The notes: generated from the letters alone by a model not told the origin. A stretch of 52,867 nt of DNA from Deltaproteobacteria bacterium (GCA_031263525.1 JAISFP010000457.1:1-52867); one strand, 5' to 3'. Counted from the first letter of the stretch, positions 1-52,867 are shown. Translations and numbers: made by a program.

Positions 1-117
1 ATCTTCTCCCACATTATGGGAGCGAATCATGGCAACGAGATACCAGACATGGGATTCACACGGATTTTTTACCCCTGGACCGATAGCCAAAATTCTGACA
101 TTTAACTGAACTGGTAA

Positions 118-382
118 TATTACCCCGGAAATTAAATCTGGCCCTCAGGTATCCCTTTCAGGGCGAGATTGTGAAAGGGTAAGGACAGGAGCTGGAGGGC
201 TTTGGTGCGGGGTTGAGGCAGGCAGGGGTGAGGGCGAGAGGGCTTTGGGGCAGGGGCGAGTACGGAATGGGTGAGAGCTTTGAGCGAAGGGTTAGGGCCG
301 GAGGGGGAGAGCAGGGCCAGTTTCACGGCCTAGCTCACCGAGAAGAGGAACCCGGGGGCCAGATTTAATTTCCGAGGTAATA
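118..382. repeat. Inverted-repeat-bounded element: 27-bp AT-rich arms (118-144 and 356-382) around a 211-bp G-rich core; candidate invertible segment or MITE-like element
   Basis: Read directly. 118-144 is TATTACCCCGGAAATTAAATCTGGCCC and 356-382 is GGGCCAGATTTAATTTCCGAGGTAATA, its reverse complement with one mismatch (26/27). The interior (145-355) is G-rich on the plus strand and carries degenerate GAGGGCTTTGG(T/G)GC(G/A)GGG-type repeats. Confidence 0.6.
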
Positions 383-395
383 ATCTCGTTTCCAG

Positions 396-527
396 CCTCC
401 CGGACTCCCGGATTCCCGGACTCCCGGCCCTTCCCGACTCCCGGACTCCAGGCCCTTCCTGACTCCCGGCCATCCCGGCCCTTCCCGACTCCCGGCCATC
501 CCGGCCCTTGCCTACTCCTGGACTCCC
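396..527. repeat. C-rich tandem repeat, about a 26-bp unit (GGCCCTTCCCGACTCCCGGCCATCCC and variants), 4-5 copies
   Basis: Reading the sequence shows repeated CTCCCGGACTCCCGG / CCCTTCCCGACTCCCGGCCATCCCGG blocks. Confidence 0.7.
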
Positions 528-950
528 TGTTCTCTCTCCAGCTGCCTCTCGGTCGTCCCGGGCGTCACTGCCCGCGCTGAGGCCCTGCCCTGCCTCAACT
601 TCGTCCTTCGCTACCGTCCCCGTGCACCCCGGCCATCGCAGGAGCCCACACCCGCCTCCCCTTCGTCCTTAGCGGCAGTTCCGGCGATCTCCGTCCCTCT
701 TCCTGTGCGGCCATCCCGGACGTTCCGGCCTTCTCCGCCCCGTGACTGCCGAAAGGACTACTCTTCTGCGGAAGTCAGAGGGCGAAGCGGGCCGAACGGA
801 CAGAGGAGGGGAAAGCGGAAGGTCCGGAACGGCGCGACCGAAGGGAACGGCTCTACGGAAGGCCCGAGGCGGAACCCTGGAAGGCCGGACGCGCCTGGAA
901 ATGCGGCAGAGGACGGTACCGGATCTGCCCAGCGCGACCGCCACTCCCCT

Positions 951-1874
951 TCAGCCCAGGGCGGCCTGGTAAAGGAGCCCCTCCACGAACCTGTCTGCGT
1001 AGCAGGTCCAGTTCGGGAGGACGAGCCCGAACGTCTCCTCGGCCTTCCTGGCGGACATGACCGAGTTGAGGGGCCTTGTCGCCGGCCTGGAGGCGTCCGG
1101 GACGTCCCGCGGCGTAATGGCGTCGGGCCTGAGCTTCAGCTTCACGCCCAGTTCCAGCGCCCTGGAGACTATGTGGCGGCTGAACTCCAGCCAGGTGGCC
1201 GATCCGGAGGAGACCAGGTGGTAGAGCCCCCATGCCCCGGGCCCGTTCCCCATTACTCCCCGGAGGGCCAGGAGGGTAGCCGCGGAAAGGAGCTCCGTGG
1301 AGGTGGGCGCCCCCCTCTGGGTGCAGTCCATCTCCAGCGCGTCCCTGGTCCTGGCGAGGTTGTAGACGGTGCGGGGGAAGCAGGCCCCGGTCTGGGAGAA
1401 GACCCAGGAGGTCCTGAAGATTATGTGGCGGGGGCAGGCGGCCGTCACGAGCCTGTCGCCCGCGAGCTTGGTCCGTCCGTAGGCGTTCAGGGGCGCCGGC
1501 TCGTCCTCCTCCGTGTAGGGCCCGTCCTTGGCCCCGTCGTAGACGTAGTCGGTCGAGTAGTGAACGAAGGCCGCCCCGTGCCGCTCGGCGAAGGCGGCCA
1601 GCAGCCCGGCCCCCTCGGCGTTCACGCGGTAGGCAACGTCCTCCTCGGACTCCGCCCTGTCCACCGCCGTGTAGGCCGCGGCGTTCACCACGGCCCTGAG
1701 CCCGGGGAACTCGAGCCTGGCGAGCTCAGACTCGAGATTCGGGTCCGCCAGATCTACGTTCGCCATGGTCCAGCGCGACAGTCGCCCCAGGACCCCCAGC
1801 GAGGCCGCGAGCTCCCGGCCCAGCTGGCCGTCGGCACCTACGAGAAGAATCACCCGGTTCCCCCTTCCTGTCAC
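951..1874 (-). CDS. rfbD: dTDP-4-dehydrorhamnose reductase (RmlD/RfbD)
   Basis: The ORF 951..2003(-) translation contains an N-terminal Rossmann motif (LLVGADGQLG). It also contains YSTDYVYDG, PLNAYGRTKLAGD and a C-terminal substrate-binding region typical of RmlD. The start is set at the in-frame GTG at 1874 just before the Rossmann motif; an alternative GTG lies at 1853. The upstream part of the ORF is P/G/R-rich junk. Confidence 0.85.
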   Translation of the reverse strand: MTGRGNRVILLVGADGQLGRELAASLGVLGRLSRWTMANVDLADPNLESELARLEFPGLRAVVNAAAYTAVDRAESEEDVAYRVNAEGAGLLAAFAERHGAAFVHYSTDYVYDGAKDGPYTEEDEPAPLNAYGRTKLAGDRLVTAACPRHIIFRTSWVFSQTGACFPRTVYNLARTRDALEMDCTQRGAPTSTELLSAATLLALRGVMGNGPGAWGLYHLVSSGSATWLEFSRHIVSRALELGVKLKLRPDAITPRDVPDASRPATRPLNSVMSARKAEETFGLVLPNWTCYADRFVEGLLYQAALG

Positions 1875-2235
1875 CGGTCCCCGGCACTGGGGGCCCCCCG
1901 GCACGTCCGGGCCGTGCGGGTCATGATGAGCTCCGGGGAGCTTACCCTGCCGCGGCACGGCGATCAAGTGCCGGGACGGACGCGACCCTGGCACCGCCGT
2001 CAAGAGGACCGATGGCGCTTCAGGCCGTCCGTCACCCGCCCCGCAAGCCCCGGTTCTCCGGGCCTCTGGCGCGTCCGGCTTCCGAGAATCCGGTCATGAG
2101 GCGCTTATGACCTTGAAAAAACCACATATCAAGTTCGAAAGCATCTGACACTCATGAACAGGCTACATTCAAGTCACCAGGCGCTAATCGTTTTGCAAAA
2201 CCTTGCCTCAACCTTGCCTCAAGTCCGCTGGCCTC

Positions 2236-2750
2236 AGACACTCAGGCTCCAGCGGCACTCCGATCATCAGGCGTTCAGCACTTTGCAAAACCCAGCCTTC
2301 AGTTCACAGGGCCCCGATACTCAGGCCATGTGGCAATATAGTTCCGCGGCGCTCCGGACTTCAGGCAGTCTGGGCATAAGTCGCATGCACCGGCCCCCCC
2401 TGCCAATGGCGTTTCTCCAGGATCTCCGTTCTCCAGGCACACCGTTTCACGCCCCCGCCCCCAGCCAAAATCACGCCCGAACACGCAAGCGACCAGACAC
2501 CCCGTCCTTCAATCCCACACCCCTTGCTCCAATCGCGCCCCGCCCGCAGGCCAGCGGACACTCCGGCCTTCAGGCCCCCCGCCCATTGCTCCGCTCACTC
2601 CCCCAGGCAGTCTGGCACTCCGGCATTCAGGCCACTGCCCCCGCAAAAACCGCGCCAGGACCTGCAAGCGGCCAGGGACTCCGGCCTTCAGGCCCCCGAC
2701 CCTTGGTCCGCTCGCGTCCGCAGGCAGCCTGACACTCCGTCCTCAGGGCC
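2236..2750. repeat. Degenerate dispersed/tandem repeat; the motif (G)ACTCCGGCCTTCAGGCC recurs at least 7 times at about 55-65 bp spacing
   Basis: Copies were read at about 2240, 2312, 2355, 2557, 2615, 2677 and 2731. No credible CDS lies in 2004-3107. Confidence 0.55.
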
Positions 2751-3107
2751 CTCTCCTTCCTCTGGCGCTCCGGACTTACGGGTTCCCTTCTCTTCCGCCC
2801 TCCATGCAAGTACCCCGGTTCCCCGGCCGTTTCGACCGCCCCTGCGTTCGGGGCCCGGGACAGCATGGCGCTCCCGTCTTCAGGCTCCCATGTCTCTGGC
2901 CAGCCTGGAACGAGACATCAGGGGCTCCCGTTCTTCACGGCGCCCTGCCATCGTTTTTCCGCGCCCCGTCACCAGCCGCAATCACGCGTTCCGGGCGGCA
3001 GCGGCGGGGGGACGGCCCGTTCCGCGAGCAGACGGAGCGACGGCGCGTTCAAGGCGAAACCGGCGGAGGAACGGCGCGTTCAGGGATCCGGCGGGGGGAT
3101 CCCACTC

Positions 3108-4496
3108 TCAGGCGCTCCGTCTGGCGAGGCCGCGGGACGCCAGGTCGCGGAGCACCTTGGCGGCGCACTCCAGCCCGTCGTTTATGGCGCGGACCACCAG
3201 GGACGGCCCCCGGGCGGCGTCCCCGCAGGAGTAGATCTTGCCCTCCAGCGCCCCGCCCGGCGGGGCGGCGAGGCCGCCCAGCCTGAGCGAGGTCTCCTCC
3301 GGGCCGGTGAAGCCCATGGCCAGGAGCACCAGGTCCGCCCTGACCGTGAACTCCGAGGCGGGCTTCGGCACGGGACGCGGCGGCCCTCCGTTCGTGGCGG
3401 ACCAGCTCACCTCGCGGCACCTGACCGCGCCGAGCCTGGACGGGTCTGACTCCGAGGGGAGGAACTCCAGGGAGTCTATGTTCCAGCGGCGGCGGCACCC
3501 CTCCTCGTGGCTGGAGGACGTCCGGAGCACCCTGGGCCACTGGGGCCAGGGGTTGCCCGGGGCCCTCACGGCCGGCGGCTCGGGCATGATCTCGAACTGG
3601 GAGACCTCGGATGCGCCCTGGCGGTTGGCCGTGCCCACGCAGTCGCTCCCCGTGTCGCCGCCCCCGATGACCAGCACCCTCTTCCCGGCGGCCGAGAAGC
3701 CCGGAGGAAGGGAGGCCTCCTCGGCGGAGTTCACGCGGTTCTGGGCGGAGAGATAGTCGGTGGCGAACATGACCCCGGCCAGCTCGCGGCCAGGTATCGC
3801 CAGATCCCGCTTCTTCCTCGCCCCGGAGGCAATGACCAGCGCGTCGTAGCGGTTCTCTATGAGCCTGGCCGAGATGTCGGTCCCGGCCTCGACGTTCATG
3901 CGGAACCTCACGCCCTCGGCCACCATGAGATCGATCCTGCGGTCTATGACCCTCTTGTCGAGCTTGAAGTCAGGGATGCCGTAGCGCAGGAAGCCGCCGG
4001 GCCTCCTGTCGCGCTCGTAGACGGTGACAGTGGCCCCGGCCCTGTTCAGGGCGAAGGCGCAGGCCAGCCCGGCCGGCCCCGAGCCCGCCACGGCCACCTT
4101 CACGTCCGTGCGCCGCAGGGGCGGGAGCGGGCGGATCCAGCCGTTCTCGAAGCCCCTCTCGCTCACCTCGTACTCGGCGAGCCTCGCGGGGACCGGGACG
4201 CCGTTTAAGCCCTGCACGCAGGACCCCTCGCAGAGCGCCGGGCAGACCCTGGCGGTGAACTCCGGGAAGGGGCTGGTCTCCAGGAGCTTCCAGAGCGCCG
4301 ACTCCCAGCGCCCGTGGAGGGCTTCCACGTTGATTTCCGGGACCACGTTGTGGAGGGGGCAGCCCATCGCGTGGCAGAAGGGTATGCCGCAGTCCTGGCA
4401 GCGCCTGAGCTCCTCGGAAAGGTACCCTTCCGCAGGCCTCAGCTCCACCGGGCGGTAGTCCTTGATCCTCTCGGCTATAGGTCTGTACTCGCTCAT
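3108..4496 (-). CDS. gltD: Glutamate synthase (GOGAT) small subunit / NADPH-dependent oxidoreductase
   Basis: 462-aa ORF. It has an N-terminal Cys cluster (CQDCGIPFCH...CP...CPALCEGSC). It has two dinucleotide-binding motifs (VAVAGSGPAGLACA and VLVIGGGDTGSDC). It lies immediately downstream of gltB on the same strand. Confidence 0.93.
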   Translation of the reverse strand: MSEYRPIAERIKDYRPVELRPAEGYLSEELRRCQDCGIPFCHAMGCPLHNVVPEINVEALHGRWESALWKLLETSPFPEFTARVCPALCEGSCVQGLNGVPVPARLAEYEVSERGFENGWIRPLPPLRRTDVKVAVAGSGPAGLACAFALNRAGATVTVYERDRRPGGFLRYGIPDFKLDKRVIDRRIDLMVAEGVRFRMNVEAGTDISARLIENRYDALVIASGARKKRDLAIPGRELAGVMFATDYLSAQNRVNSAEEASLPPGFSAAGKRVLVIGGGDTGSDCVGTANRQGASEVSQFEIMPEPPAVRAPGNPWPQWPRVLRTSSSHEEGCRRRWNIDSLEFLPSESDPSRLGAVRCREVSWSATNGGPPRPVPKPASEFTVRADLVLLAMGFTGPEETSLRLGGLAAPPGGALEGKIYSCGDAARGPSLVVRAINDGLECAAKVLRDLASRGLARRSA

Positions 4497-4554
4497 CTCT
4501 GACCTTCGCGCCCGCCGCCGCGCCTTCCGGCGCCGGGGGGCCTGAAACGTGACT

Positions 4555-4810
4555 CCTGCCCTGCCGCGAACGTCCCGCGGCAGGACGCCGTGCCGTGCCG
4601 TCCCGGCGGCCGTCCTCAGGGGAGCGTCCCCGCTCCCGGCAACTTCCGGCTCCCGGATGGCCGAGACGTGGCACTTGCCTGCCGGGGCTCTCCCGCGGCA
4701 GGAAACCCGGCCCTGCCGGGGCTCTCCCGCGGCAGGAAACCCGGCCCTGCCGGGGCTCTCCCGCGGCAGGAAACCTGCCCTGCCGGGGCTCTCCCGCGGC
4801 AGGAAACCTG
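4555..4810. repeat. REP-like hairpin repeats in the gltB-gltD spacer: a 33-34-bp unit CCTGCCGGGGCTCTCCCGCGGCAGGAAACC(CGGC), 4 tandem copies (4678-4810), plus a related hairpin at about 4555-4585
   Basis: Unit starts were read at 4678, 4712, 4746 and 4779. Each unit holds the inverted pair CCTGCCG...CGGCAGG. Confidence 0.8.
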
Positions 4811-4814
4811 CGGC

Positions 4815-7800
4815 CTACCGCGCCGCCCGCGAGCCGGTGCCGGCGTCCGGGACGGGTTCCGCGGCGGGGACGGCGGCCTGGACCGGGCCCGCGCCCGATG
4901 CCGGGGCGGTGGCGGACCCCGCCGGGACGGCGGTCGGCGCCACCCCGGCAACGGCCTCGTTAGCGGGATCGTCCTCGGGGAAGATGAACTTCCGCCTCTC
5001 CAGTACGATGCCCTTTCTGTACTCCAGGGGGAAGACCTTGACGAAGCGGTCGCGGTCCCTGGGCCAGGACTGGAGAATGCCCCTGGCCACGTCGCTCCCC
5101 GTGTAGAGGAGGTGGCGGCGCATGAGGGCCAGGAGCTCCTCCTCGTCCTCGGAGTCCAGGAGGTCAAGGTCAACCATCTCGTGGTTCACCCTCACGTCGA
5201 AGTAGCCGTCCTGGTCTAGCACGAAGGCCAGCCCGCCGCTCATCCCGGCCCCGAAGTTCACGCCGACCGGGCCCAGGACCACGACCCTGCCGCCGGTCAT
5301 GTACTCGCAGCCGTGGTCGCCTATGCCCTCCACCACCGCGAGCGCGCCGGAGTTGCGGACCGCGAACCGCTCGCCGGCCAGGCCCCTCATGTAGAGCTCG
5401 CCCGTCACGGCCCCGTAGAGGGTCACGTTCCCGGCGATGGTGTTCTTGGAGGGCACGAAGTCCGGGTGGGCGTCGTCCGGGGGCCTCACTATGAGCTTGC
5501 CGCCGGAAAGGCCCTTGCCCACGTAGTCGTTCACCTCGCCCCTTATCTCCAGGGTGAGCCCGTGCGCGGCGAAGGCCCCGAAGCTCTGGCCGGCGGTGCC
5601 GGAGAGCCTGATCCTGACGGTGTCGGACGGGAGCCCCTCATGCGCGTGCAGGCGCACGATGCGGGAGCTTATCTTGGCCCCCACAGTGCGGTCGGTGTTC
5701 CGGACCGGGACATCCACCTCGACGGGGACGCCGGTCTCGATGCTCTCCATGAGCCCGGGCAGGAGCCTGTCGTCCAGGGTCCCTCGGTCGCGGGTGTCGT
5801 GGTAGCCGGTGAAGCGGCACTCGCCCTCCTCGGGTCGGTACAGCACGGCGGAGTAGTCCAGGCCGCGGCCCTTCGCCGCCGGGGCGTCGCGCCTGGGCTC
5901 CAGGCGGTCGCATCGGCCGGTCATCTCGGCCATGGTCCTGAACCCCAGGAAGGCCATGATCTCGCGGAGCTCGCGCGCCACGAAGCGGAAGTAGTTCTTC
6001 ACGTGCTCCGGGGTGCCCCTGAAGCGCGAGCGGAGCCTGGGGTCCTGCGTGGCGACGCCCACGGGGCACCCGTTCGTGTGGCACTTCCGCATCATGAGGC
6101 AGCCCATGGATATGAGCACCGCGGTCGCGAAGCCGAACTCGTCCGCGCCCAGAAGCGACGCCACCGCGACGTCCCGGCCCGTCTTCATCTGGCCGTCCAC
6201 CTGAAGCCGCACCCGGGCGCGCAGGTGGTTCCTCACCAGGGTCTGCTGGGTCTCGGAGAGGCCCACCTCCCAGGGGGAGCCGGCGTGCCTTATGCTCGAG
6301 AGGGGTGACGCGCCCGTGCCGCCGTCGAAGCCCGATATGAGTATGGACTCGGCCATCCCCTTCGCGACGCCGGCCGCGATGGTGCCCACGCCCACCTCGC
6401 TCACGAGCTTCACGCAGACCGTGGCCTCGTCGGCCGCCTGGTGGAGGTCGTAGATGAGCTGGGCGATGTCCTCGATGCTGTAGATGTCGTGGTGCGGCGG
6501 CGGGGAGATGAGCGTCACCCCCGGCGTCGAGTGGCGGACGCGGGCAATCTCGGTGTCCACCTTGTGGCCGGGGAGCTGGCCCCCCTCGCCTGGCTTCGCG
6601 CCCTGCGCGATCTTTATCTGGAGCTCCTTCGCGTGGTTCAGGTACTCCAGGGTCACCCCGAAGCGGCCGGAGGCCACCTGCTTCACCGCGGATATGGTGG
6701 AGAGCCCGTCGGCCCTGGGCGCGTAGCGGGCCGGGTCCTCGCCGCCCTCGCCGGAGTTGCTCCTTCCGCCCAGCGAGTTCATGGCTATGGCCATGGTCTC
6801 GTGGGCCTCCTTCGAGAGCGACCCGAAGGACATGGCGCCGGTCGCGAACCTCTTCACGATCTCCTCTTCCGGCTCCACCTCGTCCAGCGGCACCTGCGGC
6901 TCGCCGGGCCTGAAGTCCAGCAGGCCCCGCAGGGTGAACGCCTTCTCGCCCTGGTCGTTTATGAGCGCCGCGTACTTCCTGTAAGTCTCGTAGCTCCCGC
7001 CCCTCACGGCCTCCTGGAGGAGCGTCACGCTCTCAGCGGTCCACAGGTGCCTCACGCCCTGGTTCCTGAGCCTGTAGGCGCCGCCCTCGGCGAGCGGCCT
7101 CACGGGCCTTCCGGCGCGGACGGACGGGCCGTCCGGGGCGCCCGCGCCCGGGGCCGGGCCGCGCGGCGCGTCGGTTCCTGGACGAGGGGATTCCGGCGTC
7201 CAGCCGAAAACTTTCCTGCCGTGCCCGGGAGCGCCCGTCTGGCCGTGCCGGTCCGCCCGCTGCTGCCTGTCAGCCTGATTCCGCCGGCCGCCGCCGTCCG
7301 GCGGACTCTGCCCGGCGGAATCGCCGGCGTGCCTGCCGTCCCGGGCGTCCGGAGCCGCGCCCCGCCGCAGGGACGACGCCCCCTCGATTCCGGGGGACGG
7401 GAACAGCCCGCCGTCCGGCGCGACGTGGCTGTCGGGGGCGGCCATGTCGGCCAGCCCGGAGACCACGTAGGGGTGGTGGTCCCACGCGCCGTCCAGCCTC
7501 TCGACTATGGAGCGCTCGAAGTCGGCGGCCTCCAGGCCCCCGACGCGGCTGGGTATGCCGGGGAAGAAGCTCTCCATGACGCCGGGGCCCAGGCCCACGG
7601 CCTCGAAGATCTGGGCGCCCCGGTAGCCGCGGAGGGTCGAGATGCCCATCTTGCTCATGATCTTCAACAGCCCCTTGCGCAGGGCCTTCACGTAGTTCTC
7701 CACGGCGGCCGCGGCGCCCATGGGCGCCGCCAGCGCGTCCCGGCCCGCGAGCTCGGCCACGGTCTCGTAGGCGAGGTAGGGGTTCACGGCGGACGCGCCC

Positions 7801-9911
7801 AGGGACAGGAGCATCGCCATGTGGCTCACCTCCCAGGCGTCGCCGCACTCGCAGACGACGCCCGTGGAGACCCTCCTGCCGTCGGCTATGAGCTTCTGGT
7901 TCACGGCGGCCACGGAGAGGAGGGACGGAACCGGCAGGAGGACGGGGACGTCGGACGGGTCGTGGGACGCGTGTCCGGGCCCCGTCCCGTTTCCGGAAAA
8001 GCCCGGCACGGGCTTCCCCGCCGCGCGGTCGGAGACTATGATGATCCTCGCGCCCGCCGCCGCCGCGTCCGAGGCCCTGCGGGCGATGCCGGAGAGGGCC
8101 GTCAGGAGCGCCGCGCCCGGGCAGTCGCCCGGGGCGGGGGGCACGAAGGTGGCGTCCAGCACCTCGGCGTGGAAGTCGTCGTAGCGGAGATCCTTCTCGA
8201 GCCTGGCCAGGTCGCTGTTGGAGAGGAAGGGGTGCGCGAGCTTGACGAGCCTGGCCTGGCCGGGCTCCTCGGCCAGGATGTTCGGGTCGTAGCCCATGAA
8301 GGTCATGAGGCTCATGACCAGCTCCTCCCGGATGGGATCTATGGGAGGGTTGGTCACCTGGGCGAACTGCTGGCGGAAGAAGCTGAAGAGGGATCCGGGC
8401 CTGTCGTCCAGGACCGCCAGCGGCACGTCCGCGCCCATGCTGCCGACCGGCTCCTGGCCGGAGGATGCCATGGGGGCCAGTATCACCTCGGTGTCGTCGC
8501 GGGTCATGCCGAAGATATGCTGTCGGAACCTCAGGTCCTCCAGGCTGAGCCGGAAGTCGGTGGACACGGAGAAGAAGCCGGGGATGTCCAGGCGGTTGCG
8601 CTCCACCCAGCGGCGGTAGGGCCTGGCCCGGGCCAGTATCGACTTGATTTCCGTGTTCTTAAGGAGCCTCCCCGAGCCGGCCTCGGCCAGGAGCATCTGG
8701 CCGGGCCTGAGAGACCCGTTCTCCAGCACGTGGCGCGGCTCCACAGGGAGCGACCCGGCCTCGGAGGAGAAGATGAGCACCCCCTCGTCCGTGAGCGTGT
8801 AGCGGGCGGGCCTGAGCCCGTTGCGGTCCAGGGCCGCGGCCACCTTGCGGCCGTCTGTCACGCACACCGCGGCGGGCCCGTCCCAGGGCTCCATGAGGCC
8901 CGCGTGGTACTCGAAGAAGCCGCGCAGGTTGGAGCTCATGGGGTACTTCTTGCCCCAGGCCTGGGGCAGGAGCATCGCGAGCGAGTGCTCGAGCGAACGG
9001 CCCCCGCGCATCAGGAACTCCAGGGTGTTGTCCAGGCTCGCCGAGTCCGAGGCGTCCGGCTCGATGAGCGGGAAGAGCTTCTTCACGTCGTCCCCGAACA
9101 GGGGGCTCGACAGCTGGGGCTCCCTGGCAGTGAGCCAGGCCCGGTTGCCGCGGATGGTGTTTATCTCCCCGTTGTGGCCCAGAGCCCTGAAGGGCTGGGC
9201 CAGCCGCCAGGAGGGGAAGGTGTTGGTGCTGTAGCGCTGGTGGATGACGGTGAGCGGGCTCTCGGCCAGAGGGTCGGCTAGCTCGGGGAAGAAGCCCTCC
9301 AGCTGGGCCGCGTACATCATCCCCTTGTAGACTATGGTCACGCACGACAGGCTCGGCACGTAGAAGTCGTCGTGGTCGATGGCCGCGTCCCGCGCCGCCC
9401 TCTCCACGCACTTGCGGAGCACGTAGAGCCCCCGCTCCAGCTCCGCCTCGTCGCGGTACCCCTTGCCCGGGGCGTGGAAGAACCCCTGCCAGACGTCCGG
9501 GCGGCGCTCGCGCGCGTAGCGGCCTACCTTGGCGGGATCCGTCGGCACGTGCCTCCACGCGGCGGTGCGGAAGCCGAGGAGCCCCGCCTGGTTGTCCACT
9601 ATCTCCCGGCACCGCTCGCGGACACCCGGGTCCAGGGGCATGAAGAACATGCCAACCCCGTAGGTGCCGGCAGGCGGCAGGGCGTTCCCCAGCTCGCGGC
9701 GGAAGAGGGCGTCCGGGATGCGGAGAATTATCCCCGCCCCGTCCCCCGAGTCGGCGTCCGCCCCCGCGGCGCCGCGGTGGGTGAGGTTGGTGAGGAGCCT
9801 GAGGGAGGACGACACCACCTCGTGGTCGGAGCGCCCGTCAAGACGGCACACGCAGCCGACCCCGCAGGAGCCGTGCTCGTACGCCGGGTCGTACAGTCCT
9901 AAATTCTGCAT
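4815..9911 (-). CDS. gltB: Glutamate synthase (GOGAT) large subunit, with low-complexity insertions
   Basis: The start is set at the in-frame ATG at 9911 (MQNLGLYDPAYEHGSCGVGCV, the Ntn-amidotransferase Cys motif). Central and FMN domains are present (SGEGGEDP, PGEGGQLPG, ISPPPHHDIYSIEDLAQLI-like). The C-terminal beta-helix GXGXG region is present (GAVTGELYMRGLAGERFAVRNSG...GDHGCEYMTGG). The ORF-track extension up to 10955 is P/G/R-rich and repeat-derived, so it is not taken as coding. Confidence 0.92.
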   Translation of the reverse strand: MQNLGLYDPAYEHGSCGVGCVCRLDGRSDHEVVSSSLRLLTNLTHRGAAGADADSGDGAGIILRIPDALFRRELGNALPPAGTYGVGMFFMPLDPGVRERCREIVDNQAGLLGFRTAAWRHVPTDPAKVGRYARERRPDVWQGFFHAPGKGYRDEAELERGLYVLRKCVERAARDAAIDHDDFYVPSLSCVTIVYKGMMYAAQLEGFFPELADPLAESPLTVIHQRYSTNTFPSWRLAQPFRALGHNGEINTIRGNRAWLTAREPQLSSPLFGDDVKKLFPLIEPDASDSASLDNTLEFLMRGGRSLEHSLAMLLPQAWGKKYPMSSNLRGFFEYHAGLMEPWDGPAAVCVTDGRKVAAALDRNGLRPARYTLTDEGVLIFSSEAGSLPVEPRHVLENGSLRPGQMLLAEAGSGRLLKNTEIKSILARARPYRRWVERNRLDIPGFFSVSTDFRLSLEDLRFRQHIFGMTRDDTEVILAPMASSGQEPVGSMGADVPLAVLDDRPGSLFSFFRQQFAQVTNPPIDPIREELVMSLMTFMGYDPNILAEEPGQARLVKLAHPFLSNSDLARLEKDLRYDDFHAEVLDATFVPPAPGDCPGAALLTALSGIARRASDAAAAGARIIIVSDRAAGKPVPGFSGNGTGPGHASHDPSDVPVLLPVPSLLSVAAVNQKLIADGRRVSTGVVCECGDAWEVSHMAMLLSLGASAVNPYLAYETVAELAGRDALAAPMGAAAAVENYVKALRKGLLKIMSKMGISTLRGYRGAQIFEAVGLGPGVMESFFPGIPSRVGGLEAADFERSIVERLDGAWDHHPYVVSGLADMAAPDSHVAPDGGLFPSPGIEGASSLRRGAAPDARDGRHAGDSAGQSPPDGGGRRNQADRQQRADRHGQTGAPGHGRKVFGWTPESPRPGTDAPRGPAPGAGAPDGPSVRAGRPVRPLAEGGAYRLRNQGVRHLWTAESVTLLQEAVRGGSYETYRKYAALINDQGEKAFTLRGLLDFRPGEPQVPLDEVEPEEEIVKRFATGAMSFGSLSKEAHETMAIAMNSLGGRSNSGEGGEDPARYAPRADGLSTISAVKQVASGRFGVTLEYLNHAKELQIKIAQGAKPGEGGQLPGHKVDTEIARVRHSTPGVTLISPPPHHDIYSIEDIAQLIYDLHQAADEATVCVKLVSEVGVGTIAAGVAKGMAESILISGFDGGTGASPLSSIRHAGSPWEVGLSETQQTLVRNHLRARVRLQVDGQMKTGRDVAVASLLGADEFGFATAVLISMGCLMMRKCHTNGCPVGVATQDPRLRSRFRGTPEHVKNYFRFVARELREIMAFLGFRTMAEMTGRCDRLEPRRDAPAAKGRGLDYSAVLYRPEEGECRFTGYHDTRDRGTLDDRLLPGLMESIETGVPVEVDVPVRNTDRTVGAKISSRIVRLHAHEGLPSDTVRIRLSGTAGQSFGAFAAHGLTLEIRGEVNDYVGKGLSGGKLIVRPPDDAHPDFVPSKNTIAGNVTLYGAVTGELYMRGLAGERFAVRNSGALAVVEGIGDHGCEYMTGGRVVVLGPVGVNFGAGMSGGLAFVLDQDGYFDVRVNHEMVDLDLLDSEDEEELLALMRRHLLYTGSDVARGILQSWPRDRDRFVKVFPLEYRKGIVLERRKFIFPEDDPANEAVAGVAPTAVPAGSATAPASGAGPVQAAVPAAEPVPDAGTGSRAAR

Positions 9912-9972
9912 TTTGAAGCTCTGGATTCGCAGGATGCGCGGAGGCCGCAACATCGCCGGGGCCTGGCCGCGA

Positions 9973-10010
9973 TGGGGGGGGGATTTCCGGAGACCTGCCG
10001 GGGGGGGGGG
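9973..10010 (-). other. Two homopolymer tracts (G10 at 9973-9982, G11 at 10000-10010 on the plus strand; C10/C11 on the gltB coding strand), 62-99 nt upstream of the gltB ATG
   Basis: Counted directly from the sequence blocks atgggggggg gg and g gggggggggg. Confidence 0.9.
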
Positions 10011-10610
10011 ACGGAGGACGGGGCCTGAGGCCTTTACCTCCGCAAAAGGCAGGTACTGGTCCGGAACGCGAATAGTATCACAAACGGACGGTTCCCGGTC
10101 AACACGGAAACGCCGCCCGGAGGACGCCGCCCTGGACGCGGTGGCACGGCAAGGGAAGCATTGGCGGCGGCCCGGGGCTCCTGTCCCGGTTCTTGGGAAT
10201 CCTGGACGGCCAAGATCCCGCTCCCGCAGGCCGGATCCCGGCTCCGAGGAGGTTCCGGTCCGGGTCCGTTCCGGATCCGGGAGACCCGGAGGTTCCGCGC
10301 GGCAGCGGCACTGAAGTGCCCGGCCGGCTCCACGGACCCCGCCGAGGAGGGCGGGCCGAGAGGCCCGGTGACGGACGGCGCCGGGAGGCCGCAGGGCCGT
10401 CGCAAGGGGATCGACCGCGCCCCTCCGGAGCAGGGCCGGGGAAAGGCCCGGCGCCGGTGGAACGCCCCTGCCCAGAGTGCCGCGAAGCCCGGAACCGGCT
10501 GGTGCCGGCCCGGGCTTCGCCGAGCTTGGCCTGGCAGGGCCGGGCCTCTGGGACGGGCAAGCCGTCCGGGGCATGGCGGCAGTCGCCGGGCGCCGGGGCG
10601 GCCTGAGGGC

Positions 10611-10872
10611 GGAGGGGCGGGACCCGGACCGTTCCGGGCACCGCAGGCTGGCAGGACCGGGCCCGGACCGCTCCGGGCCCCGCCCGAGGGCGTGACTGGA
10701 CCCTGACGGCTCCGGGCCACGCAGGTTCACGGAGGGACCCGGAACGGACCCCAGCCGGGGGCAGGACGGGACCCGGACCGTTCCGGGCCACGCAGGCTGG
10801 CAGGACGGGACCCGGACCGTTCCGGGCCAAGCAGGCTGGCAGGACGGGACCCGGACCGTTCCGGGCCCGGCT
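10611..10872. repeat. 39-bp tandem repeat GCAGGACGGGACCCGGACCGTTCCGGGCCA(C/A)GCAGGCTG: 3 near-perfect copies (10761-10870) preceded by about 4 degenerate copies
   Basis: Unit starts were read at 10761, 10800 and 10839. Each unit contains the small hairpin CCCGGA-CCGT-TCCGGG. The array lies between the glnN stop and the gltB start. Confidence 0.8.
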
Positions 10873-11003
10873 TGAATGGTGAGGACGGGAGCGGGCCTGG
10901 CCCCGCCCGAGGTCGGGGCGGGACCAGGAAGGCTCGGGACCCCGCAGTCCGGCACGGCACGGCGGGGCCGCGCCCGGAGGTGCCGGAGGCCGGACGGCGG
11001 GGG

Positions 11004-13193
11004 CTACTGCCAGAGGAGCTCCCAGTACTTCGGGAGGGGCCAGCGGTTGTCGTCCACCAGGAGCTCGATGGCGTCCACGTGGCCGCGGATCTGGAGCATG
11101 AGCGGCAGGAGGACGTCGCGGACTGTCTTGGCGGCCGCGAGCGGCTCGTGGAGGTTGTCCACCTCGTCCGCCTTGGCGTCCAGGACGCCCAGGTCCCTGT
11201 GGAGGTTCCCGGACAGGACGGCGAGCTCGGTGGCGAGCGCCGATGCCGCGTCGGAGGCGCCGGAGATCCCGGAGTTCTTGAGCGAGGTCACCAGGTCGGA
11301 GGCCTTCTTGAGGGAGTCCATCGCCACGGGCAGGATGGACGAGCGGCCCAGCTGCCTCACCAGCTTGCACTCCACCATGCAGACCTTGACGTAGTTCTCC
11401 AGGAGGATGTCCTGGCGGGCCGTGAGCTCGCGCTCGGTCAGGACCCCGAAGCGGAGGAAGACGTCCTTCACCTCCGGGTCGGTGTAGTGGGCTATGGCCT
11501 CGACGGAGTCCTTCAGGTTCCACAGCCCGCGCCTCTCGGCCTCGATCTCCCAGGCGGGGTCGTAGTTGTTGTCGTTGAAGACGACCGGCAGGTGCTTCTC
11601 GAAGAACTTCGGCAGCACCTGGTGGGCGGCCTTCTCCGGGTCGAGGCCTCCGTCCCGGGCCTTCTCCAGCTCGGCGCAGATGTCGTCCAGGGCGCAGGCC
11701 ACGGAGGAGTTCAGGGCGATGTTCGCCGGCGCTATGGACTGCGAGCTCCCCACGGCCCGGAACTCGAACTTGTTGCCGGTGAAGGCGAAGGGGCTCGTGC
11801 GGTTGCGGTCGGTTATGTCGCGGGCGAGCGGGGCCAGGGCCGAGATGCCGGGGGCCATGGCGCCCGTGCGCCAGCTCTCGACGGAGTCCGATCCCTTGAC
11901 GAAGGCGCTTATGACGTCCGTGAGCTGGTCGCCCAGGAAGACCGAGAGGATCGCCGGGGGGGCCTCGTTCGCGCCCAGGCGGTGGTCGTTGCCGGCGCCG
12001 GTGACGCCTATGCGGAGGGGGATGCCGTAGATGTGGACCGCGCGGAGGACCGCGGCCAGGAACACCATGAAGCGGGTGTTGGCCCAGGGCTCGGGGCCGG
12101 GCTCCACCAGGTTGTTCCCCAGGTCGTCGCACAGCGACCAGTTGTTGTGCTTGCCCGAGCCGTTCACCCCGGCGAAGGGCTTCTCGTGCAGGAGGCAGGC
12201 CAGCCCGAACTCGGCCGCAGTGTCGCGGAGGATCTTCAGGACCAGCATGTTATGGTCGACGCCCAGGTTGACCTGCTCGTAGAGGGGCGCCAGCTCGAAC
12301 TGGGCCGGGGCGACCTCGTTGTGGCGGGTGCGGGCGGGGATGCCCAGCGCCCACAGGCGGTTCTCGACCTCGGCCATGAAGGCGAGCGAGCGGGGCCTGA
12401 TGGCGCCGAAGTAATGGTCCTCGAGCTCCTGGCCCTTGGCCGCCGGGGCGCCGAAGACCGTGCGCCCGCTCATGATGAGATCGGGCCGCAGGCTGTAGAG
12501 CCTCCGGTCGACAAGGAAGTACTCCTGCTCGGGCCCGACCATCGCGCGGACCCGCTGGGGCCTCTCGTCGCCGAAGAAGCGGAGCACCCTCAGCGCCTGC
12601 CTGGACACCGCCTCCTGGCTGCGGAGGAGGGGGGTCTTGGCGTCCAGCGCCTCGCCCGTGTGGGAGAGGAAGATGGAGGGCACGTAAAGGGTCCTGCCGG
12701 TGCCGGAGTTCAGGAGGAACGCCGGGCTGGTGGGGTCCCAGGCGGTGTAGCCGCGCGCCTCGAAGGTGCTCCTGATCCCGCCCGAGGGGAAGGAGGAGGC
12801 GTCGGGCTCGCCCTTGATGAGGAGCTTGCCGGAGAACTCGTTGATGATGTCCCCCTGCGGCGTGGGGGTCAGGAAGGCGTCGTGCTTCTCGGCGGTGAGG
12901 CCCGTGAGCGGCTGGAACCAGTGCGTGAAGTGGGTGGCGCCGCGCTCGATGGCCCAGTCCTTCATGGCGCTCGCTATCACGTCCGCGTCCGCGGGGCTTA
13001 TGGGGGAGTCGTTCTCGATGGTGGATACGAGCCTCTCGTAGACGGTCTTGGGCAGGCGCTGCCGCATGACGTTCAGGCTGAAGATGTCCTTCCCGAACAG
13101 CTCGGTGGGGGGGAGCCCCTCGCCCTCGGGGATGTGCCCGTTCGTCTGGGCGATGAAGGCCTTTACGGAAACGCGGGGGATGCTCTTGGTCAT
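11004..13193 (-). CDS. glnN: Glutamine synthetase, type III (GlnN-like, 729 aa)
   Basis: The length and N-terminal region (FGKDIFSLNVMRQRLPKTVY...THFTHWFQPLTG) are typical of GSIII. A catalytic core is present (NGSGKHNNWS, FEFRAVGSSQS). An AAGGAG Shine-Dalgarno lies 6-11 nt upstream of the ATG at 13193. Confidence 0.93.
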   Translation of the reverse strand: MTKSIPRVSVKAFIAQTNGHIPEGEGLPPTELFGKDIFSLNVMRQRLPKTVYERLVSTIENDSPISPADADVIASAMKDWAIERGATHFTHWFQPLTGLTAEKHDAFLTPTPQGDIINEFSGKLLIKGEPDASSFPSGGIRSTFEARGYTAWDPTSPAFLLNSGTGRTLYVPSIFLSHTGEALDAKTPLLRSQEAVSRQALRVLRFFGDERPQRVRAMVGPEQEYFLVDRRLYSLRPDLIMSGRTVFGAPAAKGQELEDHYFGAIRPRSLAFMAEVENRLWALGIPARTRHNEVAPAQFELAPLYEQVNLGVDHNMLVLKILRDTAAEFGLACLLHEKPFAGVNGSGKHNNWSLCDDLGNNLVEPGPEPWANTRFMVFLAAVLRAVHIYGIPLRIGVTGAGNDHRLGANEAPPAILSVFLGDQLTDVISAFVKGSDSVESWRTGAMAPGISALAPLARDITDRNRTSPFAFTGNKFEFRAVGSSQSIAPANIALNSSVACALDDICAELEKARDGGLDPEKAAHQVLPKFFEKHLPVVFNDNNYDPAWEIEAERRGLWNLKDSVEAIAHYTDPEVKDVFLRFGVLTERELTARQDILLENYVKVCMVECKLVRQLGRSSILPVAMDSLKKASDLVTSLKNSGISGASDAASALATELAVLSGNLHRDLGVLDAKADEVDNLHEPLAAAKTVRDVLLPLMLQIRGHVDAIELLVDDNRWPLPKYWELLWQ

Positions 13194-13344
13194 GTGTGCT
13201 CCTTGGGGTTGGATGCCTGGGATTGCAATTCATCCCCCTCTGACGCTTGCTTGGGGGGGGAGGGGAGGCAGGATCGCGCCCTCGCGGGGCCCGGACGGGG
13301 GACGCCGGTCAGATGCGCCCCGGGCGGCCGGGAACGCCCGCGAG

Positions 13345-13600
13345 GGCCGGAAGGGCTTGAAGGCGGCCCGGGAGGCCGGAAGACGGCCTTAGAGGTAAGG
13401 AAGGACCGGAAGGCGGCCCGGGAGGCCTGAAGGCGGCCTTAGAGGTCGGAAGGGCCGGAAGGGCCGGAAGGCGGCCTTAGAGGACGGAAGGGCCGGAAGG
13501 CGGCCCGGGAGGCCGAAAGGGCCGGAAGGCTGCCTGATAAGGAGGGAAGTGCCGGAAAGCCGGCAGAACGCCGGAGGGCCTGAGAGTCCGGAAGGGCCCA
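13345..13600. repeat. G-rich degenerate tandem repeats (GGAAGGCGGCCCGGGAGGCC / GGCCTTAGAGG / GGAAGGGCCGGAAGG blocks)
   Basis: Read directly; the blocks recur about every 20-60 bp. Confidence 0.65.
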
Positions 13601-13709
13601 CGGGCGGCATGAGGCACAGGGAAGGCTCCGGGCAAGGCAGATGGCCTGGCGCGGGGCCTCTCCGGGGACGTCATGTACCGGCGAAAAAGATCCGTTCTCA
13701 GGATGCTTT

Positions 13710-13726
13710 TGCAACAATTGTGCACA
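13710..13726 (-). promoter_or_regulatory. Weak sigma-54-like -24/-12 element (minus strand TGTGCAC-AATTG-TTGCA) about 520 nt upstream of glnN
   Basis: The -12 TTGCA and the 5-nt spacer fit TGGCAC-N5-TTGCA. The normally invariant -24 GG is TG here. It sits in an AT-richer patch (13670-13830). Confidence 0.15.
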
Positions 13727-13965
13727 AGGCGGACATTTTTCTGTGACGGCAAAATATCCAGCAATATCAAGGAGTTAGCCGCTCCAGGATGCCTGAGTCC
13801 GTCAGGGGGCGTCCAGATTATCCGACATAAACGTAGAAAACGCGACAGCTTTCCGACGCCGAGGGGGGTTTCGCCGGGCGGCTACAGCGCCGTACCGGGC
13901 GGGCCGGCGAAAGGGTACGGCAGGCCGGACGTCCGGCCCCGGCAGGAAGCTGGAAGGGGACCGAG

Positions 13966-14040
13966 GGTCCGGCAGGGAGGGGAAGGGCCGCGGGTCCGGC
14001 AGGGAGGGGAAGGGGCCGCGGGTCCCGGCAGGGAGGCGGA
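13966..14040. repeat. About 29-bp tandem repeat GGTCCGGCAGGGAGGGGAAGGGCCGCG x3; each unit carries a canonical G-quadruplex motif on the plus strand
   Basis: Read directly. GGGAGGGGAAGGGCCGCGGG fits G3+N1-7 repeated four times. Confidence 0.7.
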
Positions 14041-14703
14041 AGTGGATCCGAATGTGCCGGCAGGGGGAACGGGCCGCAGGACTCGGCAAACGGGAGGCGG
14101 CAGGCGGCATGAGACCCAGGCCGGATGCCAGGGGAGACGGAGGGCTGGGCAGGGAAGAGGCCGGCCCGCCGGAGGGCCGGGGGCCTTCTGGGCAGGGAGG
14201 CCGAAAAGTCCCGGTAGGCCGGACAGGGGCGAAGGCCGCGGCAGCCTGGGGGGATGCTGCCGGCCGGGCCAGATACCGCGGCGACCTGAGGCGTTGCCGG
14301 AAGGGGGGAAATGAGCCGGGCCCTGGAGCCCAGAGACTGGGAAGCCGGGGAAAAAACAGGACCCCGTTCCCGGCACGAAGATATGTCTGGAGAACCGGGG
14401 ACCGGAGGCCCGGACCGGGAAAGGACGCGCCGGGACGCCACCAAACCTCACCTTGTATACTCAGTTGCCTGGAATGCGCAAGCGCCGATTCTCCAGGCCT
14501 CCGTCCCTCCGGCGTCACGACCCGCAGGAAATCCGTCTCCCTGGCCGCAGGGCGGCCGTGAAGGCCCTGACCGCTCACGGGTGCCGACCCGGGAAAACGC
14601 CGGCGGCCCCGACCGGGGGGAGAGAGCCGCCGGGGCCAGGCGTCTCCAGGCCAGCCCAAGCACCCCTGGCCTGGAGCCGTCCCGGGAACACCCGGAAGGC
14701 CTG

Positions 14704-15560
14704 ATGTCAGGAAGCCATGGTCCCCGTCCCGTCAGGGTCAGGGGCATGGCCAGGATCCGCCTGAAAATCCCGTCCCGCAGGCCCCCCAGCCAGAAGCGCA
14801 TCCCCCCACGGCTCGGACCCCGGACCTCGCCCCGCGTTCCGCCCGAATCTGCCCACTCCCCTCCCGGACCGGTCAGAAACGACTGCCCGAGGCCGGTCGG
14901 AGCCCGTTGTGCCGCCCCGGAGGCCCCGGCCCGAGTCATGAGGGAGCAAGGAGCCGACACGGAGCACGCTGAGGTCCGAAGGTCCGGAAGCCATGTGCCC
15001 CGTCCCTTCGGGGCCAGGAACCTCCTGAAGAGCCTGTCCAGCAGGCTCCCGAACCGAAAGCGAGCCACCCTCCGTGCCCCGGACCCCGGACCTCACACCG
15101 AACTCCGCCCGAAAAGGCCGCCTCCCGGATCTGACTGAAATGTCCGCCCGCGGCCGATCTGGGCCAGCCGGTGCGCCGCCCCTCCCGGATCTGGCTGAAA
15201 TGTCAGCCCGAAGCCGTTAGGAACCCTCCGGACCTCCCCGGAGGTCCCGGCCCGTATCATGCCGGTTCCCGGAGCCGCACCGGAGCACCCGGAGATCCGC
15301 AGCTCCGGATGCCATGGGCCCCGGCACGCAGGGGCCAGGTTCCGCCCGAAGAGGCTGCCGCGTACTGCTCCGAGCCGGAAGCGCGCCCCCCCCCCGTGCC
15401 CCGGGCCAGGGCCTCTCCCGAGCTCCTCCAGAACCGGACCCCTCCCGTCCCGGAACAGGCGGGCAGGACGGCCGGAGGCAGTTCTGGGCCCCCCGCCCCG
15501 CGACGCACCAGGACCGGGAACGTCCCGGCACCTCCCCAGGTACCGTATCCCGCAGGGGGA
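14704..15560. repeat. Three diverged copies of a long (about 280-320 bp) repeat, anchored on GGA(A/T)GCCATG(G/T)(T/G)CCCCG at 14710, 14986 and 15307, plus an internal 30-bp direct repeat at 15121 and 15181
   Basis: Reading the sequence shows shared blocks (GGAGCAC..G.G.TCCG.AG.TCCGGAAGCCATG...GGGGCCAGG..CC.CC.GAAGAG). CCTCCCGGATCTG(A/G)CTGAAATGTC(C/A)GCCCG occurs twice, exactly 60 bp apart. Confidence 0.55.
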
Positions 15561-15770
15561 CAGGATCAGGCAGGAGAGCCTTTCCGGCTCGGACGCGCGC
15601 CCCGAGTCCCCCCCCTCCTCGCCTGGCTGCCGGACTCCGCCCGCCCTGCCGGCCCCGCCCCTGCCCTGGGAGGATCCTGGCGCGATCCCGGTCCATCCTG
15701 GCCCGGATGCCGCATTCCGGAAGGCCCGGGGACGGTCCCGGCTCCTGTCGCAAGCCTTTCCGGGGGCCGG

Positions 15771-15838
15771 AATCGATCATTTTTTATAATTTTTATTGAT
15801 TTTCCCTAAATCACGGGTTATCTATTGTTGTTTTCTTC
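15771..15838 (+). promoter_or_regulatory. AT-rich patch with a candidate sigma-70 promoter for dksA (TTGATT 15797-15802, 17-bp spacer, TATCTA 15820-15825)
   Basis: This is the only AT-rich stretch in the 2.8-kb spacer near dksA. The hexamers and spacing were read directly. The leader would be about 190 nt. Confidence 0.3.
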
Positions 15839-16023
15839 GGTCGCCCGGCCGCCTCCCGGTCGACCGGTCCTCCGTCCCTCTTCCTTGAGCCCCGACCGCC
15901 GCGACAGCGTTTCCGTCCGGGCGGCCACATGTGTTAACATTTTCTCCCCGCGGCCCCCGCGGCCGCCTCCGCAGGCGGCAGCCCGGGCCCGGGCAGACCA
16001 GGCCAAGACAAGGATCTTAACGT

Positions 16024-16383
16024 ATGGACAAAGATTTGCTGGAGAGATTCAGGGCCCTCCTCCTGGCGCAGCGCGAGGAGATCATGAGCCACGCCGCCTC
16101 TACCGTAAACGATCTGCTGGTCCAGGCCGAGAGCTTCCCCGACCCTGCGGACCGGGCCACCCTCGAGACCGACCGGAGCTTCACGCTGAGGCTCCGGGAG
16201 AGGGAGCGGCACCTCCTGAACAAGATCGACGAGGCCCTGGAGCGTATCAGCGACGGCTCCTTCGGTATCTGCGAGAACTGCGGGGACGATATCTCCATCG
16301 CGCGGCTGGAGGCGAGGCCCGTCTCCACGCTATGCATCAGCTGCAAGACCGCCCAGGAGGAGCAGGAGGCCCGCAGGGGCTAG
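16024..16383 (+). CDS. dksA: DksA/TraR-family C4 zinc-finger transcription factor
   Basis: 119 aa. A coiled-coil N-terminus is followed by CENCGDDI...CISC, the CxxC-N17-CxxC zinc finger typical of DksA. Confidence 0.9.
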   Translation: MDKDLLERFRALLLAQREEIMSHAASTVNDLLVQAESFPDPADRATLETDRSFTLRLRERERHLLNKIDEALERISDGSFGICENCGDDISIARLEARPVSTLCISCKTAQEEQEARRG

Positions 16384-17144
16384 CCTTTCCCCCCGGAGGA
16401 CCCCGTCCGGCCCGTCACGGGCCTCCGGACCCCGTCCGGCAGGCCCCGCCATGCCTGCCCCCGCGCCCGGAAACGGTCGGGGCTCCCTGCCGCCGACCCT
16501 CCCGCTGTCCCTTCCGTTCTCCTCCTGACCCTTCCGTTCTCCTGCCCTTCCTGACTGTCCCCTGTCCCTTCCGTTCTCCGGCCCTCCCTTCTTGACTGCC
16601 TCCAGTCCCATGCCCCATTCCCGCAAGCGTCCCAGGACGCCCTCAAGCAGCCTACGCCGGGCCCTGCCGGGCCAGGAATGCCTCTGCCCTCCCCTAACAG
16701 GTTCCAGGCGGACCTGCCTCCCCCTCCTATTCCTGACGAACCTGGCCCCCCCACCTCCCGACCGAGTCCGCCTTCCGACGTCCCCGTCCGGCCTCTCCCC
16801 GGCTCCGGGCAGGCCTGCCCCCGCTCTCCCCGCTTCCTGGAATTCCTGCCGCCCTCGACCGTGCCCTCCCGACGTCCCCGACCGGCCTGTCCAGGGCCCG
16901 CCCATCTCGGTTGCCAGACTGGCCCTGACCCCCGCTCCCCCCGGCCTGACTCTGTCACGTCCCCCCTCCGTCCCCGTCCCAGGCTAAACCCCTCCCCGGA
17001 GCTCCAGGCTCCTCCTCAACGCCGCGCCGGAACCCTGCCGCGCCGCCGGGGACCCCGCCGGCTAAGCTCACCTCAGTCTGCAAACGCCCCCCCGCCCGTC
17101 TCGACGCGCCTCCCCGCCCCTTTTCAAGGCGATCCCGGCAGTAA

Positions 17145-17173
17145 TTGACAGGGGCGCCCTTTTCCCTTATATT
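17145..17173 (+). promoter_or_regulatory. Strong sigma-70-type promoter for rpmH (TTGACA 17145-17150, 17-bp spacer, TATATT 17168-17173)
   Basis: A perfect -35, optimal spacing and a 5/6 -10 were read directly. It lies 121 nt upstream of the rpmH ATG. Confidence 0.55.
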
Positions 17174-17182
17174 CGGCAGATC

Positions 17183-17248
17183 GGCGCGGGCCTCGGCGGC
17201 CCGCGCCAGGCACAGCCGTGCCGGGCCCCGGGAAGGGGCCGTTTTTAT
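17183..17248 (+). promoter_or_regulatory. rpmH leader structures: a 10-bp GC stem-loop (17183-17207) and a terminator-like hairpin GGCCCC-GGGAA-GGGGCC followed by GTTTTTAT (17224-17248)
   Basis: Complementarity was read directly. The U-tract follows the second hairpin, and both lie between the predicted TSS and the rpmH ATG. Confidence 0.4.
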
Positions 17249-17293
17249 CCCCGGGGGGGTCTTTCCCCGCCAGAGACGCGAGGCTCTCGACCA

Positions 17294-17428
17294 ATGAAGC
17301 GCACCTTCCAGCCCCACAACATCAGCAAGAAGAGGACCCACGGGTTCAGGGCCCGCATGAAGACCCCCGGCGGCCAGGCCGTCATCCGCCGCCGCAGGGC
17401 CAAGGGCCGCAAAAGACTGACCGTTTGA
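17294..17428 (+). CDS. rpmH: 50S ribosomal protein L34
   Basis: Not in the ORF track because it is under 60 aa. My translation is [44 protein letters not shown], the canonical L34 sequence. Confidence 0.95.
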
Positions 17429-17841
17429 CGCCCCCTCAGGGCCGCGGGGCCGGTTTCGGCCTCCCCAAGGCGGCAAGGCTCCTGAAGCGCCCGGAGTTCC
17501 TGAGGATGCGCTCGGCGCGGCACCAGTCCACGGCCTGGGTGGGCGACTTCAAGGTCGTCTGCGCCCCCAACGGCCTGGGGATCAACCGCCTGGGCGTGAC
17601 CGCCACGCGGAAGTCAGGGGACTCCGTCAGGCGCAACCGCCTGAAACGCGAGGCGCGGGAGTTCTTCAGGCTGAGGCAGCCGTCCTGGCCCCAGGGTCTG
17701 GACATCCTGTTCCTGGCCCGTCCTGGGGAGCGCAAGTTCCCTCCCCTCCACGAGCTCCATTCGGGCCCTGCCGAGGGGAAGCTCGTGGGCGCCCTCCGGA
17801 GGTCGCTCTCTCTGGCCGCCACCCGCCGGCCGCGCCCCTGA
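17425..17841 (+). CDS. rnpA: RNase P protein component
   Basis: Within ORF 17218..17841: [17 protein letters not shown]...[26 protein letters not shown] is a typical RnpA. It follows rpmH. The start is assigned tentatively to the TTG at 17425, overlapping the rpmH stop. Confidence 0.8.
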
Positions 17842-17918
17842 TCCTGTCCCGCGATGCCCGTCCCAGCTCCCCCGAAGGCCCCGGACCGCCCGACCGGACG
17901 GGACACTTTTTGCGAAAA

Positions 17919-17982
17919 GGCCGCTGGCCGCCCCCGGAGCCTCACCCCGAGCCTCCAGCGGGCCTCCGCCGCCTTTTTTTTT
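17919..17982 (+). terminator. Possible terminator-like element: imperfect stem (GGCCGCTGG...CCAGCGGGCC, inner GCGG-GCCT-CCGC) followed after 4-9 nt by a T9 run (17974-17982)
   Basis: A T9 run is exceptional in this GC-rich context. The stem geometry is not ideal. It sits between rnpA and yidD, which are normally co-transcribed. Confidence 0.25.
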
Positions 17983-18027
17983 GTCCGGAAGGCAGCGCCG
18001 CCAGCCGGACAGGGAGGGCAGCGGCGC

Positions 18028-18196
18028 CCGGACGGCCCGAAAACCTCCGGAAGTCCGGACGGCCCCGAGAGGCCCGGAAGTCCGGACGGCCCGAAGACCC
18101 ATGAAAGGCCGGACGGCCCCGAGAGGCCCGGAAGTCCGGACGGCCCGAAGACCCTTGAAATGCCGGACGGCCCCAAGACCCAGGCAAGGCCGGACG
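18028..18196. repeat. 27-bp sub-unit / 54-bp unit tandem repeat (CCGGACGGCCCCGAGAGGCCCGGAAGT + CCGGACGGCCCGAAGACCC(A/T)TGAAA(G/T)G), about 6 sub-units
   Basis: 54-bp unit starts were read at 18055, 18109 and 18163. The period is a multiple of 3 and is in frame with the open frame that continues into yidD ([18 protein letters not shown]). Confidence 0.8.
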
Positions 18197-18351
18197 CACC
18201 AGTCAGGCCGGGTACGCGAGGAAGGCCTGGCACCCCGTTCAGCCCCGCCGGACAGCCGGACGCCGCGCCGGCCAGCCCGTCACGGCGGCTCACGAGGCGG
18301 CGCCCGCCCAGGCGGCCCCGCGAGACGCGGCCGGCGCCCGGTCCAGGCCGG

Positions 18352-18759
18352 ATGCCGCCCCGTGACACGGCAGCGGACGGCCCCGAGGAGATCCGGCGGC
18401 CGCGCCCGTCGCTCCCCGCCCTTGTCCTGGGCCTCCCCGTCCGCTTCTACCGTGCCTTCATATCGCCCCTCACGCCGCCCATGTGCCGCTTCACCCCCAC
18501 CTGCTCCGCCTACGCCCTTGAGGCCCTGGCGGTCCACGGGATCTGGAAGGGCGGGCTTCTGACCGCATGGCGGCTCCTGAGGTGCCAGCCCCTGTGCAAG
18601 GGCGGTTACGACCCCGTGCCGCCCCCCTCCCCCGCCAGGCGGGCCAGGACGATGAGGGCCGCGGCCCGGCGAAGGGCCAGGGCCCTCGGCGGGGACCTGC
18701 GCCCCTGGGGCCTGCGCGTTCCCCGGCCGCCCGGAAGGCCGCGCCCGCGGACGTCCTGA
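18352..18759 (+). CDS. yidD: Membrane protein insertion efficiency factor YidD, with an Arg-rich C-terminal tail
   Basis: The YidD signature [28 protein letters not shown]...GGYDPVP is present. The start is placed at the ATG at 18352, but the frame is open back to 17854. Confidence 0.8.
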
Positions 18760-18849
18760 AGGCGGGACCCGGAAGCTGGCCGTCCCCCGGTCCGCAGATC
18801 TCAGGATCTCCGGCTCTCTCTTTCTCCGGCCAGAATTCGTGCCCGGCCC

Positions 18850-18990
18850 CTCCGGCCTGCCGATCTCCCTCGCTTCAGTCCTGCCGGAGACTCGTTCTGC
18901 CGCGCTTCCGGCCTGCCGGAGACTCGTGCTGCCGCTCTTCCGGCCTGCCGGAGACTCGTTCTGCCGTTCTTCCGGCCCTTCCGGCCTCCC
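18850..18990. repeat. 32-bp tandem repeat CCTGCCGGAGACTCGT(T/G)CTGCCG(C/T)(G/T)CTTCCGG x3 (18880-18975) with degenerate flanking copies
   Basis: Unit starts were read at 18880, 18912 and 18944. Confidence 0.8.
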
Positions 18991-19344
18991 GCTCTTCAGG
19001 CCTGCTGCATCCCGATCTGACGGCCCTCCGGCATCCAGGCTTTCCTCTCGCGCCCCCCCGGCCTGCCGGCCTCCCCTCCGCCGCCCCCGCCGTCACCTGG
19101 CCCCCCAGGCCTGCCGGCGCCCCCTCCGGCGCCCCCGCCGTCACCTGGCCCGCCAGGCCCGACGGCGACCGCATGCAAGTTTCCCGCCGGTCCCCCGACC
19201 GGCCAGACCGGAAGGTCCCGCTCCAGCCGGACGCGGCCCCCCGGCACGTTCAGGCGGAGGGCCGGCCCCTCCGGGGGACCCAGGTCCCCGCCAGACCAGC
19301 CCGCTGCGTCCCCCGCCGGGCAAGGGCCATTCAAGGACAGTTTC

Positions 19345-21312
19345 ATGGAAAAGCGCGTCGTAGTCACCATGCTCGTGATGATGGGGTTCTTCATGCTGGT
19401 GAGCTACATCTACCCCCTCGTCTTCCCGCCGCAGCCCGCGCAGGAGGCCGGGACCGGGGCCTCGGCCGCGGACGCCGGGCAGGGCCCCGGAATCCTGGGC
19501 GCCCCGGTGGCCCCGGGGGCAGGAGGGACAACGGCGGGCGGGCCCGCCGAGGGCGCCGGCGCCCCGCCGTCCGTGGCTGGGGACGCCTCCGGGACCGCCG
19601 CCCCCGCCGGGGAGGCCGGGGTGACCGCCTCCGCGGAGGCGGACGTTACGGTCGGGCCGGCAGTGGACGCGGGGCAGGCGGGCCTGCCCCCTGCCGCCCA
19701 GGGGCCGCCCAGACGGGTGAAAGTCGACACGCCCGAGTACATGGCGGTCTTCACCGAGGAGGGGGGCAGGCTGGTAAGCTTCAGACTCAAGAAGTACAAG
19801 TCCTGGGACGTGGCGGGCGAGGAGGCGGAGAGCTTCCAGGAGCTCGTGAACCGGCCCGGCCAGGCCGACCCCGCGCCGTTCCCCCTGAACCTCGTGTACG
19901 TGTCGCCCGACGGGACGGCAGAGGACCTCGGGGGCGTGAGGTTCGTGGCGGACGCCGCCGAGGTGTCCGTGGACGAGGGCGGGACGGCCACGCTGGTCAT
20001 GACCCCGAGGGATAAGACCTCGGGGCTCTCGCTGGAGCGCGTCTACACCTTCACGGCCGGATCCTACGTGATCGGGCAGGAGCTCCGGCTCGCGAACGGG
20101 GGCTCCAGCCCCATCTCCGGACGGATCGGCCAGAGCCTGAGCGCCTGGCCGTTCGCCGCGCGCCAGAACCGCTACAACGTCATGACGGCCTTCATAAACA
20201 GGAAGCTCGTGGCCGAGCCCGTGGACGACGCCCAGGAGGAGCTCGCCGACATCAGGGTGGTGAGCTCCGCCGACTTCCTGGGCTACATGGACCAGTACTT
20301 CCTGACCGTCATGCTCTTGGGCGACGCGCGGGGCGACCAGCCCCAGGCCGGGGAGGCCAGCCCGTGGCGCTTCGCGGCCCGCGAGCTCCCCGGCCAGGGC
20401 GTGGCCGCCACGGCCACGAGGCCCCTGGAGCTCGCCCCGGGGGCGTCCGTGAGCCACCGCCTCGACTTCTTCTACGGCCCCAAGGAGACGGAGCTCCTGA
20501 AAAGCGAGGGCCACAGCCTCTCCATGAGCGTCGACCTGGGCTGGTTCAGCTTCCTGGCGCACCCGCTGGGCTTCCTCCTGCGCTTCTTCTACGGGTTCGT
20601 GGGCAACTACGGGGTCGCCATAATAATAGTCACGGTCCTCATTAAGATCGCGCTCTGGCCGCTCACAGCCAAGAGCTACAAGTCGATGAAGAAGATGCAG
20701 CAGGTCGCGGAGCCGGTGAAGAAGCTCCGGGAGAGGTACAAGAACGATCCCGAGACCATGAACAGGGAGATGATGGCGCTCTACCGGGCACACGGCGCGA
20801 GCCCCCTGGGCGGGTGCCTCCCGATGCTTCTGCAGATCCCCTTCTTCTTCGCCTTCTACCGGGTCCTGGACTACGCCCTGGAGCTTCGCGGGGCGCCCTT
20901 CATGCTCTGGATACACGATCTTTCCGCGCCGGACAGGCTCTTCAACTTCGGCATGTCGATCCCCTTCCTCGCCCCTCCCGCCGGCATACCGGTCCTGACG
21001 CTCCTGATGGGGGGGACCATGATCTGGCAGCAGCGCATGACGCCCACCATGGGGGACCCCATGCAGGCGAAGGTGATGATGCTCCTGCCCCTGTTCTTCA
21101 TCGTCTTCCTCCTGAACATGCCCTCGGGGCTGGTCCTGTACTGGCTGGTCAACAACATACTCTCCATCTTCCAGCAGAAGCTCATAAACCGCGACGCCGG
21201 CAAGGCCGCCCCGGCGCCCCCCGCCGGGAAGCCCGAGAAGCCCGGGAGGCCCCCTAACTCGCCGAAGCCGCGCAGGCACCGGGGCCCGCGGCCCGCCTCC
21301 GCGAGGAAGTGA
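19345..21312 (+). CDS. yidC: Membrane protein insertase YidC
   Basis: 655 aa. It has an N-terminal TM segment, a periplasmic domain and a conserved C-terminal 5-TM core (WFSFLAHPL...YGVAIIIVTVLIKIALWPLT...GCLPMLLQIPFFFAFY...PSGLVLYWLVNNILSIFQQ). An AAGGA Shine-Dalgarno lies upstream. There is an Ala/Gly/Pro-rich insertion after TM1. Confidence 0.95.
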   Translation: MEKRVVVTMLVMMGFFMLVSYIYPLVFPPQPAQEAGTGASAADAGQGPGILGAPVAPGAGGTTAGGPAEGAGAPPSVAGDASGTAAPAGEAGVTASAEADVTVGPAVDAGQAGLPPAAQGPPRRVKVDTPEYMAVFTEEGGRLVSFRLKKYKSWDVAGEEAESFQELVNRPGQADPAPFPLNLVYVSPDGTAEDLGGVRFVADAAEVSVDEGGTATLVMTPRDKTSGLSLERVYTFTAGSYVIGQELRLANGGSSPISGRIGQSLSAWPFAARQNRYNVMTAFINRKLVAEPVDDAQEELADIRVVSSADFLGYMDQYFLTVMLLGDARGDQPQAGEASPWRFAARELPGQGVAATATRPLELAPGASVSHRLDFFYGPKETELLKSEGHSLSMSVDLGWFSFLAHPLGFLLRFFYGFVGNYGVAIIIVTVLIKIALWPLTAKSYKSMKKMQQVAEPVKKLRERYKNDPETMNREMMALYRAHGASPLGGCLPMLLQIPFFFAFYRVLDYALELRGAPFMLWIHDLSAPDRLFNFGMSIPFLAPPAGIPVLTLLMGGTMIWQQRMTPTMGDPMQAKVMMLLPLFFIVFLLNMPSGLVLYWLVNNILSIFQQKLINRDAGKAAPAPPAGKPEKPGRPPNSPKPRRHRGPRPASARK

Positions 21313-21319
21313 GCCCCCG

Positions 21320-23134
21320 GTGGCCGGAGACCAAGGCCGCCGGGTCTTCTCCGGAAACTGCGCCGGCGAGGCCCTGACCCTGGCCGCCGAGGCACTGGGC
21401 GTCCCCGCGGAGACAGTGAGCTTCACCGTCCTCTCCGCGGGATCGCCGGGGTTCCTGGGCATAGGCCGCAGGAAGGCCCGCATCATGGTGGACCGCGAGG
21501 CGACGCTCGCCGCGGCGGCCGCCACGGGCCCTTCGGGGACAGGCCTTTGCGGGATAGACGGCTCCGGACGGGCCCCGTTCACCGGGAGAGGACCGGGCGG
21601 TGCCGGGACGGGAGACGCAGGGTCCGGAAGACAAACAGAGCCGGCCAAGTCACGAGCCTCCGGGTCCGAGGCCGGAGACGCAGGGTCCGGAAGAGATTCG
21701 GACCGGGCCGGGGCGGGAGGCTCAGGAGCCGGAAGTGATTCAGGCCGGGCCTCGGGAAGACCCGGCCCCGGAACGCCCGCGGACTCCTGCAGCGGGACAG
21801 GGGCTCCCGCCGCCCGGCCCGGCCGGGAGGCGCCTGACGGCGGCAATCGCCATCAGGCCCCCGCCCCTGACGGGACCGCAGAAGACTTCACCCCCAGAGA
21901 CTGGGCAGGAGGACGCACGAGTCCCTGCCTCCGGGACCGTCCGGACACCCGCGGCCCGGCAGGACCGACCGGAGCCGCCGAGACGGTCGCACACGGCGAG
22001 ACGGACGCACCCGGCGAGGCTGCCGGGACCGCCAGGGCGGCCGGACCAGCCGAGGAAGCCGGGCCCCCCAAGACAGACGGCAGGCGCGGCGTCGTCAACA
22101 GCGCTGGCAATGACGGCAGAGACGGGCTTCCCGGCCAAAACTGCTTGCCCGAAGGCCCGAGCCTGCCCGGAGACCGCCGCGCCCTCCCCCGCTCCGGGTC
22201 CCCTGCCCGCCGGGCCGGGGCCTGCGGCGGAGCCGGTGCAGGAGATGAATCAGCCTCGGGAGGCGGGGACAGGACCGGGGGGACGGAAGCAGGACCGGGG
22301 CCGGGCCCCGCAGGGGCGTCCCCTCCGAGAGGCTGTTCCGGGCGGACCCCAGCGAGCCTCCCCACAACGCTCCCCTCAGGCGCCCTTGGGGACCTCTCCC
22401 TCTGGGGGGCGGGCGAGGCGGGGCCGCTCCCCTTCCTGCCCTGGAAGTACGGGGGGTACCGGCCCGAGGACTTCCGGAGCGTCCCCGGGCTCGCCTTCAC
22501 CGAGGAGCTGATAGCGCTCCCCCCTCCGGAGACGCTGCCGCCCCCCGGAGGCTTCACGGCCCTCGAACCGGGCCCCTGGACCCTTGCCGCCAAGGAGATC
22601 CTGGCCGGCATCCTGAGCCGCATGTCCTTCGAGGCCGAGGTGGACGCCCTGCGCCTCGAGGACATGACCCTCCTTTCCGTCCGCTGCCCCGACAGCGCGA
22701 TATTCATAGGGCGCAGGGGCGTGGGCCTGGACGCCCTGGAGCTCGTGATCGCCCGCATGCTGGAGCGCAGGCTCCCGGAACCCACCGGCGAGGCCAGGCG
22801 GGTCGTGGTGGACTCCGAGGACTACCGCGCCCGCAGGCACCTGGGCCTTCTCCAGAAGACATATGTCATGGCCGGCGAGGCGCTTGCCGCCATGAGGCCC
22901 CAGTCCATCCCCCAGCTCTCCGCCGCGGAGAGGCACCTGGTGCGCGCCGCCCTGAAACCCGTCTCCGGCCTGAGGACGGGGAGCGCCGGCGCCGGGGCCC
23001 TGCGGAACGTCACCATCGTCCCGACAGGACACGGGGATGAGGACGGGGACCGCGAGGAGGACGAAAGTGCGGACTCGGAGGGGGACAGGGCCCCCTTCAG
23101 AGACGGAGGCCGAGACGGGGACGGCGAACGCTAA
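21320..23134 (+). CDS. jag: Jag/KhpB-type RNA-binding protein (Jag_N + KH + R3H) with an internal low-complexity insertion of about 340 aa
   Basis: GTG start 8 nt after the yidC stop. The N-terminus (GEALTLAAEALGVPAETVSFTVLSAGSPGFLGIGRRKARI) is the Jag_N domain. The C-terminus is KH/R3H-like (IFIGRRGVGLDALELV...VVVDSEDYRARRHLGLL...LSAAERHLVRAAL). Confidence 0.85.
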   Translation: MAGDQGRRVFSGNCAGEALTLAAEALGVPAETVSFTVLSAGSPGFLGIGRRKARIMVDREATLAAAAATGPSGTGLCGIDGSGRAPFTGRGPGGAGTGDAGSGRQTEPAKSRASGSEAGDAGSGRDSDRAGAGGSGAGSDSGRASGRPGPGTPADSCSGTGAPAARPGREAPDGGNRHQAPAPDGTAEDFTPRDWAGGRTSPCLRDRPDTRGPAGPTGAAETVAHGETDAPGEAAGTARAAGPAEEAGPPKTDGRRGVVNSAGNDGRDGLPGQNCLPEGPSLPGDRRALPRSGSPARRAGACGGAGAGDESASGGGDRTGGTEAGPGPGPAGASPPRGCSGRTPASLPTTLPSGALGDLSLWGAGEAGPLPFLPWKYGGYRPEDFRSVPGLAFTEELIALPPPETLPPPGGFTALEPGPWTLAAKEILAGILSRMSFEAEVDALRLEDMTLLSVRCPDSAIFIGRRGVGLDALELVIARMLERRLPEPTGEARRVVVDSEDYRARRHLGLLQKTYVMAGEALAAMRPQSIPQLSAAERHLVRAALKPVSGLRTGSAGAGALRNVTIVPTGHGDEDGDREEDESADSEGDRAPFRDGGRDGDGER

Positions 23135-23286
23135 GAACACGGGCGCCCGGCGACAGGGACGTGAGCCGCGAGGGGGACAGACTCAGGGGGACCGTGCCCG
23201 CCGGTCAAGTCGGCCTCCCTGACGAGGCCAGTGGCCAGGCCATCCCGGAAGAGCCTGCCTCCGGGACGGTCCCGGGGTCTGGGTCC

Positions 23287-23545
23287 GCCAGGGTGAGACG
23301 GCGGCCCGGACTGGGCAAGGGCCTGGGCCCGCCAAGGTGAGGCGGCGGCACTGACCGGGCCTGGCCCAGGGCTCCCCAGGACAAGGCGGCGGCACGGACC
23401 GGGCCTGGCCCAGCTCTCGCCAGGACGAGGCGGCGGCACGGACCGGGCCTGGCCCAGGTCTCGCCAGGGTGAGGCGTCGGCACGGACCGGGCCTGGACCA
23501 GGTCTCCCCAGGATGAGGCGGCGGCACGGACCGGGCCAGGGTCAA
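23287..23545. repeat. 44-bp tandem repeat (AGGCGGCGGCACGGACCGGGCCTGGCCCAG + a 14-15 nt variable-but-related part), 6 copies
   Basis: The anchor AGGCGGCGGCAC (or a variant) was read at 23296, 23340, 23384, 23428, 23472 and 23516, an exact 44-bp period. Confidence 0.85.
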
Positions 23546-23793
23546 GGCAGAAAGGCGGACATGGGGGGGCGGGACGCGGCGGCGGACGCCCCGCGCCTTC
23601 CCGGCCTTGCATCCTGCCCCCGGTCCGGTCCCCCCGAACGCCGAAAAGGGCCTGCCGGCCTGCCTTCGCCCCGGCCAGCGAACCCCGCGACACGTTCCCC
23701 CAAAAAAATTGCCCTGCGCCAGCCAGGCCCGGAACCCGCCCCTGGCCTTGACCATGATGCCCTGACGACGGAAGGAGCCGGGGGTGAGTGGCC

Positions 23794-23822
23794 TTGCCAT
23801 TCCCCAGGGCAGCCTGTATATT
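23794..23822 (+). promoter_or_regulatory. Candidate sigma-70 promoter for dnaE (TTGCCA 23794-23799, 17-bp spacer, TATATT 17 nt downstream at 23817-23822)
   Basis: The hexamers and spacing were read directly. It lies in a locally AT-richer patch 275 nt upstream of the dnaE ATG. Confidence 0.4.
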
Positions 23823-24096
23823 GAAACTCACGAGTCGAGTCTGTGCCCAGATGGGCAAAATTCGCATTTCAGAAACTTTCACGGCCTGCGGCAGGAAGTC
23901 GGCCTGCGACATTCCGGCCTCCACGGCGTCCCCGGCCGTCCGGGTCTCCCAGCTTTGCCGACCTCCGGCATTCTCCTCAGGCCTCAGGCCCCTTCCCCAG
24001 GCGGACGCGCCAGCGTCCTGCCCGTCCCCGGCCCCCGGCCTGACTGGCCCCGCCAAGGGCCCCTTCCCCGCGACGCCCCGCAGGAGAGACCGCCCC

Positions 24097-27666
<3,570 letters not shown>

Positions 27667-27750
27667 GCGCCGTGACGCACGCCAGGAAAGCAGGGACAGA
27701 TCTCGCGGCTTGCAAAGGACGGAGGCGAACTGCCGGGTCATGGCGAAACG

Positions 27751-28372
27751 GGAGAGATACGGAGGGAAGCGGAGAGATACGGAGGGAAGCGGAGGGATAC
27801 GGAGGGAAGCGGAGGGATAAGGAGGGAAGCGGAGGGATATGGAGGGAAACTGAGATATACGGAGAGAAGCGGAAAGATACGGTGGGATACGGAAGGAAGC
27901 GGAGATATGCGGAGGGAAGCGAAGATATGCGGAGGTATAGGCAGAGAAACTGAGGGAAGCGGATGGATACGGAGGGAAACTGAGACATACGGAGGGAAAC
28001 TGAGATATACGGAGGAAAGCGTAGGGACACGGAGGGAAGCGGAGATATACGGAGGTAAATAGAGATATGCAGAGGGAAGCGGAGATATGCGGAGGTATAC
28101 GCAGAGAAACTGAGGGAAGCAGAGGGATACGGAGGGAAGCGGAGATATACGGAGGCATAGGCAGAGAAACAAAAGGAAGCGGAGATATACGGAGGGAAGC
28201 GGAGATATGCGGAGGGAAGCGGAGATATGCGGAGGGAAGCGGAGATATACGGAGGTATAGGCAGAGAAACAAAAGGAAGCGGAGGGGTACGGAGGGAAGC
28301 GGAGAAATACGGAGGGAAGAGGAGAAATACGGAGGGAAGCGGAAAAATACGGAGTGAAACGGATGGAAAGGC
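27751..28372. repeat. 622-bp purine-rich minisatellite: about 31 copies of a 20-bp unit (GGAGATATACGGAGGGAAGC and variants; 10-bp sub-period; a 40-bp higher-order variant containing GCAGAGAAAC)
   Basis: Parsed unit by unit from the sequence. The plus strand is almost entirely G/A with an ATAT/ATAC core. It lies directly 3' of dnaE at the edge of the lower-GC block. Confidence 0.9.
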
Positions 28373-28645
28373 AAGAACGCACTGAACGACCCTGACGGCT
28401 CGGTCTGATTGACCACTTCCTGGCCAGCCACCTGTCATTCGAGGAGGTTAGGATAGGTTTAATTTTCGGGAAGGCAACCGTACAATACCTGAGACGGGGG
28501 TCATGCCTCCGGGGACGGGTCGATCCTGATCCTGGACCAGATTGAATCTCCTCTGGGGAACAGATGCCCGTAATGACCAGGCTCTTGCGCTAAGCATTGC
28601 ACGAGAGCGCGACGGGGCCGACCATCCTCAGACGAGCCTGTAAAT

Positions 28646-29563
28646 ATGAGCGATGCCACGTCGTTTGCCCGTGAGGAAATTACGATGACGCACAAGGAAG
28701 AAAACTCAAAGGAAGATCAGGACAGATTTTCCGCCGCGCTGGAATGGTATTTTGCCGACAAGCCTTACGGGTCCAAGACCGAACTGTCGGTGCTTCTGGG
28801 AAAGTCTAAGGGCTTCGTTTCATCCGTGACCTCCAAGAACATCGTCAGTCCCGAATCCCGCCGACTTATCAGCGCAGGGCTGGGCATTCCCCTTGAGACA
28901 ATGCTCAAGGCAGGACAGGTAATTCTCGATGGCGGTGACCCGGGACCGAAGATGCCGGACTTTCCCCGTACAGACTGGCACGGAAACCCGCTTAAGCCCG
29001 GCGGACTGGCAACAACAAAAATGTGGACGCCCAAATCCGGTCCGCCACTGCCTAAGGGAGCCGAGAATTACATAGCGGCCGCATTGGACACCAAAATTTT
29101 CAAGGTTCCGATGACATACGTCATGCGCCTTGTGCCGGACGAGTCAGGCAACCTTGTCTTTCCCACGGACGCGTCCAGTTCGGACAGTCCGATATCGTTG
29201 TCTCAAGCAATGTTTCCAGGCATAGACCCAAAGAACATTCACGCAGTGAGAATGATGGAAACTTGCATGGAACCTCTTCTCCACAAGCATGACATTCTGA
29301 TCGTGGACACCTCACGAAAAAAGGGTTACGACATACTGCAAAAAGTGCTGTACATGGTGGAGAGCGAGCATGCCGGAGTTAAAATTGCCGTGCCAAGGTT
29401 TGTTTCTTTAGGGAAAGATGAATATCACACTCTAATATATGCATTGAATTCCCGGAGATGGTGGCCGATACGCGTTGACCTGCGCGAACTGGAAGTTATG
29501 GGCACAGTTATTATGAGCATATGGCCATTTCAAAATATGTCTAAACCAATTTTTCGAACATAA
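28646..29563 (+). CDS. CI/LexA-like transcriptional repressor: N-terminal HTH plus a C-terminal S24-peptidase-like domain with Cys in place of the nucleophilic Ser
   Basis: An HTH-like segment is present (SKTELSVLLGKSKGFVSSVTS...RLISAGLGIPLETML). The C-terminal region aligns by eye to the S24 pattern (VRMMETCMEPLLHKHDILIVD...VKIAV...VMGTVIMSIW versus the GDSMEP...GD.V.VD...K...V.G.V consensus). The more likely start is the ATG at 28685, which is preceded by TGAGGAA. Confidence 0.65.
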   Translation: MSDATSFAREEITMTHKEENSKEDQDRFSAALEWYFADKPYGSKTELSVLLGKSKGFVSSVTSKNIVSPESRRLISAGLGIPLETMLKAGQVILDGGDPGPKMPDFPRTDWHGNPLKPGGLATTKMWTPKSGPPLPKGAENYIAAALDTKIFKVPMTYVMRLVPDESGNLVFPTDASSSDSPISLSQAMFPGIDPKNIHAVRMMETCMEPLLHKHDILIVDTSRKKGYDILQKVLYMVESEHAGVKIAVPRFVSLGKDEYHTLIYALNSRRWWPIRVDLRELEVMGTVIMSIWPFQNMSKPIFRT

Positions 29564-29875
29564 TACAAAGGCAAAACTGTCTCGGACAAGAAAATTCACT
29601 CGTTATTGAGGAGTGTCTCATATCTGGCCTACTGCGATGTAAGTAACATTCTATCAAGAAAGACAGAAGGTACCTGAAAAAAAGATGAATTGTTATGCAT
29701 CGACGTTGGCTGAAGGGATTCGACTCCAAAGCTACTTGTAGTGCTGTTAATTGAATGTTGTAACTTATACAGATGAAAATTAAAATATCAATCTGCAATA
29801 ATTTAGAAATTTGATAAAATTGTCAATGGATTGTGAGAACATTTTTTTAAACATATTCAGGAATTCGGCGGAGGC

Positions 29876-30079
29876 ATGAATGAAAATTTCGAGGGTCAAG
29901 GTGACTGGGGTGACATACTGGTCAAAACAGAGCATAAGGCTAGAATGTCAATCTTCGATCTTCTTCGAGAATGGATCTATGATGAATTCCGAAGCAAAAA
30001 CTGTGAAAATACTCACTGGAAATATACAAACTCAAACGTTGAAAACGCATGGAATCTCAGAAAATTTGAAAATTTCTGA
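29876..30079 (+). CDS. Hypothetical small protein (67 aa), status uncertain
   Basis: This is an ORF in the AT-rich spacer whose translation has a protein-like composition. It overlaps an alternative-frame ORF (29880..30338) whose ATG has better spacing to the GGAGG at 29870-29874. No family was recognised. Confidence 0.2.
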   Translation: MNENFEGQGDWGDILVKTEHKARMSIFDLLREWIYDEFRSKNCENTHWKYTNSNVENAWNLRKFENF

Positions 30080-30188
30080 CATTCTTTCAAACAGAAGATC
30101 TCGTCGGAAAGATCAGGTGACAGATCTAGAAAGGGCCGACCACGCAGAGCATAGGGGACTTTCCGAGCAGGAAATGAAATGGCCAACT

Positions 30189-30200
30189 GGGGGGGGGGGG
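30189..30200. other. Homopolymeric G12 tract
   Basis: Counted directly (ctgg gggggggggg c). It lies inside ORF 29880..30338 in an otherwise AT-rich region. Confidence 0.9.
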
Positions 30201-30297
30201 CGAGTCACAAACCACGATCCAGAAGCACTTGCGGATGAATCTGGCTATGTCATTGATATCAAAGGGCGTGACACCGAAAAAGTAGGACGGTACGCCG

Positions 30298-30600
30298 GTG
30301 AATCGAGAAGGGTTCAACGAGGCTATAGACGAGGTTAAGAAGCAATTCTTCAAACTGGACGTCTGCCTGGGAAGCTGTGAGGTGTGTCTGGAGCTTTACC
30401 TGGACGTCCTGTTGCGCCAGGAGGACAACGGGGAGCACCCGGACAGAAAGGAACACGAAGAAGAAAAAGAAGACGAGAAGAAAAGGGAGAAGGAGAAGGA
30501 GAAGGAGAAGGATGAGGAGGACGGGGAGAAGGAGAAGGAGAAGGATGAGGAGGACGGGGAGAAGGTGAAGAAGGGGAGGAGGTGGACGGGGAGAAGGTGA
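30298..30600 (+). CDS. Hypothetical protein with a Glu/Lys-rich repetitive tail, status uncertain
   Basis: GTG-initiated ORF. The tail is encoded by tandem repeats (GAGAAGGAGAAGGAGAAGGATGAGGAGGACGGG x2, then GGGGAGAAGGTGAAGAAGGGGAGGAG x2). No family was recognised. Confidence 0.2.
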   Translation: MNREGFNEAIDEVKKQFFKLDVCLGSCEVCLELYLDVLLRQEDNGEHPDRKEHEEEKEDEKKREKEKEKEKDEEDGEKEKEKDEEDGEKVKKGRRWTGRR

Positions 30601-30803
30601 AGAAGGGGAGGAGAAGGACAAGCACTCCGGGCCGGAGTCTACAGGGGAAACGAAAGAAGCCCAATGGCCCGAGGATCGGTAACGGCAAGCTACCGCGACA
30701 TGATCAACTGAACTGACACGCTACCTGTGACGAGGGGCAGGCGAACATCACGGAAGAGTCCCGGGAATACCTCATGCGTGTCGGTTCGGAAGAAAGGCGA
30801 ACC

Positions 30804-33437
30804 TCAGCGGGCATCCCCGGTCTTCTTGGACGCAAGGTGTATTCTGAGAGGAGGAGGAGCGCTAACCGTGGCCAAGGCCTTGAACCGGTCCATTATGTCG
30901 ATGTCCATGGACTGCCGGTAGAGCGTGATGCCGTGCTCCTCCAGGGAACGGTCAATCTTGATCAGCAGTTCCGAAAGGATGGCCACTGTCTTCGACACGG
31001 GAGAGACAGTCACGAAGAGGTTGAACTCCAAGTAATTTTCGTTCAGGTCCTCGAGCACCGCCTCGGGAGGGGGGCTGGTCTCGATACCTTCCACGCCCTC
31101 ACACGCGTCACTGATGAGCTTCAGGGCGTAGGAGATGTCGGTCCCGTAGAAGACCCGAATGACAAGTGTGCGAAGGAGCCTGTTCGGCTGTTCCTCGGTG
31201 GACCAGTTGGTGAATTCGTTGGAGACCATGGCCGAGTTGGGTATGAACACAACAGTCCCGCCAAGGGTGATCACCTCGGTACAGCGAAAGTCAACTTTCC
31301 TCACGGTGCCGGAAATCTTTCCAACCTCCACGAAATCGCCCGCCTTAACGGAGCGACCGAAAATGAGGATGATGCCACTCGCCATGTTGTTGGCAAGCGT
31401 CTGAAGACCGAAGCCTATCGCCGCGCCCAAGCCGGCTGCAGCTGCGGCAAGGCTAGTCCAGTTCACGCCCAGAAGTCCGAGCGCTATCAGGACGAAAGCC
31501 GTCCATACTATGTAGGTGAGGATCGTCCGAATGGACATCCTCTGCATCTGGTTGAGCTCCAGCTCTTCAGGCAGGTGTTCGAGAGAGGTGTTTCCGAACT
31601 TCCTGAGTGATCTGAACAGGAAAAAGCAGGCCAGGATAATGAACACCTTGGTGAGGCTAACCGAGGCCTCCCCTATGTTGAGTCCGGCGGTCAGGAAAGT
31701 CAGGAACATTGAGTCCAGGCCGGGTATCGCTACAATCCACGGAACGGTCAGAACCAGGGAAAGCGACCAGGAGGCAGGAACAAGAAACGCGTTCAGAACG
31801 GAGTACTTGACCGGATTCCTTTCCGAATGATAAATGCTGTCGCAGAGGATGGTCCCGAGCATCGCGAACGAGTTGCCAAGGATCAGCACGTTAACGAGGG
31901 TAAAGAGAACCATGAAGGAGAGGATGGCGATCCTGGGGTATCCGACCACGGTCATGACGAGAGAAATCAGAGCGAAATAGAAGGCTGAACCGTAAGCGAA
32001 ACGCTCGAGCAGATGTCCCCGCAACTCCTCGTGCATTCTCGAGCGTCTCGTCAGGGTGCGCAGATAGCTGAGGAAGAAAAGCAGGACGCCGAACCAGAGG
32101 ATTGCGAGAGCTCCTGTCGGAATGTCGACGAAGAGGAAGAGAGCTCCCAGAACAGCAGGGGCGAAGAACCTGGTCAGGGGAGATGTCTGAATCGCAAGGT
32201 CAGGTTTGGCGGCAAGCCTGAGTTTCCAGCTGATCCTGGCAAGTCCCCATATGAGCGTCAGTATACCGGGGATGAAGAAGAAAAGAAATTTTCTGCCGTC
32301 CTGATTATGAAAGCCGTTGGACAGCGCGAACCCTACATTGACGTAGATCCAGGGACCTTTCACGATCCGAAGCACCGCGTTCTTCCAGTTGTCAAATTTG
32401 TCAGGCAGGTACCGCGAACCGCGATACAGCAGGATTCCTATCAGGGCGACGATTCCGGCAGTCATGAAGAACCTTGTCACGCATGATGTCCAGTCCTCCC
32501 TGATCTGGGGATAGAGATACTGCTTTTTGGCATAAAACAGTTCCTTCCATTTGGAGACGTAGCCGTTTTCTCCGGTCAGCTCGGGAATGTCAAAAGATGT
32601 CAGCCTGCTTTCCGTCAAGTAGTACGCTTTCCAGTTGCCGGGGATCATGTCCTCGAAAAGGCCGATGCTGGCGTCAAGGACGTTTATCAGCGCGATGGCA
32701 TCGTTCATTCTTGTCGATGCCGAATCATAGACCATCTGGGCCCTGGACCGGTATGAAAGCATCTCGGAAACGTCTGACTCTTGAGAGTCATGACCGGCGA
32801 ACGCCTCGTCGAAAAACTGCAGATCCGCCCTGAACTCCTCTGTCATGGAGTCCAGGTTTTTCAAGTTGCGGGCGAGAAAGTCCCTCTCCTTGCGCAACAT
32901 TATGAGTATGTCACCCTCCACGTGGGGGCTGGAGGCAAGCGCATGGAATTCTCGTCTGAGAGTGTCAGTCTCGGATTTCGTAGCCTTGGTAAGCTTGACA
33001 AAATTTTTGAGCTCAGAAGCGAGCCTGTCAGCATGGCCGTTCATGGTCAGGGCAAGATCCGGAAGTTCCATCCGATCGCCGGAAAGGTACGGGTCGGCAG
33101 GACGACCGTGCATCCCCGTGATGTCCTGTCTCTCCTGTCCATTCTGAACGTCCTGGGCGTCCTGGACATCGGACATGGAACCTGCTGCCCCTGACCGACT
33201 GACATCATCGGCCGCGACAGTAAGCCCTGGGTCTTCTGAAGCGTCGCGAATGCCGTCGTCCGGCCGACCTGATAAAACCGGCGGCCTGAAGGCCTGACCG
33301 TCGGGCAGTGATTCAGGCGGGGAAACGTCCTGGGCTCCAGCCGCGGTCAAGGCAGATGAAAACACGACAGCGGAAAAAAAGAGAAGTGAGGCCAGGATGC
33401 CGACCGCTTTCATATTGAGGGCAGGAGGGGATTTCAT
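30804..33437 (-). CDS. Giant MscS-family mechanosensitive channel, MscK/MscM-like (paralog A, 877 aa)
   Basis: It has a signal-peptide-like N-terminus (MKAVGILASLLFFSAVVFSSALTAAGA), a low-complexity linker and a helical periplasmic region. About 10-11 hydrophobic segments follow. The C-terminal MscS core is present (AAAAGLGAAIGFGLQTLANNMASGIILIFGRSVKAGDFVEVGKISGTVRKV...VVFIPNS). Confidence 0.9.
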   Translation of the reverse strand: MKSPPALNMKAVGILASLLFFSAVVFSSALTAAGAQDVSPPESLPDGQAFRPPVLSGRPDDGIRDASEDPGLTVAADDVSRSGAAGSMSDVQDAQDVQNGQERQDITGMHGRPADPYLSGDRMELPDLALTMNGHADRLASELKNFVKLTKATKSETDTLRREFHALASSPHVEGDILIMLRKERDFLARNLKNLDSMTEEFRADLQFFDEAFAGHDSQESDVSEMLSYRSRAQMVYDSASTRMNDAIALINVLDASIGLFEDMIPGNWKAYYLTESRLTSFDIPELTGENGYVSKWKELFYAKKQYLYPQIREDWTSCVTRFFMTAGIVALIGILLYRGSRYLPDKFDNWKNAVLRIVKGPWIYVNVGFALSNGFHNQDGRKFLFFFIPGILTLIWGLARISWKLRLAAKPDLAIQTSPLTRFFAPAVLGALFLFVDIPTGALAILWFGVLLFFLSYLRTLTRRSRMHEELRGHLLERFAYGSAFYFALISLVMTVVGYPRIAILSFMVLFTLVNVLILGNSFAMLGTILCDSIYHSERNPVKYSVLNAFLVPASWSLSLVLTVPWIVAIPGLDSMFLTFLTAGLNIGEASVSLTKVFIILACFFLFRSLRKFGNTSLEHLPEELELNQMQRMSIRTILTYIVWTAFVLIALGLLGVNWTSLAAAAAGLGAAIGFGLQTLANNMASGIILIFGRSVKAGDFVEVGKISGTVRKVDFRCTEVITLGGTVVFIPNSAMVSNEFTNWSTEEQPNRLLRTLVIRVFYGTDISYALKLISDACEGVEGIETSPPPEAVLEDLNENYLEFNLFVTVSPVSKTVAILSELLIKIDRSLEEHGITLYRQSMDIDIMDRFKALATVSAPPPLRIHLASKKTGDAR

Positions 33438-33588
33438 AAGGGCACCGAAGAGACAGACGAGTTGTCTGGGCTGGAAGCAAGAAAGGCGTTTAAGGACGGA
33501 CAGAGGAACAAACAGACAACCGGAGTAGGAGGAGAAGAGCGACAGAAGCGGCGAGCGAAAACGGACGGACCGGAGACGACTGTAAAGT

Positions 33589-33622
33589 GACCGGCTGTCC
33601 AGTCGAAGAAGGGCAGCCGGTC
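33589..33622 (-). promoter_or_regulatory. 9-bp-stem hairpin (GACCGGCTG...CAGCCGGTC) in the spacer between paralogs B and A
   Basis: Complementarity was read directly. On the minus strand only a weak T-stretch (TTTAC) follows, so terminator function is uncertain. Confidence 0.25.
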
Positions 33623-33801
33623 AAGTCACGTTTTCCGGGGAGTCTCGGGAAGGCCTCTCAAGATGGCAGGGAACACGAAAGTCCGGACAGGCCAGCGGTA
33701 TTGCCGTGTGCGGGGTGAACCGGACGGGAAAACTCGCAAGCCGGATACCGGACAGCTGAAGTTCATGGGCCGGCCCCTCCCGCGCAAGGCAGCCAGCCGT
33801 C

Positions 33802-36630
33802 CTACGACATTATGATCGGCCCGGTCTCCCCGCGGCCCCCGGCGCGGTCCTCCCCCGAACCTCCCTGGAGGACCTGCAGGGCTTTCGAGAGGTTTATCTC
33901 GAGCGACTGGCGGTACAGCTTGATGCCGTTCTGGAAGAACGACTCCTCGATCTTTACCCTCAGGTCCGAAAGGATGTAGGTTGTCCTGGAGATGGGGCGG
34001 ACAAAAACGAAAAGGTTGAACTCGAGATATTTCTCGTTCAGATCGTTAAGCACCGCCATTGGAGCCGGATCCTTCACCACGCCGTCAACGTCTTCGCTGA
34101 CTGCCTTAAGGAGCCTGAGGGCAAGCGCGATGTCGGTGCCGTAATAGGCCCTTATCACCAGCGTACGCTTGAGGATCTCGGCTTTGCCTTCCGTTGTCCA
34201 GTTGGTGAACTCGTTGGAAATGATTGCCGAGTTCGGAACGAAAACAATCGGGCCTCCCAGCGTCTTCACCTCGGTGCAACGGAAATCGACTTTCATGACG
34301 GTGCCGGAAACGTTTCCTACTTCTACGAAGTCACCAACCTTTACGGAACGTCCGAATATCAGGATTATCCCGCTTAAAATGTTATTAAAAATTGTCTGGA
34401 GCCCGAAACCGATTCCGGCACCCAGACCGGCGGCAGCGACTGCCAGGCTTGTCCAGTTGACGCCCAGAAGCCCCATCGCGATCACGGCGAAGGCGATCCA
34501 GACGAGGTATGTAAGAATGGTCTGAATTGACATCCTCTGGGCCTGGTTCAGTTCGAACTCCTCTGGCAGGTGCTCGAGCGATGTGCTTCCGAACCTGCGA
34601 AGGGATCTGAACAGGAAAAAACATCCCAGGATCATCAGCACCCTGGAAATGCTGAAGGAGGCCGAGCCAATGTTATGTCCTGCCGTAAGGAAGTTCATGA
34701 GAATCGAGGTCAGTCCCGGAATTGCAATTAGCCACGGGAGCGTGCAGAGGAGCGAGACTGACCAGGTGACGGGAAGTAGAAGCGCTATCAGAATGGAGTA
34801 TTTGACCGGATGGTTGTCCGAAGGAAAAACCCCGTTGCAGAAATTGGATCCGAGCTCGGCGAAAGCGTTGCCCAGAATAAGAATGTTCACGATCGTGAAG
34901 AACAGCATGAACACGAGCACGGCTAGCCTGGGGTAGCCTGCTACGTTAATGACGAGAGATATTACCGCGAAATACCCTGCCGAGCCGTAGGCGAAGCGCT
35001 CGAGCAGGTAGCCCTTCATAGCTTCGGTCACATCTGTGCGCTTTCCTCTTTTCCACAGCATGTACATGAAGAGAAACAGCATGGCAAACCAGAGGACAGA
35101 CAGCACCCCGGTAGGCACTTCCGCGTACAGGAAAAACACGCCGAAAACCGTTGGCGGGTAGAAACGCGTGAGCGGAGAATTCTGGCCTGCCAGAGTGGGC
35201 TTGGCCGCAATACGCAGCTTCCAGCTTGTCGCGGCGATTCCCCAGATGAGTATGACAACGCCAGGGACCAGGAAGAACAGGAAATTTACGCCCTGCTGGT
35301 TTCGCGAGGCGTTGCAGAGGGCCAGGCCAAGAGTCAGGTAGAGCCATGGACCCTTGACTATCCCCACAACTGCGGCTTTCCAGTTAACCGGCTCTACTGG
35401 GAAATAGCCGGCCCCGTGGTAAAGGATGATACCGAGAAGGGTAATGAGCCCGGCGGTCATGAAAAACCTGGTGATGCTCTGTTGCCAGGCTTCCCACGTC
35501 TGAGGGTAAAAGAGCCTGCCCTTTTCGACGATGTCTCTTTTCCATTCCGCGATGTAGCCGCCATCGCCTGTCAGCTTGGGAATTTCGAACGAAGTCAGGC
35601 TGCTGGTCTCCAGATAATATGCCCACCATCCGGCAGGTATCCTCTCCTCGAAGCGGCTGATGCGTTCTTCAAGGCTGCTTATCAGCTTTTGAGCCTCTGC
35701 GAGTTTTGCCGAAACGGTTTCAGATGTCCTTCTGAACAGAGGTATGCGGTCCGCCAGCAGTGTCTGGGCCCTGTCGACCGAGAGCGGTCCTCGCTCTGCC
35801 ATTGAATTTTCCAGTTCGTTCAGTCTCCTGCTGAAACCGTTGAACAAATCCTCCAGTGCCTTTTCCGACTGTGTCAAGGCATCGTGCTGTGCCCGCAGCT
35901 GACTCAGCCTGTTCTCCCGCTCGTGCGGCGTCACCCCTTTTCTCTGCTGGATTTCCCTTCTGAAATTTTGGCTGTTTTCGGCAGTGTCCCTGATAAGCTT
36001 TGTGAGTTTGCCTGACTCCTCACGCATTTGTGCTGAGAGCTCGTCAAGCCTGAGAAGAATTTCTGAAAGAGACAGGAGATCCGCCTCGTTTCCTGAAGAG
36101 ACGGCCTGAACGACGACCTCCTGACTTCCGGTTCCTTCCTGGGCCGGACTCGCCTCTCCGTTACCCCCGCCACTCGCTACCTGCGCACCTGTTCCGGGAG
36201 CGGCTCCCCCGTCCGTGTCTGCCGCGGCTGACCCCTCTCTGCCGGAGCCATCTTCAGTGCCGCTACCGGGTGCGGGACTCTCTGAGGAAGCCTGCACGGG
36301 TCCGGCATTTGCCGCACCGGAAGCCTGCAGCACGGAACTGTCGTCCCCGGAGGCGGAAGACTGCGCCGCGGCGCGGTCGTCCCCGGAGGAGAAAGCCTGC
36401 GCCGCGGCGCGGTCGTCAGGCGAAGCGGACACGGACGCGGAACCGAGGGAAAGGACGGCAATGATGGCGGCTGCGGCCAGCGAAGCGGAAAGAAGGGTTT
36501 TCATGAGGGTACCACAGGTAAGGAAGGTGTTGTTCGGAGCAGATTCGAGGTCTGCGGGCAGCATCTGGCCGGGACCCGCAGATAAACCGTCCCTCACGGG
36601 ATCGTGAAAGGAAAAGTTTAAGGATTTCAT
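33802..36630 (-). CDS. Giant MscS-family mechanosensitive channel, MscK/MscM-like (paralog B, 942 aa)
   Basis: It has the same architecture and core motifs as paralog A (AAAGLGAGIGFGLQTIFNNILSGIILIFGRSVKVGDFVEVGNVSGTVMKV...IVFVPNS). The ATG at 36630 overlaps the stop of paralog C (ATGA) and is preceded by AAGAGG. The signal-like segment MKTLLSASLAAAAIIAVL only starts at residue 43, so an alternative start is the ATG at 36504. Confidence 0.88.
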   Translation of the reverse strand: MKSLNFSFHDPVRDGLSAGPGQMLPADLESAPNNTFLTCGTLMKTLLSASLAAAAIIAVLSLGSASVSASPDDRAAAQAFSSGDDRAAAQSSASGDDSSVLQASGAANAGPVQASSESPAPGSGTEDGSGREGSAAADTDGGAAPGTGAQVASGGGNGEASPAQEGTGSQEVVVQAVSSGNEADLLSLSEILLRLDELSAQMREESGKLTKLIRDTAENSQNFRREIQQRKGVTPHERENRLSQLRAQHDALTQSEKALEDLFNGFSRRLNELENSMAERGPLSVDRAQTLLADRIPLFRRTSETVSAKLAEAQKLISSLEERISRFEERIPAGWWAYYLETSSLTSFEIPKLTGDGGYIAEWKRDIVEKGRLFYPQTWEAWQQSITRFFMTAGLITLLGIILYHGAGYFPVEPVNWKAAVVGIVKGPWLYLTLGLALCNASRNQQGVNFLFFLVPGVVILIWGIAATSWKLRIAAKPTLAGQNSPLTRFYPPTVFGVFFLYAEVPTGVLSVLWFAMLFLFMYMLWKRGKRTDVTEAMKGYLLERFAYGSAGYFAVISLVINVAGYPRLAVLVFMLFFTIVNILILGNAFAELGSNFCNGVFPSDNHPVKYSILIALLLPVTWSVSLLCTLPWLIAIPGLTSILMNFLTAGHNIGSASFSISRVLMILGCFFLFRSLRRFGSTSLEHLPEEFELNQAQRMSIQTILTYLVWIAFAVIAMGLLGVNWTSLAVAAAGLGAGIGFGLQTIFNNILSGIILIFGRSVKVGDFVEVGNVSGTVMKVDFRCTEVKTLGGPIVFVPNSAIISNEFTNWTTEGKAEILKRTLVIRAYYGTDIALALRLLKAVSEDVDGVVKDPAPMAVLNDLNEKYLEFNLFVFVRPISRTTYILSDLRVKIEESFFQNGIKLYRQSLEINLSKALQVLQGGSGEDRAGGRGETGPIIMS

Positions 36631-39407
36631 CGACAGGCCTCTTGCGAAATTTTCGCGGGGGTCCCGGAGACCGACTCCCTGGCCGACCGGATGCCGTCCA
36701 GGGCTTCCCGTACGTTAATCTCCAGGGACTGGCGGTAGAGCTTGATCCCGTGGGCATAAAATGACTTCTCTATCCTCACCCTGAGCCCGGAGAGTATGGC
36801 GACGGTCCTGCTCACTGGCTTCACGGTGATGAAGAGGTTGAATTCCAGATATTTCTCGTTCAGATCGTTTAGCACCACTTCCGGAGCAGGAAAGTCGAGC
36901 ACCTCTGCTATGCCGCTGCAGGCTCCGAGGATGAGTTCGAGTGCAAGATCTATGTTGGTGCCGTAGAACGCCCTTATGACTAGAGTGCGCAGTACCTGGT
37001 CGAACTCTCCCTCGCGCGTCCATTTGACATATTCGGTGGAGACGATGGTGTAGTTCGGAATATAGGCAATGGAGCCGTCCAGCGTCTCTATCTCCGTGCA
37101 GCGCAGATCGACTCTTCTCACCGTGCCCGAATAGGCGCCGATCTCGACGAAATCGCCGACTTTGAGGGATCGGCCGAACACGAGGAGCACGCCGCCCACC
37201 AGGTTGGCGAATATGCCCTGGAGACCGAAGCCGAGCCCAGCCCCTATAGCTCCAAGCACGACGGTCAGGGTTGTCCAGTTGAAGCCCAGGAGCCCCATCG
37301 CGACCATCACGAAAGTGATCCAGATGACATATGTCATCAGTGTCTTGATAGGATCTATCTGAGCCGGGGACAGCTCTATCTCGTCAGGCAGATTCTCGAG
37401 AGAGGTGCTCCCCAGCGTCCTGAGCGAGCGGAACAAGAAAAACAGGCCGAGGATCAGGAGCACCCTCGTGAGATTGAACGATGCCTGCCCGACCGAATAG
37501 CCGGTGGTGAGCAGATTTTCCATAAGGGTCGTGGAGCCGGGGATGGCCCAGAGCCACGGGAACGTGCAGAGAAGAGAGATTGACCAGGTCACGGGCACGA
37601 GAAAGGCGTTCAGTATCGAATTCCTGACACGCGCGACGTCCTTGGGGAAAATCCTGTCGCAGAGAATGGTACCTAGCACCACGAAAGCGTTGCCGAGTAT
37701 GAGAACGTTCACGACCGTAAAAAGGAGCATGAACGCGAGCACGGCCAGCCTCGGAAAGCCTACAGCGGAGATGATGAAGGAAATGATTGCGAAATAGTAC
37801 GCCGACCCGTAGGCGAAACGCTCGAGCAGGAACCCCTTCAGCTCCTCGTCCTCCCTCGACCTCTTGCTGATCCTGAATAAATTGAAAAGGAAAAGCATGA
37901 GCACGACAAACCAGATGATCGATAGCGCCCCCGTCGGCACGTCCGCGAACAGGAACAACACGCCGAGGACTGCCGGAACATAAAAACGTCTCAGCGGCGA
38001 TTTGACGCCGGCCAGCTCGGATTTGGCGGCGAGTCTGAGTTTCCAGCTGGTCGAAGCCAAGCCCCAGATAAGAATGAGCACTCCGGGGATGAAAAATACT
38101 ATGTAATTTCCTCCCAGATGGTTGCGTGAAGCGTTCGCCAGGGCTACACCCACGGTCAGGTATCTCCAGGGTCCCCTGACGATACCCATGATCGCGACCC
38201 TCCAGTTGACTGGCTCCACAGGGAAAAGCCTTGAGCCGCGGTGCAGGAGAAATCCGACCAAGGCGATGGGCAGTCCGATAAGGACAAAGGAAGTCAGACT
38301 CTGCAGCCATCCGTCCGGATCCTGGGGATACAAAAATTTTTTCTTGTCGACCGTAAGGTTGACCCATTCGTAAAATGCGTCAGCCAACCCGGACATGCCT
38401 CCGTACCGCCCCCAGTCCCTGGAATTCATCACGCCGCTCTGCTCCAGATAATACTCCTTCCACGCCTCAGGTATCTGGGGAGAGTATTCGGCTATGTAAC
38501 CGTTCAGCTTATCAATGATCTTGCGACCTTCTTCCAAAACAGGACGGACATTTTCTGATATCCCCTTAGCTCGTAGCTCAGCCGCCTCCAGACTCGATTC
38601 CGTTTGGGTCCAGTCATCAGGCCTGGCGGCAGTCGAGACGGAGATGCTGGCTTTCCTCTTTGCCATTTCGTTAATCTTCTGGCCGAGAGTCAGGCTCTTT
38701 TCGCCAAGAGCTGTGATATTGCTGTCGATTGTCCGCTTTAGTCCCTTGAGCTGGCTCAGCACGTCTTCCCGGACGTGAGGGCTGTCGCTCATCCCTTCGT
38801 ATTCCTGAACGAGGATTCCCATAAGCTCAGACGTTTCGTCAATGGAATTCCTGATATCCGACAATTTTTTGTAAATGTCTTCGCAGTTCTTCATTACTGC
38901 CTTGATGAGAGCCGGAAAGCCCGAATACGGATCCTTTACAAGGAAAGGAAACAGCTCCGTCTGGCGTCCGGCAGTTTCATCGTTCCCGGATGTTGCAGGA
39001 TCACCGTCCGCAGCTCCAGAAACATCCGGAACCTCCTGGCCGCCGGACTCCATCTCCGGAGCCGTGCCCGTGCCTGTCGAACCGGAGCCTCCCTGAGCCG
39101 AAGTCACTGATCCTTCCCCGCGAACAAGGGGAATTTCACCAGGGGCCCTACTCACCACTACCCCGTCTCCAGCTCCCGGAGGCGGTCCCGTCAATGTCCA
39201 TGACAACTGCCCGCCTTCATGTACGGCGTCGCCGTCTCCCCTCGCAGCGGCGTCATCCGGCCGTCCCCGATCTGAACCTGCAGTGTCCGCCAGAGCCGCT
39301 GGAGCCTTGGCGAAAGGCATTGCACACGGCATGACCGCAAGGCAGGCAACGATTGCGCAGACAAGGAATACGTGCCTGGTCAAACGCGGGGAGATGTCGG
39401 CTTTCAT
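36627..39407 (-). CDS. Giant MscS-family mechanosensitive channel, MscK/MscM-like (paralog C, 926 aa)
   Basis: It has the same architecture as paralog A, with core GAIGAGLGFGLQGIFANLVGGVLLVFGRSLKVGDFVEIGAYSGTVRRV...IAYIPNY. A GGAGG lies 5 nt upstream of the ATG at 39407. Confidence 0.9.
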   Translation of the reverse strand: MKADISPRLTRHVFLVCAIVACLAVMPCAMPFAKAPAALADTAGSDRGRPDDAAARGDGDAVHEGGQLSWTLTGPPPGAGDGVVVSRAPGEIPLVRGEGSVTSAQGGSGSTGTGTAPEMESGGQEVPDVSGAADGDPATSGNDETAGRQTELFPFLVKDPYSGFPALIKAVMKNCEDIYKKLSDIRNSIDETSELMGILVQEYEGMSDSPHVREDVLSQLKGLKRTIDSNITALGEKSLTLGQKINEMAKRKASISVSTAARPDDWTQTESSLEAAELRAKGISENVRPVLEEGRKIIDKLNGYIAEYSPQIPEAWKEYYLEQSGVMNSRDWGRYGGMSGLADAFYEWVNLTVDKKKFLYPQDPDGWLQSLTSFVLIGLPIALVGFLLHRGSRLFPVEPVNWRVAIMGIVRGPWRYLTVGVALANASRNHLGGNYIVFFIPGVLILIWGLASTSWKLRLAAKSELAGVKSPLRRFYVPAVLGVLFLFADVPTGALSIIWFVVLMLFLFNLFRISKRSREDEELKGFLLERFAYGSAYYFAIISFIISAVGFPRLAVLAFMLLFTVVNVLILGNAFVVLGTILCDRIFPKDVARVRNSILNAFLVPVTWSISLLCTFPWLWAIPGSTTLMENLLTTGYSVGQASFNLTRVLLILGLFFLFRSLRTLGSTSLENLPDEIELSPAQIDPIKTLMTYVIWITFVMVAMGLLGFNWTTLTVVLGAIGAGLGFGLQGIFANLVGGVLLVFGRSLKVGDFVEIGAYSGTVRRVDLRCTEIETLDGSIAYIPNYTIVSTEYVKWTREGEFDQVLRTLVIRAFYGTNIDLALELILGACSGIAEVLDFPAPEVVLNDLNEKYLEFNLFITVKPVSRTVAILSGLRVRIEKSFYAHGIKLYRQSLEINVREALDGIRSARESVSGTPAKISQEACR

Positions 39408-39589
39408 GGAGTTCCTCCATGCAACGGTCGGGAAGTCGAACCTGGAAGAAAGAAGGTCACTGGCCCATCCGGACCCGTGGGGAGAAAGGTTTGCAAAACG
39501 ATGCTTATCCTACTAACTGGCACGGTCCGCCTGAAAACTGAGGAGGCTCTCTGCAAGCTCCGTCCGTAAAGGTGCAGGCGAGACGGCGG

Positions 39590-42500
39590 CTAAGATTCCG
39601 AGTGCCGGTCAACCATGACAGCCTGGATCTTCTGGCCGTCCTTGCCCCCCTGGAGGACCATCAAAGCCTCTTTGAGGTTGATCTCCAGGGACTGGCGATA
39701 GAGCTTTATTCCTCCGTCTTTCAAGGACTTCTCGATCTTCACTCTCAAATCGGAGAGGATGTCGAGGGTCCTCTCGATGGGATGCACCGAGACGAAGAGG
39801 TTGAACTCCAGAAACTTCTCGTTGAGATCGCTCAAAATGACCTTGGCTTCCGGATCTTTGCATACTTCGTCAATACCGCCGACGGCCTCCTTGATCAAGC
39901 GAATGGCATCTTCAACAATCGTGTCGTAGATAGTCCTAATGACAAGCGTCCTCCTGAGTGCTGATCCCTTGTACTGCTTGTCATGCCTCTCCTGAATATC
40001 CTGCTTACCCTGACTATCCTCCTTCCCCTGGCTATCCTCCTTGTCCAGGTTATCCTGTCTATCCTGCTTGTCCTGAATGTCTTGGATATCCTGCCTATCC
40101 TTCTTTCCGTCCAATTCCTCGTCGGTCCAATTGACCAGCTTCGTCGAGACGATCGTGGAATTGGGGACATAGACGAGCGAGTTGTCCAGCGTTTTTACCA
40201 CGGTGCAACGGAAGTCCACTCTCGTTACCAAGCCGGAAATCCCGTCCACCTCCACGAAGTCGCCGACCTTGACCGAGCGTCCGAAAATCAGGATGATTCC
40301 GCTAACCATGTTGTTGAAAATGTTCTGGAGACCTATGCCCAGGCCAAGCCCGAGGCCGCTCGCCGCGACGGCCAGGCTTGTCCAGTTGACTCCCAGCATC
40401 CCCATGACCAGCACGGTGAACACAATCCAGACAACATACGTGAGGATCGTCTGGATTGGAGCCCGTTGCGCAGGTTTCAGCTCGAGCTCCTCTGGCAGGT
40501 TGTCGATGGAGGTCTTCCCGAGGTTCATGAGCGATCTGAACATGAAGAACAACCCCAGGATAAGGAGCACCTTTGTCAGATCGAAGGATGCCTCCCCCAC
40601 CGAGTAGCCTTTGGTGAGCAGGCTCATCAGAAGGGTAGTCATGCCGGGGATGGCAATGAGCCAGGGAATGGTGCATCCGAGCGATACAAGCCAGGTTATG
40701 GGGAGCAGGAAGGCGTTCAGGATCGAGAACTTGACAGGCTTCTTGTCTGACGGCAAGATCCTGTTGCTGATGTTTGAAGCGAGCGCCGCAAACGCATTGC
40801 CGAGCAGAAGCACGTTGACTATTGTGAAAAGGAACATGAAGGCGAGTATGGCTAGCCTGGGATAGCCCAACACCGCAATCAAAAGCGACAGGATCGCAAA
40901 ATACACGGCAGAGCCGTAGGCAAAGCGCTCGAGCAGGAAACCAGTGTGAACGTAGAAAACGCTCCAGGATTTCCCCTCGCTAAAGACAGAAACAAGATCT
41001 ATACCAGCACCATCTGTCGCACCGTTCGTAACCTGCGCACCGTCTGAGGCCGCAACAGGATCGGGAACCTTACCCTCCGTCGGTTCGGCAGATGCCGGAA
41101 CATGCACTCCGTTGCCGTTAACGTCCACTTGCACACTGGCATCCCCGCGATTTCCGGCCTCCTTGCCTTTCGCCAACCTCTCGGCCTTCATGGCCTCCTG
41201 AACAATCTTGCCCATGTGCCACAGCCAGACAAGAAACCCTCCCATGATGGCGAACCACAGAATTGCCAGAGCACCGGTCGGCATGTCGGCAAAAAGCAGG
41301 ACCACACCCAGCGCGGCTGGGATGTAGAAGCGTGTCAACGGGGACTTCACGTTGTCCAGCCCCTTCTTGACCGCCTGCCTCAGCTTCCAGCTGGTGCCGG
41401 CGAGCCCCCATATCAGTATCAGCACGCCGGGAAAAAACAGGAAGAGATAGTTCCCGCCATGGTGATTTCGGGACGCGTTCCAGAGCGCCAGCCCGATTGT
41501 CAGAAAGAACCAGGGTCCCCTGACGATACCTTCAATCGCCTTGTGCCAGTCCGTCTCGCTGCCGTTTCCATCAGATGCGATCTTCGATTTCCAGAAACCT
41601 CTGCAATACCACAGGATCAACCCCCACAGGGTCGACAGCAGTCGAATTATGGCCCAGTTCGTATGTTCAACGATCTCTCGCTCACCTGATTTTTTCCTGA
41701 AAATATTCTCGGCGATCTGTACGAGAACGACACCCACCAGTGCCACGATCCCCATGGTCATTAGAAAAGTGGTTACGCACTCCAGCAATTCCTTGCTCGT
41801 CTGTGGCAGGAAAAATTTTCTCTTGGCAGCCAGCTTGCTGACCCAGTCGGAGAAGTAGCCGCCTTCTCCAGTGAAATCCGGGATTGCAAACGAAGTGAGC
41901 CTGCTCTCGGTCAGGTAATATGCCTTCCACGCCTCTGGTATCTCTGATGAATATCGGACGATGAACCCGTCAAGCCGGTCCAGGAGGGCCTTGGCCTCGC
42001 CTGTGGCTGACGGCACCTCCTCGGAAAGCCACCTGAAATAGTATTCGGCCCTCAGGACATCGGCCTGGACGCTCTGCCAGTTTTCCGGAATGGTCCCGCT
42101 GGAGCTGCGCACGCTGGCGTTCAGGTCGTTCAGGTCGGCCGCCTTCGGGGCCAGGACATCAGCCTCGGAATCCAGCGAGGCAGTCTCGTCGGCCAGTGCC
42201 GTCCGGATCCCCTTCAGCTGGCTGAGTATGTCCTCCTGGACGTGAGGTGTCACCTCGGGTCTCAGGTACTCCCTCAGAAGCAGATTCTGCTCTCCGGCGG
42301 TAGAAGTTACGAAAGCCCTGAGCTCGCGGCATCCCTCGGCGATCCGGACTGAGAGAGCCAGGAACTCCCTCGAGCGTTCAGCAAGCGCGTCGTGAGGGTT
42401 GTCGACGTTAACCGGGGCGAGCGCAGTCCAGCGTTCCGGCGGGACGGCCTGTCCCAGCCCGACCGGAGGCATTCGCGGAAGCACTCCCGGAACGGGCTTA

Positions 42501-42928
42501 CTCGCCGGAACCGCCGGATCCCCCCCATCACCTGGCATGGAGCCGTTCGCCGACACAACGGATGCAGCTTCGGCACCTGGCGGGAGTCCGTTTCCAGGAG
42601 CGGTCCCGGTCGGGGCGGCAGGCTCTGCTCCGCCGGCCTGGGAAGGCTGTGCGGTCGGCGCTTCCGACGGCGCCCCGACGTCCTGCCGTGCCTGCGAGGC
42701 TTCGGGAGCCCGGCCATCCTCAACTCCCGCGGAAACTTCCGGATCCGCCAGGCTGCCCTCCCGACCGTTCTCCCCGTAAACCCCCTCCGACCGGGGGGCA
42801 GCATTGCCTGCAACGCCGCCTGCCCTGTCAGAGCCATCGTCCTGGGCTGCGGCGGGTGCCAGGGGGACTGCGATTGATACGGCCAGCATGAGGGCTGCGG
42901 CCAGAGACGCGGAGAGAGGCGTTCTCAT
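39590..42928 (-). CDS. Giant MscS-family mechanosensitive channel, MscK/MscM-like (paralog D, 1112 aa, three lineage-specific insertions)
   Basis: It has a signal-like N-terminus (MRTPLSASLAAALMLAVSIAVPLAPAAA) and the core ASGLGLGLGIGLQNIFNNMVSGIILIFGRSVKVGDFVEVDGISGLVTRV...LVYVPNS. An AGGAG lies 4-5 nt upstream of the ATG. It is the first gene of the co-oriented array. Confidence 0.9.
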   Translation of the reverse strand: MRTPLSASLAAALMLAVSIAVPLAPAAAQDDGSDRAGGVAGNAAPRSEGVYGENGREGSLADPEVSAGVEDGRAPEASQARQDVGAPSEAPTAQPSQAGGAEPAAPTGTAPGNGLPPGAEAASVVSANGSMPGDGGDPAVPASKPVPGVLPRMPPVGLGQAVPPERWTALAPVNVDNPHDALAERSREFLALSVRIAEGCRELRAFVTSTAGEQNLLLREYLRPEVTPHVQEDILSQLKGIRTALADETASLDSEADVLAPKAADLNDLNASVRSSSGTIPENWQSVQADVLRAEYYFRWLSEEVPSATGEAKALLDRLDGFIVRYSSEIPEAWKAYYLTESRLTSFAIPDFTGEGGYFSDWVSKLAAKRKFFLPQTSKELLECVTTFLMTMGIVALVGVVLVQIAENIFRKKSGEREIVEHTNWAIIRLLSTLWGLILWYCRGFWKSKIASDGNGSETDWHKAIEGIVRGPWFFLTIGLALWNASRNHHGGNYLFLFFPGVLILIWGLAGTSWKLRQAVKKGLDNVKSPLTRFYIPAALGVVLLFADMPTGALAILWFAIMGGFLVWLWHMGKIVQEAMKAERLAKGKEAGNRGDASVQVDVNGNGVHVPASAEPTEGKVPDPVAASDGAQVTNGATDGAGIDLVSVFSEGKSWSVFYVHTGFLLERFAYGSAVYFAILSLLIAVLGYPRLAILAFMFLFTIVNVLLLGNAFAALASNISNRILPSDKKPVKFSILNAFLLPITWLVSLGCTIPWLIAIPGMTTLLMSLLTKGYSVGEASFDLTKVLLILGLFFMFRSLMNLGKTSIDNLPEELELKPAQRAPIQTILTYVVWIVFTVLVMGMLGVNWTSLAVAASGLGLGLGIGLQNIFNNMVSGIILIFGRSVKVGDFVEVDGISGLVTRVDFRCTVVKTLDNSLVYVPNSTIVSTKLVNWTDEELDGKKDRQDIQDIQDKQDRQDNLDKEDSQGKEDSQGKQDIQERHDKQYKGSALRRTLVIRTIYDTIVEDAIRLIKEAVGGIDEVCKDPEAKVILSDLNEKFLEFNLFVSVHPIERTLDILSDLRVKIEKSLKDGGIKLYRQSLEINLKEALMVLQGGKDGQKIQAVMVDRHSES

Positions 42929-43254
42929 GAGATTCTCCTGGAAGGCTGAGGCGACATCAGGGCCGGGATGTCCACTTCACACCCACAGTTCCCGCCGCGC
43001 AGGAACTCCCCGGCAGATCCGGCATCGAAAATTGCCATTTTGCCTCCCTGAAGTTCCAAATTCTGGACACGAGGCACCTGCCCCGCTCGCCGCCCGGGAG
43101 GCCCTCCCCTCCAGGCAGAGGCTTCCCTTTTCCGCAGAAAAGAGGGACGTCAAGGCAGAAATCTTACGGGACTGGCCAGTCCCGAGCGGAATCCCGGCCC
43201 GCCCCGAACTCGGGGAAGGACCTCGGGCCATACGCCTGCCGCATTGGACCGGGC

Positions 43255-43572
43255 TTAGCGACTCATCAGGAAACTGGATGATTTAATCACAACCAGCAAG
43301 GGATCGCAATAAGCCCCTGAACAGGCCGGATTCCGTAGGTTTCGAATCGTTCGAGACACGAGAAGCTGTCTCTCATGATCCGCAAACCCCGCCGGCATGG
43401 CCAAATTCCAAACGGCCTTGCCCTTCCAGAATTCAGGATGCCACAAGTTTCCTTCAAATTCTGGAAACTCTCGGCAGTTCTTGTCCTTATCCTGCAAACC
43501 TGACCTTTGCAATCCGTCCGAGACTTTCACGAACGCCTCGTCCCTCATAATACGCCCAACAAATTGTCCCAC
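43255..43572 (-). CDS. Hypothetical protein (105 aa, GTG start), status uncertain
   Basis: An ORF in the lower-GC region with an AGGA 5-8 nt upstream of the GTG. No family was recognised. Confidence 0.25.
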   Translation of the reverse strand: MGQFVGRIMRDEAFVKVSDGLQRSGLQDKDKNCREFPEFEGNLWHPEFWKGKAVWNLAMPAGFADHERQLLVSRTIRNLRNPACSGAYCDPLLVVIKSSSFLMSR

Positions 43573-43903
43573 TGTGTCCTGATGACCTCAGCATAGCGCA
43601 ATGCGGCAATTTAGGATACACAGTCTTTCCCTTTAATCAATCCTTAGAAATATGCATTTCTTATTAATTGCCAACTCCTGGACACACGAATTGTCATCTG
43701 CTTTCTACCTTACGTAGTCTGCTGTTACTGCCTTGCCGCAAACGCCTTTTCCATCATATGCCTTCCGACGTACGCTGACACCATTCCTTACCATTCTGCA
43801 ATCCCTAAACACAGATCCTTGTCCTTCCGCCTTCCCCAAACGCCGCACCTCGCCCTTTCGAACTCCATGTGCGACCTCCTTGCCCTTCCACCTTACCAAA
43901 TCA

Positions 43904-44217
43904 GCCTTGACCCTCACTTCCGCCTGCCAGAGCCGCCTTGACCCTCACTTCCGCCTGCCAGAGCCGCCTTGACCCTCACTTCCGCCCGCCAGGGCCGCCT
44001 TGGACCTCACTTCCGCCTGCCAGATCCGCCTCGACCCTCACTTCCGCCCGCCAGGGCCGCCTCGACCTTCACTTCCGCCCGCCAGGGCCGCCTTGGACCT
44101 CACTTCCGCCCGCCAGGGCCGCCTCGACCCTCACTTCCGCCCGCCAGGGCCGCCTTGACCCTCACTTCCGCCCGCCAGGGCCGCCTTGCACCTCACTTCC
44201 GCCCGCCAGGGCCGCCG
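43904..44217. repeat. 31-bp tandem repeat GCCTTGACCCTCACTTCCGCC(T/C)GCCAG(A/G)GCC, about 10 copies
   Basis: Parsed directly. The period of 31 is not a multiple of 3. Variants are limited to a few positions (TTGACC/TCGACC/TTGGAC, CTGCCAGAG/CCGCCAGGG). Confidence 0.9.
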
Positions 44218-44977
44218 TTCCCATGGCTTCCACCTTACCGGTCGACTAACCCTACTCTCTCCTCTCAAGCCCCTCAGCTCCCTCCCCTTCCGCATTCCAA
44301 GGCATCACCTCTTGCCCATCCGCCTTCCCGAACATCCGGGCATTGCCCTGCCGCCTTCCTTCCGAAGCCCTCAGAGCCCCGCCTTCAGCCACCCTCAAAA
44401 TATAGTCCTGACCCTGCCTCCAGCCGCATCCCCCTCCCCTTGCCCTCCGCTGTCATAAAACACCACCACTTGAGCAAACGAATTCCCCAACATCTTCAAT
44501 CTGCATGCTCCCAGAACCTCCAGATAATTCGACCGTACAATTAATTTTTTTACATTTAACTAATCGGCATGGCCAGCTTATAATTCACGTTTGTCAGGCT
44601 AAACATCACGTAACTTAAATCATCACTAATTCTTATGCCACACGTATGCCTGCAAAGGTTTAACAATCTGAATCGGTTAGCCTTCTCCAGTTTCAGGACG
44701 CAAACAGTCGCCGGGGACGTCAGGCAACCCGACCGGCGGCGCTCCCCGCCCTCATACCATCAAGTTCTCCGGCCCTTCGGCCCTTTGCCCCTTTGCGCTC
44801 CGGCCTTTCGGCCCTCCGATTCTCCGTCTCTCAGGTCATCGGGGGAACCTCCAGTGCCGCGCCGGGACCACGGTTTCTGCTATACTGCGGCGGGTTTCCT
44901 CGCCCGAACCGGTGCCTCAGACGGCTTCGCTCCCACCGTCTTCTCTAGCAGCCTCAAACCCAGGACCCTCCCAAGCC

Positions 44978-45982
44978 ATGCTCCAGAACACCCTGGCCCT
45001 TCTGAACAGGCTCCCCGACGCCTACGTGCTGGCGGCGGGGGACGTCATGCTCGACCGCTTCGTCTACGGCGAGGCGGCGCGCCTCTCCCCGGAGGCCCCC
45101 GTGCCCGTGGTGGAGGTCCGCCGAAAGACATGGACCCCAGGCGGGCTCGGGAACGTAGTGATGAATCTCCACGCTCTGGGGGCCAAGGCCCTGGCGGCAG
45201 GCGTCGTGGGCGCGGACGGCAAGGCGGACGCCCTCCGGAACCTCCTGCAGGTCGCGCTCACGGACGGATCGCCGGGGTTCCTGACCGACCCGGACCGCCC
45301 CACCACCGTGAAAACCAGGGTTATCGCCGGGATCCAGCAGGTGGTGCGCTTCGACGAGGAGTCCGTCCGGGACGTGAGCCCTGCCGTGGAGACGGCCTAC
45401 ATGGAGGGCGCGGCGAAAGCCTTCCCCAGGGCGGGGGCGCTAACGGTCTCGGACTACGGCAAGGGGCTCCTGACCCCGTCCGTGCTCTCCTTCCTGCTCG
45501 CCAAGGCTATCGAGCACGGCATACCGTCCGTAGTCGATCCGAAGGGTTCAGACTACGAGCGCTACAGGGGCGCCACCCTGGTCACCCCGAACCGGGCGGA
45601 GCTGTCGCTTGCCCTGGGCAGGGATCTCACCCGCGCCCCGCAGGACAGGCTCGCCGAGGGCGGCAGGGAGCTCATGGCTCGCCACGGCCTGGAGAACATC
45701 CTCATCACCAGGAGCGAGGACGGCATGACCCTCCTCCTCTCCTGCGGGAAGACCATGCACCTGCCCACCCGCGCGCGGGCGGTCTTCGACGTGAGCGGGG
45801 CCGGCGACACCGTCGTGGCTGCCATGGCCGCCGCCCTCGCCGTGGGCGCCTCCCTGCCAGAGGGCGCGGCGCTGGCCTCTCTCGCAGCCGGGGTAGTGGT
45901 CGGCAAGGTGGGCACAGCCACCGCCAGCCCAGAGGAGATCAGGGAGTGGACCGCCTTCGCGGAGCTCTCCTCGGCCACGTAG
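44978..45982 (+). CDS. hldA: D-glycero-beta-D-manno-heptose-7-phosphate kinase (RfaE domain I / HldA, PfkB family)
   Basis: The start is at the in-frame ATG at 44978 (MLQNTLALLNRL). The RfaE-type motif GDVMLDRFVYGEAARLSPEAPVPVV and the C-terminal PfkB motif SGAGDTVVAAMA are present. There is no adenylyltransferase domain. Confidence 0.87.
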   Translation: MLQNTLALLNRLPDAYVLAAGDVMLDRFVYGEAARLSPEAPVPVVEVRRKTWTPGGLGNVVMNLHALGAKALAAGVVGADGKADALRNLLQVALTDGSPGFLTDPDRPTTVKTRVIAGIQQVVRFDEESVRDVSPAVETAYMEGAAKAFPRAGALTVSDYGKGLLTPSVLSFLLAKAIEHGIPSVVDPKGSDYERYRGATLVTPNRAELSLALGRDLTRAPQDRLAEGGRELMARHGLENILITRSEDGMTLLLSCGKTMHLPTRARAVFDVSGAGDTVVAAMAAALAVGASLPEGAALASLAAGVVVGKVGTATASPEEIREWTAFAELSSAT

Positions 45983-46004
45983 GAGCCGGGCTTCCGGGTC
46001 CTTA

Positions 46005-46300
46005 CCGGCCTCAAGGCTCTCGCGGCCTTCCTGTCCTCCTGAGCTTCCGGGCCCTTCCCGGCCTCAAGGCTCTCGCGGCCTTCCTGTCCTCCTGGGCTTC
46101 CTGGCCCTTCCCGGCCTCATGGCTCTCGCGGCCTTCCGGGCCTCCTGGGCTTCCAGGCCGTTCCGGTCCTCCTGGGCTTCCGGGCCGTTCCAGACTTACT
46201 GGCTCTCTTGGCCTTTCCGGTCCTTCTGGGCTTCCGGTCCTTTCCGGTCCTCCTGGGCTTCCTGACCCTTCCGGTCCTCCTGGCCTTCCTTGACCTCCCC
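46005..46300. repeat. 53-bp tandem repeat (CCGGCCTCAAGGCTCTCGCGGCCTTCCTGTCCTCCTG(A/G)GCTTCC(G/T)GGCCCTTC), 3 good copies then degenerate GGTCCTCCTGGGCTTCC copies
   Basis: Unit starts were read at 46005, 46058 and 46111. The degenerate part overlaps the 3' end of pth on the opposite strand. Confidence 0.8.
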
Positions 46301-46957
46301 GCCCCCGGCACCCTCCTTCTGTCCTCCGGCCTCACCCTTGTCCTTCTTCGGCTTCGGGGGCTTCTTGTTGCCAACCCTCTGGGCGGCGGCAAGCCCGTCC
46401 CTGAGCCAGACCTTCATGAGATCGCAGGCGGCCTTCAGGGACAGCTCGATCTCGGGGAGCTCCTCGTCCAGGAAGGGGGAGAGCACGTAGTCGGCGTTGC
46501 CCACGACCGGTCCCCAGAAGTCACGGGGCTGGCGGCCTATGCCTATCCGGAGCCTCGCGAAGTCCCCGCGGACGGACTCCTTGATGGAGTCTATGCCCTT
46601 GTGCCCGGCGCTCCCCCCTCCAAGGGAGGCCTTCACCTTGCCCGGAGGCAGATCCATCTCGTCGTGGACCACCAGCATGTCTTCCGCGGCGTTGACCTTG
46701 TAAAACTGCACGAGCTCCCTCGCGGAATGGCCGGAGAGGTTCATGTAGGTCTGAGGCCAGGCCAGGATCACCCGCGATCCTCCTGCCGAGCTCAGCACTA
46801 TGACGGAGGACTTGAAGTTGGAGGGCGGGCCCGCGCCCGTTAGCCCGCCCCTGGCGAAGAGATCCAGCGCCATGAAGCCCACGTTGTGCCGGGTGTCGGC
46901 GTAGGCAGCTCCCGGATTGCCCAGTCCCATGATGAGTTTCGGTCCTGAAGAGTCCAT
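46196..46957 (-). CDS. pth: Peptidyl-tRNA hydrolase with a Lys/Glu/Gln-rich C-terminal extension
   Basis: The Pth motifs LIMGLGNPGAAYADTRHNVGF and GGSAGHKGIDSI are present. The start is set at the in-frame ATG at 46957 (MDSSGPKLIMGLGNPG). The last 55 aa or so (KKPPKPKKDKGEAGGQKEG...QEDRKGQEAQEDRKGPEAQKDRKGQESQ) are repeat-encoded. Confidence 0.88.
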   Translation of the reverse strand: MDSSGPKLIMGLGNPGAAYADTRHNVGFMALDLFARGGLTGAGPPSNFKSSVIVLSSAGGSRVILAWPQTYMNLSGHSARELVQFYKVNAAEDMLVVHDEMDLPPGKVKASLGGGSAGHKGIDSIKESVRGDFARLRIGIGRQPRDFWGPVVGNADYVLSPFLDEELPEIELSLKAACDLMKVWLRDGLAAAQRVGNKKPPKPKKDKGEAGGQKEGAGGGEVKEGQEDRKGQEAQEDRKGPEAQKDRKGQESQ

Positions 46958-47109
46958 CTGCGCTCCTGCCGCCATGCCTTCGCGAAGCCGGGCGGCTGCA
47001 AGCCCGCCGGGCATGAAACCGCGCAGGCCCGCTCATTTTAAAGAAATCCGCCTTGCTTGCACACCCCTTCCTCCCGGAACGGTCCGGACGACACCCGCCT
47101 TGCTCCGGC

Positions 47110-47260
47110 CCGACCGAGCCCCCAGGCATGCGACCCGCCGAGCCCCCTGGCACTGTCCTGACAGGGCCCCCTGGCGTGTGCCCTGCCTAAGCTCCCTGGC
47201 CGGACCCTGCCGAGCCCCCTGGCGCGGCCCTGACGGAGCCCCCTTGGCGTGTGCCCAGCC
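47110..47260. repeat. About 72-bp direct repeat x2 (GCCGAGCCCCCTGGC...CCTGAC(A/G)G(G/A)GCCCCCT(T)GGCGTGTGCCC)
   Basis: Copies were read at 47137-47183 and 47209-47256. Confidence 0.65.
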
Positions 47261-47939
47261 GAGCACCGTGCTCCGGCCCTGTCCGCCCCGGAACCCGGAG
47301 CCGTCGCCCCGGCCTCAGCTTTGCCGGGATTTGGACCGAACGGGCCCATGACCGATCCGGTCCGGGCAGGGCTCGGAGCTTGTCGGCGATCAGGACCGCG
47401 GCCGGAGTCATGCCTTCCAGGAGCGAGGGTCATGGCCAGTGTCAGGGACTCGTCCAGAGAGCGGGGGCAAGCTCCCTCCTGACCGGGCCGTTGTCTGAAA
47501 CCCATACCAAGACCAGGACCATGGCCAGTTCCGGAGTGCCGGACGGAGCTCCCCCCTCGTCTAGTCCGACCGGCAGACCCGGCAGGCTCATGCCCGCGCC
47601 GGACCGTTTCTCGCCCCAGCGCAAGGCTTGCTTCCCGTCCCCGTCCGTGACCGGGGATGCCTGATCAGGGGACCCGGGCGGGCAAGGTCTCGCCGGACTC
47701 CTGTCTTTCCCCCGCCCCCCCACATCTCATCTTCCACCCATATCCACGGCTCAGCGGCTCGGAGACTCCTGACCCCGGGGGCTCGTCGGCTCGGGTCCTC
47801 TGGGGGCTCGCGGCACGAGACCTCTGCGGGCTCAGACACCACCTCTCAGGGGCATCCGACCGATCCCCCCTGCCCCTTCGGAGGCCGCTGAATCCCAGAA
47901 GCTGTCAAGTTAATTCCGTTGACTGGTTCAGCCGATTTC

Positions 47940-47968
47940 TTGCAAATGCCCTGGGGCTGTAATAAAAT
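47940..47968 (+). promoter_or_regulatory. Candidate sigma-70 promoter for the rubredoxin gene (TTGCAA 47940-47945, 17-bp spacer, TAAAAT 47963-47968)
   Basis: The hexamers and spacing were read directly, in a locally AT-richer patch 210 nt upstream of the rub ATG. Confidence 0.35.
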
Positions 47969-48178
47969 CGACCAAATAGACGGCTTTGTGCCGTCCGGGC
48001 GGCCCCCCGGGCGGGTCCCGGGGGACGGCTGGTTTCAGGGGCCTGGGGGCGCAGGGGTGCCACCCCTCCCCCGCCTGTCCCGACGCTCTCACCGTTGACG
48101 CATTTCCGGCGCCCCCGGCCGGTCCCAGGGCCCCGCGCTCCGCCCGGCGGCCCATAACCTCTTGGGAGTTTCTACCTC

Positions 48179-48340
48179 ATGAAAAAGCACACCTGCATAG
48201 TCTGTTCCTACGAGTACGACCCCGCCGTGGGAGACCCCGACAACGGCATCGCCCCCGGCACCCCCTTCGAGGACCTCCCGGCCGACTGGGTCTGCCCCGT
48301 CTGCGGCGCCGGCAAGGACCAGTTCGAGGCTTCCGAGTAG
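48179..48340 (+). CDS. rub: Rubredoxin
   Basis: Not in the ORF track because it is 53 aa. My translation is [53 protein letters not shown]. It has two CxxC pairs and the YEYDP / [13 protein letters not shown] pattern, closely resembling Desulfovibrio rubredoxins. Confidence 0.95.
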
Positions 48341-48444
48341 GGGACTGTGCGCGGGAGGCCGCGGCCCCCCGCCCCGCGACCGCCAGACGCCCTCCGGGGG
48401 CCCCGAACACGGGCCCCCGGCGGCCACTGGACAGGAGGAGCCGT

Positions 48445-48948
48445 ATGATCTACCCCTTCAACGCCCACGAGGCCTTGAAGATAGCCATCTCGATAGAGGA
48501 AAACGGGCTGAAGTTCTACGTGGACGCCGCCAAGCGCTTCGCGCCCTCCCCTGCGTCCGTCGTCTTCGACCGCCTCGCCCACGAGGAGGAGGGACACAAG
48601 GCCCACTTCCAGGCGATGCTGGACGCCCTCCCGAAGGACGACGCCCCCACCGCGTTCGACCCGGACAACGAGATGGACCAGTACCTGAAGATGATGGCCG
48701 GCCTGCACATCTTCCAGCAGGACCCCGATAAGGTCGACAAGCTGCTCGCGGGCATCAAGGGCGAGAAGGAGGCCATCGAGCTAGCCATTGCCTTCGAGAA
48801 GGACTCCGTCATGTTCTTCGTGCAGCTGAAGGAGGCCTCCGCCGAGATGAGCGACAAGATTTCCGTGGACCGCCTCATTGCCGAGGAGGCGCGCCACCTG
48901 CGGATCCTCGCGAGGGAGTACAACAAGCTCTTCGGCTCCGACAAGTAG
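48445..48948 (+). CDS. Ferritin-like diiron four-helix-bundle protein (rubrerythrin/erythrin family, no rubredoxin domain)
   Basis: In-frame ATG at 48445 preceded by an AGGAGG at 48433-48438. It has the E...EExxH...E...EExxH pattern (SIEENG, HEEEGHKAH, AFEKDS, AEEARHLR). Confidence 0.8.
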   Translation: MIYPFNAHEALKIAISIEENGLKFYVDAAKRFAPSPASVVFDRLAHEEEGHKAHFQAMLDALPKDDAPTAFDPDNEMDQYLKMMAGLHIFQQDPDKVDKLLAGIKGEKEAIELAIAFEKDSVMFFVQLKEASAEMSDKISVDRLIAEEARHLRILAREYNKLFGSDK

Positions 48949-49006
48949 CCGCAGGGGCCGGAGCCGCCCTGCCGCCAGGCGGCCCCCGTATCCAGGCATT
49001 TCCCCG

Positions 49007-49042
49007 CCCCGTGGCCCTTCCAGGACCACGGGGCGCTTTTTT
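49007..49042 (+). terminator. Rho-independent terminator after the erythrin-like gene
   Basis: CCCCGTGG (49007-49014), an 11-nt loop, CCACGGGG (49026-49033), then CGCTTTTTTG. Confidence 0.75.
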
Positions 49043-49166
49043 GCGACAGTCTTTGATGCGGCCTGCGACTGGCAACCCGTAAAGTTACCACTGATAAAAT
49101 AACGCCTTAAGCCCCAAGGCGACCCTTCCGGGAAGGCACGGAACCCTGAGACCAGCAGAGCCCGAA

Positions 49167-49400
49167 GGCCGCCGAACGCCCAGGAGGCCGCCGAAGGGCC
49201 AGGAGGCCGCCGAAGGGCCAGGAGGCCGCCGAAGGGCCAGGAGGCCGCCGAACGCCCCGGAGGGCCAGGAGGCTCCTGTACGCCCACGAGGGCCAGGAGG
49301 CCGCCGAACTCCTGGAGGGCCAGGAGGCCCCTAAACGCCCCGGAGGACCCGGAGGCCCCCGAACGCCCAGGAGGGCCCGGAGACCACTGAAGAGCCGGAA
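49167..49400. repeat. 20-bp tandem repeat GGCCGCCGAA(G/C)G(G/C)CCAGGAG, about 11 copies, degenerating toward the 3' end
   Basis: Parsed directly (four near-identical units at 49167-49250, then variants). Confidence 0.8.
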
Positions 49401-49518
49401 GGGCCTGGAGGCCTGACTTGTAATGCCCAGATTGACCCAGAGGCACCGCAGTCCGGGATCCGGGTTGCACCGCCCGGACTTCCGGGCCGCCACCTTCCGT
49501 GATATCATCCTCTGAATG

Positions 49519-49555
49519 CTCCGTCCACCATGCCTGGACGGAGTTCTGTTTTTTT
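49519..49555 (+). terminator. Second, apparently orphan rho-independent terminator about 300 nt upstream of roo
   Basis: CTCCGTCC (49519-49526), a 9-nt loop, GGACGGAG (49536-49543), then TTCTGTTTTTTT. It is unidirectional, with the U-tract only on the plus strand. Confidence 0.7.
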
Positions 49556-49860
49556 CGCTGCCGGTTGACCATGCTGGCCTCCCGAGTTTTCCCGGCCCCA
49601 AGCTTCACACCCGTAGCCGCATGGCCTATAATGGCCCCTGCGAGCCCGAATCCGCAGTTTTCTAACGGTTTTGGGCCCCCACAGACTTGCGACCGCCCCG
49701 GGGCATCCGGCTCCGGGATTCCGGACCGCCCCGTCCGCGGCCAGCGGCTGACCCATGCCACCTGGCCGGCCTCCGTGAAAACGGACGCCCGCTAGCGGCG
49801 CCGCGCCCCCGGCGGCCCCCGAACCCTGCCAGACAGAGCCAGGAAGGACCAAACCCCAAC

Positions 49861-51075
49861 ATGGAACCGATTAAGATCTGCGACAATGTTTTCTGGGTGG
49901 GTGCCGTGGACTATGACATCCGCGACTTCCACGGCTACCTGACACCCAGAGGGAGCACCTACAACGCCTACCTCGTGGTGGACGAGAAGATCACCCTAAT
50001 AGACACCGTGCGCCACGGCTTCGAGGACGAGCTCCTGTCCAGGATCTCCAAGGTGGTCGACCCCCAGAAGGTCGACCAGGTGATCTCCAACCACGCCGAG
50101 ATGGACCACTCCGGGGCGCTCCCGGGAATCATGAGGGCCATAGGCGCCCAGAAGCCCGTCTACTGCTCCGCCATGGGGGTGAAGAACCTCCACGGCCAGT
50201 TCCACGGGGAGAACCTGAACCTCATCGACGTGGCCAAGGAGCACCCCTCCTCCGGGAAGCTCTCCTTCCAGTTCCTGGACACCAAGATGATCCACTGGCC
50301 GGACAGCATGTTCAGCTTCGTGCCGGAGCTGGGGGTGCTCTTCTCCCAGGACGGCTTCGGCCTCCACTACGCATCCACCGACCGCTTCGACGACCAGGTC
50401 AACCCGGCTCTCCTGCGGAGCCTGGCCGTGAACTACTTCGCGAACATCCTGACCCCCTACACGGCCCAGATAGGAAAGATCCTCGAGACCGTGAAAAGCT
50501 CGGGGCTCCTGGACAAGATCAAGATCATCTGCCCCGACCACGGGGTGGTGTGGCGCAAGGACCCCGCCTCGATAGTCTCCCTCTACGCCCGCCTGGTTGG
50601 CCAGAAGCCCAGCCGGAAGGCGGTCGTGACCTTCGACACCATGTGGCACTCCACCGAGTACATGGCCCGCGAGCTCACGGACGCCCTGGGAGCCCGCGGC
50701 ATAGAGACCGTCTACCTGAGCCTCAAGAACTCCCACAGGAGCCAGGTCGCCACGGAGTCCTACGAGGCCGCGGCGGTGCTCATCGGCTCCCCCACCATCA
50801 ACAACCAGATGTTCCCGTCCGTGGCCGACCTGCTGTGCTACCTGAAAAGCCTCAAGATGAAGAACAAGATCGGAGCGGCCTTCGGCTCCCACGGCTGGAG
50901 CGGGGAGGGCGCGAAGCTCGTCCAGGCCGAGCTCACCGCCATGGGCTGGAAGATGCCGTCTTCCGAGGTGCGTGTCCAGTGGGTGCCCAAGGAGAAGGAC
51001 CTCGACCCCCTGAAGGAGCTGGCCAGGACCGTCGCGGACGAGATCGACAAGCTCGAGCTGTCGAAGCCCGACTGA
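49861..51075 (+). CDS. roo: Flavodiiron protein (rubredoxin:oxygen oxidoreductase-type)
   Basis: In-frame ATG at 49861, 404 aa. The metallo-beta-lactamase-like diiron motif SNHAEMDHSG is present. The C-terminal flavodoxin domain is present (KAVVTFDTMWHSTEYMA...AVLIGSPTINNQMFP). It is adjacent to a rubredoxin gene. Confidence 0.93.
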   Translation: MEPIKICDNVFWVGAVDYDIRDFHGYLTPRGSTYNAYLVVDEKITLIDTVRHGFEDELLSRISKVVDPQKVDQVISNHAEMDHSGALPGIMRAIGAQKPVYCSAMGVKNLHGQFHGENLNLIDVAKEHPSSGKLSFQFLDTKMIHWPDSMFSFVPELGVLFSQDGFGLHYASTDRFDDQVNPALLRSLAVNYFANILTPYTAQIGKILETVKSSGLLDKIKIICPDHGVVWRKDPASIVSLYARLVGQKPSRKAVVTFDTMWHSTEYMARELTDALGARGIETVYLSLKNSHRSQVATESYEAAAVLIGSPTINNQMFPSVADLLCYLKSLKMKNKIGAAFGSHGWSGEGAKLVQAELTAMGWKMPSSEVRVQWVPKEKDLDPLKELARTVADEIDKLELSKPD

Positions 51076-51239
51076 TCCCGCCGCCTGCGGCCATACTTCC
51101 TGGCCTCTGAGCATCAGCCCCTCCTGTCTGACCGGCACCCGACCGCGAGGCAGGGGGGGTTCTTTCCAGTTGCCCCGCGTTGTCGGCCCAGCGAACACTA
51201 ACCTTCGGCCACTGATTTTTCCGCGCCCCTGCCGAGCCC

Positions 51240-51700
51240 GGCGGGACACCCTCCGGACGCCTTCCGGCCACGGCCCTGCTTCTTCCTGACTCCTCGGCCC
51301 AGCTTCCGGCCCCCCCTTCCCGGCATCCTGCTGGCTCTTCCGACCGCCTTTCGGCCCCCTTTCCCTGCATCCTGCCGACTCTTCAGACCGGCTTCCGGCC
51401 CCTGCCCGACATCTTCCGGTCTCCTCGGCCCTCATTCCGGCCCCTGCCCTGCGCCTGCTGACTCTTCCGACCGCCTTCCGGCCCCTGCCCGGCATCTTCT
51501 GATCACCTCGGCCCCGCTTCCGGCCCCTGCCCCGCTTCCGGCCCCTGCCCCACATCCTGCTGACTCTTTCAACCAGCTTCCGGCTCCTCCCCGGTACCAT
51601 CCGGTCACCTCGGCCCTGCTTCCGGCCCCTGCCCCACATCCTGCTGACTCTTCCGACCGGCTTCCGGCCCCTCCCCTGCTTTCCGGCCTCTTCCGGAACC
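51240..51700. repeat. C/T-rich degenerate tandem repeats built on CTTCCGGCCCCTGCCC(C/G)(A/G)CATC(C/T)TGCTGACTCTTCCGACCG, about 8 copies of variable length
   Basis: Read directly. The CTTCCGGCCCCTGCC core recurs at about 51300, 51395, 51440, 51475, 51525, 51545, 51620 and 51665. Confidence 0.7.
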
Positions 51701-52112
51701 TGACCGATGTCTTTGCGGCCCCTGCGGCCCCCTCCCGGTCTTCCCCGCTCCCTCCAGCTCCTGCCGCCTGCCGCGTCAGGAAGCCTCGCAGGTGGGACGC
51801 CGCTCCGCAGATGGCGGCGGCAGCAGCAGCCGGCCCCGCAGCCGTTCCGGGGGCACCGCCGAAAATTTCAGCTGCTCACTAAATGGACGGGAATCTAGCG
51901 ATAAATCATTCACTTCTGCACGAATCCCCTTGCAACCTGCCCCCGCCGTGGGGGATAATGAACTTACACTCGGTCGGTCGCGCTGATGGAGGGGGACGTC
52001 TGCATGTCCCCCTGCCGTGTGCAAGTTGCGCCGTGTGAACCTTTTTTGAAAAGCCTCCGCCGGGGGACTCCCTTCCCGAGTCGCCCGGACCCCTGCGGAG
52101 GCGGGAGGCACC

Positions 52113-52616
52113 GTGGCTGTCAGAGCCGCAAAGACCAACGCCGTAAGGCTTTTGGAGGGGTACGGCTACCCCTTCGAGCTTCTGGAAGCCGACGTGGACG
52201 AGAAGGATCTCTCGGCAGAAAGGGCCGCGTCCGACCTCGGCCTGCCGGAGGACCGCATCTACAAGACCCTCGTGGCCAGAGGCGACAGGACCGGCCACGT
52301 GAAGGCAATGCTCCCCGCCGGACGCACCCTGGACCTCAAGGCCCTGGCTGACATATCCGACAACAAGAAGGCCTCCATGATCCCCATGAAGGATCTCCTG
52401 GCCGTGACCGGTTACGTGAGGGGAGGCTGCTCGCCGCTGGGCGGGAAGCTCCGCTCCGCCCTGTACATCCTGGACGAGGCCCTGATCCAGCCCTACATAG
52501 TCTTCAACGCCGGGAAACGCGGCCTGTTCGTGAAAATGAAGCCGGACGACTTCATACTCGCGTCCGGCGCAGTGCCGTGCATGATCTCGCACTCCGCGGA
52601 TTACAAGATCCTCTGA
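52113..52616 (+). CDS. ybaK: Cys-tRNA(Pro)/Cys-tRNA(Cys) deacylase YbaK/EbsC family
   Basis: 167 aa, GTG start. The family pattern is present: AKTNAVRLLEGYGYPFEL...IYKTLVARGDRTGHV...TGYVRGGCSPLG. Confidence 0.87.
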   Translation: MAVRAAKTNAVRLLEGYGYPFELLEADVDEKDLSAERAASDLGLPEDRIYKTLVARGDRTGHVKAMLPAGRTLDLKALADISDNKKASMIPMKDLLAVTGYVRGGCSPLGGKLRSALYILDEALIQPYIVFNAGKRGLFVKMKPDDFILASGAVPCMISHSADYKIL

Positions 52617-52644
52617 TTATTTTCCGTACTTCGAGATCACTGGC

Positions 52645-52867
52645 CGCGTTCCGTTCTGACCGCTTCGTGCCGACGGCTTCCGTCCTGACCGCGTTCCGTC
52701 CTGACCGCCTTCCGGAGATATTTTCACATACGCTATCCGGGAAATATTGGTATCTGTTCACAGACGAAAGCGGGGGAACCTACAGCAGGACCAAGATCTT
52801 CATCATTCCTGGTGCAGGACGGCTTTCCTCCGGGGCCTGGACGGCCTTCCTCCGGGATCTGGACGGC
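52645..52867. repeat. Short tandem repeats at the window end (GCGTTCCGT(T/C)CTGACCGC x3 at 52645-52715; about 24-bp CTGGACGGC(C)TTCCTCCGGG units at 52811-52867, truncated by the window)
   Basis: Read directly. Confidence 0.6.

Follow-up and report, generated by a model that had tools for sequence, protein, structure and literature searches.

A 52,867-nt stretch of DNA from Deltaproteobacteria bacterium (GCA_031263525.1 JAISFP010000457.1:1-52867), hereafter the window, carries a tandem array of four large genes whose likeliest reading, held with moderate confidence, is that all four are intact paralogs from ancient duplication within one rare MscS-type subfamily and act as four separate, differently tuned osmotic release valves. 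It is an uncommon case of gene-family expansion, in a termite-gut bacterium, and no new kind of system. In the sample codes of the MAGs, Gx485 stands for the gut of Glyptotermes, Nm470 for that of Neotermes and Roe453 for that of Roisinitermes, all of them lower termites (PMC11707648). Features of the array and its surroundings are as follows.

24097-27666, plus strand: dnaE (DNA polymerase III alpha; Pfam PHP, DNA_pol3_alpha, finger and HHH_6), a synteny anchor
27745-28363, no strand: minisatellite, 20-bp unit x31, at the dnaE edge of the low-GC block (Tandem Repeats Finder)
28646-29563, plus strand: CI/LexA-like S24 repressor homolog in the low-GC block, convergent with the array, GC3 0.57
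30804-33437, minus strand: channel D, 877 aa, the paralog closest to dnaE (ORF and Pfam core)
33802-36504, minus strand: channel C, 900 aa from the homology-supported start (ORF and Pfam core)
33802-36630, minus strand: channel C, longest ORF, 942 aa
36627-39407, minus strand: channel B, 926 aa (ORF and Pfam core)
39590-42928, minus strand: channel A, 1112 aa, the paralog closest to pfkB/pth (ORF and Pfam core)
43904-44216, no strand: minisatellite, 31-bp unit x10, 91% identity, upstream of channel A at the other block edge (Tandem Repeats Finder)
44912-45982, plus strand: pfkB-type sugar kinase, a 356-aa ORF 89% identical to an L002 gene with a Pfam PfkB match, a synteny anchor
46196-47014, minus strand: peptidyl-tRNA hydrolase (pth; Pept_tRNA_hydro E 6e-52), a synteny anchor

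The first-pass annotation described four tandem, co-oriented giant MscS-family genes, and this description holds: four minus-strand ORFs (1112, 926, 942/900 and 877 aa) with exact coordinates fill 30804-42928, and all have an MscS core. Each ORF spans 2.6-3.3 kb and is free of frameshifts and internal stops. Assembly artefact is ruled out because the independent Logan assembly of SRR14710921 reproduces the array over 12.6 kb with 2 mismatches (99.98% identity). Gaps between A and B, B and C, and C and D are 182, 123 (or an overlap) and 364 nt, respectively. AGGAG precedes the ATG of channel A and GGAGG that of channel B, and a search for a motif shared upstream of the channel genes found none. 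Translational coupling of one gene pair, proposed earlier, is doubtful. The ATGA overlap between the stop of B and the start of the 942-aa form of C is real, and AAGAGG lies upstream of that start, but the additional 42 residues stand before the homologous signal peptide and are not conserved in the ortholog. The other paralogs align at their N-termini with the channel C signal peptide, MKTLLSASLAAA. A start at 36504 (900 aa) is therefore likelier, which leaves a 123-nt gap to B.

Profile matches establish all four proteins as members of the MscS superfamily. The Pfam MS_channel_1st, 2nd and 3rd domains match the last ~250 residues of each at or above curated cut-offs: the pore-forming TM2/TM3 helices (PF21088) score 23.3-32.2 bits against a cut-off of 23.1, the beta domain (PF00924) 63-72 bits against 20.2, and the C-terminal alpha-beta domain (PF21082) 21.0-27.7 bits against 21, with the 926-aa protein exactly at 21.0. 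This core occupies residues 827-1075 in channel A and 690-889 in channel B. Among the Pfam families that had been put forward for checking, the MS_channel domains are thus present in all four proteins, but MscS_TM (PF12794), MscS_porin (PF12795) and DUF3772 have no match in any of them even at E<=10. In the alignment, GRS(V/L)K(V/A)GDFVE(V/I) and (I/V)PN(S/Y) occur in all four proteins and the W..YYL junction is invariant. The pore helix motif, G.G(F/I)GLQ.(I/L)(F/A).N...G, aligns with MscK (E 5e-30) and MscM (E 4e-26), and alignment with MscK and MscS also covers the Gly/Ala-rich TM3. A shared (S/T)PHV.ED(I/V)LSQLK motif was noted at first; in the form SPHV.ED(I/V)LSQLK it is complete only in the 1112- and 926-aa proteins, and only P-H is invariant across the four, with SPHVEGDILIMLRK at this position in the 877-aa protein and TPHERENRLSQLRA in the 942-aa protein.

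The predicted architecture is MscK/MscM-like, with 11 TM helices and without the distal periplasmic bundle. Hydropathy and AlphaFold2 predict the elements that the first-pass annotation had recognized (signal-peptide-like N-terminus, linker, helical periplasmic domain and 10-11 hydrophobic segments). Each protein would begin with a cleavable signal peptide and a disordered acidic/Gly/Pro linker; a single three-helix bundle in the periplasm and eight additional TM helices would come next, and the canonical MscS elements (pore helix, beta domain, cytoplasmic cage) would complete the chain. The MscK/MscM class has eleven TM helices, with the N-terminus outside. Counts of ~11 TM segments (eight extra plus MscS-like TM9-11), which are predictions, fit the signal peptide, hydropathy and AlphaFold2 helices. 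The linker, ~90 residues in the models and 90-150 aa across the paralogs, has pLDDT below 50; mean pLDDT is 74.9 for the channel D model and 84.3 for the channel B N-terminal module. Both models have one three-helix bundle of ~150 residues (125-274 in D; 11-155 in the B module), followed by ~11 TM helices and MscS beta and alpha-beta domains in the full architecture. Channel A carries three lineage-specific insertions in the alignment, and the KQD/DIQ-rich one in its cytoplasmic domain is specified by a 9/18-bp repeat at 39974-40105. The predicted domain map of channel D, in residues, is:

~1-35, signal peptide; ~36-122, disordered linker; 125-274, three-helix bundle
269-274, W..YYL junction; ~313-620, TM1-8
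630-693, MscS core helices; 702-834, beta plus alpha-beta domains

In NCBIfam ranking, PDB sequence search and Foldseek alike, the cores come closest to MscK/MscM (best sequence matches from 5e-30 to 6e-36 with MscK and from about 1e-26 to 1e-31 with MscM). Assignment to the MscK/MscM class, as first proposed, stands only for the predicted architecture. It does not extend to equivalog scores, the single bundle or the N-terminal module, which lacks homology. Orthology to MscK (NCBIfam NF008438) is rejected at 115-153 bits against a cut-off of 991, with only the core covered (profile positions ~867-1091); MscM (NF008180) is rejected at 84-110 bits against 809, again over the core only, and YbiO (NF008542) at 26-47 bits against 596. 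Neither Pfam nor hhalign nor HMM comparison connects the N-terminal 500-600 residues with MscK, MscM or YbiO; hhalign probabilities are 10% and 15% against the N-terminal 830-870 residues of MscK and MscM, and 0.6% against YbiO. The top Foldseek match of the channel D model is EcMscK (7uw5 and 7ux1; ~790 columns, E 1e-20), and EcMscK is the only structure near significance for the N-terminal module alone (7uw5 E 5e-4; 7ux1 E 1.8e-3), with 566-580 columns aligned at TM-scores of only 0.26-0.33 and rmsd of 13-16 A. Fold equivalence of TM1-8 to MscK is not proven because Foldseek TM-scores are low (0.23-0.33).

Like E. coli MscK (KefA; 7UW5/7UX1) and MscM (YjeP; 11SM), the paralogs have the pore helix motif GFGLQ.IF.N..SG and an MscS core; ahead of the core they are predicted to carry, as those proteins do, a signal peptide, a helical domain in the periplasm and eight extra TM helices. 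They differ in having one bundle of ~150 aa, whereas MscK and MscM have two (PB1 and PB2) totalling ~450 aa (PMC13503660), and the disordered acidic/Gly/Pro linker (90-150 aa) takes the position of the distal bundle. At 877-942 aa, their length and domain content resemble engineered MscM without the distal bundle (11sr, 11so; 873-901 aa) (PMC13503660). E. coli YbiO (7A46/9GO3; 741 aa) is likewise MscS-like and of similar size, and is described with eleven TM helices plus a domain in the periplasm (PMC13503660), but the core match to it is weak (PRK11465 E 1e-12 to 3e-6 over ~100 residues). The window genes also differ from E. coli mscK and mscM in being arrayed in tandem; the statement that such large channels are dispersed single genes holds for E. 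coli mscK, mscM and ybiO.

Overall identity among the paralogs is 43-49%. By region, pairwise identity is only 18-29% for the periplasmic helices but 52-57% across the junction and TM1-8 and 54-68% within the MscS core, so that the early view of a conserved membrane part and core with a diverged N-terminal sensor is upheld (52-68% vs 18-29%). The amino acid identities, saturated dS and positional orthologs in a MAG with a dnaE only 84% identical likewise agree with old paralogs and no recent amplification. Channel C has a clear ortholog (L004:462-3236; 100% bootstrap, 68% amino acid identity, dN/dS 0.22); channel D has a positional counterpart (L004:3418-6090; 52% identity, bootstrap weak at 46%). 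In the neighbor-joining tree, channel A groups with the single-copy P0004 and P0006 of two other MAGs (99% bootstrap), and channel B is without a strongly supported sister. Values of dN/dS between orthologs, which are rough because dS is saturated (above 1), are 0.22-0.33 overall and 0.13-0.27 in TM and core parts, and they show that all copies are under purifying selection. Between orthologs, the periplasmic bundle retains 55-60% identity and has dN/dS of 0.26-0.40, which indicates that each paralog keeps its own sensor.

Judged by gene order, the array locus is syntenic chromosome (dnaE...pfkB-pth). A second array in the same order lies beside dnaE in the termite-gut MAG Gx485_bin203 (L004), with at least three copies before the contig ends. 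An A-type channel stands alone at the dnaE/pfkB/pth locus of Gx481_bin110, and the L002 gene order is pth - pfkB - one channel - dnaE. Identity of the window dnaE to these channel-adjacent dnaE genes is 84% in L004 and 77% in L002. The same-order array and the single copy at the same locus in a relative imply that duplication was old and local. Four-gene arrays had been considered unusual, and the synteny survey agrees: tandem arrays occur in only two of the distinct contexts examined, the window (seen again in L012) and L004, and the other family contexts examined have a single gene. Of 185,579 species genomes, only five, all of them 'Deltaproteobacteria bacterium' MAGs, contain the window's clade. 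A profile of the N-terminal module defines a family of ~780-900 aa MscS-like proteins, with 109 clusters at 50% identity among 1.84 billion representatives, in which matches span the full periplasmic bundle and TM1-8 module, followed by the same MscS core; ten of ten sampled members have MS_channel Pfam domains only. The relatives examined are single genes in unrelated contexts, and tandem arrays are confined to the window's clade. With respect to a conserved module, gene order is kept in one further MAG, the repressor is not conserved with the array and other relatives are single-gene. No accessory genes for the array were found in the block, which makes it a paralog array rather than a multi-component system; the dedicated system suggested at first is unsupported.

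It is possible, although improbable, that the array is functionally redundant or sees little use: a low-GC block, acquired horizontally or recombined, in which the copies have no distinct roles, persist through dosage or drift and may be heading to loss. GC is ~0.53-0.60 over 28-44.5 kb compared with ~0.65-0.75 in the flanks, and GC3 is 0.68-0.71 in the four channels and 0.82-0.94 in dnaE, pfkB and pth; arrayed copies in the second MAG are also depressed (0.68-0.80), with single-copy A-type orthologs near host composition (0.86-0.88). Lowered channel GC3 could reflect low expression or foreign origin. Minisatellites lie at both block edges, integrase, transposase or AbiE genes occur near single-copy relatives (L001, L013, L014), and the channels diverge much faster than dnaE (orthologs 52-68% vs 84% identity). 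The block also holds the S24 homolog, which falls below cut-off for Pfam Peptidase_S24 (E 0.0046), matches PHROG phrog_4 transcriptional repressor (E 3e-6) and phrog_6201 CI-like repressor (E 5.7e-4) and has no match to phage by tblastn. It is probably a CI-like mobile-element remnant rather than part of a module. A lower-GC island next to a repressor was thus correctly noticed as to atypical composition and presence of the S24 gene, but that gene is convergent, has even lower GC3 and is not kept in L004, where neither a called gene nor an ORF reaching 120 aa occupies the ~880-bp gap from the last channel gene to dnaE, and the locus is syntenic. Control of the array by the repressor is unsupported. 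Against redundancy, all four ORFs are intact, TM and core parts evolve under the low dN/dS given above, gene order is kept across 16% dnaE divergence, paralog-specific bundles are conserved between orthologs and a search for plasmid-borne relatives found none.

Co-assembly into hetero-heptamers, raised in the first-pass annotation and for which the array would supply subunits in fixed proportion, is unlikely. The genes are co-oriented with short gaps and so may be co-transcribed, and conservation is highest (54-68% identity) in the pore helix and beta domain, through which MscS subunits contact one another. Every solved MscS-family entry retrieved, however, is an assembly of a single protein sequence, no bacterial heteromeric MscS-like channel was found in literature titles and abstracts, and translational coupling is unsupported. 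Relatives have one copy, or two at separate loci (Gx481_bin110, Gx485_bin53), so that single types evidently work alone, and copy numbers of 1, at least 3 and 4 between genomes fit independent units better than a fixed complex. An equally small chance attaches to regulated solute or metabolite exporters or sensors rather than emergency osmotic valves, for which MscCG of Corynebacterium, a glutamate exporter, is the precedent. MscS-like channels have become specialized for amino-acid export (PMC6110860), and the long disordered acidic linkers and low-complexity cytoplasmic-cage insertions are unusual for simple valves; but no genes for transport-related or regulatory partners lie in the block, the pore in the core is of a standard MscK/MscM-like type and the sequence indicates no particular substrate.

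Four separate release valves thus remain the preferred explanation. Each paralog would form its own homoheptamer, membrane tension would open each channel and solutes would be released on a hypo-osmotic shift. Through their diverged bundles, the four valves may differ in threshold, kinetics or ionic requirement. Precedents for such a role come from MscM and MscK: deletion of the proximal bundle of MscM lowers mechanosensitivity and hysteresis, and distal bundle deletion has no statistically significant effect (PMC13503660); MscK opening requires external K+ (PMC9653487). Bundles set mechanosensitivity and hysteresis in MscM and accompany K+ dependence in MscK. Paralog-specific bundle conservation indirectly favors differently tuned sensors, and different gating of the four copies is a pure inference. 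If this is true, the array would provide a termite-gut bacterium with a graded osmotic response.

The four consecutive channel genes, designated A to D from the pfkB/pth side to the dnaE side, represent a rare, old tandem expansion; the channel family is well known, but the MscK-like branch to which they belong is uncharacterised. The four long minus-strand ORFs that the first-pass annotation had read at 30804-42928 are present there with the lengths it gave.

Channel genes of the array (coordinates, strand, product)
39590-42928, minus strand, channel A, ORF of 1112 aa
36627-39407, minus strand, channel B, ORF of 926 aa
33802-36630, minus strand, channel C, longest ORF, 942 aa
30804-33437, minus strand, channel D, ORF of 877 aa

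The proteins can be aligned end to end at just 43-49% identity, and an independent Logan assembly of run SRR14710921 reproduces all four, differing at 2 of 12,641 bases (99.98% identity), so the arrangement is neither an assembly artefact nor a collapsed repeat. The longest reading frame of C opens with an ATG that shares bases with the stop codon (TGA) of B and has AAGAGG upstream, and the two genes had been described as a translationally coupled pair. This start adds 42 residues ahead of a signal peptide that is alignable to the N-termini of A, B and D, and the counterpart of this extension in the ortholog from another genome is unrelated sequence. On these grounds the start of C probably lies at 36504 (900 aa), 123 nt after B, which makes translational coupling doubtful. 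Public automatic calls of these genes (P0001, P0015 and P0014, with 808, 790 and 920 aa) start well inside the ORFs and omit the signal peptide and linker; the N-terminal architecture is thus under-represented in database entries of the channel family.

Profile searches settle the family assignment because the Pfam domains MS_channel_1st, MS_channel_2nd and MS_channel_3rd match the last ~250 residues of all four proteins at or above gathering scores, as expected for MscS cores (the C-terminal pore and beta/alpha-beta part). Pairwise identity is 54-68% in this core and 52-57% in the junction plus TM1-8 versus 18-29% in the periplasmic helical region, which bears out the divergent sensor and conserved membrane parts first judged by eye. 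Most of the shared motifs proposed at that stage are also present, with SPHV.ED(I/V)LSQLK complete in A and B only. The NCBIfam ranking places MscK first and MscM next, at 84-153 bits versus cut-offs of 809-991. A profile search of solved structures likewise returns MscK (6e-36) and MscM (6e-32), and only afterwards MscS, YnaI and YbiO. The pore helix (AAGLGAGIGFGLQTIFNN.LSGIILIFGRSVKVGDFVEVG) is alignable to that of MscK, and by these sequence comparisons the nearest relatives of the A-D core are MscK and MscM.

Little is understood of large MscS-like channels that have periplasmic domains, and what their helical bundles do is just emerging; to our knowledge, structures among them are limited to MscK and MscM. 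The 500-640 residues ahead of the core in A-D match no Pfam family, even at E<=10, and this includes the MscS_TM, MscS_porin and DUF3772 families that had been suggested for profile searches. Their architecture emerges from structure prediction. D was modelled with AlphaFold2 (22-row alignment, mean pLDDT 74.9). The model opens with a signal helix, followed by disorder at residues 27-122 and by three long helices (125-274) that form a periplasmic bundle; helices at 313-693 then fit eleven membrane spans, ahead of the beta and alpha-beta domains. The hydropathy profile agrees with this layout. Foldseek comparison of this model with the PDB ranks EcMscK first (7uw5, 7ux1; ~790 columns, E 1e-20), and matches to the remaining MscS-family entries are confined to the ~250-residue core. 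When the N-terminal module of B was modelled by itself (pLDDT 84.3), EcMscK was again the top match (7uw5, E 5e-4; 7ux1, E 1.8e-3), with no other PDB structure near significance. Foldseek TM-scores to EcMscK are low (0.23-0.33), and profile-profile comparison of the N-terminal region gives probabilities of 10%, 15% and 0.6% for E. coli MscK, MscM and YbiO, respectively.

In MscK and MscM the membrane is spanned by eleven TM helices, and two bundles make up the ~450-aa periplasmic domain (PMC13503660). A-D have a single bundle of ~150 residues, with a disordered linker in place of the distal bundle. Without its distal bundle, MscM shows no statistically significant change in electrophysiology, whereas MscM without both bundles has lower mechanosensitivity and hysteresis (PMC13503660). 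A-D look, and would work, like short versions of MscK/MscM but fall outside both families: the proposed MscK/MscM class stands for the predicted architecture and does not hold for NCBIfam scores or N-terminal profile homology.

Individual paralogs carry further features. The signal sequence of B (39340-39407) has a lipobox-like IVAC with Cys22, so that B might be lipid-anchored; A, C and D have AXA-type cleavage sites. Channel A has two insertions relative to the others, at residues ~404-455 and ~575-650 (window 40900-41700): one follows TM1 and adds a hydrophobic stretch (WAIIRLLSTLWGLILWY), and the second is a ~75-aa loop after the fifth membrane helix. Its cytoplasmic domain contains a KQD/DIQ-rich insert of ~48 aa encoded by a 9/18-bp repeat at 39974-40105. 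Four DAGEGKAAPQ units occur in the cytoplasmic domain of a partial channel copy in the metagenome-assembled genome (MAG) Gx485_bin203 (contig L004, 1-130), and such low-complexity insertions occupy different loops in different paralogs.

The array lies in ordinary chromosome. Its flank on the D side carries glutamate synthase, glutamine synthetase III, yidC, jag and dnaE, and its flank on the A side pfkB, pth and rubrerythrin. In MAG Gx481_bin110, a single A-type channel gene stands between pfkB and dnaE (pth - pfkB - channel - dnaE), at the site of the array. In Gx485_bin203, two full-length channel genes adjoin dnaE, and a third is cut by the end of the contig so that only its C-terminal part remains. 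A neighbour-joining tree (675 well-aligned columns) joins C to the upstream Gx485_bin203 copy (100% bootstrap) and A to the single-copy genes from Gx481_bin110 and Gx485_bin53 (99%); the grouping of D with the dnaE-proximal Gx485_bin203 copy, which is also its positional counterpart, is weak (46%). At dnaE, the window shares 84% identity with Gx485_bin203 and 77% with Gx481_bin110. The ordered copies beside dnaE, together with the tree, indicate that the array had formed before at least two fairly distant genomes diverged. Orthologs in another MAG and dS above 1 rule out recent amplification, and the first impression of old paralogs was correct. Gx485_bin53 has two channel types at separate loci, and the other contexts inspected across the close and wide family (~15 contexts in all) contain single genes throughout.

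With a profile of the four N-terminal modules, a search of 1.84 billion representatives yields 109 clusters (50% identity), mostly 780-900 aa long and matching across the whole module. All ten sampled members have MS_channel Pfam domains only. The module defines an un-modelled N-terminal family missed by current domain libraries. The close clade comprises 18 clusters among 5.8 billion proteins and, of 185,579 species genomes, occurs in 5 MAGs. Each of these carries the label 'Deltaproteobacteria bacterium', and their sample codes are Gx485, Gx481, Nm470 and Roe453. Gx485, Nm470 and Roe453 stand for gut samples from lower termites (Glyptotermes, Neotermes and Roisinitermes, respectively; PMC11707648). 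Cluster look-up of distant members gave one Lentisphaerae MAG, one further 'Deltaproteobacteria bacterium' MAG and otherwise almost no taxonomy. A homolog search with a broad N-terminal alignment returned the close clade only, and a metagenome scan with a degenerate pattern returned one distant locus only among the matches listed. Single-copy clade members from other termite-gut MAGs (L001, L013 and L014) have phage-type integrases, a DDE transposase fragment or AbiEii/DUF6036 genes within a few kb, which hints that the channel family moves between genomes.

GC content falls from ~0.65-0.75 in the flanks to ~0.53-0.60 at 28-44.5 kb, and GC3 is 0.68-0.71 in the channels versus 0.94 in dnaE, 0.89 in pfkB and 0.82 in pth. 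GC3 of the arrayed copies in both genomes is below that of the single-copy A-type genes. The GC drop noted initially is thus real, but a simple foreign island is not accepted as stated: the locus is syntenic (dnaE/pfkB/pth), a relative has an A-type gene there, and a search for relatives on plasmids found none. The GC3 depression may stem from an ancient horizontal transfer inside the clade, from low expression, or from the two together. Scans of the whole window found no tRNA and no Rfam match.

Other features around the array (coordinates, description)
28646-29563, convergent with D, CI/LexA-like S24 protein of 305 aa (PHROG transcriptional repressor families, E 3e-6 and 5.7e-4)
27745-28363, minisatellite, 20-bp x31, intergenic
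30447-30619, minisatellite, purine-rich 33-bp x3.4, intergenic
43904-44216, minisatellite, 31-bp x10, intergenic
45988-46289, minisatellite, 27/53-bp x5-11, overlapping the pth ORF 3' end
47114-47267, minisatellite, 24/72-bp, intergenic

Control of the array by the adjacent S24 gene is not supported. The gene is convergent, has no phage match and is not conserved with the second array, where the ~880-bp gap between the last channel and dnaE is empty of called genes and of ORFs of 120 aa or longer. Its Pfam S24 score is below cut-off, and its GC3 is 0.57. An orphan 152-aa ORF at 29880-30338 has no phage or PHROG match; it shares a 43% GC stretch between dnaE and the array with the S24 gene, and the two look like a mobile-element remnant. 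Alignment of the regions upstream of A-D revealed no common motif, promoter or operator, and promoter/terminator scans are uninformative in this GC-rich organism. Minisatellites lie at both block edges and past D; the one at 45988-46289 encodes a repetitive KGQEAQEDRKG tail of the pth ORF. The longest dnaE ORF begins ~103 codons (23788-24096) before the conserved PHP domain start (MSKSFVHLH), and the true start is probably near 24097. A 1484-aa minus-strand ORF at 23977-28431 that overlaps dnaE is a GC-rich shadow ORF.

By analogy with MscS, MscK and MscM (PMC9653487, PMC13503660), from which we infer heptamer formation, gating and specialization, A-D would most likely act as four separate homoheptameric, tension-gated release valves. 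The common 11-TM scaffold would sense membrane tension, and paralog-specific bundles would make the valves differ in threshold, kinetics or ionic requirements. The main rival reading is that the copies are redundant, or that the block, foreign in composition, is weakly used. Across ortholog and paralog pairs, Nei-Gojobori dN/dS lies at 0.22-0.33, where dS exceeds 1 and is therefore saturated; for the C ortholog pair dN/dS is 0.13 in TM1-8, 0.18 in the core and 0.27 in the bundle. Bundle identity is 55-60% between orthologs (C, A and an A-type pair) versus 18-29% between paralogs, so each paralog keeps its own outward-facing bundle, which is the best indirect argument for functional differentiation. 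Co-assembly of the paralogs as hetero-heptamers is possible but unsupported, and titles and abstracts of the literature searched mention neither bacterial tandem MscS arrays nor heteromers. It is unlikely that each bundle binds a different ion or ligand of the termite-gut lumen and so couples tension gating to chemical context, perhaps with heteromers of graded properties; if true, this would generalise the K+/tension dual gating of MscK and provide a natural set of ligand-tuned MscS-type channels on one membrane scaffold.

A-D constitute no new kind of system or mechanism and are a lineage-specific expansion of a known protective channel type. They are four natural variants with scaffolds 52-68% identical, bundles 18-29% identical and naturally no distal bundle, and provide a comparative set for the study of periplasmic tuning, in which the influence of the proximal bundle on threshold, hysteresis or ion dependence could be compared.
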